Numbered from the whole stretch's first letter, positions 1-63,759 are shown. The stretch: DNA of 63,759 nt, filler included, from Octopus bimaculoides (GCF_001194135.2; 7 parts of 7 records of this genome joined end to end with filler, not necessarily neighbours in it); one strand, 5' to 3'. Translations and numbers: made by a program. The notes: generated by a model from the letters alone, not told the origin.

Positions 1-564
1 TTTTTGACCAAATTTCTCGTTACTGAATTTGCATGTATGTGTGTTTGTGTATATGTATTTATGTATGCATGTACGTTCTCACACATTTATAGGTATGTGT
101 TGTCCAAACCACTATCCGGCAGCGTCCAATTATCTAACGGTTTTTTTCAAATGAATCAAGTCATAACCTTACCCATCTATTGTTTTCATAATCGGTCATA
201 ATGTCTTACGTTTAGGATGATTTCCATGCTTTCCCTGATGAGAAGGTTACAATTTTAATATCAAAGATCCCTATGGATCACACAGGTTGTAATCCTTTGA
301 AACATATGTAGGAATAAAGTATGCAATTATAACATGCGTTTTCTCCATTCCTTAAATTCTTATATATACATATATATATATATATACATGATATGCACAT
401 GTGTGTGTGTGTGTATAAATACATATATATTACTTGTTCATATACATTTTAATCAGTCTGTCCTCCCACCTTTCCAAATTCTTAACTCTTACATAAATTA
501 TCTCCAGTACACATAACCTCATTAAGTAAGCCTGAATTAACATTAAGAAAAAAATTATACTCAC

Positions 565-719
565 ACTCTGTCTCCAAATTGTTGAAGATCAACGACATCC
601 CCATTGTCTCTTTGGCAAGAACAATAAGTAGTTTGTCGACAATTTTCACTTTTAGCCAATAAACCTAAAGTCAAAAGGATGATGAGACGTACTGTAACAG
701 GAAAATAACAGTCAACCAT
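565..719 (-). CDS. Probable first coding exon of a secreted/membrane protein: signal peptide plus Cys-rich start resembling invertebrate mannose-6-phosphate-receptor-homology (MRH/ATG27-like) domains
   Basis: Minus-strand caaaATGg at 719 gives MVDCYFPVTVRLIILLTLGLLAKS-ENCRQTTYCSCQRDNGDVVDLQQFGDR, ending at a GTGAGT donor (564-559). Possible acceptors at 753 and 692. The hydrophobic h-region followed by C-x5-CxC-x2-D-x-G-x-V-V-D-L recalls MRH-like N-termini. No downstream exon was confidently found. Confidence 0.45.
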
Positions 720-3601
720 TTTGAGAAAGTAGTTTTGAGTGTTACAAATGACCTAGATGATTTGAGAAAACACTGGACTTTAATTTCTGAACTTTAGATA
801 GCTTATCTACTATTTCATGTTAGCCAATTGACATGGTCTTTTTTTTAGGTAACGCGTGAATGATTTACTGTCATTTTTGCATTAGTTTTGTTTTTAGCAA
901 TGACAAAAATAATAATAATAAAAAGACAGAGCCAGAGAGAACAAAATGTTTTCAGAAGATCTTATTTAACTTCCATCTTTTAGCTATTTCAGTCATTTGA
1001 CTGTGGTCATGCTAGGACACTACCCTGAAGAATTTTTTAGTCATAGACGCAGGAGTGGCTGTGTAGTAAGTAGTTTGCTTACCAACCACATGGTTCCGGG
1101 TTTAGTCTCACTGCATAGCACCTTGGGCATATATATATATATATGCGAGTAAAAATAAATTTAAAAAAAGGTGTTTTTTTTGTATGATTGTGTATAGAGG
1201 AATATATTATTTTGTTTAAAAGAGTTCCAACACTGTCTGTTTTTTATTTCTTATTTATATTCCTGCAAAACCAATGTGGGATATAGAATATGGAATATAC
1301 AATATATAATATAATATACAATATATAATATAAAATAAAAATGGATGGTACTATGAAATAAAGTATTCAATGTCTTATTGAATATATGGAATATGTCTTA
1401 NNNNNNNNNNNNNNNNNNNNNNNNNNNNNNNNNNNNNNNNNNNNNNNNNNNNNNNNNNNNNNNNNNNNNNNNNNNNNNNNNNNNNNNNNNNNNNNNNNNN
1501 NNNNNNNNNNNNNNNNNNNNNNNNNNNNNNNNNNNNNNNNNNNNNNNNNNNNNNNNNNNNNNNNNNNNNNNNNNNNNNNNNNNNNNNNNNNNNNNNNNNN
1601 NNNNNNNNNNNNNNNNNNNNNNNNNNNNNNNNNNNNNNNNNNNNNNNNNNNNNNNNNNNNNNNNNNNNNNNNNNNNNNNNNNNNNNNNNNNNNNNNNNNN
1701 NNNNNNNNNNNNNNNNNNNNNNNNNNNNNNNNNNNNNNNNNNNNNNNNNNNNNNNNNNNNNNNNNNNNNNNNNNNNNNNNNNNNNNNNNNNNNNNNNNNN
1801 NNNNNNNNNNNNNNNNNNNNNNNNNNNNNNNNNNNNNNNNNNNNNNNNNNNNNNNNNNNNNNNNNNNNNNNNNNNNNNNNNNNNNNNNNNNNNNNNNNNN
1901 NNNNNNNNNNNNNNNNNNNNNNNNNNNNNNNNNNNNNNNNNNNNNNNNNNNNNNNNNNNNNNNNNNNNNNNNNNNNNNNNNNNNNNNNNNNNNNNNNNNN
2001 NNNNNNNNNNNNNNNNNNNNNNNNNNNNNNNNNNNNNNNNNNNNNNNNNNNNNNNNNNNNNNNNNNNATATATATATATATATATATATGATGATGATGA
2101 TGATGATGATGATTCAGTTAGTGCATAAAAATCACAACAATGTATTTGAGAATGTATTTGACAAGATCATCATCATCATCATCATCATCTAATGTCTATT
2201 TTCCATGCTGGCATGGACTGGACAGTTAGACAAGCTGGAAAGCTGAAGAGCTGCACCAGACTCCAGTTGTCTGTTTTGGCATGGTGTCTACGGCTGGGTG
2301 CCCTTCCTAATGCCAACCGCTTTACAGAGTCTACTGGGTGCTTTTTATGTGACACCAGTACAGGCACTTACATGTGGAACCAGCACACCTGCTTTTTACA
2401 TGGTACCAGCATGAAATCTGTATTTTTAAATTTTTTGTTAATATTTCAAATCTGATGTGAAATGTTATATAAATCAGTGAGAAATATCCTCAATAAAAGT
2501 TTATTTTATCATATAACAAAATATGATCTGATGAATCTGTAATTCCAAAACCACCACCACCACTGCCATCGTAATTTTTGCTGCAATTACACTTCATTGC
2601 CTATACCACCACCATCACTTCCATCACCGCCATCGTAATTTTTGCTGCAATTACTTATGCCACCATCAGAATAATATCAACACCCTTTCTTTCAATGCAT
2701 TTTAAATGAATATTTTGAAACAAGATGGCAGGATAGATTCTTCTGTTTTCTTTTGATTGCATTTATTCTTTTGAATTGTGCTGTGAAAGATTAGATATTC
2801 GTCTACACTATTGTTGTTAAATTATTTATAAAGGATACAAAAATAAAATATGTATTTAGGCAGTGCTCCAGCATGGCCACAGACAAATGACTGAAACGAG
2901 TAAAAGAATAAAAGAATGATAAATTACTTTTGAGCCTTCGTTTATTATTTTGTGTTTTTCCAATTTCAAAAAAAAAAGTAAAAATCTTGTCACTCAAACC
3001 ATTCCTTGAATACTTTTACTGTCTTATATGAGTGAAAATACATCTCAGGTGTGTTCAGATTCCGATGAGGTCATTTATTTGTGTTGCGAGTGAAAGTCAT
3101 CACTTTGGAAAGGTCATCTTGCAGGAAATGCTTTATTTCATTCATGTCACAGACAAGAATTTATTAATGGATTATTGTGTGATAAGTGAATAATTTACAA
3201 GAGAAGGAAAAAGAAGCAAGAAGTAATTCAAGCTTTTCCTGCAATAGGAAATACCAGAAGTGTGTAACCTATCAACCATGAATTATGGTAGTCAACGTGA
3301 AGGCATGTGGTTAGAGTATGTAGCTCATGATTATGAGGTTTTGAGTTCAACTCCCAGTGGTGTGTTTGTTTTATCCTTGAGAAAGACACTTTATTTCACG
3401 TTGCTCCAGTCAACTCAGCTGGCAAAAATGAGTTATACCTGTATTTCAAAGGGGCCAGTCTAGTCACATTTTGTGTCATGATGAATCTCCCTGAGAACTA
3501 CGTTAAGGATACACATATCTGTCTGTGGAGTGCTCAGCCACTTGCACATTCATTTCACAAGCGAGCTGTTCTGTTGATCAAATTACCTGGAATCTTCATC
3601 A

Positions 3602-4002
3602 CTGAGTGGCTGTGTGGTAAGTAGCTTGCTTACCAACCGCATGATTCCGGGTTCAGTCCCACTGCGTGGCACCTTGGGCAAGAATCTTCTACTATAGCCT
3701 CAGGCTGACCAAAGCCTTATGAGTGGATCTGGTAGACGGAAACTGAAAGAAGCCCATCGTATATATGCATATATATATGTATGTGTGTGCATATGTTTGT
3801 GTGTCTGTTTGCCCTCCCAACATCACTTGACAACTGATGCTGGTGTGTTTACATCCCCGTAACTTAGCATTTCTGCAAAAGAAACCGATAGAATAAGTAC
3901 TAGGCTTACAAAGAATAAGTCCTGGGGTCGATTTGCTTGACTAAAGGTGGTGCTCCAGCATGGCCACAGTCAAATGGCTGAAACAAGTAAAAGAGTAAAA
4001 GA

Positions 4003-4003
<1 letters not shown>
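3602..4003 (+). mobile_element. Full-length tRNA-derived SINE (family A; about 15 copies or fragments in the window)
   Basis: A-box TGGCTGTGTGGTAAG, B-box-like GGGTTCAGTCCC, central GGCACCTTGGGCAAG, internal (TA/TG)n and an (AAAAGAGT)n tail. Near-identical copies at 26700, 33646, 36431, 47763 and 53501. Confidence 0.85.
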
Positions 4004-4055
<52 letters not shown>

Positions 4056-5295
4056 AGCAAAATAATTGAGATTCAGATGAATTGAGCACTTAAGTTGAAG
4101 CACTAAAAATCTGCATGGTATTATCCATACAACTTCAAAATAAGGTGAATAAAATCGAAATAAGCAACAGGATATCCAGAGGTGATGCAGTACTACTGTT
4201 CCAAGCAGCTCCATTTAACTGAACAATGCCTTGGACAAGTGTCTTCTGCTATAGCCCCAGGCTAATCAATGCCTTGTGAGTGAATTTGGTTGATGGAAAC
4301 TGTAAAGAAGCCCATCAACATCATTTAATATCCACTTGTTTTGGAGGATGTTAAATGATGATGATATATAGGCATGTATGTTTGTGTTTTTGTTTGTCCC
4401 CTGCCACCACTTAACAATTGGTGTAGGTTTGTTTACATCCCCATAACTTTGCAGTTTAGCTAAAGAGAACACAAGAATAAGTACCAGAGTTAAAAAAGAA
4501 GTTATTACTGCTTAGCGATATTTCATCTGTTTTTACATTCTGAGTTCAAATTCTACCGAGGTCGACTTTGCCTTTCATCCTTTCGGGGTCGATAAATTAG
4601 GTTCCAGTTGTGTACTGGGGTTGATCTAATTGACTGGTCCCGTCCCCAAAAATTTCAGGCCTTGTGTCTAGAGCAGAAAAGAATTGTTAGCATGTTGGGC
4701 AAAACACATAGCAGCATTTTGTCCTTCCTTACTTTCTGAGTTCGAATTCTGCTGAGGTCAACTTTGCTTCTCATCCTTTTGGGGTTAATAAAATACATAT
4801 TTGTTAAGCACTGGGGTCAATGTAATTGGCTTACCCACACTCCTGAAATTCCTAACCTTCTGCCAAAATTTAAAACTAATAATTACAATATGATGCGATA
4901 AACTGGCAGACTTATCAGCACATTGGACAAAATGCTTACCAGCATTTCCTCCATCTTGTTACATTCTGAGTTCAAATCCTGCTGAGGTCAAATTCACCTT
5001 TCATCCTTTCAAGGTTGATAAAATAAGTTGATGTAATTGACTTTCCCAAGATTAGAAAGATTAATTATAACAAAGTGCAAAGTTAGAGCTAGTGATAATA
5101 TCAGGACTTTTGCAGTCAATGTTTTTAAGTATAAAGCTTACTAAGATGTGGTAATATCTTATTTTATCAATGTTCTAGAACTTGTGCTGTAAATCTGATA
5201 ATTTTATGAAACTCACTTTGCTGTCACGTGATTTCAAGTTCACTCCTAATGTGCAGCACCTTGTCAAGTGATGATGATGATATATATATATATAT

Positions 5296-5540
5296 ATATG
5301 TTCTATGTGTGCCATAAATATCGCCATCCGTTTAGAGAAAAATTTGTAGTTTAGAATCAGTAGTTCTTTGACTGCTATTTCTAAATTTTCAGTATGTTGG
5401 AGAAGCAACTCAATGCTAATCCCTGTATATTTATGATGATAAATGGTTTTACCGATAAAGGTTTTTTCATACTGAACTACTTGGCAAAATTGTTAATTGT
5501 TAATTCTATTATTAATTGACGATTCCCTGCCCTTATTCTT
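5296..5540 (-). repeat. Dispersed non-coding repeat; second copy on + at about 58400-58650
   Basis: The reverse complement matches 58400-58650 closely (both give the spurious ORF MLLQHTENLEIAVKELLI). Both copies abut (TA)n tracts. Confidence 0.75.
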
Positions 5541-5574
5541 GTATATATATATATATATATATATCATCATCATT

Positions 5575-6570
5575 ATCATCATCATCATCGTTTAACGTCC
5601 GCTTTCCATGCTAGCATTGGTTGGACGATTTGACTGAGGACTGGTGAACCAGATGGCTACACCAGGCTCCAATCTGATTTGGCAGAGTTTCTACAGCTGG
5701 ATGTCCTTCCTAACACCAACCACTCCGAGAGTGTAGTGTGTGCTTTTTACATGCCACTGGCACAGGAGCTAGTCAGTTGGGCCTGGCATGGTCGGATTCG
5801 GATAGTGCCTTTTATGCACCACCAGCATTGGAGCCAGTTAGGGGGCACTGGCATCAGTCACATTCGGACAGTGCTCTTTACATGTCACTAACACAGGAGC
5901 CAGTCAGGCAGCTCTGATATCGATCAGGTTCGGATGGTACTTTTTACGTGCCACCAGCACGGGAGCCAGTCAGGTGGACCTGGCATCAACCATGTTTGGA
6001 TGGGGCTTTTTACATGTCACTGGCATGGAAGCCAGTCAGGGGGCACTGGTATTGACCACGTTCAGATGATGCATTTTACATGCCACCGGAATGGGAGCCA
6101 GTCAGGCGGCACTAACCAAAGCTACAATTTTAGTTTTATTTGACTCAACAGGTGTCCTCAAGCATATTATATTACCCGATGCATCAAGGGTACTTTTAAA
6201 TGAGTCGGTTATGCAACACTAGCATCAGCCATGGCTGCAATCTCACTTTAGTTGTCGGGTCTTCTCAATCACAGCATATCGCCAAAGGTCTTGGTCTCCT
6301 GTTATTGCCTCTGTGAGGCCCAACATTCGAAGGTCATGCTTCACCACCTCATCCCATGTTTTCCTGGGTGTACCTCTTCCACAGGTTCCTTACACAGTTA
6401 GGGTGTGACACTTCCCCACACAGCTGTCCTCATCCACACGTAACACATGACCATACCAGCGCAGCTGCCTCTCTTGTACACCACATTTGATGCTTCTTAC
6501 GTCCAACTTTTCTCTCAGGGCGCTCACACTCTGTCGTATATGCACACTGATATTGCACATCCAGCGGATC

Positions 6571-6572
<2 letters not shown>
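5575..6572 (-). mobile_element. RTE-clade LINE 3' end (ORF2 C-terminus, 3'UTR, (GAT)n tail)
   Basis: The minus strand reads MIRWMCNISVH...LREKL...ERQLRWYGHVLRVDEDSCV, typical of the RTE ORF2 end. It is followed by a 3'UTR shared with many copies in the window and a (CAT)n tail on +. Confidence 0.85.
5740..6120. repeat. About 60-bp minisatellite inside the RTE 3'UTR
   Basis: Six to seven degenerate units like GTGCTTTTACGTGCCACCAGCACGGGAGCCAGTCAGG-N-CACTGGCATC-N-CGGAT. Confidence 0.75.
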
Positions 6573-6605
<33 letters not shown>

Positions 6606-6619
6606 TATACATATATATC

Positions 6620-6990
6620 ATCATCATCCTCATCATTTAATGTCTGCTTTCTATGCTAGTATGGGTAGGACAATTTGACTGGGGACTGGCGAACTAGATG
6701 GCTACACCAGACTCCAATCTGATTTGGCAGAGTTTCTACAGCTGGATGCCCTTCCTAACGCTAACCACTCCAAGTGAGTGTTATGGGTGCTTTTTATGTG
6801 CCACCGACACAAGGGCCAGTCTGGCGGTACTGACAACGGCCACGCTCAAATAGTGTTTTTTATGTACCACCTGCACAGGAGTCAGTCCAATGTTTTGTTC
6901 ACATGCCACCGGCATGAGCGCCAGTAAGGTGAAGGTGGAAACGATCACGCTCAAATGGTGCTTTTTATGTGCCACCACCACGGGAGCAAG
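6620..6990 (-). mobile_element. RTE-tail repeat copy (further copies near 2170, 8800, 12690, 18530, 25850, 36840, 38220, 43990, 50430, 60840, 62055)
   Basis: Shared motif CCATGCTAGCATGGGTTGGAC...CTACAGCTGGATGCCCTTCCTAACGCCAACCACT, preceded by (CAT)n. Confidence 0.8.
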
Positions 6991-7163
6991 ACTGCTGCTC
7001 TGGCAGTGATCCTGGAACAACAGAAAGGGTCTCGCATTGGCTTCTGGTGTCAGTAAAGTGAAGAAGGTGGTTAGCAAGCTGGCAGAACCATTGGCACGAT
7101 GGACAAGATTTCTGCATTTCTTCCAACACTTTACATTCTGAGTTCAAATCCTACAAAGGTCAA

Positions 7164-7543
7164 CACAGTTCTATATTTGAGAGATGACGAATTATGTACA
7201 TTATTTACATTTGACGGATATTTGTCCTCATCTTGTTGTTGTTAACACAACGTTTTGGCTGTTATACCTTCCAGCCTTCTTATGGCCTAGTGGTTAAGAG
7301 CACGGGCTACTAACCCCAAGATACCAAGTTCGATTCCAGGCGGTGACCTGAATAACAATAACAATAATAACAATAATAGTTATAATAATAATAACATTGA
7401 AAAATACCTAAGGAATGAGAACCCAGCTTTGAAATTTCCCCAAGACACTTGATGAAGGCTGGAGGGTATATCAGCCAAAACGTTGTGTGAACAACAAACA
7501 AGATGAGGACAAATATCCGTCAAATGTAAATAATGTAAATAAT
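7164..7543 (+). mobile_element. tRNA-headed SINE-like insertion with a Penelope-like hammerhead tail and an inverted partial 5' copy
   Basis: 13-bp direct repeat CTACAAAGGTCAA at 7151-7163 and 7544-7556. tRNA-like head at about 7283-7342 (TGGCCTAGTGGTTAAG...AGTTCGATTCC), then an (AAT/AAC)n spacer and a degenerate hammerhead at 7444-7488. Bases 7196-7278 are an inverted copy of 7455-7535. Confidence 0.7.
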
Positions 7544-8028
7544 CTACAAAGGTCAAGTGTGTTTTTCATCCATTTAGAGTTAATAAGATAAAGTACCAGT
7601 CAAGTACTGGGGTCAATGCAATCAATTGCCTCCCACCCCACTGCACCTTGTGACCCCCGTCCCTGCTCCTTTCAAAATTACTGGCCTTGAAGGAATGTTG
7701 TAATCTCTGTAACTTTCACAACAAGAAGACTGGGTAACCGGTTTTATGAGTCATACGACTCAAGGAAAGTAAGGAAAATATCTGTGAGTAAAGGGGAGAG
7801 AGAGAGAAAAGGAGGGAGAGAGAGAGAAAAGGAGGGAGAGAGAGAGAAAAGGAGGGAGAGAGAGAGAGAGAGAAAGGGAGGGGGGAGAGAGAAAGNNNNN
7901 NNNNNNNNNNNNNNNNNNNNNNNNNNNNNNNNNNNNNNNNNNNNNNNNNNNNNNNNNNNNNNNNNNNNNNNNNNNNNNNNNNNNNNNNNNNNNNNNNNNN
8001 NNNNNNNNNNNNNNNNNNNNNNNNNNNN

Positions 8029-8060
<32 letters not shown>

Positions 8061-8748
8061 CAGAGTGAAAGAGAGAACAGAAATGAGAAGAAGAAGCTTT
8101 AATTTTTCCTATGACAGGAAATACCAGAGGGAAATCGTAAAGTAAGAAAGAAATGATTGAATAGAAACAGAATCGACAATAATACCTGTGATTGTAATAT
8201 CATTGCATGATCAGGTATTTGCATTATTCGTTCTTACAGTTAAAATATTTTGTCTTTAGTCGTTACTCAAGAGTGGATGAGGTTAATGTTTTTTAAACAA
8301 TCCAGATGTTCAAATTGTTGTGCAAGCAAAGAAACACAAAGATAAAACATGTACGAGTGTGTGTGTATGTATGTATGTGTGGAGGGAGTTGTGGACAAAA
8401 TTACACCCACCCCACACCCCACCTTATATCCCAATAAAAAAAAATTATTTCCTAAAAAATGTTTCCTTCAGAAGAATTCTTTTATCATTATTTTATTGTT
8501 ATTGATATTTTTTTGTTGTTTTTGCATAGGAATTTCTTTTTCTTTTTCTTTTTTTTTTTGCTTTTGCTTATCTCACAGGCATGTCTTTGTGGTTAAGAAG
8601 CTCATTTTGCAACCACCCGGTCTTGAGTTCAGTTCCACTGCGCGACACTTTGGGCAAGTGTCTTCTGTTATAGCCCATGAGTGAATTTGCAAGATGGAAA
8701 CTGCATGGAAACCTGTTGTGTGTGCATGCGTGTGTGTATGTACATATG

Positions 8749-8783
<35 letters not shown>

Positions 8784-10050
8784 NNNNNNNNNNAACTAAA
8801 TTCGATGACTGGCACCCATGCCAACGTCATCTCCTTCATTGGACATGAAACTCGGTTTGCGAAGACCTGTTAGGGCAAGCGAAAGCGTAATCGTGATGGC
8901 ACTTGTGACGGTGTCATGTGTAAGACATTTGAGCGAGATCATTGCCAGTGCTGCTGGACTGGCTCCTGTGTGGGTATTGTGTGAGAGGCACCATTTTGAG
9001 CATGGCTGTTGCCAGTACCGCCTGACTAGCCCTCATGCCGGTGGCACGTAAAAGCACCCACTACAGTCTCAGAATGGTTGGCGTTAGGAAGGGCATCCAG
9101 CTGTAGAAACTCTGCCAAATCAGATTGGAGCCTGGCATAGCCATGATGATGATGATGTATCGTAAATTGAGCTTGTTAATTTTCCCGGTTTCTCCACTGT
9201 AGAGCCTGTCATTTTATAACCAGAAATACAACTAAGCATAGTTGTAACCACTTCACTTAAACGGTTGACGATATTTCATACGGAGCTTCAAATTCACCAG
9301 AAGCAGTCATACATCTAACTGTACACACAAGAACGATTCCGATTTAACCGATGTTAATTTTTCAATTAGAATCCAAATGATTAACAGATAATTTAATAAC
9401 GTAGTCAGGAACTTGGAAAAGGAGTCTTGATTAACGAAACCTGAACAGTAAGAGATTTTTATGTTAATCTGGTTGAACATGAAGGAACGTTATTCATGAA
9501 AATAGATAATAAGTTATCTCCCTTACATAATACTTCTGCTCTGCTTTCCGATGGAGTAACATAACTTTTGTCCTTCAAATGGTTGTTAGCTTGTCGCTGT
9601 TGAACTAGATTGTTCGAAATAAATTTGACCAAGATTATTCTATATCTAATTTCCTGATTCCAATCTTTGCTTGAGATATATGTTCCATTGCACTGTACTT
9701 TACTAGTAAAAACTGGAATTCAATTACAAAACGAGTTCTCAAGCAGTATTTGAAGTTAGGACACTTATAAACTTTCTCAAAGAATTGTAATTAATCCCTA
9801 TTTTAACTTTATACATTTTTCCAATGCCTTGTAAATTTATGTCCAAAACCCTCTTTCTGAGTATATACTTTTGCATACACTCTAACAACATCTTTCACTA
9901 TTTGGTGATACATTTAACCACCAGTAAATGAATATGGTTTTTCTAACACAAATTACCATATTTGATGCCATATAAGGTGCACTTTTTACAAAAAAGTATC
10001 TCAGAAAGTCACCCTGGGTCCTGTATGTCAAGATGAGCTTCCCATCTTAA

Positions 10051-10282
10051 GGCGGTGAATTGGCAGAAACGTTAGCACGCTGGGCGAAATGCTTAGTGGT
10101 ATTTTGTCTGCCGCTACGTTCTGAGTTCAAATTCCGCCGAGGTCGACTTTGCCTTTCATCCTTTCAGGTTCAATTAAATAAGTACCAGTTACGCACTGGG
10201 TCGATATAATCGACTTAATCCATTTGTCTGTCTTTGTTTGTCCCCTCTATGTGTAGCCCCTTGTGGGCAGTAAAGAATTAAG
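10051..10282 (+). mobile_element. tRNA-derived SINE family B with a Deu/Nin-like core (more than 12 copies, e.g. 10458, 16790-, 19800-, 38790, 44510-, 49210, 58155-, 63180-)
   Basis: GGCGGTGAATTGGCAGAAACGTTAGC...GAGTTCAAATTCCGCCGAGGTCGACTTTGCCTTTCATCCTTTC...AAATAAGTACCAG recurs across the window. Confidence 0.8.
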
Positions 10283-10383
10283 ATGAGCTAGTTGTGTTCC
10301 TGACACTCACAACCATTGCCTAGTTTTAACCCAGCGACTCTCTGTTACTTAACCTAACTCGATAATAATGATATTTACTTAAG

Positions 10384-10458
<75 letters not shown>

Positions 10459-10673
10459 GACGGCGAGCTGGTAGAATCGTTAGCACGCTGGGCGAAATGC
10501 TTAGCGGTATTTCATCTGCTGCTATGTTCTGAGTTCAAATTCTGCTGAGGTCGACTTTGCCTGTCATCCTTTCGGTGTCAATGAAATAAATACCAGTTAC
10601 ACAATGGGGTCAATGTAATCAACTTAATCCTCTTCCCCAAGCTGCCCTTGTGACAAAAATTTGGAATCATCAG

Positions 10674-10713
<40 letters not shown>

Positions 10714-11377
10714 GTGTGAGAGAGCAGTACACACTCCAAAATGACACTGGGGTACAAATACACAAAGCCCAGTATACCCACCATGACTACCCATCTGATA
10801 AGGGTACACCAGGCACATGCATCACAACCATGTGCGTGACATGGTGACCTCATATCAAGATACACATAGCACATGCCCTTGCTAGTGGGGCCCAGTTAGA
10901 ATTTCCTTCGGGTTGAGTAGTTCATCTTGCTCAAAAGGTCCCTGAATAAGGGTTGTTTAAGGATGTTGAACAAAACACCTATGTTTCCAGAGGTGAATTA
11001 TTCAAACCCCAAAGAATTCCTCTTGACACATGGCTATGATGTTCCTCCACTACTCCTGCTCATGATCAGAGATGCGCATATCGTCAGCCACCAAGGGACA
11101 TGCTCAACTGGTTATGGTCAAACAAATGACAAGCAAATCTGTGGTATTGAGCAGAATATTTGCTTAGTGTAAAATAATATTTTCCCATGATGTCTTTTCT
11201 ACATTATATTCTTGTCACCACATAAAAAATATGAGAAGTAGATAAACTATGCTATAGTTAAGCCTTCTGAGTGGATTTGGTAGATGGAAACTGAAAGAAG
11301 CCAATCATGTGTGTGCATGTGCATGTGTGTGTGTGCACGCGTGCGTGCATGTGTGTTTGTCTGTCTGTATGTATGTA

Positions 11378-12019
11378 TCAGGTCATCCCATAAGTCTTGT
11401 CCGATTTTACCCTTTTTAAATTGAATGAAATTTAATAGTATTTTAGAATGTCTAATGGAATTAAAAACTAATTTTATGCATTTGTGTACATTTAAACTAA
11501 TTAAATATTATTTTACAGAGTAATAGAATTAAAATTTCTTTCATTAAAACCCTTTCTAACATAGAAGTATCCAAAGAGCATTTGAGGCACATAATGCTTT
11601 ATGAGCACAAAAAAGGAAACTTTGCAGCTGAAGTGACTCGAAACATACACTCAGTTTATGGGAAAGAATGCTTGAATGAAAGAACTTGCAGAAAATGGTT
11701 TGCAAAATTCAGAAGCGGAGATTTCAGCCTTGAAGATGAAGATCGAACAGAATGTCCAGTTGAGTTTGATGATAAGCTCCTTGAGGCATTACTTGAAGAA
11801 AATCCTGAATTATCAGTTGAAGAATTGGCAATAATGCTTAGTTCAAACCATACAACTGTTGATTGTCATCTTCAACACCTTGGAAAGGTTCCTAAACCTG
11901 GAAAATGGGTGTCTCATGAATTGTCCGAAAGCAACTGCAAATCCCGAGTTGACATCTGCTCTTCTCTCCATTCTTGCGAACTCATTTCACCCTTTTTGGA
12001 TCTTCTATCGAAATGTTAA
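11378..12019 (+). mobile_element. Truncated mariner transposon (left TIR plus N-terminal HTH half of the transposase)
   Basis: TA followed by a TCAGGTCATCCCATAAG TIR-like start. ORF 11582-12019 has HIMLYEHKKG...ERTCRKWFAKFRSGDFSLEDE and WVSHEL (the WVPHEL motif). The start is apparently mutated to ATA and the DD34D domain is absent. Confidence 0.9.
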
Positions 12020-12608
12020 AGATAAATAAGTAACTGCCTTGCACAGTTCAGAGGATTCATTGTATTCTTGATGCTTCTGTGTTTATGCTTACCAAGTCTG
12101 AAGATCTTGTTTGCATGCACTTGATTACACAGGACAGATGGGTTTATCGAATGTGATGAAGGCAATGTGCTAAAATATAATATTCTATAAATTTCTTTAC
12201 CAAACAATGCATGGTACTCAGATTAGATTGATATTGAATAGAACACAGCTGTCCTTGAGAGAATATATTGATTCTAAACATGTGCAGAAGAATTTTTACA
12301 AGAAAATCAAATACTCTTACAAGGAACAGGGAGCAGTGTCGAATACTTTGTCTTATAACCAAGGTTACCATTAAGTTTACAGAGTGAAACTTGCTTCAAA
12401 ATCTTGATCTTCATTTTAAATGAATTCCACAAAGATGGAAAGAATTTTAGAGTGGTTAATAAGGGCTAGCTAGCATTAGAGATCATCATCGTCGTCATCA
12501 TCATCATCGTCGTCGTCGTCGTCATCATCATCATCGTCGTCGTCGTCGTCATCGTCATCACCACACCACCACCACNNNNNNNNNNCGTCGTCGTCATCGT
12601 CATCACCA

Positions 12609-12660
<52 letters not shown>

Positions 12661-12842
12661 GTCGTCTTCATCATCATCATTGTCTTCATCATCATCATCA
12701 TTTAATGTCCGTGTTCAATGCTGGCATGGGTTGGACAGTTTGACAGGATCTGATGCACCCAAGGACTGCATTGTGCCCCAGTGTCTGCTTCAGCTTGTTT
12801 TCTACAGCTTGATGCTTAAATTTACATTTTGATGGCTCTTAC

Positions 12843-12929
12843 AATTACTATAATCCTGGACTAATCTACGTAACTGGACTTTCGGAGAGAGTCGACCCAA
12901 TTTCTCTGAGGACAGCAATACAGATCAAT
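12843..12929 (-). other. Candidate non-coding 5'UTR exon of the minus-strand gene
   Basis: Strong acceptor TTCTTTTCATTCTTTATTCTTTTTCTAG (ending 12930) and a GTAAGA donor at 12842. No ATG in the exon. Confidence 0.4.
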
Positions 12930-13504
12930 CTAGAAAAAGAATAAAGAATGAAAAGAACATGGTATAAAGATAAGGACACAGAGCCCATAAATACCATCTT
13001 TATCCTTCAGATCAAATGTAGCAAACTTTCTCATAACCCATAGCAAAGCAAAGTAACCTTTTTCAGGTTATTACATCAACTGTTTTAATGTAAAAACAAA
13101 TAAATTAACAAAACCTTCACACTCCAAATATAATTTATCAGAAGTCTTTTTGTTTATCGGTGTTTAACACATCAGTAAGGAACTGGTTTGATTTATTTCT
13201 TCTTATAACAATCCTATCTGATTTCTAATGCTATCCTCATTTTCTTTCTTTCTTTTTCTTTTTTTTTCATTCTTTCGGTAAAAGTCTATGACACCATGAG
13301 TGAGTGTGTGATATTGTCTTTCCTCTGCTCGACAGAACTGAACAAACACTCGCACACACACACACACACACGTACTCATGAGTGATGTCATGTACTAATA
13401 CCGAAACATTGTCTTGCTTTTTTTAATTTTTTTTATGCACAGTCAAATAATTAAACAATTCTAGTTAGTATCAAACATCGTCAGTACAGTTAATGCATCC
13501 GTAC

Positions 13505-13700
13505 CTACAGAAAGACCTCTAGAGAATAAGGAACAAAGATTTTCTTTCTAGAACTTGGAGGGAAAATCACAAAAGAAAACAAGATAAAATGAAAAAGCGA
13601 AGAGAAAAATCGATAGCACCCGGTTTGACACCCGGAAACCGAACGGAAGTGTCCAGTGCTTGCAATTACTGAGCCTCGTTTTGAATGATATCGCTGGAAC
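13505..13700 (-). promoter_or_regulatory. Candidate promoter and first non-coding exon on the minus strand
   Basis: CpG-enriched patch with ETS-like CCGGAA and CGGAAGTG motifs. Pyrimidine-rich UTR-like tract on -, ending at TAG|GTACGG (donor at 13504). Confidence 0.45.
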
Positions 13701-13831
13701 AGGTGTCGTCTGCCCCAGTCAGTCACACGTCGACAGTTTGTGGAAATATATCGGAGTTGGCGAATGATCAACATCACCTGACCTCCATGTTCGTGCCTGG
13801 CTTTTTATTATTATCATTACAACGATAAAGC

Positions 13832-13884
<53 letters not shown>

Positions 13885-15014
13885 TATACATGTGCATATA
13901 TGTGCGATCTTTAGGTGAGTTTAATCTTCCCCCCACCTTCGAATTGTTTGTGTTCTATTTCAGGTGATGACTATTGTTTAGCGATGCACTTTGAGAAATA
14001 ATATATAGCTTGGCTTGTAAATATGTATTTGTCATTGATTTCATATGTAAATAGAATTTTCTAAAGGAGAGAAAAAGAGAGAGTCTTGAAGGAACGAGAT
14101 GGTGTAACAATTATGTCAGACACGAGGTGGAAGAAATGGAAGGGCTACAACTGAGAATCGAATCCGGGAGCAGCGCTCACCCTCTGGTCTGCAGCGCTCA
14201 CCTTCTCCATAAATTCAACATTGTTTGTATTAAAGATCATATATGTTAATGGCAAAAGAAATAAGAGATCGTGATATTTATACGCTTCTAAAGAACATAA
14301 TGGTCTGCTTGAAGTGACAAGGACTCAACATGGAATCGAACACGTCTCGCCCATTAGGCTCACCAAAATCTCTTCCTTATGGAACTTGGAACTTTTCTCG
14401 ACAGGTTATTTTTCACTAAACATCATAATGTATCTTTAAAAACGTGTATATATATATTTATGAATGAGTGTACACAATATATTACTGGTACCTATGTTGA
14501 TTAATTCCGGGGTGGAGGGATGACGAAAGATGATATGGATAGATGTAAAACTATCCGCCTGTTATTTAGCCCCAGGTGAGCTCTGCATGTGGACCTATGA
14601 TTAAAAGCGTTCTACTATTAAATATCCTCTTTGTTTGCACACAAACTACCTCAGACTGCATTATGCAACTCATCCACCCGCCCTTTTGTAGTTTTTTAAA
14701 GGGTGTGATTTCAGAATTTGCTGCTATTTCTAGCAGGTCAAACGACTATGTGGAGGCCCCCTCGGTCCAGCTGTTGTTCACCTGCATTACTCATACCTGT
14801 TAAATATGAATTGCTGGTATATTGAGTAATTACATGTCTACCCCCAGTTTTATCCGGCAAAGTAAATGAGTGGTTGTGGCCATCATGCATTTTCTAATGG
14901 AATAAATGAAACATTTCCAAATGAGAATCAACAGTCATGAAGATCTTAATGTCTGGCCAGGCACTCACTGCACGCCTCTGCGCGCGCGCGCGCGAGTGTG
15001 TTTGTGTGCATGTG

Positions 15015-15059
<45 letters not shown>

Positions 15060-15168
15060 GTCTATCTATCTATCTCTACATTCACCTATCTATCTATCTA
15101 TCTATCTGTACATACCTGCATACATACATATGTATACACGTGTATGTATGTGTGTATGTATGTACGTA

Positions 15169-15386
15169 CGAGAGGGTGCTGACAAGTTTCTGGCTTACAG
15201 TAAAAGAATATACAGGAAGATCAGCTAATTATGATTTTATTCAACATATTCCCCTCTCAGATTCACACACTTTCTGTAGCGGTCCTTCAGTTTTTCTAAG
15301 GCCCTGTAAAAGAACTTGGAAGGTTGGGCCTCCAGCCAGGCCTTTCACGACACCCTTAAAGCCAGGAACTTTTCAGTACCCCCTCG
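15169..15386. mobile_element. Mariner-type MITE
   Basis: About 30-bp TIRs CGAGAGGGTGCTGACAAGTTTCTGGCTTA / TAAAGCCAGGAACTTTTCAGTACCCCCTCG, flanked by TA on both sides. Confidence 0.85.
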
Positions 15387-16439
15387 TATATATGTATGTA
15401 TGTATGTATGTTTGTATGTATGTATGTATGTGTGCAGAAATGAAATGGCTTGAATGTCTCTGACGACGTGTTTGATCGAGGGTGATTTTCAGTTTTAAAT
15501 TAGGAAATAAGACATTAAATAATGAACCCTTCTGCATACTCCGAAAAAGACAGGGTGGTCACGTTGGAACGAGTTTGATTATGGAAAAACTCGGTTAAGG
15601 TTTACAGATGCAAATAAACGTGGTGGTAGAAGTTTAAGAATAGAAAACTTGACAGACATATGTAAGTAGAATAAAATTTATCAACGGGACCCAATTATAA
15701 GATTCGGAAAATAATTTTTTGAACTTATGGCATGAGGCCAGCAATTTTAAGGGTGAGGAGTTGGTCAATGACATTGACCCCGGTACTTGATTGGTGACCT
15801 CGGTCGTATTTGAACTCAACGCAAGGAATCGGAAGAAATGCCGCAAAGCATTTGAACGCTGTGCAAACGCTTCTGCCATTTCGAAACCCTTATTCGGAGA
15901 ATAATTGTTTCTCATTTTGAGGGAAGGGTTAGTCGATTACCTACATCAGATTTATTTCGTCGGCCCTGGTGGGACGACGAAAGGCAAAGTTGACTTCGGT
16001 AGGATTTGAACTCAAAACGTAAAAAGCCATAACACATACCGCCGTTCTAATGACATAAGGGCAGAAATTTGGGGTAATGGGATTGTATCGATCTCAGTGG
16101 GAATGAATGGCAAATTTGATCGCGGCGGGACTTGAACTCGAAATGTCAAGAGACGTATCTAAATCCCACATGACATCGAATCCGCTACTCGAGTAATTCT
16201 CCGATATTATCTGTTTAAAAAAACATTAATAATAAACTGGTTAGTTTCAATGCAGAAGCACCTTATAGATTTTCATACTGCTAACTTCTAGTTGCCATGG
16301 TTACTACAACGATAGCGATAGTTGCATAAGAACTCGCAGACAGCTTCTGCTAGTAAGGCTGCTTCAGACATGTGGCGTTAATTTTTCCTAAATCGATCTT
16401 ATTTAGTAGTGGTCACGGCAATTATATATATTTTAACTT

Positions 16440-16740
16440 TGAGAGTGAATCTCTGTCCTATGTTGGTTCAAGCACTGTTCGGTCTTCTTTCAAGCACCAT
16501 CATTGATTTTGAAGTTTACCTCATTCTTCAGCAGGATGTCCTAAATATTCACCACTCTCTTACAAAACCAATGTTTTCCAACATTCAGTCGCACTTGTTA
16601 CCTCTTCTCATTTTCCTCTGGTTTACAAACAAATCTTCCCAGGCTTTTGTCATATATTCCATTCGAGGTGATCTTACAAACCTCTATTATATAAACCCGT
16701 GTGGTCTTCTTTATTAAGTCAAAGATGGGTAGAAATAGCT
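16440..16740 (-). mobile_element. Decayed CR1/L2-like LINE 3' ORF2 fragment
   Basis: The minus strand reads RLNVGKHWFCKRVVNI*DIL, matching the CR1-type RL.VRK.FF..RVV..WN.LP motif. Confidence 0.6.
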
Positions 16741-18497
16741 TCGTAAGTCTTATTATTATTATAAACAATTCTATAAACACAAGACCTGAAATATTTGGCG
16801 AGGTTTGGGAAGCGAGTCGTCAGTTATACGCCTGACTGATACTCATTTTATCGACCCCGAAAGGATGAAAAGCAAGGTCGACATCGGCATAATTTGAACT
16901 TAGAACGTAATATCGGAATAAATGCCGCTAAATATTTTGACCGGCGTGCTAACGATCCTGCTAAGCTCGCCGAAATAACGCACCATCGACAACGAGGAGC
17001 TTCTGTGCGGCGGCTCAACATGCTAGAAATAGCAGCATACAAATCGCCCTCATCACACAATTGTCAGAGAGAAAGAGAGAGAGAATTAGGCAGATAAGAT
17101 AATGTTTTCCTGGACATTAGCGATAAAAATGAATAGCGAAATTGAAATATTTTTGATCAGTTTTGCTAAATCAGAGCTGACCTCAAAATAAGAATACTAT
17201 CAAGGCAGGAAAATTACTAGAAATTTCAATAATGACGACATTTATTGATCAAGATGGTTGACACTTTTAACTCTCATTGTCCTTTCTATAGTTTAATGGT
17301 TTACGAATTCGATTCGCGAGTAAAGAAATAACGTGTTTCCCAGGATTGTTTGCAAAGCGCACACTAAGCGCACCCACTGCGCATTTTTTTGAGTTAACGT
17401 GTGCGTTCGCGCGCGTGTATGTTTGTATGTGTGTATGCCTGCATGTATGTATGCATGTGTATGTATGTATGTATGTAAGCGTGTGTATGTATGTATGCAT
17501 GCATGCATGTGTATGTATGTATGTATGTATGTATGTATGTATGCATGTATGTAAGCGTGTGTATGTATGTATGCATGTGTATGTATATATGCATGTGTAT
17601 GTATGTATGTATGCATGTATGTGTGTATGTATGTATGTATGTATGTATGTGCCACGCCGAATCTCCCCGGAAAATAAGGGTATGTGTGTGTTTGCAGAAT
17701 GCTCAGCCACTTGCACGTTAGTTTCACGAGCAGGCTGTTCCGTTGATTGAATCAAATGGAATCCTCGTCGTCGAAACCGACGGAGAACTATGTATGTTTC
17801 TGTTTATGTATGTTTATATAATCTATACACCATACACACATTGATGACACTGTTGCATTCCAGTATCACAGACTTAATATTTTTTCATATTTCCAAGATT
17901 TTCTTGCAGTGTTTGGGACAGAACAGAAACGTTCTGAAATCCATCATCACTATTTCTTTTAACCTTCATATCCCATCTTCAGGACGGAGTGAAGGTTCTT
18001 AAGCGGGCTTGATTTTACCACCAGAATTTGAATTTTAATTATTAGTTTTACACAGTCTAGGGTTGTTCATTTTTGCTTGTGTGTGGTGTATATTATGGTT
18101 ATCTTCGCATTTGTTTTAGTATTGAGTTGTGACATGAATATTGTTTTTATTATCAACCCTCTGTTTGCATCTGTGTACATTTCCGAAAATCTCAGAACTG
18201 CGGACAGTGTTGCTGGGGTCATTTCCTCTCTCTACAAACCATCAACTACCTTTGCACATTCAAAGAAGAATGGAATAAGACAGCCGTTACTCAAAAAAAC
18301 AAGTAAGGATTAATGATATCCGAGGGTAAAAGAATGCCATAATAATATATATTTTTCTAACCCTTGCTAGCATGGAAAAACAGATGTAAAACAAACAAAT
18401 GATTACACACACACACACACATGTACTCACACACATATATGTATACATATTTATATATATACGTGTGTGTGTGTATATATATGTGTGTGTGTATTTG

Positions 18498-18529
<32 letters not shown>

Positions 18530-18532
<3 letters not shown>

Positions 18533-19130
18533 TCATCATCATCGTTTAACGTCCGCTTTCCATGCTAGCATGGGTTGGACGATTTGACTGAGGACTGGTG
18601 AAACCAGATGGCTACACCAGGCTCCAATCTGGCAGAGTTTCTACAGCTGGATGCCCTTCCTAACGCCAAACACTCCGAGAGTGTAGTGGGTGCTTTTACG
18701 TGCCATCGGCACGAAGGCCAGTCAAGCGGTACTGGCAACGGCTACGCTCAAAATGGTGTATTTTACGTGCCACCTGCACAGGAGCCACATCATTATCATC
18801 ATCATTATTGTCAGCATTTAACGTCTGCTTTCCACGCTGGCATGGATTGGGCCGTTTGACTGAGGATTGGCAAGCTGGGAGGCTGCACCAGGCTCCAATC
18901 TGTTCCGGCAAGATTTCTGCAGCTGGATGCCCTTCCTTATACCAACTACTCTGAGAGTTTAGTGGGTTCTTTTTACGTGCCACTGGCATGGGAGCCAGTC
19001 ATGCGGCACTGGCATCGGCCATGACTATGATTTCACTTGGTTCAACAGGTCTTCTCAAGCACAGCATATTGCCTGATAATTGAAGGGAAGGGGTACTTTT
19101 AAATGGACCAGTTATGCGCACGGATAGGAC
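18530..19130 (-). mobile_element. Two adjacent RTE-tail copies
   Basis: Two (CAT)n-CGTTTAACGTC...CTACAGCTGGATGCCCTTCC units starting at about 18530 and 18800. Confidence 0.8.
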
Positions 19131-22100
19131 CTCACTTGGCTTGCCATATATATATATATATGATGGGCTTCTTTCAGTTTCTGTCTACCAAATTCAGCCA
19201 CAAGGCTTTGGTTGGCCTGAGGCTTTAATTGAAGATACTTGCCCATGAAGTGGGACTGAACCCAGAACTGTGTGCTTGGGAAGCAAGCCTCTTCCCACAC
19301 AGACACACCTGTGCCTGAGATTCTACAGTTTCATTTTGTTGTCCAGTGCCTTCCCAATACACATTCCCTCAAAACACAGGTATACAATATTTTGCACCAA
19401 TTCAATATTTGAGATTATCTTTTACTATGGACTATGGCCATACTGGAGCATCACCTTCAAGGGTGTAGTTGAAGAAACGAACCCTGGTGCTATTTGAATC
19501 TGACACTTATTCTGTCAGTCACTTTTGCTGAACTGCTAACTTACAGTGATGTAAACAAACCAACACCAATTGTCAAGCTGTAGCAGGGACAAACACCAAG
19601 TCGCCCCTCCCCGCCACACACACTCACATATGTATACGACGGGCCTCCACGCAGCATCCGTTCACTAAAATTCTCTCACAAGGTATTGGTTAGCCCTAGG
19701 CTATTGTAGGAGACACTTATTACCTTGGGCAAATGTTTCTAGTATAGTCCCGGTTCGACCAATGCTTTGTGAGTGCATTGGGTAAACGGAAAAAATATTG
19801 TATTCAAATTTTGGCACAAGGCCAGCAGTTTTGGGGAAGGGCTAAGTCTGCTACATCAGTTCCAATGCTCAAGTCGTACTTATTTTATCGACCCGGGAAG
19901 AATGAAAGGCGAAGTCAACCTCGGCAGAATTTGAACTCAGAACGTAAAGACAGACGAAATGCCGCTAAGTATTTTGTCCGGTGTGTTAACGGTTCTGCTA
20001 ATACGATTTGAGTGCAAGTGAACATAACTCATCGTTATGTACCTGTAATTATTAAAACACATGAAAACATCCTTAAAAACCAGCGAAGGTACCCCTACGT
20101 AATACCTCAACCTGCTACAAAAAGCAACCAGTTTTCCGGTTGCCCAAAGCACAGCCTCTCGTCTTAAATAAGGAAAGTGTAGTCATAGTAATACAAAAAG
20201 ATGGGATTGTCGAGGTTAGAATGCATCTGATCATAGGATATTCCTCGATAATCTCTAAATGAGAGCTGTGCAAGTTAGCTTTTACGAAGACAGAGTAAAT
20301 GAGATATGTAAAAACTTAAGCTGTCAGTCGATAACAAAAGACTAAAAATTCGTTGAGCGACCGACTATTATCTATTTCAGGTGATATAAATAAACATTGC
20401 ACAAGATACTAAAAAATACTATGCTTGTACATTTTAACAATCTATTCGCATATCCGGAATAGTATTCAATTGTTCAATCATCGTAAATATACCCCGAATT
20501 CAACTGTCACACGAAGCAAGTATGAACAGATAAGCGCAAACAGACACACATGTATGTTATAAATACATTTTCATTGTACACATACATGTAAACAGGAGTA
20601 CGTCGCATTGTTGAGTATATAAATTTAGCTGTGAATTTATTTTCTTTAGGAGTAAATGTTTAAAATTAAACAAATGTACATACACACCCATAAGTTGGAT
20701 ATTGCAAAAAAATTGATTTCATCATTTTGGGTCAGTAAAATAGTTGTAGCAGGAAGTAGTCGAAATCGATCAGGTGACTAAGTTAACGTAATGTGTGTGT
20801 GTGTGTAGTTAACTGTTTAGTTACAGTTAAATTAGCAGAATAGTCAGATCGTCGGACAAAATGCTTACAGAAGAACTATGCACATTCTGCGTTCAGATCC
20901 TGTAGGGGTCAACTTTGCATCTTATCTTTCTGCGGGATCCATAGTGTTTGTCGTGACTGGAATTGCAATAGAAAATAAAATAATACAGGATACGAATCAA
21001 TGAAGGAGTCACTGTGTCCAGACCAGCTAAAACTGGAAGCTAAATCTTCCTCAAATTGCACCAGGTGTCTAATGTAGACCTAGACACGTCTCTAAAAGAA
21101 TGGAATAGTCACGGCTGGACCGTCGCATCAAAACTCGGAATTTGAGTTCAGAACAGAAAGGGTTGTAACGTAACGAAATATCACGATATTTTTTGCGACC
21201 CTAATTATTCTGACAATAATGGTATATGAGCAGAGTTAGAGGTTTTGCAATATTTAACCAGTACGAGGTCGACTTTGCCTTTCATCCTTTTAGGGTCAAT
21301 TAAATAAGTACCAGTTACGCACTGGAGTCGATGTAGTCGACTTCATCCCTTTGTCCTTGTTTGTTCCCTCTATGTTTAGGCCCCTGTGAGCAATAAAGAA
21401 ATTAATATTTAACCAATACTTAACTTTTGTGCTTCAGGAAATACAAAATCCTTTTCTTTTTTTTTTTTTTCTGCTGAGTTCGATAAAATAAAGTACAATT
21501 AATTGCATTTCCCCCTGTAAAATGGGAGAAGCTGGTCGTTCAGAGAAATAAGGGAAGTCGTGTAGCTAGCCCTTGAGTTTGCTTCCCCCATCCCTGAGGT
21601 GGGTTGTATTAGCCTAAACAGGTTTATACAGCAGACCCAAATATGCTCCCCTCCATAAAAGCACCGCTCGAGGCAGACTATCTACCCGTCTTCAGATATG
21701 CCACAGAATAAGGGTTTCTTGGAGGTCAAGAATCGAATGCAATTAGAGCTGGCGATCTTTCGAATATTTAACGTACAAAATGCAACAAACTGCTCTGAAT
21801 TCAAGTGAAAGGTGAACAAACAGTCGGTTTATACTCGACAATAAAAATAATAGGTGACTCATGTTCACATCACTTTACAACTGCTTTGTTTGGAGAAGCA
21901 CTTTATGTCAGAGTCGAACATTACCAAATTTATAGTGACAAGGTAATTTTGATGGAGTTTTAGGTCACATCAAATATTCATATTTATCCATGCATGCATA
22001 CATATTTCTCAATGAAGATAGCATCAACTGGTTCAATGCAATATTTAAAAAAAAATAAAACAAGAGAACATATTTATTGCCTTGTGTAATTGATTTCCGA

Positions 22101-22619
22101 AGATCTGTCTCACTTGAGCAAGTCGAGACTAAGTTTAATAATAATGGCGCCAAATGTGTTTCTCGATTAGAACCTTGAATTACAACCGTTTTCTGTTTAT
22201 TGGGGCGGGGGTTCTATCTCTTTTTTTTTTTTTTTTTTTTTTCGTGAATGTCAGATATCTTTTGATAAGCAACAAAAATCGTAGCATAAAGAATTATTAA
22301 GTATTTTTTGTATGCTCCCACTTTTAATTTTCGAAAATTTTCTAAAGTCGACGACCAGGTTTCTCAGAAACAAATTTGAAGCCATTTAAAGCTTCAACAA
22401 TATTTTAGATTTTAAAATAGTATCACATATTCTTTTATCTTATATTGTCAAGCAGCTTTGTTCTGGTAGTGTGTATTCGAGATTACGTCACATATTCTTT
22501 TTAAGGCAGTGGGTGCGGCTAATGAACTCAACGTACAGAGGGCATAAACGTACATAGACGTATGATAAATCTATAAATAATAATAATAGTATTTTTGTTA
22601 CAGCTGGGGACGGTCTTTT

Positions 22620-22862
22620 GCCAATTAAACACACGCACTATTTATTTTGATCTTCTCTTTAGTTTTATTAGTATTATTATTTTTTAGTTTATTTGTCCGT
22701 CACAATTCTTTTGTCACACCTTCTGTGACCTCTACAGCGACTCTCTGTCTCATGAATGTGTAACGAAAGAACTTTGACGGACAAATAAGCTAAAAAGAAA
22801 ATAATAATACGAATAAAAAACTGAAGTGAAGATCAAATAAATAATGCGTGTGTTTAATTGGC
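22620..22862. mobile_element. Foldback/MITE-like inverted repeat
   Basis: GCCAATTAAACACACGCACTATTTATTTTGATCTTC...TTTGTCCGTCA pairs with TGACGGACAAAT...GAAGATCAAATAAATAATGCGTGTGTTTAATTGGC; arms about 90 bp. Confidence 0.75.
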
Positions 22863-22988
22863 TGTTTGTAGACAGTTGAAAAGAATACCTTTAACAAGGA
22901 AAAAAAGATGTTTTTAAAAATGTTTTGTAGTTGCGGGTGGACCCCCTTAATCTCCTGGCAACCAACAGTTTTAGACCCAGTCCGCCAC

Positions 22989-23032
<44 letters not shown>

Positions 23033-23374
23033 GAGAGAGAGAATACTAGTATTTAGAACCTTATTACCTTTTACTTATGATCTCAATGTACTCCAGAATT
23101 GGTTCCTATACATACCAAACTCTTCAACCTTTCCTCCAAAAGCTATATATTTTAAGTTATGAAAATATACGTGTCTTAGATCCAAGATAGGTTCCTTGTC
23201 ATTCTTTACCAATTACCAGTCCATCAGTTTCATTTCAAATCTATCATAAACAATGGGGAAATGATATCAAATAAATGATAATTTCATTTATTCCTTATTG
23301 TTGTAATTTATCTACTCAGTGACCACCATGTTGTCTGAAAATCCAGATCCACCAACGAGCTGGTTTCATACTCT

Positions 23375-23784
23375 TGTAGGGAAGTGGTTATACACCATTA
23401 GGTGTACTCCGCTTCCGTACATTAAACTTCGTGAAGAAGACAACGGAACGCAGATTCTGAACAACACAACGATATTTATTTACAGTGGAATTCGGCTCAC
23501 ACTTGGAGGGAATTCGGTAGCTCGTCGCCTTTGGTTACTGAGACGCCGTCAATGAAGTTCGTGGTTATTTGTGTAGCTCTGGTGCTGGGTTGTGAGAGAG
23601 CTCTGTTAGACGTCTAGGCTTGATGGAGATCAGCGAACAAAGAGAGTGAAAAGAAGCGCGAAAGCTTGGATGTCGATGACTACGCATGTGCATGAGACTC
23701 TTCCTGTATTCTTTCTGGAACTAGTCCCTGCGCATGCGTGAATAAAAACTCCGGAAATGTCGTCTGCGATAAGGCGTCACTACA
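23375..23784 (+). mobile_element. Solo LTR (Gypsy-like)
   Basis: TGTAG...CTACA termini, a perfect 4-bp TSD CTCT (23371-74 and 23785-88), an internal AATAAA near 23741, and a homologous copy at 25959-26380. Confidence 0.85.
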
Positions 23785-24985
23785 CTCTAAAAAAACTTCA
23801 TTGAAAGCAGTTTCCCTTGTTAGCAACCTTTTATATTTAACACGAGAATCTTTTAACAAAGCTGTCCTCTTAGATGTGATTAGATGTGATGTGCTATCGA
23901 ATTTGTTTGTATATTGTCACAGTATGTACTTAGCAAGTACGATATTGTGATTGAGAAACAGCAGATGGTAGATAGTGTATTCTTTGTCCTGGATTTGCTG
24001 TTGTCTCAGTCTTACATTTTCTCTCCGATTCAGTTTTATTGCACTCTACTCACCTAACTATTGACTATTTTGCCACCCACTTCTTTCTAGCTTGAGTATT
24101 AGATTTAATTTCCAACTTTTATCCGGGTATTTCCTGACTAATTACAGCTATCCTTTTCCCCAAAACTATTCAAAATATTTAAAACAGGTGTTTTTTATCA
24201 ACAATTTCTATTTGTTATACAAGACTCACACCATGTTTACACGTAGGAATATTTTGAACACATTATATCTTGTATGCAAGCAAAACAAATGATACCTGTG
24301 CGAACTAATTTTATCGTAAATAATGCATTTCATTCTCATAAATGAAAGGAATACGTACTTAATTACATGAATAACCTACATTAAAATACAAATCCCAAAC
24401 CGAAGAAAACACAAACATGAGCAATAAAAGTAAACACAAAAAGAAGAAAAAAAAATCAATTTATAGTGCATTAATCGGTCGCACAGCAGAAGGTTCAACA
24501 GACTCTGCTGAAGCGAGGCAACACGTTTGTGGCATTACCACAGTCGATGGAAAGGCTAAGGTGTTGGAATAGCCAAGCATCCTCAGGAGCATCACCTGAC
24601 ACCTTGGAGATGCGAGCCACTAACGATGACAAGTATTTCCCTGTTAGCTGCCCAGCCCCTCAAATATCTCAAACGCCACTGGCTGGAAGAAATGGTTCAC
24701 TGACAAGTCCTGTTGCTTAAGGATTAGGACTTTGGGGTAATAGCTATTATGAAAATCCCCACTTTAAAGTTCACGTCTTCACTATGGTTTATTAAAGAAT
24801 CTCTACCTAATTATGTGATCTTTTACAAAAGCAATCAAGTCTCCATTTAATCAAACTCTACCATCTTAAAAAACAACAAAGAACACATTGAACAATAAAA
24901 AAAAAAAAAAAATAAATAAAACGGTTTTGTCATGGTTGGAACAATTTGGATCATAATTCTGCTCAATCTGCAGGAGAGTTTAAAT

Positions 24986-25160
24986 CAGTGGTCCTCAACC
25001 TTTTTAATATGTGGGCCAGATCCCAAACCTGGAGGTTTTTAGGGATCCACATCAAGAAAATAAAACACAAAGAAAAATTTACTAAATTTATAGAGGGTAG
25101 ACCATTGGGGGCTGCCAGAAGGATGCATGTGCTCCTGAGAGCTACAGCTGAAAACCCCTG
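24986..25160. mobile_element. hAT (Charlie-like) MITE
   Basis: CAGTGGTCCTCAAC...GAAAACCCCTG termini and a degenerate 8-bp TSD GTTTAAAT/GTTTAGAG. Confidence 0.65.
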
Positions 25161-25958
25161 GTTTAGAGACATGGACCACCACTTGTTATCCTTGAACTCT
25201 AGCTTATAGTATTTGATGATTTTTTTTCTAAAGCAGTATTATGAACATCATTTGAGATATTCACAATTCAGATGTAATACTTTAAGATACCTTTGTTGTT
25301 GTTTCATTGAGTTTAATTTTGCCGAGATGGGCTGGGTTTTCATTGCTTCAGTTTCTTGTATTTTATTGTCCTAAAAGAGCCATAGAGATTTAGTAGACAC
25401 ATTTCTGTTGTAATTATTTTTTATATAATAACAACTGTTGTTTTTATAAATGTCATGGAATTGATTCTAGTTGTTATATATAACACTTCATTTAAGTTAA
25501 TCACCATAGATGTAATTATATTCTAGCAGAGATTTGTGGTTCAATATTTATGTCCTTGTCACAGTTTTCCTTATGTATTTGTATAAATACATTTTTTGTA
25601 AGTAGCATTTGAACATTTGAAAATGTTGAATTTATTCCACTTTATATCATTTACTTTCTAAATCATTCAATGTGCATTCTAAATTATTTAACACAAGCTA
25701 GAGTCATTTTGTTTATATTTTTGTATTTGAAAGTTCACACTGCTGTCTTTTTCATCTCATTATGCTCAACTAGTGCTTCTATGTTCATAAACTGTGATGA
25801 TCAAATTAATTTTCTCCTTTTTCTCATTAGTAAATTTAATCATCGTCATCATTATCATTTAATGTTTGACTTCCATGCTAGCATGGGTTGGATAGTTTGA
25901 CTGGAGCTGGCAAGCCAGAGGACTATACCAATCTCAACGATTTGTTTTGGTATGGTTT

Positions 25959-26584
25959 TGTAGGGAAGTGGTTATACACCATTAGGTGTACACCGCTTCC
26001 GTACATTAAATTTCTAGAAGAAACAACGGAACGCAGATTCTGAACAACATAACAATATTTATTTACAGTGGAATTCAGTTCACGCTTGGAGGGAATTCGG
26101 TAGCTCGTCGCCCTCGGTTACTGAGACGCCTTCTGAATGATTTCCGTGGTTATTTGTGAAGCTCTGGTGCTGACATGTGAGAGAGCTCTGTTGGATGTCT
26201 TGGATCGATGGAGATCAGTCAACGAAGAGACTGAGAAAAGGCGCCAAAGCTGGGTGTCGAACTCTACGCATGCGCATGAGACTCTTCCTGTATTCCTTCC
26301 GGAACTAGTCCTTGTGCATGCGTGGATAAAACTGCGGATATTGAACATATAACAGTCGTCTGCTATAAGGGGTCACTACATGGCTCCCCCGCGAGTGCCG
26401 AAAGCACGAAAATAGAAATTTGGAGGGACGCCTGAGGCAAGATGGCTACCGAAAACACCCACAAGATGTGGCACAAATATATACAATTGTGAGATACATG
26501 CATGCATGTACAAAAGAATTGACATTGACAAACAACCGTGATGACAACTGTCCAGGAAACTGGAATCATGCGATGTAAAGTCTG
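25959..26584 (+). mobile_element. 5' LTR, PBS and start of the internal region of an LTR retrotransposon, running into a gap
   Basis: TGTAG...CTACA (25959-26380) is followed directly by TGGCTCCCC, complementary to a tRNA-Asp-type 3' end. It is inserted into an RTE-tail repeat and no TSD is visible. Confidence 0.75.
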
Positions 26585-26684
26585 NNNNNNNNNNNNNNNN
26601 NNNNNNNNNNNNNNNNNNNNNNNNNNNNTTAATTAATTAANNNNNNNNNNNNNNNNNNNNNNNNNNNNNNNNNNNNNNNNNNNN
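26585..26684. other. Assembly gap placeholder N44-TTAATTAATTAA-N44 (spacer also at 51112, 53976, 58730, 60784, 62394)
   Basis: An identical 12-mer with stop codons in all six frames, centred in 100-bp N blocks. Confidence 0.9.
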
Positions 26685-26699
26685 TATATATATAATTTT

Positions 26700-27101
26700 T
26701 TTACTTGTTTCAGTCATTTGACTGCAGCCATGCTGGAGCACTGCCTTTAGTCGTACAAATCAACCCCAGGACTTATTTTTTGTAAGCCTAGTACTTATTT
26801 TGTCGGTCTCTTTTGCTGAACTGCTAAGTGACGGGGATGTAAACACATCAGTATCGGTTGTGGGGGGACAAGAACAGACACGCAAATACACACACACACA
26901 CACACACACACATACACATATATATATATATATACGTATATATACGACAGGTTTCTTTCAGTTTCCGTCTACCAAATCCACTCACAAGGCTTTGATTGGC
27001 TCGAGACTATAGTAGAAGACACTTGCCCAAGGTGCCACGCAGTGGGACTGAACCCAGAACCATGTGGTTGGTAAGCAAGCTACTTACCACACAGCCACTC
27101 C
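26700..27101 (-). mobile_element. Full-length family A SINE
   Basis: Reverse complement of the 3602-4003 element. Confidence 0.85.
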
Positions 27102-28149
27102 TGTAGCTATATATATATATATATGATATTTACCATGTGAAGTACAATGAAGAAAATATGAGATAGGACATTAAATGATGATGATGATATGGTATATAAT
27201 TTTTTGTGCAGGGGTTGCTTGAGAAATGTAATTTATTTTAAGGGTTACACAAGGGTAAAAAGGCTGAGAAACACTGGTATAGATGGATGAAATGCCACTA
27301 AGCATTTTGTGAAGAATGCTAACAATTCTGTCAGCTCACTGCCTTATGATAATATTAACAATAACAATGATAATAATAAAGGTTGTCCCTGTAGTCATCG
27401 GAGCATTGGGTTCAGTACCGCCCAACCTGAAGACACATCTGGAAACTTTAGAAATACCCTACAATCTAGGTGTATTGCAGAAATTGGTATTACTTGGAAC
27501 TGCATGCATATTGTGTAAAGTACTGCCTGTTTGAGGTCCTTGTTGTGACTTGACAGACAGTACAAACCCCCCGGTAGACACAATATCTTCAATCAACATC
27601 ACATTATTGGATACTGTGTGATGTCTTAAAAAATAATAATAATAATGATGGTTTCAAATTTTGGCAGAAGGCCAGTAATTTTGGGGGAGGGCTGCTGCCT
27701 TCGTTAATGATGATAATATTAATTAGTAGTAGTGGTGGTGGTGGTGGTGGTGGTAGTGGCAGTAGGTGTGATGTTGACTGTTGGACTGTCAGAATATAAT
27801 TAACAGAAAATAACTGAGTGGAAGAAGGAGATTCTTTTCTTTATGTTTGTAACAGAACAAAGTCATAGCAGTTTGTAGAGGTGGGCATAAGTGGATTAAA
27901 TTGATTTCTTTATATACTTGATACATGTTTTATTGATTCTAGAAGGAGGGAAAGCAACTAGTGAAATCTGAAATCAAAATATAAGATGTCAATGAAACTG
28001 CCTGGGATTTTACAAAAAGAAGGGAGAAATTAAATGTTTGGAGATGAATCTAAAATCTGGTGAGTTGAGTATAAGATATGGCTTTGTCAGTGAAAGCCTT
28101 GTACTTGTGATACTATAAAGTTGCAGGTCACACACACACATGCATGCAT

Positions 28150-28222
<73 letters not shown>

Positions 28223-28225
28223 TAA

Positions 28226-28620
28226 GGGTATGGCTGTGTGGTAAGAAGTGTGCTTTCCAACCTCATAGTTTTGGGTTCAGTTCCACTGCGTGGCACCTTG
28301 TGCAGGTTTCCTCTACTATAGCCTTAAGTTGACTAAAGCCTTGTGAGTCAATTTGGTAGATAGAAACTGAAAGAAGCCCACCATACATATATATAACAAG
28401 CTTCTTTCAGTTTCCATTTACCAAATTCACTCACAAGGCTTTAGTCAACCTGAGGCTATAGTAGAAGACAGTTGCCCAAGGTGTGTATGCCTGTGTTTGT
28501 CCCCCACTACTATTTGACATCTAATATTGGCATGTTTATGCCCTTGTAACTTGGCAGTTTAGAAAAAAGAGATGGAGAGAAGAAATACCAAGCTTAAAAT
28601 AAAAAAAACTATACTTGGTT
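28226..28620 (+). mobile_element. Family A SINE with an internal inverted duplication
   Basis: SINE head and body up to 28378, an inverted copy at 28400-28484, then the SINE 3' half resumes. Confidence 0.75.
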
Positions 28621-29418
28621 AGCCAAGGAAACACACAGTTTTAAACGTGGCGGGAGTTGTCCCCCTTACATGTACTGTTACAGCCAGATCCTCAAAAACT
28701 TCAGAGCAATGTCGTAAAAGTGATATTGCAAATATAAACATTTAAATAAACATTACTGAGTCTAATCCATTCAATTCTTGCCATCTGTCACTCGCAATAT
28801 TTTGTTTCAAGCATAAATCCTCATCAAAGTCAACAAACTTGTATTGTATCATGTTAAATAGTTTTAACTACACACCGTAAAGTAGTCTAGCCTGTTACTA
28901 AAGACTGCAAGATGCAAAGCGACAGAAATGTCAACAGAATCTCGTGTTTTGTAAGTTATTTTCTCTTGATTTATACTTTTATTCTGTCTTATTTTATTTA
29001 GATCTTCAAACATTTCTAAAATGGTTATCTCTTTCTCTCTTTTTTCTTTGTTTTTAATTTCAGTTGATTTATTTGAAAATAGTTTAATTGCCAAACTTCA
29101 GCACTCACCTGTCGTCGCAGCAACACAATTATTTATTACACACAAATACATGGACACACACACACACATATATACACATGCACTGCGGTCTCTCCTCCCC
29201 CCTTATATGTATAAAGTGTGAACAGGAGAGATTGCATTGAGTAAACACGCTCTATTGCATAATTCTACAATTCTTTCGTGTCCACTTTAAGGAATACGAT
29301 TGCGGCGCTTAGTTGCCGATACCCGTGGACGAGCTTCATAAAGCGCGCTCGAAGCTTCATACACAAATTGAATTGATATATATATGAGTAGTCTAAGAAG
29401 TGGATTCAGAAAATTGTG

Positions 29419-29819
29419 GGTAAATTTTCAGATTAACACCCGCACAATTTTCACTAGGGTGTTAGGGTTCGTACTACTAAAGCAGCACGGTCCCGAACGC
29501 GCAGTCGCGCGTCCGCACTAGCTAGTCGTGAGTGGTCGATCCTAACACTAACCTTAACCCTAACCCTAACCCTAAACATGTATTCATTTACACACGCGGG
29601 TTAGGGTTAGGGATAGGGTCAGGGCTAGGATCGACCACTCACGACTAGCTAGCCCGGACGCGCGACTGCGCGTACGGGACCGTGCTGCTTTAGTAGTACC
29701 GTTAGGGTCAGGGTTTAGGGTTAGTGTTAGAGTTAGGGTTAGTGTTACGGTTAGGGTTTAGGGTTAAGGTTAGGGTTTAGGGTTAGGTAATCGTGCGGGT
29801 ATTAATCTGAAAATTTACC
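29419..29819. mobile_element. MITE with GGTAA termini and TTAGGG-like internal repeats, hosting a nested palindromic MITE (29470-29700)
   Basis: 31-bp outer TIR GGTAAATTTTCAGATTAAYACCCGCAC with a degenerate 8-bp TSD AAATTGTG/GAATCGTG. Inner arms of about 74 bp (GTACTACTAAAGCAGCACGG...GATCCTA) plus inverted (CCCTAA)n/(TTAGGG)n, flanked by GTTAGGGT(T/C). Confidence 0.8.
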
Positions 29820-30419
29820 GAATCGTGTAGCCATCACAGAAAGGACCTCTTAGGGGCTCTGCTATCAGTCCACGAAGAAGTGTAATGTACAGTGAGTGTA
29901 AGCATGATGTTCTGGTGATCTGATGAGCTAACTTTCTTTATTTGCATTAATTTGTGAATATACACAATTGGATTGTATAATGTTGAGCATATATATTAAT
30001 GCAAACATGTATGCAGGATTTCTTCCATACTGAAATTAATACTACATGAAAAAGATTGCGAAACTACTGTAACTGTATGACTTCTTGACTTTATAGTTCT
30101 TACACACACACAGAGTATATTAATTCTGTATTAGATCGTCAACTCATTCATTTGAAAATGTATTTTCGTTAAACAATTTTAGTTGCCGCTTACTGATATC
30201 GAAGGCCACGAGAGAGAGAGCATGAAATTATTAAGGAACGATACAAACTAAGGGCGACTGTGATAATATCATTATTGCGGTTGAATTCATTAAATATATT
30301 AATTACATCGCTAATTAACGTGAACAATGCGAGGTTAGTTATAAGCCACGTTACTCCAATGTTTGTCAAACGGAACTCTAAATAATAAATGTGCACGATA
30401 CCACGATGGTAGTATTTTA

Positions 30420-30564
30420 CGATTCCCGCCCGTCTTCTGTGTAAATAGTTAAAATTTAGATACAGTTCATTTTGTTGTTAAATTATGATTTTCTTTGTTG
30501 CATTCAACATTTTTGGTCTCAAAAACTTTCACCTTTTTTCATCTGGAAAACATCTTCTGGTAAG
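30420..30564 (+). promoter_or_regulatory. Candidate non-coding first exon/promoter of the RPC9 gene
   Basis: CpG-containing start (GATTCCCGCCCGTC) and tandem donors CTG|GTAAGG and AAG|GTAAAT. Matching strong acceptor TTTTATCTTATTTTGCAG ends at 31658, 86 nt before the ATG. The start coordinate is approximate. Confidence 0.5.
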
Positions 30565-31744
30565 GTAAATTCTTTGATTTCCACGTGAGCCTGGAAACGA
30601 GGTAACACCTTTAATTTTGTGTGGTTATAGTTAAATAAAACCTCTGTATGTATACGTGTGGTGTATTGAACAAACCCCACCTAGGACAAAAACCCTAGGA
30701 AAAAAAAAAAAAAAACTAGAAAAAAAACGTCTGAGGACGAAACCCCACTGGACAAAAAATTTAAATATCAAGCTATTTTAAAATCAATTTTCATTCTTAT
30801 TATTTGTAGTTTATGAACATTTCGCAGAGATGTAAAATATTACTTTTATTATTATAATAACCCTAATCACAAAAATTAGCAAAATAAAAAGAATATCATA
30901 CTGTATCTTTGAAAAATTAAAACAAACACTATATTGAAAACCTTATTAAGTGTTGAGGTTCATTTAAAGTTCATTTTACTTCAAGTGTGTGTATTTCATT
31001 AATGTTTATGTATGTGTTCCACTCAGCCCAGAATCCTCAAATAGAGAATCCCTGGAATGTTTTTAAGATTTTCACTATACATAATTGTGTGGTAAGAACT
31101 TTGCTTCCCAAATACATGAATCTGGGTTCAGTTCCCCATAACTTAGCAGTTCAGTAAAAGATATCTATAGAATAAGTACCAGGCTTTACAAGTAAAATAA
31201 TAAGTACTGAGGCTGATAAATTTGACTAAAATTCTTCAAGGTGGTGCCCCAGCATGGCCACAGTCCAATGACTGAAACAAGTAAAAGATAAAAAAAAGAT
31301 ACCTCTAATTGAAATATATCTTGGAGAATGCAAATCAGTTTGCTTTGTTCTATTTTGATAAAATTATTATTCTGTCTAAATAATATTTCAGTTTAAAAAC
31401 TGATGTTTATTATTTTTTCATTAAGTTTTTCTGTTCTTTGGATTAAAGAGGTTTACACACCTGATGGTTAAAGTGTACATATCCTCTCATAGCCATAAAC
31501 AAATTAAGATGTTGGACAACTGACCAAATGGTAGTAATACCAGCCAAACCATCACAATCATCGTATTGTACTCTTCAACTCAATGGCTGCTCTTATTTTT
31601 AGCTTTTTAATGACTTATAGGAAATTTTTTTTAATGTAATTTTTATCTTATTTTGCAGATTCTCCTCCTGTTTGTTTTAATTACCTGGGGATATGTTATC
31701 AATGCTGGACTTTATTTAACAAACGTTAACGAGATGAATTAATT

Positions 31745-32356
31745 ATGGAACTTCTGAATGAAAGCTCAGCACTGCTCAGTAACTATGAAGTCTACACTTT
31801 ATTACTGGACATCCAAGCTGGCCGAAATGGTCAGAGCAAACCCACCAAGAACCAGACCAATTTAGCTACAGTAACATATGAAACTGTTAAATATTTAGAA
31901 AGTACCAGCTGTAAGCATTTGAATGCACCGGCTGTGAAAGAATTTATTCGGCATTTGGCACCGTTCCATTTGACAAAGGCCGAGAAACTGCAGCTGCTGA
32001 ATCAGCGTCCCACGATGGCTGTTGAGATCCAGTTGTTGATTGAGGAAAGTGAAGAACGGTTAACCGAAACACAGGTGTATCAGCTTCTTGATGTGGTGTC
32101 CAAATATCTTCCTGATGGTTCATTAGATCTGTCTGAGGAGAGTGATGACAAAATTGTATACGGAGATGAAGGAGGAGAAGAAGAGGATGATCAGCAGCAG
32201 GAGAAGGATGAAGAGTTAGAAGAGAGAAGTGTTAAGATAGAACAAGATGAGAACGATGTGTCTGTGGAGGGAGAAGAGGAGGTTGAAGAAGTCGAAGAGG
32301 AAGGTGGGTCCCTCGTTATGGACGTAACATCACCTTTAAATGAGGATTCTTCTTAG
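31745..32356 (+). CDS. CRCP: DNA-directed RNA polymerase III subunit RPC9 (CGRP receptor component protein), 203 aa, single-exon CDS
   Basis: SALLSNYEV, NLATVTYETVKYL, LTKAEKLQLLNQRP, AVEIQLLIEESEERLTE match the remembered human CRCP/RPC9 sequence closely. AATAAA near 32413. Confidence 0.95.
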   Translation: MELLNESSALLSNYEVYTLLLDIQAGRNGQSKPTKNQTNLATVTYETVKYLESTSCKHLNAPAVKEFIRHLAPFHLTKAEKLQLLNQRPTMAVEIQLLIEESEERLTETQVYQLLDVVSKYLPDGSLDLSEESDDKIVYGDEGGEEEDDQQQEKDEELEERSVKIEQDENDVSVEGEEEVEEVEEEGGSLVMDVTSPLNEDSS

Positions 32357-32472
32357 CAGAAGTTAAAAACCACTTTCCTGATGTCTTCAACCACTCTAAT
32401 GTATCAATGTAAAATAAATATTTTTGGATTATTTTATGTCTTTCTTCTTTGTTTTTATATATTTCATGGAAA

Positions 32473-32862
32473 GGTGGAGGCGCAATGACCCAGTGGTTAG
32501 GGCAGCGGACTCGCGGTCATAGGATCGCGGTTTCGATTCCCAGACCAGGCATTGTGAGTGTTTATTGAGTGAAAACACCTAAAAGCTCCACGAGGCTCCG
32601 GCAGGGGGTGGTGGCGAACCCTGCTGTACTCTTCCACCACAACTTTCTCTCACTCTTACTTCCTGTTTCTGTTGTGCCTGTAATTCAAAGGGTCAGCCTT
32701 GTCACACTGTGTCACGCTGAATATCCCCGAGAACTCCGTTAAGGGTACACGTGTCTGTGGAGTGCTCAGCCACTTGCACGTTAATTTCACGAGCAGGCTG
32801 TTCTGTTGATCGGATCAACTGGAACCCTCGACGTTGTAAGCGACGGAGTGCCAACACACACA
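32473..32862 (+). mobile_element. Young full-length tRNA-Arg-derived SINE (related partial copies at 3300-3600, 17650-17790, 50070-50300)
   Basis: tRNA-like head with a TCG anticodon-like loop and GTTTCGATTCCC B-box. Perfect 12-bp TSD ATTTCATGGAAA (32461-72 and 32863-74). Confidence 0.85.
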
Positions 32863-33645
32863 ATTTCATGGAAATATGCAAACATCCATTGTAGTATTGA
32901 AAAACAAAAAAAAAAAAATTCACTGAAAATTGAGTGTCATTTCAAATGTATTTCATTGAAAGATGAAGTAGAATGTGTGTGAGTGTATAACAACAGTGTG
33001 TATGAGAAATTAATTTTTATTGGTTTGGCCTAGGATGAGAGTGGTGGTTCTGTGGTGTTGATGCTCCAGCAAGGTTAATGTTTCTCTTGAATTGATGGAA
33101 AGAAAACTCGAGACATAGGGTGTTCCAGAAGGATGACATTGTGTAGAAGAAGGACTTGGTATAGTGAGTGAGGAGTGTTAAGAGTCGGGGTGGTACAAGT
33201 GGCCATTGTAGTAATGGTAAAACCAGTTGAGAGTGAAAACACAGCAGGAGTGTACAGCAAAGGCTGGAGTGTTAGTGAACGATTTCATGACAACCATATG
33301 GATGGGTCTGGCGGGTTACAGCAACACAGTCCTAGATGCAGGAGCAGTGCTCCATTGTGGTTCTCACCTGAGCTTTGCAGTGGGTTAACATTTGTCAGGC
33401 GCTGAAATATATTCTGGCTTTGATGAGTAAGACCAATCTTTACTCTGTTGAGGCTGTGTTTTCACCAGAAGAGATCCTTCTCTGAATGGTGAGACACAGT
33501 CTTTGGACAACTTGATATTTATAGCAAAGTGGGTAAGCCATAAGACTATCAACTGTAATTTGTAACAATATTTGTCCATAACTAAAATTACATTCAAATG
33601 GTCTGAAATGAAACTAGTAACCTATTAGCATTGAAATTACTCTCT

Positions 33646-34005
33646 TACTCTTTTACTTGTTTCAGTCATTTTGACTGTGGCCATGCTGGAGCACCGCCTT
33701 TAGTCGAGCAAATCAACCCCAGGACTTATTCTTTGTAAGCCTAGTACTTATTCTATCGGACTCTTTTGCCGAACCGCTAAGTTACGGGGACGTAAACACA
33801 CCAGCATCGGTTGTCAAGTGATGTTGGGGGACATACACATACATATATATACACACATATACGACGGGCTTCTTTCAGTTTCCGTCTAACAAATCCACTC
33901 ACAAGGCTTTGGTCGGCCCGAGGCTATAGTAGACACTTGCCCAAGATGCCACGCAGTGGGACTGAACCCGGAACCATATGGTTGGTAAGCAAGCTACTTA
34001 CCACA
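33646..34005 (-). mobile_element. Family A SINE
   Basis: Reverse-complement match to 3602-4003. Confidence 0.85.
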
Positions 34006-34930
34006 TAATAAACATATTAAATGAAAAAAAAAGGTAAAGCTACCTTCTCGAATCATGCTGACTCATCAGTTTCATGATGTAAATATTCCCAACCTGGATG
34101 GGATGCCAGTCCATCAGAGGATTACTCGTTTTTTGCCAGCTGCGTAGACTGGAGCAACACGAAATGAAGTGTTTTGCTCAAGAACACAACATTGTCACCC
34201 GGTCCAGGAATCGATATCACAATCTTACAATCATACATTCACATTGATTTAAGTTAATCATGCTTTACCACAAAGATAACGCATGATTCATTCAAATCAA
34301 TGTGATTTCAGTAATGTAATTGCTCATCTTTCGAATGAATGACATTGTAGCATAGGTGTGAGAGGTGTGCCCAACATGTCAGTCAGTGGGATTGAACCTG
34401 AAACCATGTGGTTGAGAAGCAAATTTCTTAACCATGCAGCCATGTTTGTGCTTATGTGATTAATTTATCAATATATGAAAAAGTTAATTATTTTATGAAA
34501 TCCTTCCAAATGCTTGATTATTTTTATTAGAAATATAAGCATAAGAATGTTAAGTGAAAAAAGAAATAAGTATGACAAAATAAAAGATAGGTGTTTAAAT
34601 AGAAATAATTTATTTCATAAAAAAGTTAATTTGTAGAAAATTTGGTATTTTTTTTTTAATAAATTGTTAAGATTGAAATCTGTAATTATTTTTATTAAAG
34701 CCAAGATTTTTTATAAGGAAGAGGAGTTGATGGTGTCAACTTCAGTGTATTAAAAGTATTATTTTCGTCTCTGATAGAAGGAAAGCACATGAAAATTGGT
34801 AGCTTGTAGCCTCAGAATGAGATTTGATGGTAAATATTGGAAGGCATTAAGTCCAACATCCTTAAGATCACAGGGTTTGTTGTAGAGGACACAAGGTCAG
34901 GGTAGTAAAAAACAGGGAAGGGAGGTTTTG

Positions 34931-35054
34931 TTATTGTTTTACTTCTAGTCGACTGATGACTGAAATTCTTCGAGATCGAGGAATATGTTTTCCTTTGAAC
35001 ATTGATGTTTTGTCTGGTAAGACTTCATGTGTGTAGTCAAAACGAGCTTTATCC
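34931..35054 (-). CDS. ALKBH7: ALKBH7 exon 4 (last)
   Basis: Acceptor TTATTTTTGACAG, phase 2. Encodes (R)DKARFDYTHEVLPDKTSMFKGKHIPRSRRISVISRLEVKQ*, with the distal His (THE) and the RISV 2OG-binding Arg motif. Confidence 0.95.
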
Positions 35055-36181
35055 CTGTCAAAAATAATAGAGAGAGAAGTGTCAAGTTTTGATAAGGGGG
35101 GGGGGGCAGAACTAAAATAACAAAATAAATTTCTTAAATGAAAATCCACAGATTAACTATATTGATTCTTTAAATGGACATAAAATAACTGACTTACAAG
35201 GGGAATCTGTGATATTATGCGTTACTATCTGACAGAATCTGATTTTGTTTGAGGAAATAATAAAATTCCTTTTTCTGTCCCTTTTGTTGTAAATGTGTGA
35301 AATATTGATCTTAATTTATGTCTGTCTCTCAAAGGATCAATATTTACAAAATATTGAATAAGAATGAATTGATCCCAGAACATAACTGGTATTATATCAT
35401 CTCTAGAGGAGAACTTGGACTGAGGGATGAAACTAAATTATTGCAAGGCTGTTACCATTTCTACCAGCTGTCTACCCTGACAGGGGCCACAATCAGTAAG
35501 GGAAGGGGGGGGGCGGTTGAGATGATTAAATCAACCCAAATATTTTATTGGTACTTATTGTATTTCCTCCAGAAAGATGAAAAGCAAAGTCAACTTTAGC
35601 AGGATTTGAACTCAGAATGTAAAGGGCCATAACTGCAAACTGAAAGACGTTTTTACCAATACTCTCAGTTTTGCCATAGATATCTTTAAAATATTCAGAC
35701 TGGATCTGTAAAGAAATAATTAGTCAACAGACAGACTATTCCAGTGTTTTGACAAAACTGAGATGTTAATGTCTAGACACCACTTTACATATTTCCAACA
35801 AGCCAAAGGGATGGGGGTAGGATCTTTTGTTTCAGTCCTCATTAACTACCATATAAGGACGACAGTGAAATAAAAACGGTAAAACTTGAATTCAATTTTT
35901 AAAATTATGGAACTCACTATTGAATTTGTCACTGTAAGCTAATGGAAACATTTGTTAATGAAACAATGCTCCCACTGCTTACAGTGTCAGGATGGATAAC
36001 AGCACAGGGAAATATGGGCTTTAGACATGGATAGAATACAACATTGAAGTGATGTAGACTGTTGACATTTTGGCTGTACTATTGACCTTTGACCTTCAGT
36101 GGGAAGGGCATAACTTTGAGCAAAGAATCTATGAATGAGATTAAAAGAAGATATTTTAGAGTGATATGACAAAATACAAAC

Positions 36182-36306
36182 CTTAATATATAGAGAGATC
36201 TTGGTAAAAGAAGAATATCACCAGATTTGCTTTTATCTTTCTCACAAACCAGTCTCATTACACTTTCAGAGAGGAGACTGAGACCAGCTATTGCTCGGCC
36301 ACAAAA
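36182..36306 (-). CDS. ALKBH7: ALKBH7 exon 3
   Basis: Acceptor TTTTTATTTTCAG, donor GTTTGT. Encodes [41 protein letters not shown](R); 125 nt, phases 0 and 2 consistent with its neighbours. Confidence 0.95.
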
Positions 36307-36430
36307 CTGAAAATAAAAACAAATATATTTTATTAATATTTAGCAGAAGCAACAGAGTGACTCAAATGCCGAAAGTTTTATGTGTTAAATGCCAACATAT
36401 GAAACTTGCCTCTTGAGTTACTATGTTGCT

Positions 36431-36773
36431 TCCGGGTTCAGTCCCACTGCGTGGCACCTTGGGCAAGTGTCTTCCACTATAGCCTCGGGCCGACCAAAGC
36501 TTTGTAAGTGGATTTGGTAGACGGAAACTGAAAGAAGCCCGTCGTATATATGTATATATAAATATATGTATGTGTGTCTGTGTTTGTTCCCCCACCATCG
36601 CTTGACAACCGATGCTGGTGTGTTTACGTCCCCGTAACTTAGCGGTTCAGCAAAAGGAGACACCGATAGAATAAGTACTAGGCTTACAAAGAATAAGTCC
36701 TGGGGTCGATTTGCTCGACTAAAGGCAGTGCTCCAGCATGGCCACAGTCAAATGACTGAAACAAGTAAAAGAG
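36431..36773 (+). mobile_element. Family A SINE in ALKBH7 intron 2
   Basis: Match to the 3602-4003 element, 5' end slightly truncated. Confidence 0.85.
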
Positions 36774-37134
36774 TATATACTTTGGTGATTTGCTGGAGAA
36801 GACTTGTCATACCAAGTGAAATTGTAGATGTGACCAGTGCTGGTGAAAAGCACCCACTACACTCTCAGGGTGGTTGGTATTAGGAAGGGCATTTAGCCAT
36901 AGAAATCATGCCAAATCAGACTGGAACCTGGTGCAGCTCTCTGGCTTACCAGTTCCAGTCAAACTGTCTAACCCATGCCAGCATGGAAAGCAAACTCTAA
37001 ATGATGATGCTCATATCTTGAGTTCCATTTTTCCTGTTTGCATCACCATACCTATACACACACAGATGTGTGTGAATTCCATTATAATGAATTTATTCCA
37101 ATCCCTGACCAGAAACTGATTGAAACAAGGTTCA

Positions 37135-37349
37135 CCCTTTAGCATTCAGATTACTCTCTCAAATGTAATGCTTATTTATTCATATTGTTTTGAATTAAAC
37201 ATGCATTATCTTATCGTTTTGAGATTTCAGTGATGTGATTATTTTAGAATGACATTGTAGGGTAGATGTGAGAGACGAGGTTTGGCCATTTTTACCATAA
37301 AACAGATAGAATATTTGGGCCAGAAATGACCAGTTTAATTGCTAAAGGG
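37135..37349. mobile_element. piggyBac-like MITE (related decayed copy at about 48620-48840)
   Basis: CCCTTTAGCA...TGCTAAAGGG termini flanked by TTCA / TTAA. Confidence 0.65.
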
Positions 37350-37533
37350 TTAAATGAGCTTTGAGAAAAATAATTACAATGAATATTTTGGTATGATGGT
37401 AAAAAAAGTGAATACCGGAATTAGACAACTCACAAACTATCTATAGTAAGATTTGAAACTGAAATACCCATATTCGATTTTAACATCACTGTCACAGTTC
37501 ACCTTGGTTAACATTACATCAATTTGTACTTAC

Positions 37534-37707
37534 TCTAACAGAATCCACATGGGCCTTAATGTAACCATCTTTGTTAATGTCCAGGACATGTACAAAGGGC
37601 AGTGGAACTTCTGAAGGTTGAAAGGCCACACTCTTTACTCTGTCAAGTATTTTTGTGTTGGAGTCATTCCATTGTTTCCTTTCAGTTTCTCGGTAACCAT
37701 GAATAGC
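37534..37707 (-). CDS. ALKBH7: ALKBH7 exon 2
   Basis: Acceptor TTTGGTTTTTAG, donor GTAAGT. 58 codons AIHGYRETERKQW...VHVLDINKDGYIKAHVDSVR containing the HxD iron-binding motif. Confidence 0.96.
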
Positions 37708-37779
37708 CTAAAAACCAAATGAAAACATCTATTTTTGAGAATATATAATTATTATGCACATTAATAATTTGTACAGTAA

Positions 37780-38345
37780 TGACTGCGCTGATATGGGCAT
37801 GTGATGTGCAGGGACAAGGACAGCTATGTAAAGAAGTGCCGATCTCTAACTGTGGAGGGAACCTGTGGTAGCAGTAAACCCAGGAAGTCATGGGATGAAG
37901 TGGTGAGCATGATCTTCGAACTTTGAGCCTCACAGAGGAAATGACTAGTGACTGAGACCTTTGGCAATATGCTGTGCTTGAAAAGATACATCAAGTCAAG
38001 TGAAATCGTAGTCATGGCTGATGTTGGTGTCACATAATTAGCATGTAAAGAACACCATTTGCGCATTGGGCCTCACAGAGGCAACGTGGTTGAGTTCCTT
38101 TCAAGTGTTGGGCCTCACAGAGGCAATAACTCAGACCTTTGGCATTATACTGTGCTTGAGAAGAAGACCCATCAAGCTGAGCAAAATCGCCACGTAAAGG
38201 CACCCATTACACACACAGAGTGGCTGGTGTTAGAAAGGGCATCCAGCCATAGAAAACCATGCCAAATCAGATTGGAGTCTGGTGCAGCCTTTCAGCTTAC
38301 CAGCCCTGGTCAAACCATCCAACCCATGCCAGCCTGGAGATAATG
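37780..38345 (+). mobile_element. RTE LINE 3' end in ALKBH7 intron 1
   Basis: Degenerate SYVKKCRSLTVEGTCGSSKPRKSWDEVV...TEEMTSD, followed by the shared RTE 3'UTR and a (GAT)n tail. Confidence 0.8.
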
Positions 38346-39239
38346 GATGTTAAATGATGATGATGATATATAACCTATGCCAGCATGGAAAACATGTTAA
38401 ATGATGATGATGATGATATATATGTATATATATATAGGGGCAGGTAATGTAATGGGTGTGCACAGGTAGAAGGAGTGGGGTATTAGGAGAATATGTTGTG
38501 GGAAAGGGATCCATTGGATATATAGTGTGTAGGTAGGTAAGTACAGCAAATTAACAAGTCTTGGTCATTGTCATCTCACAACGTCTTAGGATCATTTCTC
38601 ACATGTCTTCCTGTTCTACAGGTTCCCCCCACAGTTAGAGGTCATCAGCATAGAAGAGCAACCAGTCTTAAATTCCTCTGTTATGGCCCAGAGGACTATG
38701 ATAAACAAAAGAACTGATTCTTGGTGAACTTCTACCTGCACACTAAATTCATTATTATACTCAGTGCTAAGGCAGTGAGGCTGGCAGAATCATTAGTATG
38801 CTGGATGGAATACTTAGTGGTATTTCACCCATTGCTATGTTCTGAGTTCAAATTCCACTGAAGCCATCTTTGCCTTTCATCCTTTCGGGATCAATAAATT
38901 AAGTACCAGTGAAACACAAGGGTCAATTTGATCGATTCCCCTCCTGCAAGCTGCCCTTGTGGCCTGACTTTCACCTTAGTGATAGCACCCTTGTGCATGT
39001 CACGGCTCTCACCAACCACTCATGTACCCCTAGCCTCTGCATTGACCACCAGATGAGGGATCTTATCAAAGGCTATCTCCATGTCAACAAATGCCAGGTA
39101 CAGCAATTTAGTTTTCACTAAAATACTTGTGCGCTTGCCTTACTAGGAAGACAGCAACAGTAGTGCTTCTCCCTGGCACAAAACCAAAGTTTACCAATGT
39201 TCTATGACATGATAACCAGTGGCATGAGGTGTTCCAGAT

Positions 39240-39750
39240 TGCAAGACTGTGTGTCAGCAAAAATCATGTAAGAGAGAATTGTGTTTAGATGGATGAGGAT
39301 AAACTTGCAGTTAGTGATTCTGCAAAGGAAGAGGTCTAGCAGTGTTGCTATGAAAGGCTGCTAAATGTGGAGGATGCATGATAGGAGAATCTTCTTAATG
39401 CAGACCCAACAGAGGGGGTCAACTATCCAAGTTGATAACAGCATGGTAGATAAAGCAATTAAACACATCATGACTGGGAAAGCCCATAGCCCATCAGGAA
39501 TTATTACTGAGATGCTTTAAATATCTGGTAGAGTGAGATATGACCTGTGACACTTTGAGTTAATCAGGCTGTCTAGGAATGGATCTTATACAATGATAGA
39601 TGTAGCAGCATTATCAGCAAAGGTAAGAGTGATACCTTAGACAGAAGTAATTAGAGGTATCAAACTGTTGGTCCAGGTCATGAAAGTTACAGAAAGGGTC
39701 ATAGCTCAACTAATTAGAAAGATAGCTAAGCTAAATGAGATGCAGCTAAC
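39240..39750 (+). mobile_element. Decayed RTE LINE reverse transcriptase N-terminal fragment
   Basis: Frameshifted KAIK..TGKA.SPSGI.TEML...KGK...RGIKLL.QVMKVTERVI motifs. Confidence 0.7.
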
Positions 39751-40654
39751 TGCATCTTATCTAGGTTAACTGGACTTTCAGTGGCAAACCAAACAGCACT
39801 CATAGTATGTACCTATTACTTTAAGTCTGTTGTAAAATACTCCTTACATATTACATATTCTATATATATATATATATATATATATGACAGGCTGCTTTAC
39901 ACTTACCAAATCTACTCAATGGTTTAATTAGTCTGGGCTAGAATAGAAGACAGCCAAGGTACCACACAGTGGGACTGAACTTGAAACCATATGGTTAGAA
40001 AGCAAACTTCTTAACCACAGAATCAGGCCTGCATCTTTTCTAAACCACAATCATGCTTGCACTTATATGTGTGCGTAGTCAATGTCTGTGATGAGAGGAA
40101 GCTTCTAGCAAGTTGAGTCTATGTTCAGCTTCTATTTCTGACTCTAACCAATTTTACATTGCTAATGGTGCCGGCAAATCATGAACACCACATCTTCTGT
40201 TTCCTGTCTTAAAATTAGTTGATTAAATTACACTTCATGCTTGAATTGTTTAGACTTAAGAAATATTTAACAAAGCTCTTCATTATATTATGGACTCATC
40301 TCCTCCCTCTGAGGTGATTTTCTGCCATTCCCTGTTTGGTCTCATCTGATTCCTGTGTAAAAAGAAAAAGCTTAAAATAAATGGTACTATGGAAAACGTT
40401 GAACTTCTAATTTCAGCTAAGAAAAAGTCTCTCTGAAAACGTTAAAATTCTCTCACATCATAACCAATTCCGTTCTGTGATTTTTAATATTAGTTCGGTT
40501 CTGTAATAACATCATGCACAACAAATTATTTATTAGAAAAGATTTTTTTTGTTTTAATGGGGGTGAGGAATAAAAGTAGATACAATGGTATTGGGGTTGA
40601 CCTCAGAGGTCACATGAGGGCAAACAAAGAAACATAATTGGTGGTGGTACTTAC

Positions 40655-40972
40655 GTCATCCCAATGGTCGTATTCATAGCGCAGTCTCTTTAGGTAGGGT
40701 TCTATTTCAGCCAATAAACTCTCGTGTTCTTCCAATGACAAGAAATCTTCGTGTATTTCCACATTGTTCTGTACAAGTTTTTCAGTGTCAGGGTCACTGG
40801 CCGATAAAAGTCGTTCCCACCATTTACTACAGTCGCCATTTGTAGACACAGTTCCTCTTTTACATAGAGAATTGCTTGTGAAAGCGAGAAGAGGTCTGTT
40901 CCTTGTGACACCTAGTAATACAGGTGTGAAATACACCAGTTTTGAGATAGAAAAGGTGAGGCAAGAAGTCAT
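40655..40972 (-). CDS. ALKBH7: ALKBH7 coding exon 1 (Fe/2OG dioxygenase AlkB homolog 7; spliced product 246 aa)
   Basis: 106 codons ending EPYLKRLRYEYDHWDD|GTAAGT, matching human ELRRRRYEYDHWDA. The N-terminal about 45 aa are free of acidic residues (mitochondrial-presequence-like). All four exons join in frame. Confidence 0.95.
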
Positions 40973-41412
40973 TGTTTAAAGCTGTGAGGACGGAATAGAG
41001 TTAGTTAATTATTCCACTGTTTATTTCTTCCCCTATAAACTATTCGAGAATAACATATTTTGTTACAAAAACCCTCCAGTTCTGCTCTCCGTAAATAATT
41101 CCATTTATTTTCATTAATTCCAAACGAAACCGCAACAAGAAAACTGTTTTTTTAATATGTAATCGGTGTACGGGAACTTTGTGATCTTACAGAAATATAT
41201 TCCGGTATGTAACTTTTTTATTGTCGATTTAAAATTAAAGTTAGTAAACATACCACTTTCTATTTAAAACATATTTGTTAGTTTAATATCATGTTAGAAT
41301 TAGTAGTTTACAAACTAAATTAATGAAAATGTATCAAAATTTATCTTTTAGAAAAATTCGAACTTTGTTTCAGAGAAGGGATATAATTTTGTCGTCACCG
41401 GAATAATGTAAT
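40973..41412. promoter_or_regulatory. Probable bidirectional promoter/5'UTR region shared by ALKBH7 and the TauD-like gene
   Basis: Divergent ATGs 440 bp apart with a repeat-free, CpG-containing interval. Confidence 0.7.
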
Positions 41413-41815
41413 ATGTCTACTGCTAGGAAGATGGCGAAGAGCTTATACGGTTTACATCGTCGGATGATTGGTGCTGAAGTAACTGGTGTAAAACTTGCAG
41501 AACAGGTCTCCGAAGAAGTCATTGAACAGCTCAAGAAAGATGTCCATGTTCACAAGTTGCTATTGTTTCGTAATCAAGGTGTTATCAGTGGAGAGAGACA
41601 TGTAGAGATCAGCCGGTGGTTTGGCGAACTCGAGTCTACTTTCTACAAACACCCGAAATCTCCCCACCCAGATGTGTTCAGAGTGTCAAATGACGAACGA
41701 CAGGGTTGCAGGAACGTTGGAAGGACAGGATGGCACATAGACGGAAGTTTTATGCAGCAACCATTTAAATTTTCATTTTATTATATAGCTTCAGCACCGA
41801 TGGCCGGAGGGACAG
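41413..41815 (+). CDS. TauD/TfdA-family Fe(II)/2-oxoglutarate dioxygenase, coding exon 1
   Basis: IGAEVTGVKL, HKLLLFRNQG, ISRWFGEL, DVFRVSND, GWHIDGSF (HxD) and GGT motifs. Donor ACAG|GTGAG, phase 1. Confidence 0.92.
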
Positions 41816-42876
41816 GTGAGAAATTTTAATTTTTAACAGTTTTCATTTCCTATATTTTATGCACAGCAATTTAAAATATATGGAAGAGGTGATGTTCATA
41901 TCTTTCTAGAACCATTCTTTACCGGAGACCTCCATATCTGGTAATATCTACTTTTATATAATGTTCGGCTGGCTGTGTGTAAACCCCCTGTTTTGGAAAA
42001 TTTCGAAGTACTACAAAAATAGTCAATGTTTATAGGTTGTACACGTGTCTAACGACACCTCTATTCATCTTAGACGTTAAAAATAATATTTTTATTGTAG
42101 AAATACCATTGTTTTGAACATATACCTGAAATTAAATATAAACTAGATGCTCACGAGTCTCAGCCACCACATTCTCGACGTTGCTGCGATAAAATTTGTG
42201 CTTTTAGTTTTATTGACGATTGAAAATGGTATTATCAAAACCATGAGAGAAGCCATTCATAAATGTCAGGATTCGAGTAAGTATNNNNNNNNNNNNNNNN
42301 NNNNNNNNNNNNNNNNNNNNNNNNNNNNNNNNNNNNNNNNNNNNNNNNNNNNNNNNNNNNNNNNNNNNNNNNNNNNNNNNNNNNNNNNNNNNNNNNNNNN
42401 NNNNNNNNNNNNNNNNNNNNNNNNNNNNNNNNNNNNNNNNNNNNNNNNNNNNNNNNNNNNNNNNNNNNNNNNNNNNNNNNNNNNNNNNNNNNNNNNNNNN
42501 NNNNNNNNNNNNNNNNNNNNNNNNNNNNNNNNNNNNNNNNNNNNNNNNNNNNNNNNNNNNNNNNNNNNNNNNNNNNNNNNNNNNNNNNNNNNNNNNNNNN
42601 NNNNNNNNNNNNNNNNNNNNNNNNNNNNNNNNNNNNNNNNNNNNNNNNNNNNNNNNNNNNNNNNNNNNNNNNNNNNNNNNNNNNNNNNNNNNNNNNNNNN
42701 NNNNNNNNNNNNNNNNNNNNNNNNNNNNNNNNNNNNNNNNNNNNNNNNNAGAGAATTTTGAAAAGAAAATACGAAACCGGTTATTTCTCCAAAAACAATG
42801 TTTCTATACTCAAAATTTTATAACATTTTTCTATACTTTAACCATATAACACAAGGCTTCTGTAGTTTTTTCACTC

Positions 42877-42909
<33 letters not shown>

Positions 42910-43318
42910 CACACACACTGAATTGAAGCAGTGGAAGAATTAAATACGGTTATAAAGTTTCGGTTGACAATATCGACCACACACACATATGAATCCACTT
43001 TTCCAAGCTTGTATGGATCAGACATTTTGTATGTGTGGATGCCCTTCCGTCACCGACCCTCAACTATTTTCATGTAATATTTCACCATGCCTATACAAGC
43101 TGATTCGAAAGGAAGAACACCTCTTGCATGACAGTGACACTTGCTTACTACCCTTACCCAATGTTAAGACAAGGGGACAGTAAAACACACACATACACCG
43201 TTCATTTTTCTTTCAGTTTTCGTCTCCGATATCTACTCACTAGAAGACTAAAGGTGTGTATATGTATGTGCGTATATTTTGTATATATATATATACGTAC
43301 ACACACACACGTATGCAT

Positions 43319-43354
<36 letters not shown>

Positions 43355-45404
43355 GTGTGTGTGTATATACTCATACATACGCATACATGTTTATAATTAC
43401 CTTTGCACGCATATACGTTTAGATATGTGTGCGTGCGCGCAAGTTTGTTTACATTTCCTAGATTGATGAAATCTGTAAAATGTTATTCTTTACTTTGGAA
43501 AGGAAATAATACTTTGACAACAAGAATTTAATATTTAATTTCGTACATATAAACTAAATACAATTTACGATACAAATTTGGAGTTTTATTTTGATTAAAA
43601 TTTTACTGTATTTTGTCTATTTATTGTCGCTGACTGTCACTCACGCCCACTCTATTTGTTGTTTTATTGTTCTTTACCCAGCATGACCGACGAGGCATAT
43701 TGTGTTTCATTATATGTCAGCTATCGCGGTATTGGTGTTACCGTCTTAAATCAAATTAATTTCTTATTTAGATAAAATAAAAGTATGCCATATTAATTAA
43801 TAACTCATTAAAAACGTAATTTCTACTGTATTAGTGGTGTTTTATGGGTGCCGGCATGGCTGTGTGGTCGGGAAGTAAGTTTTTCAAGTCTGTGGTTTTG
43901 AGCTTTATCTTGCTGTTCAGCACTTTAGGCAAGTGTTTTTAAATTGAACATTTATATTCATATTGAAAGAATGATGATGTTAAAATTCCGTTGCACCATC
44001 ATCATCATTTCACATCTGTTGCTTATGCTGGCATTGGATTGGATGGTTTGACCAGAGCTGGAAGGCTACGCCAGACTCGTCTGCTTTTGGCATGGATACC
44101 CTTCCTAACACCAATCACTGAGTGTGTAAAGATTGCTTTTACATGTCACTGGCACAGGTGCCATTTGCACGACACCAGTATCTGCCATGACTGCGATTTT
44201 ACTTGACTTGATACATCTTCTTCTCAAGCATGGCATAATGCCAAAGATCTCGGTCATTCGTCATTGCCTCTGTGTGGCCCAACCCTCCAAAGATGCTTTT
44301 CACGTGCCACCGGCATCAACCACCTTGCCTCCATGAGGCTCAATGCTCGAAAGATGTGAGTTGTAGCCGCCCGTCAATTGGTGTAGTGGCTGCTTGGAAG
44401 GACAGAAAAAAATCACACTAAAGTGTGAGTCTAAACTATCTGGTTTTGTAACAACTGCTCAGTATAAGTGGGGAGGAAATGATACTGTTGGAAGATATTG
44501 GTTTCAAATTTTGGCACAAGGCCAGCAATTTTGGTGGCAGGAGTAAGTTGATTACATCAACCCCAGTGCTCTATTGGTACTTATTCTCTTGATCCTGGAA
44601 GGGTGAAAGACAGAGTTGATCTCAGTGGAAATAGATCTCAGAACGTGAAGATAGACAAAATGCTGCTAAGCGTTTTACCCAGCGTGCTAATGATTCTGCC
44701 AGCTCGCTGCCTTATATTGTTGGAAGATATTGAAATCATTGACATTTCCAGTTGTCAGTTGATAAAAGAAATGTTTTGCAGAATAAGCTTTATGTAAAGC
44801 ACGACAAATTGCTGAGTATTTTTTGTTTTTTTCAATTAGGCTATGAGGCCATAATGTACCTCAGCAGAAACGTCTGCTGGTGCACAGTCTGTAAGACAGT
44901 CAAAAATGAGTACAACTACAAGCACAAGATATTTTTTTAAAACATAATAAATAGCTTAATTGTTACCTTATTGACACCTGAGTAGAAGTAATAAGATTCA
45001 ATCTAATGAATAAAGGATTAATAACAGAAGAATGTATGTTATTATTCTTAACGTAAGGATGGTACATGGTCAGGAAAGATTATGAACATCAAGGCAGGAT
45101 GTTGGGATGTTAGACAGAATGCTTCTCGGTGTCTGGTATCTCAGTCTTTGTCATCTTGCCTGAAAGGTTCAGCGATTTACAGAAAAACAAGACAAAAACA
45201 GGTGCATGAACAACAAACAGGTGTATTAGTTTGATGCTTGGGAAAGTGAGAAAGTCTTTTATGTTTTGAGTCTATGCTCTTCAACAGAAAGGAGTATGAG
45301 GAAATAAACAGAGAGAAGGAAAAAACTTGTGGATTTAGCGCTCTCTCTCTTTCACACACACGTGGATGAATGGAGATATATATATATATATATATATTTA
45401 TTCT

Positions 45405-45665
45405 TACACAACATTGAAAAGCACAAGCATCGACCCNNNNNNNNNNTTCAGCGGACTTCAAGAAAGCCCGAGTCGCAAGAGCTGAACTCAAGAGATGGGA
45501 GAGAAAGCAGCGCCTTCTCCTTCCCAAACCAACCCCGTCTATCCCTTGTCCACAATGTTCCCCATATGTTTCCTGCAACCCTTGGATTGCGGAGCCATCT
45601 GCGGTTCAAACACTCAGGAAAATGAACTGTATTGCAAGCTCGGAAACACGAGACACAGCCAACAA
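45405..45665 (+). mobile_element. RTE-like LINE C-terminal zinc-finger end
   Basis: Frameshifted ARAELKRWERKQR...IPCPQC..MFPATLGLRSHLRFKH* followed by a short 3'UTR. Confidence 0.7.
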
Positions 45666-45673
45666 CATATGTA

Positions 45674-45714
<41 letters not shown>

Positions 45715-46939
45715 TTACACACAAAATACCTTATGTTTATTTACATCTAGGTTTCAACTTCATCTTCCCTTTATAAGAAAGTGTGTTGTAATGGTTTATT
45801 CTGAGTTTATTAGGTTGCAAATCTTACTTTTCCTGAATAAAAGTTGAGATAGATGATATATGTGTGTGTGTGTGTTTTACATGCTTATTAATCCCTCTAA
45901 TAAAGTACGCTTATTCTACAACAAATGCTTGTCATTGTTGATGAACATGTGGCACTTTAGAATCATTTCTGATCTGGAAGTCTCTGTCATGCATACACTC
46001 TCTCTGTACACCATTTCTGAGTAAATATATCTGGTAATGGAACTATGTTTATAAACTATTGCTTTCCAATATAGAGATTCTGTTTCATACCTTTTCCAAT
46101 CAGCTTGATCACATATTATTTATTAGTCACTTCAAATCCACTATCATATAAAAATAATTATTTTAAATGCCCTTTTACTAATATAACAGACAAGGTTCTT
46201 TTGTCGTGAAGAAGGTTTCTAAACAGCCATATTCTGTGTTTAAGATGTTATGGGAGGAGAAACTAGAAAACTTAGATTGAATTAAATGTTCTTGAATGAA
46301 ACTGGAACAAAATTAGATAGTTTTATCAAGTCTATGTATCAAGTCACGTGCATATAGATAACTGTACACACAGTTATATATGCATAGATTATGATATATA
46401 TACTGTCACATATACATTTAAGTAACTGTACATTCAGATACATTCACATGTAGATAACTATTACATAAAATTATATATACACTAAGATAACTATGCATTC
46501 AATCATATATATATATACACATTACAGTCACGTATTATACATAGATAAGTATGCAATCAGTTAAACTCATAGATAACTAACTGAACATGCTGTCTGTCTG
46601 TCTCTCGCACACATATACACACACATGTGGATGAATAGATAAACTTGAAAATGCAGTCATATACATAGATACATACATACAAACAAACAAACAATCCAAT
46701 ACAATACTATAAAAATTTATAGTTGCATTAGACATTAATGTTCAAGGTCTCTTGTCTCTATCAGTTCTGCAGTTTCGAAGAGAAGGGATTGTCGAAGTGT
46801 CATAAGGCGTGAAATATTTAGAAGAATTCGGTAATATTTGTATTTTTGTCGAACAGATCGGGCCAAAGTGGTCTCCCCTTCCATATAATGTAGCTCCACC
46901 TCGTAATACAGATCTGATGAGTCATTTCTAACTTGAAAA

Positions 46940-46976
<37 letters not shown>

Positions 46977-47762
46977 CATCTAATGAAAGGAAAGGACAGT
47001 ACCCAACTTACAGCGGGCCTATGCTGGCTCCACTGCCTGTACTATTTTGCGTTTGTGGAGATATAAATATAATGTTATTTTAGTATTAAGGGAGATAACT
47101 CTTCAACCATCCCATCAAACCACTGACAACTTCGAAAGTAAATTAATGTCCACCCCTTCGTTTTATTCAGTTATTTGAGCTTCCACTTCTACAATACTTT
47201 AACACTGACGAAGAAGACGTTTAAGAACTGCTTTTAAAGATATTCTTTTTTAGTTTGAATACCACTAGNNNNNNNNNNNNNNNNNNNNNNNNNNNNNNNN
47301 NNNNNNNNNNNNNNNNNNNNNNNNNNNNNNNNNNNNNNNNNNNNNNNNNNNNNNNNNNNNNNNNNNNNNNNNNNNNNNNNNNCCCCCCCCATCAAAAAAA
47401 ATTCGGGTCTTGTGCCTACAGTAGGAAAGATTATTTTAGTTATTTATGAATTCAAGATGAACATATACCAACACAAATTATTGTCTTATTAATTAGATTA
47501 TTTCATTAGCAACACGGTAATTAATAATTACAAAATACAGATTATTAATCTAAAATGTATCTTTCACAAAATAGGTCTACTTCAAATTTTCTTGTCAACT
47601 TTAAAATTATTTGAGAAAAAAAATGAATAAAATCAGAAAAGATAAATTTACTTCGGTTTCTCCACCCCTATATATTGTGTGATGATTTTTCTTTGAACTT
47701 CACTGTTTTACCTAACCGTATATGATATCAAGGTATTTTGACTTCTCACTTGAGGAATTCAT

Positions 47763-47958
47763 TACTCTTTACTCTTTTACTTGTTTCAGTCATTTGACTG
47801 TGGCCATGCTGGAGCACCGCCTTTAGTCGAGCAAATCGACCCCATGACTTAGTCTTTGTAAGCCTAGTACTTATTCTTTCGGCTTCTCTTGCTGAACCGC
47901 TAAGTGACTGGGACGTAAACACACTAGCATCGGTTGTCAAGCGATGTTGGGGGGACAA

Positions 47959-48010
<52 letters not shown>

Positions 48011-48163
48011 GACGGGCTTCTTTCAGTTTCTGTCTACCAAATCCACTCACAAGGCTTTGGTCGGCCCGAGGCTCTAGTAGAAGACACTTGCGCAAGGTGC
48101 CACGCAGTGGGACTGAACCCGGAACCATGTGGTTGGTAAGCAAGGTACTTACCACACAGCCAC
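47763..48163 (-). mobile_element. Full-length family A SINE in TauD-like intron 1
   Basis: Reverse-complement match to 3602-4003. Confidence 0.85.
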
Positions 48164-48899
48164 GTTGACCTTTTTACATGTTTTTTGTTGTTTTGCCCTA
48201 GTTGAGCTGGCATCAAGGACTTATCAAATGTAATCATTTCCTTTTCTTGTATATCTAAGAAAATATGTACTTCTTATATATTTTTATCTGAAAATCTTCC
48301 ATCAAACATTAGTCACAATTTATGTTCCTAACACTAGCTTAATGATAACCAAGTTATTTACTAATTTCTCTGTTATACTTATAATTAATTGAAAGAAGCA
48401 CAGGGCCTCGCAAAAGAAATATGGTAATAAAAGGTTAATACTATTTTCGTTTGGCAAAAAAGACAAAGGAAAAATAATGATATTCATTCTTTGTTTTGGG
48501 TTCCTTTAACTGAGACCCCTCTGTTAAAAACCAGACCCCTTTAGTTTGACGATTTCTTTTCTCACCAGTCTTGAGCATCTTAGGAAATGCTATGGATTCT
48601 TTCCTTTTGCAGCTCACTAAACCATAATCTTTTAGCATTTAAACCAGCCATACCTGGCCCAAATCTATGTTTTATGTTCAAACTGGCCAGATCTGGCCTC
48701 TCACACCTACCCTACAATGTCATTCTAAAAATAAGCAATCACATTATTGAAATCTTCATGCTATTAGATAGTGCATGGTTAATTCAAAACAATGTGAACA
48801 AAATGCATTACACTTGACAGATTAATCTGAATGTTAAAAAGATAAATAGAAAAAGAAAGAAGTTCATTGTACGATGACAGTCTTACATTTTTATTCCAG

Positions 48900-49039
48900 C
48901 ATTTGTTTCGTTGCATGATGTCATAGAAAATTTATCAAAAGAGAAACGAGAATCCTGGGAGAAGTTGTGGATGGTGAGTGATCGTCGCTCGAAACTCATC
49001 CATCCTCTGATTTACCCTCACCCAGTAACCAAGTCACCG
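48900..49039 (+). CDS. TauD/TfdA-family dioxygenase, coding exon 2
   Basis: Acceptor CATTTTTATTCCAG and donor CCG|GTGAGT. The phase-1 join gives GGT-A-FVSLHDVIENLSKEKRESWEKLWMVSDRRSKLIHPLIYPHPVTKSP, matching the TauD GGxT.F.S...Y..L and HP.V..HP.T motifs. Confidence 0.9.
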
Positions 49040-49209
49040 GTGAGTAGAACAAGGGACATCTTTTTAACAACACCTTTTTAAAGCAGACTTTATTGGTTTC
49101 CTCTAATTAAATGCAAGTCAAATTTTTTTGCTGTTGAGTTTTGTTATACTTGTTTAAATGGCCTCATTGTATTGCTGGTACTTCTTTTACTGATCCACGA
49201 AGGATGAAA

Positions 49210-49442
49210 GGCAGTGAGCTGGCAGAATCGTTAGCACGCCGGGCGAAATGCTTAGCGGTATTTCGTCTGCCGCTACGTTCTGAGTTCAAATTCCGCCGAG
49301 GTCGACTTTGCCTTTCATCCTTTCGAGGTCGATTAAATAAGTACCAGTGATGCACTGGGGTCGATATAATCGACTTAATCTGTTTGTCTGTCCTTGTTTG
49401 TCCCCTCTGTGTGTAGCCCCTTGTAGGCAGTAAAGAAATAAG
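49210..49442 (+). mobile_element. Full-length family B SINE
   Basis: Near-identical to 10051-10282. Confidence 0.85.
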
Positions 49443-51167
49443 AAGGATGAAAGATGCAGTTGAGATAGAAAATAATGTAGTTATACACATAAGAGGTGGT
49501 CACAACTGGAATGTCTCATAGACATGCTGAGAATTGATCTGGTGCTGAACCACAACATCCACATTGTGATAAAAGGTGGGAACAGTCGGAGGAGAGAGAG
49601 AGAGAGAGAGATTTGAAAGTGACCATGATGGAGTGGAGGTGTCCTAACATGGAAATCTCTCTCTCTCTCTCTCTCTCTGCTTCTCCCACACTTCACAACA
49701 TTTCCCTATTTCTCATCTATCAAAGCTTTTATTATACTGTTGCTCTACCCACACCCCCCACTTTACGTGCTGCCACTTATCACCTTCTCCTTCCTGACCT
49801 ACACTTATCTCCCTTTACCTTCCCTCGCAAACTGAAGCGCATCATTGACCGTATCTACATCCCTTTACACCATTCTACTGCATTCATATCTATCCCCATC
49901 TCTCACCATCTGTCACCCTTCTTTCACACACTTATAACTATATATTTATCCACTTTCTTCTACCTTGAAGGTACACCTTGACACCTAATCTCTACTATTC
50001 CTTCTCCTTTTCCAGCTGGGAAAGTCCTGTATCTCCTTGTGTCATACCTTACCCTCTCAATACCTGTGGAAGCACATGGCGTAGTGGTTAGGGTGTCGGA
50101 ATCATGATTGTAAGATTGTGGTTTCGATTCCTTGACGAGGTTGTGTTCTTGAGCAAAACACTTCATTTCGTGTTGCTTCAGTTCACTCAGCTGGCAAAAT
50201 GAGTAATCTTGTGACAGACCCAGCGTCCTGTCCAGGTGGGGAATTTATACATCATGGAAACCAGCAAACTGGCCCTTATGAGTCAATATGACTTGAAACG
50301 GATACCTTTGCCTTTACCTCTCAACACCTAGCATAAAGTTATCTCTCTCAATACTGTACTCACACTCATTTGAGTTGTCTTGTCCTGCACTTGACTTGGT
50401 GACCTCACTAGTGCTGGTGCCACAAAACAAAAAAGTACCCAGTACTCACTGTAAAGTGGTTGGCATTAGGAAGGGCATCCAACCATAGGACCCATGCCAA
50501 AACAGACATTGGAGTTTGGTGCAGTTCTTTGGTTTGTAGGATCCTGTTGAATCATCTAAATCTTACCAGCATGGAACAATGGAGATGATAGAACATGATT
50601 TGGCTGCTATTTCTAGCAGATTGAGTGATCATGAAGCTCCTTCATGACTTTATTTCATTTTTCTTTTACTTGTTTGTCATTGGACTACTTGAAGAAATTG
50701 ACCCTTGTACTTATTTTTGAAGTCTGGTACTTATTCTGTTGGGATCTTTTGCTGAACTGCTAAGTTACAGGGATGTAAACAAACCAACACTAGTTGTCAA
50801 GTAATGAGTGGGACAAATTGCACACACACACACATACACACACACATATATATAAGTGCTAAGACACAGAATTCTGTCTTTGAGTCATTCTGTTACTTTT
50901 ACCAAATATTAATATATATATATATAAAAATTAATAAATTATAGGGTAGCAAAAAAAATTTTAGAAATTTTATTTACCACCAGTGGTCTAGCGAGAGTAA
51001 AAAAACAGTCAATAGACTATGTATTATTCATTTAAAATGCAGAGATGCCTATAATAGGACATCTACTNNNNNNNNNNNNNNNNNNNNNNNNNNNNNNNNN
51101 NNNNNNNNNNNTTAATTAATTAANNNNNNNNNNNNNNNNNNNNNNNNNNNNNNNNNNNNNNNNNNNN

Positions 51168-51204
<37 letters not shown>

Positions 51205-52633
51205 TATATATATATATGTATATATAAATGCATATGCATACATATATATACAGATATATTCATATATTTACATACAAACAAATATGCATATATATATACT
51301 TATATATATATATATATATATGGTCACATCTATGCTTACATTTATGTATATGTGTTTGTGTGTGTATGCGTGTGTGTGTGTATACATACATTCTTGGTTA
51401 CATAGATGGATGGATGCATGGATAGAGAGATAAACTATGACGTCATACAGTTCAGTTAACCAGACCTGATACATACATGCATCCACCCATGCATACATAT
51501 ATACAAATGCGTATGATACATTATATACATATGCATATACATATATATATACATGCCTATATACATAAGTATATATGAAGACACATAAACACACACACAC
51601 ATACATATCTATATGTATATATATATATATATATATATGTATGTANNNNNNNNNNTACATGCATATATATTTACATGCAAGCATGTATGCGTGCGTATGT
51701 CAGCGCACGTGTGTGTACGCGCGTGTATGAACCTTATAAAAGACTCGATGCAAATATGAATGTAAAAATTTACGCAGAAATAATGAGATCGTAACTGTAT
51801 TTTGCAATTATTGCCTCAGCAAGTCTGCATATGTATCAATACTGCAATGAATATAGTACAATTAATGCAGAAAGGCGACTGGCAGCCATCATTCTAAGCG
51901 GCCCGCCATTTTGTACAGCGAATTGCAAATGGCGGCAATCAGACAAAGAACCGAGGAAATTTATATTAATTTTGTTTAGTGTAACTCATAAATAGCAGTT
52001 ATTAACCGACGGAGTTAAAGTTGGGCTAGGAACCTTTTGATTTGTGCAATACTGATCTGGTTAATCGTACAGTTCCATGCGAATCGATAGATTGCTTGGC
52101 AGATAGATAAACGGTGTGGCTGGACGAAATGAGATGGGTGTATTGATGGTTAGTTGGTCGGTCGGATTGTCAGTTGTTTGGTTTGTTTGCTGCGCTGATG
52201 GATGAAAGGAGAGATGTGAGTGTATGTATGGGTGGATAGAGGCATTGATAGTGAGTGACAGAGTGTATTGGACGAATGAATGTGTGCGATGTATTGTTTG
52301 AAATCATGGGAGATATATATAAATACCGACACACAGACACATATCCCTATGTATATTTGTGAGTATATATATGTATATATATAAGATATATAAGTGCGCG
52401 CGTGTGAGTGTGCATGTACGTATGTGAGTATGTGTCAGTATGCATTTGTGTGCATATGTAACTATGTGTATATATATGTGTGTGTGTGTGTGTGTGTATG
52501 GATGTAAGAAACGCTTGTATGTGCCTACACACACACACCCACACACACACACGTGTATGTCTAATCGTAACTGAAGATAAATAAATGAATATAGATAGGC
52601 AGATGCGCTCAGACTATCGCGACGAGTATCTTA

Positions 52634-52639
<6 letters not shown>

Positions 52640-52695
<56 letters not shown>

Positions 52696-52729
52696 GATCT
52701 ATTTATTTGTCTATGTATCTATCTATCTG

Positions 52730-52791
<62 letters not shown>

Positions 52792-52801
52792 CATCTATTT
52801 G

Positions 52802-52870
<69 letters not shown>
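52640..52870. repeat. (CTAT)n microsatellite. Other long ones: (GA)n 7790-8065, (ATT)n 10385-10457, (CAT/CGT)n 12483-12700, (CTAT)n 15015-15110, (TATG)n 17410-17650
   Basis: Directly visible simple repeats. Confidence 0.95.
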
Positions 52871-52872
<2 letters not shown>

Positions 52873-53006
52873 GTTTTTCTGACTGTCCGTCTGTTCGTCT
52901 GCCTGTCTATCTATTTATCAGTCTGTTTGTCTGTTTTTCTGTCTGTCATTCTATTAATCGATTGATCTATCTATGTATGTGTTTGTGTGTATGTGTGTGT
53001 GTGTTT

Positions 53007-53305
53007 GCGTTTCAAGGGTTGAATGATCCATACAAATAAAGGATGTTTCTATTGACATTTTAGACATACCCTCCTTCATCACGGAGACGGTTTCAAGAAT
53101 CAAGTGTTGATACTCCGACGTTTGTTTCAAGGGTTGAGTAATCCATACAATTCTATACAAACTTTAGACATAGCCTCCTTCATCACGGAGACGGTTTCAA
53201 TAATCAAGTGTTGATACTCCGACGGCCGTTTCAAAGTTTGAGTAATCCATAGAAATAAAGGATGACTCTATACAAATTTTAGACATTGCCCCTATCATAA
53301 TGAGT
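53007..53305 (-). ncRNA. Tandem array (about 2.7 units, periods 115 and 104 bp) of degenerate hammerhead-ribozyme-like monomers
   Basis: The minus strand reads CTCC-GTGATGA-AGG...CCTT-GAAA-C(GGCC/AAAC)G-TC-GGAG: stem I CTCC/GGAG, GUC triplet and a palindromic stem III. C3 is replaced by G. Confidence 0.5.
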
Positions 53306-53500
53306 AAATGGGTGTTTAGTTTTATAAAGAGCGATGCCTGTTAGCAGGAAGAAGAAATATAAGAAGAACAGTTAGAAAATATGGTAGATCATAAGCAGGT
53401 ATTTGATTTCTAAAGTTACTTCCCACACTTCTTGCTATGACATTTCCTCTTCCTGCTAACACGTATTAAAGTACATCAATATAGTTTTTCTACGCATATA

Positions 53501-53910
53501 TACTCTTTTACTTGTTTCAGTCCTTTGACTGCGACCATGCTGGAGCACTGCGTTTTTAGTCGAGCAAATTGACCCCAGGACTTATTTTTTGGAAGCCTAG
53601 TACTTATTCTATCGGTCTCTTTTTTGCCGAACCGCTAAGTTACGGGGACGAAAACACGCCAGCATCGGTTGTCAAGCGATGTTGAGGGATAAACACAGAC
53701 ACACAAACACAAATACACACTCAAACACACACATATATATATATATACATATATACGACGGTCTTCTTTCAGTTTAAGTCTACCAAATCCACTCACAAGG
53801 CTTTGGTCGGCCCAAGGGTATAGTAGAAGACATTTGCCCAAGATGCCACGCAGTGGGACTGAACCCGGAACCATGTGGTTGTAAGCAAGCTACTTACCAC
53901 ACAGCCACTA
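53501..53910 (-). mobile_element. Full-length family A SINE
   Basis: Reverse-complement match to 3602-4003. Confidence 0.85.
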
Positions 53911-54099
53911 CTGCGCCTACATATATATATGNNNNNNNNNNNNNNNNNNNNNNNNNNNNNNNNNNNNNNNNNNNNTTAATTAATTAANNNNNNNNNNNNN
54001 NNNNNNNNNNNNNNNNNNNNNNNNNNNNNNNAATGTACTGTTCCGTGATAGAGTATTCAACAAAAAAAAGTACTTCATCTGGTGAGAGATAAATATTAT

Positions 54100-54700
54100 T
54101 TATTTAAAGGATACAATACATGTTTTTAAGTGCTACTAATAGTTTCATATGTTGAGAAATATCTGAAACATGTTCGTCAGGCGCACAAACCGCATATCAT
54201 AACGAACTAAAAATACTGGATAAGAGAAGAAATGCGAAAATATTGAGAAGGCAGCATATAGAAAATGCGAAAGGTCAAAAAAGGGGATAACGTAAAACAG
54301 AAAAACGGAAAACGAAAACACAGAAACGAAAACGTTTTTGTTCGGCTGCAGGTCAGTTCTGATCGTGGAGACGTATTGTCAAAGTCATTCAGTCCATAAG
54401 AATCCCGTCATTTCTTTTCAGATAGATGTATTAGCTTTTTCAGAGAGCAGGATGCATAAGATCTTAAGCAGATTATGCTTGTTATTTGTAGCAAATAGGC
54501 CGACCACATAGGGACGCCCACGCTGGCAGTGAGAATAATGGGGGCACTGGTGATGTCATTATCACCGGATTTTGAATTTTCTGGTTGATGACGTCAAAAC
54601 TGTACCAGCTAAACGAGTTAGTTTTGAAGCAGCCCCTGGTATTTGCAACCTATAATGTGATATCTATATCAAAATGGCGTTATATTTTTCTATGAAGATG
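54100..54700 (-). mobile_element. Possible Penelope-like element terminal remnant with a degenerate minimal hammerhead at 54129-54187
   Basis: Minus strand GTGCGC-CTGACGA-ACATGTT...AACATAT-GAAA-CTATTAG-TA-GCAC. The upstream sequence is a decayed, stop-rich, CpG-containing tract. Confidence 0.35.
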
Positions 54701-55144
54701 GCTGATTTGACTAATCTTCCAAGCTTTTTACGCGTATTTTATAAAAAGAAAATACCTTTTACTATCAATATGAGCTGTTTTTTCTGATTTGTGTGTTCAT
54801 GTTTATGCGTGTGTGTTATACATTATATGAAATGGATCCGTGTATTAGCTGCATGGTCAACCGGTAAAGACTAAAACTTCCCACAAATTTCTCCGTCTCA
54901 CCATTTTGATTTCTCTCCTACTGTCCTCAAGCCCTCTTACTCTCCCCCACGCAATGGAATACAGAATGGATATTCACACGTACCTGCCTAAATACAAATA
55001 TTCACTGGCATTTAAAGATACATATCATCATATATATATGACATATATATGATATCGTTTTACCTAAAAGCATAAGAGGGTATTAGACATATAACATATA
55101 TATGCATTGTATGTATACCTTTGTATACGTGTATATACATATAC

Positions 55145-55192
<48 letters not shown>

Positions 55193-56161
55193 NNNNNNNN
55201 NNNNNNNNNNNNNNNNNNNNNNNNNNNNNNNNNNNNNNNNNNNNNNNNNNNNNNNNNNNNNNNNNNNNNNNNNNNNNNNNNNNNNNNNNNNNNNNNNNNN
55301 NNNNNNNNNNNNNNNNNNNNNNNNNNNNNNNNNNNNNNNNNNNNNNNNNNNNNNNNNNNNNNNNNNNNNNNNNNNNNNNNNNNNNNNNNNNNNNNNNNNN
55401 NNNNNNNNNNNNNNNNNNNNNNNNNNNNNNNNNNNNNNNNNNNNNNNNNNNNNNNNNNNNNNNNNNNNNNNNNNNNNNNNNNNNNNNNNNNNNNNNNNNN
55501 NNNNNNNNNNNNNNNNNNNNNNNNNNNNNNNNNNNNNNNNNNNNNNNNNNNNNNNNNNNNNNNNNNNNNNNNNNNNNNNNNNNNNNNNNNNNNNNNNNNN
55601 NNNNNNNNNNNNNNNNNNNNNNNNNNNNNNNNNNNNNNNNNNNNNNNNNNNNNNNNNNNNNNNNNNNNNNNNNNNNNNNNNNNNNNNNNNNNNNNNNNNN
55701 NNNNNNNNNNNNNNNNNNNNNNNNNNNNNNNNNNNNNNNNNNNNNNNNNNNNNNNNNNNNNNNNNNNNNNNNNNNNNNNNNNNNNNNNNNNNNNNNNNNN
55801 NNNNNNNNNNNNNNNNNNNNNNNNNNNNNNNNNNNNNNNNNNNNNNNNNNNNNNNNNNNNNNNNNNNNNNNNNNNNNNNNNNNNNNNNNNNNNNNNNNNN
55901 NNNNNNNNNNNNNNNNNNNNNNNNNNNNNNNNNNNNNNNNNNNNNNNNNNNNNNNNNNNNNNNNNNNNNNNNNNNNNNNNNNNNNNNNNNNNNNNNNNNN
56001 NNNNNNNNNNNNNNNNNNNNNNNNNNNNNNNNNNNNNNNNNNNNNNNNNNNNNNNNNNNNNNNNNNNNNNNNNNNNNNNNNNNNNNNNNNNNNNNNNNNN
56101 NNNNNNNNNNNNNNNNNNNNNNNNNNNNNNNNNNNNNNNNNNNNNNNNNNNNNNNNNNNNN

Positions 56162-56213
<52 letters not shown>

Positions 56214-56499
56214 TGTATGCATAGAAACATACATATCATATACATATATACTTAGATTCACAGAGAAACGCTAACACACATGATGACAGAGACAGCCACG
56301 TTTACATTGATACTATTATGATGACATCATTTCGTACCAGTTTCACTATTTTCAATAAACATCCCACATAATTCCATTACTGTCCGTCTTTCTTTCTCAT
56401 ACATATGGGAACGCCTGCGCGCGTGCGCATAAACACACACACACATACATACACACTCACGGACATACAAATGGCTATGTGTGCTTGTGTGTGTATATG

Positions 56500-56531
<32 letters not shown>

Positions 56532-56578
56532 AATATATACATACATATGTATATACACACATACATGTGATTTATTCA

Positions 56579-56624
<46 letters not shown>

Positions 56625-57600
56625 TATATATACACATATACATATATATATATATATATATGGATATGCGTACGGGAGCAGGGAATGTTTGAAACCGGAT
56701 ATACAAGAAAACGAGGCCTCCATCTGAAGGGCTGTTTTGTATGGTTAGCAATAATGTAAACAATGAGAGCACGGTGTTTTTAAGTAAGTATGTATTTATA
56801 GGTGCGTGTGTATGATAGTTAGGAATAGTTATATGTATACATTCGTCTGTATGCTCATGTGCGTGTGTGTATGTGCGTGCATGTGTGTGTGTGTCTGTGT
56901 GTGTGGTTTGGTTAGACATAAAATCAGCTGCTAGGAGGCGTGAGTGTGCTAAGAATCATTGAGAATGAATAAAAGAATGAAGGTAGACGAATACTTATGT
57001 ATAATAAAGACCACTTGAGATTTTCAAGTACGAATGAAGAAACTCTACTTGATGGAGGTTGTCTTTGTAAATGTCAACCACCATTCTAATGGCTATGGTG
57101 AGTTGGTTGTGGTGATTATAGTAGCGGTAGCGGCGCAGTCAGTAATAGTAGTCTCGTTGGAATTTTAGTGATGTTGTTGGTAGTTATGGTAGCTGATGTA
57201 CTTTAGCTATAATGATTTTAGTGGTGGATGGAGTGAGAGATAGTGAAGATGATGCAGTGATAGAGGCGATGTTGATGGCAGTATCGTTGTTGTTGTTGTT
57301 GATTGTGGTAGTAGTGGAAGTAATGGTCATGGTGGTGGTGAGGTGTGATAGTGTCATAAACGGTTGTTCGGATGCGACTGTTGACGGTTTTCTTGATTGG
57401 TGTTATTAGGTTGTTAATGCTATATCAGTGCTTTTACTAGTCTTGTCAGTAAAAGCGTTGGTTGTCTTGATGGTGGTTGTATTAGTGTTTCGTACATTTA
57501 CGGGCAACATATACAGTTCCTGGTTGGGATAACAATAATGTAGCTTTGGTAGCAAGGTGGTGATGCTTATTTTTTGTTGTTTTTGTAATATGTCTGCAAG

Positions 57601-57640
<40 letters not shown>

Positions 57641-57643
<3 letters not shown>

Positions 57644-57980
57644 AATTTAGTGAATGGAGTAAAACGCATATGTTAACTGCATACTTTTATTTCCAACATA
57701 TGTCTCGAAGATTACAAATTATATCTTCCATAGGAACCGGTGATGTTGTTAAGAATGTAATCTTCTCTTCAGGGAAATGCATGGGAACCAGCTTAAACGT
57801 AAGACATTTTAACCGAATATATGTTTAAGCTGGTTCCCATGCATATCCCTGAAGAGAAGATTACATTCTTAACAACATCACCGGTTCCTATGGAAGATAT
57901 AATTTGTAATATTCGAAACATATGTTGGAAATAAAAGAATTCATTTAACATATGCGTTTTACTCCATTCACTAAATTTAT
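57641..57980. mobile_element. Long foldback element (about 155-bp arms, about 26-nt spacer) next to a (TA)n tract
   Basis: ATAAATTTAGTGAATGGAGTAAAACGCATATG...CCAGCTTAAAC pairs almost perfectly with GTTTAAGCTGG...CATATGCGTTTTACTCCATTCACTAAATTTAT. Confidence 0.85.
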
Positions 57981-58785
57981 ATATACTCAAGTACTCAAAA
58001 TAACAAGGAGTTTCTACCTCATAAACAGGAGTTACACCACAGTCATTTTGTGACCTTTGCTACCCTGGTATCTATTAACCAGTTTATTTTGTCCGAGTTA
58101 TTTGTTAATTAGGAGAAAATAAATACATATAATAAAATATATATATATATATATATTGGTTTAAAATTTTGACACAGAGCCGACAATTTTGAGGGAAGGG
58201 CTAATCGATTAGATTGACCTCAATACTCAACTGGTATTTATTTTATCGACACTGAAAGGATGAAAGGCAAAGTCGATCCGGATGGCATTTGAACTAAGAG
58301 CGTAAAGTCGGATAAAGCACCACTGAGCATTTTGCCTGGCGCGTCGCGATTCTGCTAGCTCGTCACCTTACTCATAGTGTGTGTATATATATATATATAT
58401 ACAAGAATAAGGGCAGAGAATCGTCAATTAATAATAGAATTAATAATTAACAATTCTGCCAAGTAGTTCAGTGTGAAAAAAACCTTTATCGGTAAAACTA
58501 TTTATCATTATAAATATACAGGGATTAGCAATTGAGTTGCTTCTCCAACATACTGAAAATTTAGAAATAGCAGTCAAAGAACTACTGATTCCAAACTACA
58601 AATTTTTCTCTAAAGTGGATGGCGATATTTATGGCACACATAGAACAAAAAACCGGAGGGAAAAGCGTAAACAAACCAAGCCGTTNNNNNNNNNNNNNNN
58701 NNNNNNNNNNNNNNNNNNNNNNNNNNNNNTTAATTAATTAANNNNNNNNNNNNNNNNNNNNNNNNNNNNNNNNNNNNNNNNNNNN

Positions 58786-58838
<53 letters not shown>

Positions 58839-58879
58839 CAAAAACCACAATCTTGCACCGATTGTGAATCTGAGTTTGC

Positions 58880-60400
58880 AGTACCCTTGCTGCAGTGTAT
58901 TCTGATTACAATCTGTTCGCATATTGATAGTGGAGCACTTGGACACCTACACATTGAACAGCATTTTGCTTTCTTCAGCCCGCCTGCATACTGTGCTCAA
59001 GGCTCTCTTTAGTTTTGCATTTACCGAGACCCTTAACTGCTTGTGATACCTTTGTGTTGTCAGCATAGCCAGCGAGAATGGCTGAGTGTATGACGTGAGG
59101 GTATATTTGAGAGGGCTACCACAAATGGTAGTTGTCTCTGCACAGTTATCTGAAAGACCCCGCTTAGAATTGGTGTTGGGCAGTTGCACCAATGGCTACA
59201 GCTGCCTGACTCGTATCTTTTAAAACACCGTGCGGCTTCTTCTTTAGCTTTTCCAACCATATTGCGGTTACGCAGTTTTGATATATCATTGCGAGAACTT
59301 TATCGAGGGCTTTTGCAAAACGGTGATATATCACATTGAATTTAAATGGTCGAGCTGTTGGTTTAGTACCCAGTATTATGACTGTTTCATTACTACATAA
59401 TACTCTAGTAACTTTATAAGGTAACTCCTTCCTTGATGGGAGGAGCCGTGCTGCGTGTCAGTGAACAAACTGTTTTCTTCTAGGAATATGATTACCTTCC
59501 CTCTGACAATGCGTTTCATGACTGTGCTGATGTGTGAGATCAGAAAGGTAGGTTTGTAATTTTTAGCATCTTCACTGCTCCCCACTTTCTGGATAGGGTA
59601 CCTTATAGTTTCTTTTAATTTCGTAAAGGAGCTCTGGAAAATATCTGCGGCGGTTTTTACCAGATCTTTGTGGCATTTTTTAAAAAATAATCGCAGGGAA
59701 ACTATCAGGGCCTGTTGCTGAGTTCAAGTTTATCTCATCAATGGTCTATTACATTCTGAATTTAAATACCACCAAGGTCAACTTTGCCATTCATCCCTTC
59801 GAGGGTCGGCAGAATAAAATACCAGTCAAGTAATGGGTTGACGTAATGGACTAACTCCCTTCCCCCTGTAACTGTTGGGCTTGTGTGGGCTTCTGTCGAA
59901 ATTTAAAACAAATATTACATCCTCCTCTTCTCTGTCGATGTAATCGATGGTTGCCTCTTCCTGTATGGAGCCGTGGTGATGAAGAATTCACCAGACTTAT
60001 TTACATACCGTTCAGCGGGAAAGTGGAAACTTTTAGAATTGTTTATTTAGTATTTCACTTATCCTTTTGTGATCTGTACTCAATGAACTATTTCCTTCAA
60101 CCAGTAGCTCTATCTTGTACAGTTCCTTCAACCAGTAGCTCTATTTCTACAGTGGATGGTTTTAGGGTTCGTTTTATATTTTCAGCTGCCTTAGTTTCTT
60201 CTTCTTCTTTCCTCTCGTTTTCGTGGGAGAGTCTGAGTTTGTTTTCGCATCATTGAAAGTACCTTATAAATAAGATTCCTTGCTGCTATTAAGTTATTTA
60301 TTTAAGCAGTTTTACATCTTTATTTTTCGTCTAATAAGGGCTCTCTTTTCTCTAACGTTTTCATGCAAATTTACTCTTCCCTCTGGAACTAATTTACGAT
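58880..60400 (-). mobile_element. Decayed CR1/L2-like LINE ORF2 (linker plus RT), interrupted by a family B SINE at about 59720-59900
   Basis: The minus strand shows NYKPTFLISH...FLEENSLFTDTQHG...GRSY, SGVFQ.TV and GYADNTKV (YADD-like), with many stops and frameshifts. Confidence 0.8.
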
Positions 60401-61149
60401 ATATGACTTGCATTCAGGGCCGGATTAAGACCCATCAAGTCCCTAAGCACTTAAAAGATTTTGGTGCCCCCATAAAAGATTATGTAATTCAAAATACAAA
60501 CAATAACAAACCATAAAATAGATTTCTATTTCTCAAAATGAAACAAAACAGTAAGAGAGAAAATAATGTTTATTTTTGTATTCTTCCACTTTATTTATAT
60601 TTGAAAAATTTCCTCCTATTTTTTTGAATTGCAAAGTCTTTGATCAGATTCTCAAAATTAATCTTAGTAGAAATAAAGGCATCCTGAATATTATTTTAGC
60701 AAGTTTAAAGTGATTTCTTTTATGCCGTAAACCATTTACNNNNNNNNNNNNNNNNNNNNNNNNNNNNNNNNNNNNNNNNNNNNTTAATTAATTAANNNNN
60801 NNNNNNNNNNNNNNNNNNNNNNNNNNNNNNNNNNNNNNNATGCCTTTCCTAATGCCAACCACTTTACAGAATGTTCTGGGTGCTTTTTATGTGGCACCAG
60901 CACTCAGACCAATGCTTTTTACATGGCACCTTGGTCTTAGGATCTGTGTGTGTATATATGTATAAGTTGGTGTTAGGAAGGGCATCCAGCTGTAGAAACT
61001 CTGCCAGATCAGATTGGAGCCTGGTGCAGCCATCTGGCTCACTAGTCCCCAGTCAAACCGTCCAACCCATGCTAGCATGGAAAGTGGATGTTAAACGATG
61101 ATGATATATATATATATTGCAGTTATGTTGAAACAGGTGATACGGGAAG

Positions 61150-61830
61150 TGCAGCATTGATAACAAAATATTTGTGGAGTAAATAATGGGCCAATTCGAC
61201 TAAGTGACATGTCATGTGTCCATTTGGAGTATTCCAGACCCTAACCAGTCATGGAAAATTGGGTGGGGTATGTGACTTTTTGAAAGCTGTCAGTGGATAT
61301 ACTCTCCTTTGCGGCAGTTGGTGCTGCATCTAACATGACCCATCGTCTGAAGCTTTGACTCCTCCTTTGGGTTTGTTGTCCAACATCACTTATAAAGTAA
61401 ATTTGGAGGAACTTGAACTTTGAATGTTGGCATAAATCCATGTTCAGCTATCTCTTTTTGAAATACAGAGTTGTATTGTCTGATATTGGTCAGAAAATCC
61501 TTTGACTGGATGGAAGTTCCTTCCAGAAGATCTATAAGAGGTTGAGGAGGAGCTGGTAATCTTACCTTACTGCCTGAGCAGCGCATGCCATTAGTTTCAT
61601 TTAGAAATGTTTACTGCTCTTGGGAAAGTCTCATCTCCCTTCTGTATTGAGACTCCATCGGATGTGCTGTAACATGCTGATCTTGAGAAAGTCTCATCTC
61701 GATTCTCTCTTCAGACTCCATTTGACGTGCTGCAGCATGCTTTTGCTGATCTTGGGAAAGTCTCATCTCCCTTCTCTCTTGAAACTCCATTTGACGAGCT
61801 GCAGTATGTCTCATCTCTTTTCTCTCTTAA
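61150..61830 (-). mobile_element. Helitron Rep-helicase N-terminal fragment with about 23-aa tandem repeats
   Basis: CSGSKVRLP.PPQPL..LLEG...SKDFLTNIRQYNSVFQ...FMPTFKVQ and FLQIYF are Helitron-type motifs. They are preceded by repeated AARQMES.ERREMRLSQDQ units. Confidence 0.8.
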
Positions 61831-63409
61831 GACTCTCGCCTTTGGTTTTCTACAATTCTCCTTACTTTATACTTGTTTCTGGAGAGATTATGTCCTTTCT
61901 TTGGTGGCATATTTTTTTTCAATGTTGTAAACCAAAAATTATGAACATAGAAGAAATTATGCAGTAATCTCTATTATTGTAAGCATTTGAATGCCTTTAT
62001 TTTTGTATGCAGTACAAATTAACCAAATAGAAGCACATGTATGAACTGCTAATCATCATCATTTAAAGTCTGCCTTCCATGCTAGCATGGGTTGGACGAT
62101 TTGATTGAGGACTGGTGAAACCGGATGGCAACACCAGGCTCCAAACTAATTTGGCAGAGTTTCTACAGCTGGATGCCCTTCCTAACGCCAACCACTCAGA
62201 GAGTGTAGTGGGTGCTTTTACGTGTCACCCGCACGAAAACGGCCACGCTCGAAATGGTGTCTTTTATGTGCCACCTGCACAAGAGCCAGTCCAGGGGCAC
62301 TGGCAATGATCTCGCTTGAAAACCCTACAAAGGCCAGTCAGGCGGTATANNNNNNNNNNNNNNNNNNNNNNNNNNNNNNNNNNNNNNNNNNNNTTAATTA
62401 ATTAANNNNNNNNNNNNNNNNNNNNNNNNNNNNNNNNNNNNNNNNNNNNGTAAATACGCTCTATTTTTACAGACTCAATCGTAAGTCGGTAGTGTTAGAC
62501 ACAATTAACAGCGAACACTCTCCGAATAAGAACCGTGTACGTACCTCTTTTTAGTGTTACTGAAAGATAGTTACGACACCCTGGATACCCTTTGAGATTG
62601 TGTGGAGCTAGCCAAAAGGGAAGGGGCTGTATGAGCCTCACATACCTTCTCAGACGTTTCCAAGTTTGACAGGTAGCAATAAGATTTGCGATTGTGACAC
62701 TGTAGACATGGATAAACGGCGTCAAGTCATCAAGATCGTATCTAGGTAGAATATTCTGTAGGCCAGTAGACAGGGATAGTCTAAGTTGTCCACTATTTGT
62801 CGTCGGCTACGCAGATTACAAACTGGTAAGCTGTGCAGTCGACCTAGATAGAATTCATTGGCAGAGGTTTGGTCACTGAAAGCTAAATGAGTTTTTCCTG
62901 GCACGCAAAGCTTACTGAGATCAGATTAGCGAATTAGTTAGGCAGACGTTGAAGGAGACAAGCGTCAACAGCAAATGGTAGTTCGCCAAAATGGGTGGTT
63001 GAAGTAGAATTGATAAGATTAAGTAAGGAAGTAATATCAGAGAACGCTATATTAGAGGGAGACCTACTCGTTGGACAAAATTCTTAGCATCGTTTCTTCA
63101 GGCTTTTCACATTCTGTGTTCCAATGCAGTCCACAAATTCCACCACCACAAATTCCAGGCCTTGTGCATATAAACGAAAGGAGTATTATAGGAGTATTAT
63201 TATTATTGATAAGGCAGTGAGTAGGTAGTATCGTTACCGCGTTGATTAAAATGCTTAACGACATTTCGTTCGTCTTTACGTTCCGAGTTCAAATTCTGCC
63301 GAAGTTGACTTTGCTTTTCATCATTTCGGTATCCATAAAATAAATAGCAGTCGAGCACAGAACCTCCCCACACCACCAAATTTCAGGCATAGTTCCTTTA
63401 TTACAAAGA

Positions 63410-63462
<53 letters not shown>

Positions 63463-63759
63463 GTTTTTTCTTGTTTCTTCAAATTTTCTTCCATTTCTCG
63501 CCGAGTGTTTTTCCGTACACCTAGGGCAGAGAAGCACATTGTATGCATTCCCAGTTTACACACGCAAATTCACAGGTAAAATATGTATTTTTTAAAATAA
63601 ATAAATAAATTCATGAATGGATGTTGTTTTCACAGCGATAATGCTCTTCTCAGTACATGAGTCGTTCCAGTTAGCACGATTTTTTGCACTTCCTGTAGGG
63701 ATGGTAGGCCTGGTATCATTTTCAAATAGGTTTCAGTACCTTTTTTTTTATCATTCCTA

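What the first reader, a model, noticed from the sequence alone, without database searches (positions are those of the whole stretch)
41413..49039. Spliced, bacterial/fungal-style TauD/TfdA dioxygenase in a cephalopod-type genome
Seen: two GT-AG exons join in frame (phase 1) to give about 181 aa with IGAEV.G, WHIDGSF (HxD), GGT.FVS and HPLIYPHP.T. Established: the familiar animal TauD-fold enzymes (BBOX1, TMLHE) carry an extra N-terminal domain, whereas a protein starting almost directly at GAEV.G resembles microbial TauD/TfdA/AtsK/XanA-type enzymes. The DVFRVSND...WHIDGSF region looks to me more TfdA-like than E. coli TauD-like, and the segment between the helix and the HP motif is short (WMVSDRR). 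Inference: an invertebrate-restricted or anciently transferred, intron-colonised dioxygenase of unknown substrate (sulfonate/taurine, sulfate ester, purine or xenobiotic). This is attractive in a taurine-rich animal. The distal His/Arg ligands would lie in exons not visible here.
Basis: partly seen in the sequence, partly recalled or inferred. Interest (0 to 1): 0.75.

Follow-up and report, generated by a model that had tools for sequence, protein, structure and literature searches.

The report
Octopus TauD-family dioxygenase gene, annotated
The two exons are real and belong to an expressed, already annotated Octopus bimaculoides gene for an iron/2-oxoglutarate dioxygenase whose family is old and widespread in eukaryotes, not a bacterial or fungal import, and whose substrate nobody has yet determined.

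Summary
Observation confirmed. Exons 41413-41815 and 48900-49039 join GT-AG in phase 1 to give 181 aa (Pfam TauD, E 6.6e-22). RNA contigs from four runs make exactly this join. The three assembly gaps all lie inside that intron and do not touch the reading frame.

The window is Octopus bimaculoides chromosome CM046623.1. The gene already stands in NCBI/UniRef as a 281-aa TauD/TfdA-domain protein. Two more exons beyond the piece carry the distal His249 and Arg265/Arg269, without stops.

Interpretation partly supported. The protein is a compact TauD/TfdA-type enzyme without the BBOX1/TMLHE N-terminal domain. It is not invertebrate-restricted and not a recent transfer. Orthologues at 52-85% identity occur in molluscs, insects, crustaceans, echinoderms, amphioxus, lamprey, hagfish, Trichoplax and green algae. 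More distant members occur in dinoflagellates, a choanoflagellate and a foraminiferan.

All three coding introns are shared with a bivalve, amphioxus, lamprey and Trichoplax, and two with a green alga.

The metal, 2OG and TauD-type oxyanion ligands are kept; TauD's amine-binding residues are not. Scores fall far below every curated equivalog cut-off, so taurine is unproven.

Ordinary gene of an uncharacterised, strongly conserved orthogroup. Modest interest.

The parts
41154..41204 (+). Non-coding 5' exon of the TauD-family gene (minimum extent). It overlaps, on the opposite strand, the 5' end of ALKBH7 exon 1.
   Evidence: An X9 RNA contig joins 41203/4 to 41373/4 (169 nt skipped, GT..AG). 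The X1 contig's loose end CAGAAATATATTCC equals 41190-41203.
41205..41373 (+). 5'-UTR intron (GT at 41205-6, AG at 41372-3), with an alternative acceptor AG at 41350-1.
41374..41815 (+). First coding exon. The CDS runs from the ATG at 41413 and encodes residues 1-134 plus one nt. It holds IGAEV, the HPKSPH motif (H80/S83/H85), the invariant C99 and R104, the metal ligands H108 and D110, and T134.
41816..48899 (+). Intron 1, phase 1. It contains the three assembly gaps and interspersed repeats. Its position is shared with bivalve, amphioxus, lamprey, Trichoplax and the green alga Micractinium.
48900..49039 (+). Coding exon 2, residues 135-181 (AFVSL...HPLIYPHPVTKSP).
49040..51067 (+). Start of intron 2 (phase 0), which runs off the piece. 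Coding exons 3 and 4 lie outside the piece at L001 22632-22787 and 27943-28089. Exon 4 carries H249, R265 and R269.
   Evidence: The RNA contigs continue about 490 nt past 49039, which fits 303 nt of coding sequence plus a 3' UTR.

Best explanation
This is the 5' part of a functional, expressed nuclear gene of Octopus bimaculoides. The gene has one non-coding and four coding exons and encodes 281 aa. Its product is a compact, single-domain Fe(II)/2-oxoglutarate-dependent oxygenase of the TauD/TfdA family.

It belongs to a strongly conserved, vertically inherited orthogroup. That orthogroup predates animals and probably dates to early eukaryotes. It has a compact bacterial sister clade and has no biochemically characterised member that I could find.

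Mechanism (inferred from the family). Fe(II) is held by H108, D110 and H249. 2-Oxoglutarate is bound by T134 and R265. O2 activation decarboxylates 2OG to succinate and CO2 and generates a ferryl species. The ferryl hydroxylates a C-H bond of a small substrate whose oxyanion (sulfonate, sulfate ester or carboxylate) is held by H80 and R269, as by H70 and R270 in TauD. If the substrate is a sulfonate or sulfate ester, the hydroxylated product would collapse to an aldehyde plus sulfite or sulfate.

The far end of the substrate is probably not taurine's amine, or is bound differently, because TauD's amine-binding residues are replaced or deleted. Family-specific invariant residues (S83, C99, R104 in a 5-residue insertion) occupy that side.

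Shown: gene structure, expression, family membership, ligand conservation, distribution, intron conservation and purifying selection. Inferred: catalysis, oxyanion binding and substrate class.
For: Sequence and splicing. Four RNA runs join the exons.

Identity: a 100% identical 281-aa NCBI/UniRef protein from O. bimaculoides. The window is identical to GCA_001194135.2 CM046623.1 over 19,655 nt.

Family: Pfam TauD at E 6.6e-22. AlphaFold2 model with pLDDT 94.7. Foldseek top PDB matches are AAD-1/RdpA, TauD, AtsK, Rv0097 and PlaO1, with TM 0.75-0.80 and E about 1e-20.

Ligands: hhalign against E. coli TauD gives probability 98.9. It aligns H99/D101/H255 to H108/D110/H249, T126 to T134, 'RIMHRAT' to 'RILHRTT' (R266/R270 to R265/R269), and 'HPVYPH' to 'HPKSPH' (H70 to H80). 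These residues are invariant or nearly so in 60 orthologues.

Vertical descent: orthologues at 52-85% identity occur across animal phyla and green algae. Intron positions and phases are shared. In an NJ tree octopus groups with Argonauta (100%) inside a mollusc clade, and the eukaryotic family separates from TauD and the deltaproteobacterial relative at 92%.

Selection: octopus versus Argonauta pN/pS is about 0.10 with synonymous sites saturated.

Bacterial sister: P0277, 263 aa, 33% identity, E 1e-39, with the same shortened architecture. It sits next to LysR regulators and an SsuD/SsuE-like luciferase-type monooxygenase plus FMN reductase, which weakly points to organosulfur chemistry.
Against: No activity has been measured for any member that I could find (literature).

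Scores against curated equivalog models are far below cut-off: TauD 64 vs 313, ScoE 75 vs 400, PtlD 54 vs 550. No known substrate can therefore be transferred.

The TauD N95 to C99 correspondence depends on gap placement in one profile alignment. I could not inspect model coordinates, so pocket geometry is untested.

Mollusc monophyly has only 47% bootstrap, in a simple NJ tree.

Their support comes from the annotated model, exact splice mapping and RNA contig length.
Confidence: 0.85

Rival explanations
1. It is a true taurine dioxygenase (EC 1.14.11.17). It would degrade the abundant taurine of a cephalopod to aminoacetaldehyde and sulfite, as many automatic annotations of its orthologues say.
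For: The TauD sulfonate-binding pair H70/R270, the HPxxPH motif and the RI(M/L)HR(A/T)T motif are conserved. The bacterial sister lies beside SsuD/E-like genes. Molluscs are taurine-rich (general knowledge). Papers on a tubeworm and a seep snail place animal 'tauD' genes in sulfur pathways, by annotation only.
Against: TauD's amine ligands are not kept: Y73 becomes Ser, N95 becomes Cys or falls in an insertion, and the S158/F159 loop is deleted. The NCBIfam taurine dioxygenase equivalog scores 64 bits against a cut-off of 313. RdpA and ScoE score higher than TauD. The same protein is kept at about 55-60% identity in green algae and terrestrial insects, so the function is not tied to taurine-rich marine animals.
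Confidence: 0.25
2. One reading: a bacterial or fungal TauD/TfdA gene was transferred horizontally into an invertebrate lineage and later colonised by introns.
For: The protein has a compact, microbial-like single-domain architecture. A bacterial clade of 263-aa proteins at 33% identity exists, so an ultimate bacterial origin, for example at or before early eukaryote evolution, is plausible.
Against: Three of three coding introns are shared by mollusc, chordate, vertebrate and placozoan genes, and two of three by a green alga. By my rough estimate, 3 x 7 intron pairs over about 846 positions give about 0.025 coincidences expected by chance. Members occur in animals, a choanoflagellate, green algae, dinoflagellates and a foraminiferan. 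The tree broadly follows taxonomy. No fungal hit is among the best 120. The family motifs are essentially absent from prokaryotic genomes.
Confidence: 0.05
3. It is an isonitrile-forming enzyme, as its NCBI product name '3-((Z)-2-isocyanoethenyl)-1H-indole synthase' (IsnB type) or the ScoE-type names of some orthologues imply.
For: The NCBI names. ScoE/Rv0097 are among the better PDB and NCBIfam matches.
Against: The ScoE equivalog scores 75 bits against a cut-off of 400. Orthologues carry at least eight different automatic names (TauD, TfdA, AtsK, RdpA, ScoE, IsnB, PtlD, Mb0100), which is the signature of best-hit naming with no close characterised relative. No isonitrile pathway partner is seen beside the gene; its neighbours are ALKBH7 and RPC9.
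Confidence: 0.03
4. It is a pseudogene, an assembly artefact or bacterial contamination in a gapped assembly.
For: Three assembly gaps lie inside the locus.
Against: Spliced transcripts occur in four runs. The gene has canonical introns and animal neighbours (ALKBH7, RPC9) in the same order in Argonauta. The full ORF is intact. pN/pS is about 0.1.
Confidence: 0.01

Closest known systems
E. coli taurine/2OG dioxygenase TauD (PDB 1GQW/1OS7)
   Same: Same fold (TM about 0.77). Same 2-His-1-Asp triad, 2OG-binding Thr/Arg, HPxxPH motif, R-x-x-H-R-x-T motif, and sulfonate-binding His/Arg positions. Single domain of about 280 aa.
   Different: Only about 22-28% identity. Y73 becomes Ser. There is a 5-residue insertion (RNVGR, with invariant R104) before the HxD. 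The S158/F159 lid loop is deleted. W248 becomes Ser ('SDN' instead of 'WDN'). It scores 64 bits against a cut-off of 313 for the equivalog model.
RdpA / AAD-1 (R)-phenoxypropionate dioxygenase (PDB 5BK9, 6D1O)
   Same: Best sequence match (E 4.9e-17) and best structural match (E 3.7e-21, TM 0.79) among solved structures. Its substrate is held through a carboxylate.
   Different: About 21% identity. It is a bacterial xenobiotic-degrading enzyme. Nothing suggests an aryloxyalkanoate substrate in animals and algae.
ScoE / Rv0097 isonitrile-forming oxygenase-decarboxylase and AtsK alkylsulfatase
   Same: Same TauD-type subgroup, with comparable sequence and fold scores. They are the source of several automatic names for the orthologues.
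   Different: Far below the equivalog cut-off (75 vs 400). No pathway partners.
Animal BBOX1 and TMLHE (carnitine biosynthesis)
   Same: Pfam TauD-domain Fe/2OG oxygenases encoded in animal genomes.
   Different: They carry a GBBH-like N-terminal domain that is absent here. They are not detected by sequence search at E <= 1e-3. In amphioxus a separate GBBH-like_N+TauD gene lies next door, showing that the two families coexist.
Cnidarian aboral 'TauD' genes (Clytia TauDa/b, coral and Nematostella apical-organ genes; PMC12225738)
   Same: Non-BBOX animal TauD-domain genes whose substrate is undetermined. Taurine was proposed from indirect evidence.
   Different: Orthology was not tested. No cnidarian is among the 120 best hits. 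The published start of Clytia TauDa (about 70 aa) does not resemble this family's N-terminus.
Uncharacterised 263-aa bacterial 'taurine dioxygenase' clade (P0277)
   Same: 33% identity over the full length. It has the same shortened lid, the same insertion before WH.DG and no Trp in the 'xDN' motif. It is the nearest prokaryotic relative found.
   Different: It has Asn in place of H80 and lacks C99 and R104. It is intron-less and lies in a LysR / peroxidase / OYE / SsuD-E-like neighbourhood. It is also uncharacterised.

Membership tests
TauD/TfdA family of Fe(II)/2OG oxygenases (Pfam PF02668) | Matches the family HMM above the gathering score | tested here: met
   79.1 bits against 27 for the two exons alone. 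PF02668 is precomputed for the full protein.
TauD/TfdA family of Fe(II)/2OG oxygenases (Pfam PF02668) | H-x-D...H metal triad | tested here: met
   H108 and D110 (exon 1) and H249 (exon 4, outside the piece) align to TauD H99/D101/H255 and are invariant in 60 orthologues.
TauD/TfdA family of Fe(II)/2OG oxygenases (Pfam PF02668) | 2OG C5-carboxylate ligands (Thr and Arg) | tested here: met
   T134 aligns to TauD T126 and R265 to R266. T134 is invariant and R265 nearly so.
TauD/TfdA family of Fe(II)/2OG oxygenases (Pfam PF02668) | Double-stranded beta-helix fold of TauD type | tested here: met
   AF2 model with pLDDT 94.7. The 50 listed Foldseek PDB matches are TauD-type enzymes (AAD-1/RdpA, TauD, AtsK, Rv0097, PlaO1), TM 0.74-0.80.
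TauD/TfdA family of Fe(II)/2OG oxygenases (Pfam PF02668) | 2OG-dependent oxygenase activity | not testable with these tools
   Needs an enzyme assay.
Taurine dioxygenase proper (TauD, EC 1.14.11.17) | Reaches the curated equivalog score (NCBIfam NF007104) | tested here: not met
   64.3 bits against a cut-off of 313.
Taurine dioxygenase proper (TauD, EC 1.14.11.17) | Sulfonate-binding His70 and Arg270 | tested here: met
   H80 and R269 align and are invariant.
Taurine dioxygenase proper (TauD, EC 1.14.11.17) | Amine-binding Tyr73, Asn95, Ser158 | tested here: not met
   These correspond to S83, C99 (next to a 5-residue insertion) and a deleted loop. The residue roles in TauD are from my knowledge of the 1OS7 structure.
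BBOX1/TMLHE (gamma-butyrobetaine / trimethyllysine hydroxylases) | GBBH-like N-terminal (DUF971) domain before the catalytic domain | tested here: not met
   The catalytic core starts at residue 17-19. Only PF02668 is found.
BBOX1/TMLHE (gamma-butyrobetaine / trimethyllysine hydroxylases) | Closer in sequence to BBOX1/TMLHE than to microbial-type TauD enzymes | tested here: not met
   No BBOX1/TMLHE chain is among the 31 PDB matches at E <= 1e-3.
Isonitrile synthases ScoE/IsnB (source of the NCBI product name) | Reaches the ScoE equivalog score (NF049937) | tested here: not met
   75.5 bits against a cut-off of 400.
Unnamed pan-eukaryotic 'compact TauD-like' orthogroup | High identity to members across phyla, plus the signature motifs FYKHPKSPHPDVFRVSN, VGRTGWHIDGSF, GDFIISDNLAVGHEA | tested here: met
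   52-85% identity to 59 orthologues, with the motifs invariant or nearly so.
Unnamed pan-eukaryotic 'compact TauD-like' orthogroup | Shared intron positions and phases | tested here: met
   Three of three shared with Argonauta, Tegillarca, Branchiostoma, Petromyzon and Trichoplax; two of three with Micractinium.

The most novel reading that the evidence does not exclude
The orthogroup is kept at about 55-60% identity from green algae to lamprey. It has its own invariant Ser83/Cys99/Arg104 substrate-side residues, and no jawed vertebrate appears among the 120 best hits. It may catalyse a conserved but still undescribed step of eukaryotic small-molecule metabolism. That step would be oxidation of an anionic, possibly di-anionic or sulfur-containing, metabolite that is neither taurine nor any substrate of a characterised TauD-family enzyme. 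Identifying it would add a new enzyme activity to animal and algal metabolism.
Probability: 0.4. Interest if true: 0.55.

Novelty: new member of a known kind. Interest (0 to 1): 0.3.

Why it matters
As a gene it is not new. The identical protein is in NCBI and UniRef, and hundreds of orthologues are annotated.

What remains open is the function. This is one of the few non-BBOX/TMLHE TauD-domain enzymes of animals. It is very strongly conserved across eukaryotic supergroups and carries eight or more contradictory automatic names. In the papers I found it is used in 'taurine/sulfur pathway' sketches without any assay.

A substrate assignment would correct widespread annotation. It could also reveal a metabolic step that humans lack; a 2025 paper states that BBOX1 and TMLHE are the only human TauD-domain genes.

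The work here also removes the more exciting reading, horizontal transfer into cephalopods.

Tried and rejected
(1) I looked for exon 3 inside the piece by three-frame translation of 49040-51067. None is there. It lies about 5 kb beyond exon 2, outside the piece.

(2) I asked to lay RNA reads on exons 3 and 4 in locus L001.

(3) The motif-based scan of GTDB genomes found only one relative, at 25% identity. This scan is blind to relatives that lack the family motifs. A bacterial sister clade was found later through the representative library.

(4) Seven literature searches for a biochemical characterisation of animal or algal members returned only annotation-level mentions, plus the cnidarian study in which function is explicitly undetermined.

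(5) I tried to judge orthology with Clytia TauDa. Only about 70 N-terminal residues are printed in the supplement, and they show no resemblance, so this is inconclusive.

(6) JC-corrected dS could not be computed because synonymous sites are saturated. I report pN/pS instead.

(7) The first bootstrap run timed out. I redid it with vectorised Kimura distances.

(8) ARAGORN finds no tRNA in the piece, so the tRNA-like look of the repeat at 49193-49380 is not confirmed.

(9) I considered a carnitine link from the neighbours in amphioxus (a GBBH-like gene) and Trichoplax (a carnitine acyltransferase). The octopods instead have ALKBH7 and RPC9 next door and Micractinium a DNA polymerase and unannotated genes, and none was called within 10 kb in Tegillarca or lamprey. 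I treat the carnitine neighbours as coincidence.

Full report
**1. Observation**

The sequence shows an ATG at 41413, preceded by an in-frame TAA 9 nt upstream. The open frame runs to 41815 and is followed by GTGAGA. A second open stretch runs 48900-49039, preceded by TTTATTCCAG and followed by GTGAGT. Joined, the 403 + 140 nt read 181 codons without a stop. The 181 aa match Pfam TauD (PF02668) at E 6.6e-22, 79 bits against a gathering score of 27. This is far beyond chance.

**2. The gaps**

The three runs of N (42285-42749, 45437-45446, 47269-47382) all lie inside intron 41816-48899. RNA-derived contigs of 1.10-1.19 kb from four runs in four studies lie on 41351/41374...41815 and then continue, at the very next contig position, on 48900-49039. 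The loose end after 41815 reads CATTTGTTTCGTTGCATGATG, which is exactly the start of exon 2. Orthologous proteins align across the junction without missing residues. So no coding exon is hidden in a gap, and the frame is continuous. Only the intron length is uncertain.

**3. What the locus is**

The window is identical over 19,655 nt to Octopus bimaculoides assembly GCA_001194135.2, chromosome record CM046623.1. A 281-aa NCBI/UniRef protein (P0001) is 100% identical to the 181 aa. Its name, '3-((Z)-2-isocyanoethenyl)-1H-indole synthase' / 'TauD/TfdA-like domain-containing protein', is automatic.

Exact splice mapping gives four coding exons:
- window 41413-41815;
- window 48900-49039;
- L001 22632-22787, outside the piece;
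- L001 27943-28089, outside the piece.

The introns have phases 1, 0 and 0. Exon 4 encodes WQNGDFILSDNLAVGHEATPETQFAVSEVGLRILHRTTIKG, which holds the distal His249 and Arg265/Arg269, with no stops. The RNA contigs continue about 490 nt beyond 49039. That fits 303 coding nt plus a 3' UTR.

A non-coding 5' exon (at least 41154-41204) is spliced GT..AG to 41374. An alternative acceptor gives an exon start at 41352.

**4. Anatomy of the protein**

A profile of 60 orthologues aligns to E. coli TauD with probability 98.9. The correspondences, TauD residue first, are:
- H99/D101/H255 correspond to H108/D110/H249, the metal ligands.
- T126 and R266 correspond to T134 and R265, the 2OG ligands.
- 'HPVYPH' (H70, Y73, H75) corresponds to 'HPKSPH' (H80, S83, H85).
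- 'RIMHRAT' corresponds to 'RILHRTT', so R270 corresponds to R269.

The metal, co-substrate and oxyanion-binding positions of TauD are therefore kept, and they are invariant or nearly so in the orthologues.

The amine-binding side of TauD is not kept:
- Y73 becomes Ser.
- N95 falls at C99, next to a 5-residue insertion that ends in the invariant R104.
- The S158/F159 lid loop is deleted.
- W248 becomes Ser.

The AlphaFold2 model is confident (pLDDT 94.7). Its best PDB neighbours are AAD-1/RdpA, TauD, AtsK, Rv0097/ScoE and PlaO1, with TM 0.75-0.80 and 20-24% identity. By sequence, RdpA is best (E 4.9e-17). TauD scores 8e-10 and a TfdA chain 1.4e-5. BBOX1 and TMLHE do not appear. Every curated equivalog model is missed by a wide margin.

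**5. Distribution and descent**

The 120 best database hits (E <= 4e-60, 53-85% identity) are animals and green algae, apart from unnamed transcriptome and metagenome sequences. The animals include cephalopods, bivalves, gastropods, hemimetabolous insects, sciarid flies, aphids, crustaceans, a scorpion, Priapulus, a nemertean, echinoderms, Saccoglossus, two amphioxus species, lamprey, hagfish and Trichoplax. The algae are Micractinium and Trebouxia.

In the 50%-identity representative library the next clusters are also eukaryotic. They are divergent paralogues in Saccoglossus, Solemya, Lingula and Priapulus, plus dinoflagellates, MMETSP transcripts, the choanoflagellate Diaphanoeca and the foraminiferan Bolivina.

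No fungus, no jawed vertebrate and no cnidarian is among the best 120. I did not test their absence directly. A 2025 paper states that BBOX1 and TMLHE are the only human TauD-domain genes.

All three octopus coding introns sit at the same aligned residue and phase in Argonauta, the bivalve Tegillarca, Branchiostoma, Petromyzon and Trichoplax. Two of the three recur in Micractinium: phase 1 after the G-x-T Thr, and phase 0 before W-x-x-GDF. My rough expectation for chance coincidence is about 0.025 shared sites, so the gene with these introns predates animals.

An NJ tree groups octopus with Argonauta (100%), recovers molluscs (weakly, 47%), insects, decapods, echinoderms and cyclostomes, and separates the eukaryotic family from E. 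coli TauD and a deltaproteobacterial relative (92%). Octopus versus Argonauta gives pN 0.09 with saturated synonymous sites, pN/pS about 0.10.

A motif scan of 185,579 prokaryotic species genomes found one weak relative. However, a compact 263-aa bacterial clade (P0277) shares 33% identity and the same shortened architecture. It lies among LysR regulators, peroxidases, an OYE and an SsuD/SsuE-like pair. An ultimately bacterial root in deep time is therefore plausible. A transfer into invertebrates is not.

**6. Mechanism**

Best-supported reading: a soluble Fe(II)/2OG oxygenase that hydroxylates a small oxyanion-bearing substrate.
- Shown: the fold, the ligands, expression and purifying selection.
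- Inferred: catalysis, the role of H80 and R269 in holding a sulfonate, sulfate or carboxylate, and desulfonation as the outcome.

Taurine remains possible (about 0.25). It is not supported by the amine-site residues, by the model scores, or by the equal conservation in green algae and land insects. The isonitrile-synthase name is an artefact of best-hit naming. Orthologues carry at least eight different such names.

**7. Comparison with the literature**

I found no assay of any member. Animal 'tauD' genes appear in pathway drawings for a tubeworm and a seep snail, by annotation only. Cnidarian aboral TauD genes are explicitly of undetermined function. Their orthology to this gene is untested, and the printed N-terminus of Clytia TauDa does not resemble this family.

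**8. Verdict**

It is wrong about restriction to invertebrates, about a bacterial or fungal character, and about transfer. The gene is already annotated. It is an ordinary, vertically inherited member of an uncharacterised but strongly conserved TauD-family orthogroup. Interest is modest (0.3) and lies only in the unknown substrate.

Noticed in passing
window 34931-41204, minus strand: An ALKBH7 orthologue (mitochondrial AlkB homologue 7) lies head-to-head with the TauD-family gene. Its coding exon 1 is 40972-40655 (donor GTAAGT), with further exons near 37707-37534, 36333-36200 and 35071-34931. Exon 1 matches the human ALKBH7 structure 4QKB at E 3.6e-7. RNA contigs cover 40654-41204 without a break, so its 5' end abuts or overlaps antisense the TauD gene's non-coding 5' exon (41154-41204). 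This implies a shared bidirectional promoter for two unrelated 2OG oxygenases. The same gene order is found in Argonauta hians.
   Followed up: partly
window 31745-32356, plus strand: An intron-less 203-aa ORF with an RNA_pol_Rpb4 domain (Pfam E 9.8e-27). It looks like RPC9/CRCP with an acidic C-terminal tail. It is called as a gene in the public assembly. A single-range 232-aa counterpart lies at the same relative place in Argonauta.
   Followed up: partly
L001 3519-20876 (window 34931 to beyond the piece): The collection's gene call for ALKBH7 (246 aa) spans as far as a point beyond TauD exon 2, overlapping the TauD gene on the other strand. The RNA contigs instead place ALKBH7's first exon at 40654-41204. 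This is either an alternative far-upstream first exon or a mis-joined model.
   Followed up: no
window 26699-27124, 33670-34005, 47770-48163 (+); 28204-28483, 36427-36775 (-): Copies, up to about 430 nt, of an interspersed repeat with an internal (CA)n(TA)n microsatellite, 81-96% alike. One copy sits in TauD intron 1. These repeats account for the enormous RNA contig depths (up to about 4e5) in intron bins, which are not expression of this gene.
   Followed up: partly
window 38780-38935, 49193-49380 (+); 44541-44728, 35517-35621 (-): A second short interspersed repeat family (71-78% alike). One copy lies just downstream of exon 2. It looks tRNA-derived by eye, but ARAGORN calls no tRNA in the piece.
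   Followed up: partly
window 29471-29572 / 29598-29699: A near-perfect inverted repeat: 102-nt arms, 92% complementary, 25-nt spacer. It is a hairpin-forming element of unknown nature.
   Followed up: no
window 40973: RNA contigs of two runs (X1, X9) read A where the assembly has T, one base upstream of the ALKBH7 start codon on the minus strand. This is presumably a polymorphism.
   Followed up: no
window 41350-41374: Two alternative 3' splice sites for the 5'-UTR intron give exon starts at 41352 and 41374. A third contig (X5) carries a different 29-nt leader (ACAGAAATGTCAACAGAATCTCGTGTTTT) that is not found in the stretch examined.
   Followed up: partly
L003 1-3599 (Branchiostoma) and L004 1-3663 (Trichoplax): In amphioxus the neighbouring gene is a GBBH-like_N+TauD (BBOX/TMLH-type) gene. 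In Trichoplax it is a carnitine acyltransferase. Two carnitine-related neighbours in two phyla are curious. No such neighbour is seen in the octopods or Micractinium, and no neighbouring gene was called within 10 kb in Tegillarca or lamprey.
   Followed up: no
L010 5481-6272, L011 10001-10792 (metagenomic bacterial contigs): A compact 263-aa bacterial TauD-like clade is the nearest prokaryotic relative of the eukaryotic family. It has a conserved neighbourhood of LysR regulators, glutathione peroxidase, AhpC-type peroxiredoxin, old yellow enzyme and a luciferase-like monooxygenase plus FMN reductase. It too is uncharacterised.
   Followed up: partly
P0121, P0123, P0128, P0135 (Saccoglossus, Solemya, Lingula, Priapulus): Several invertebrates carry a second, much faster-evolving paralogue (37-46% identity) beside the conserved orthologue. 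In Solemya velum the two locus tags are near-adjacent (007176 and 007178) on the same contig, suggesting tandem duplication.
   Followed up: no
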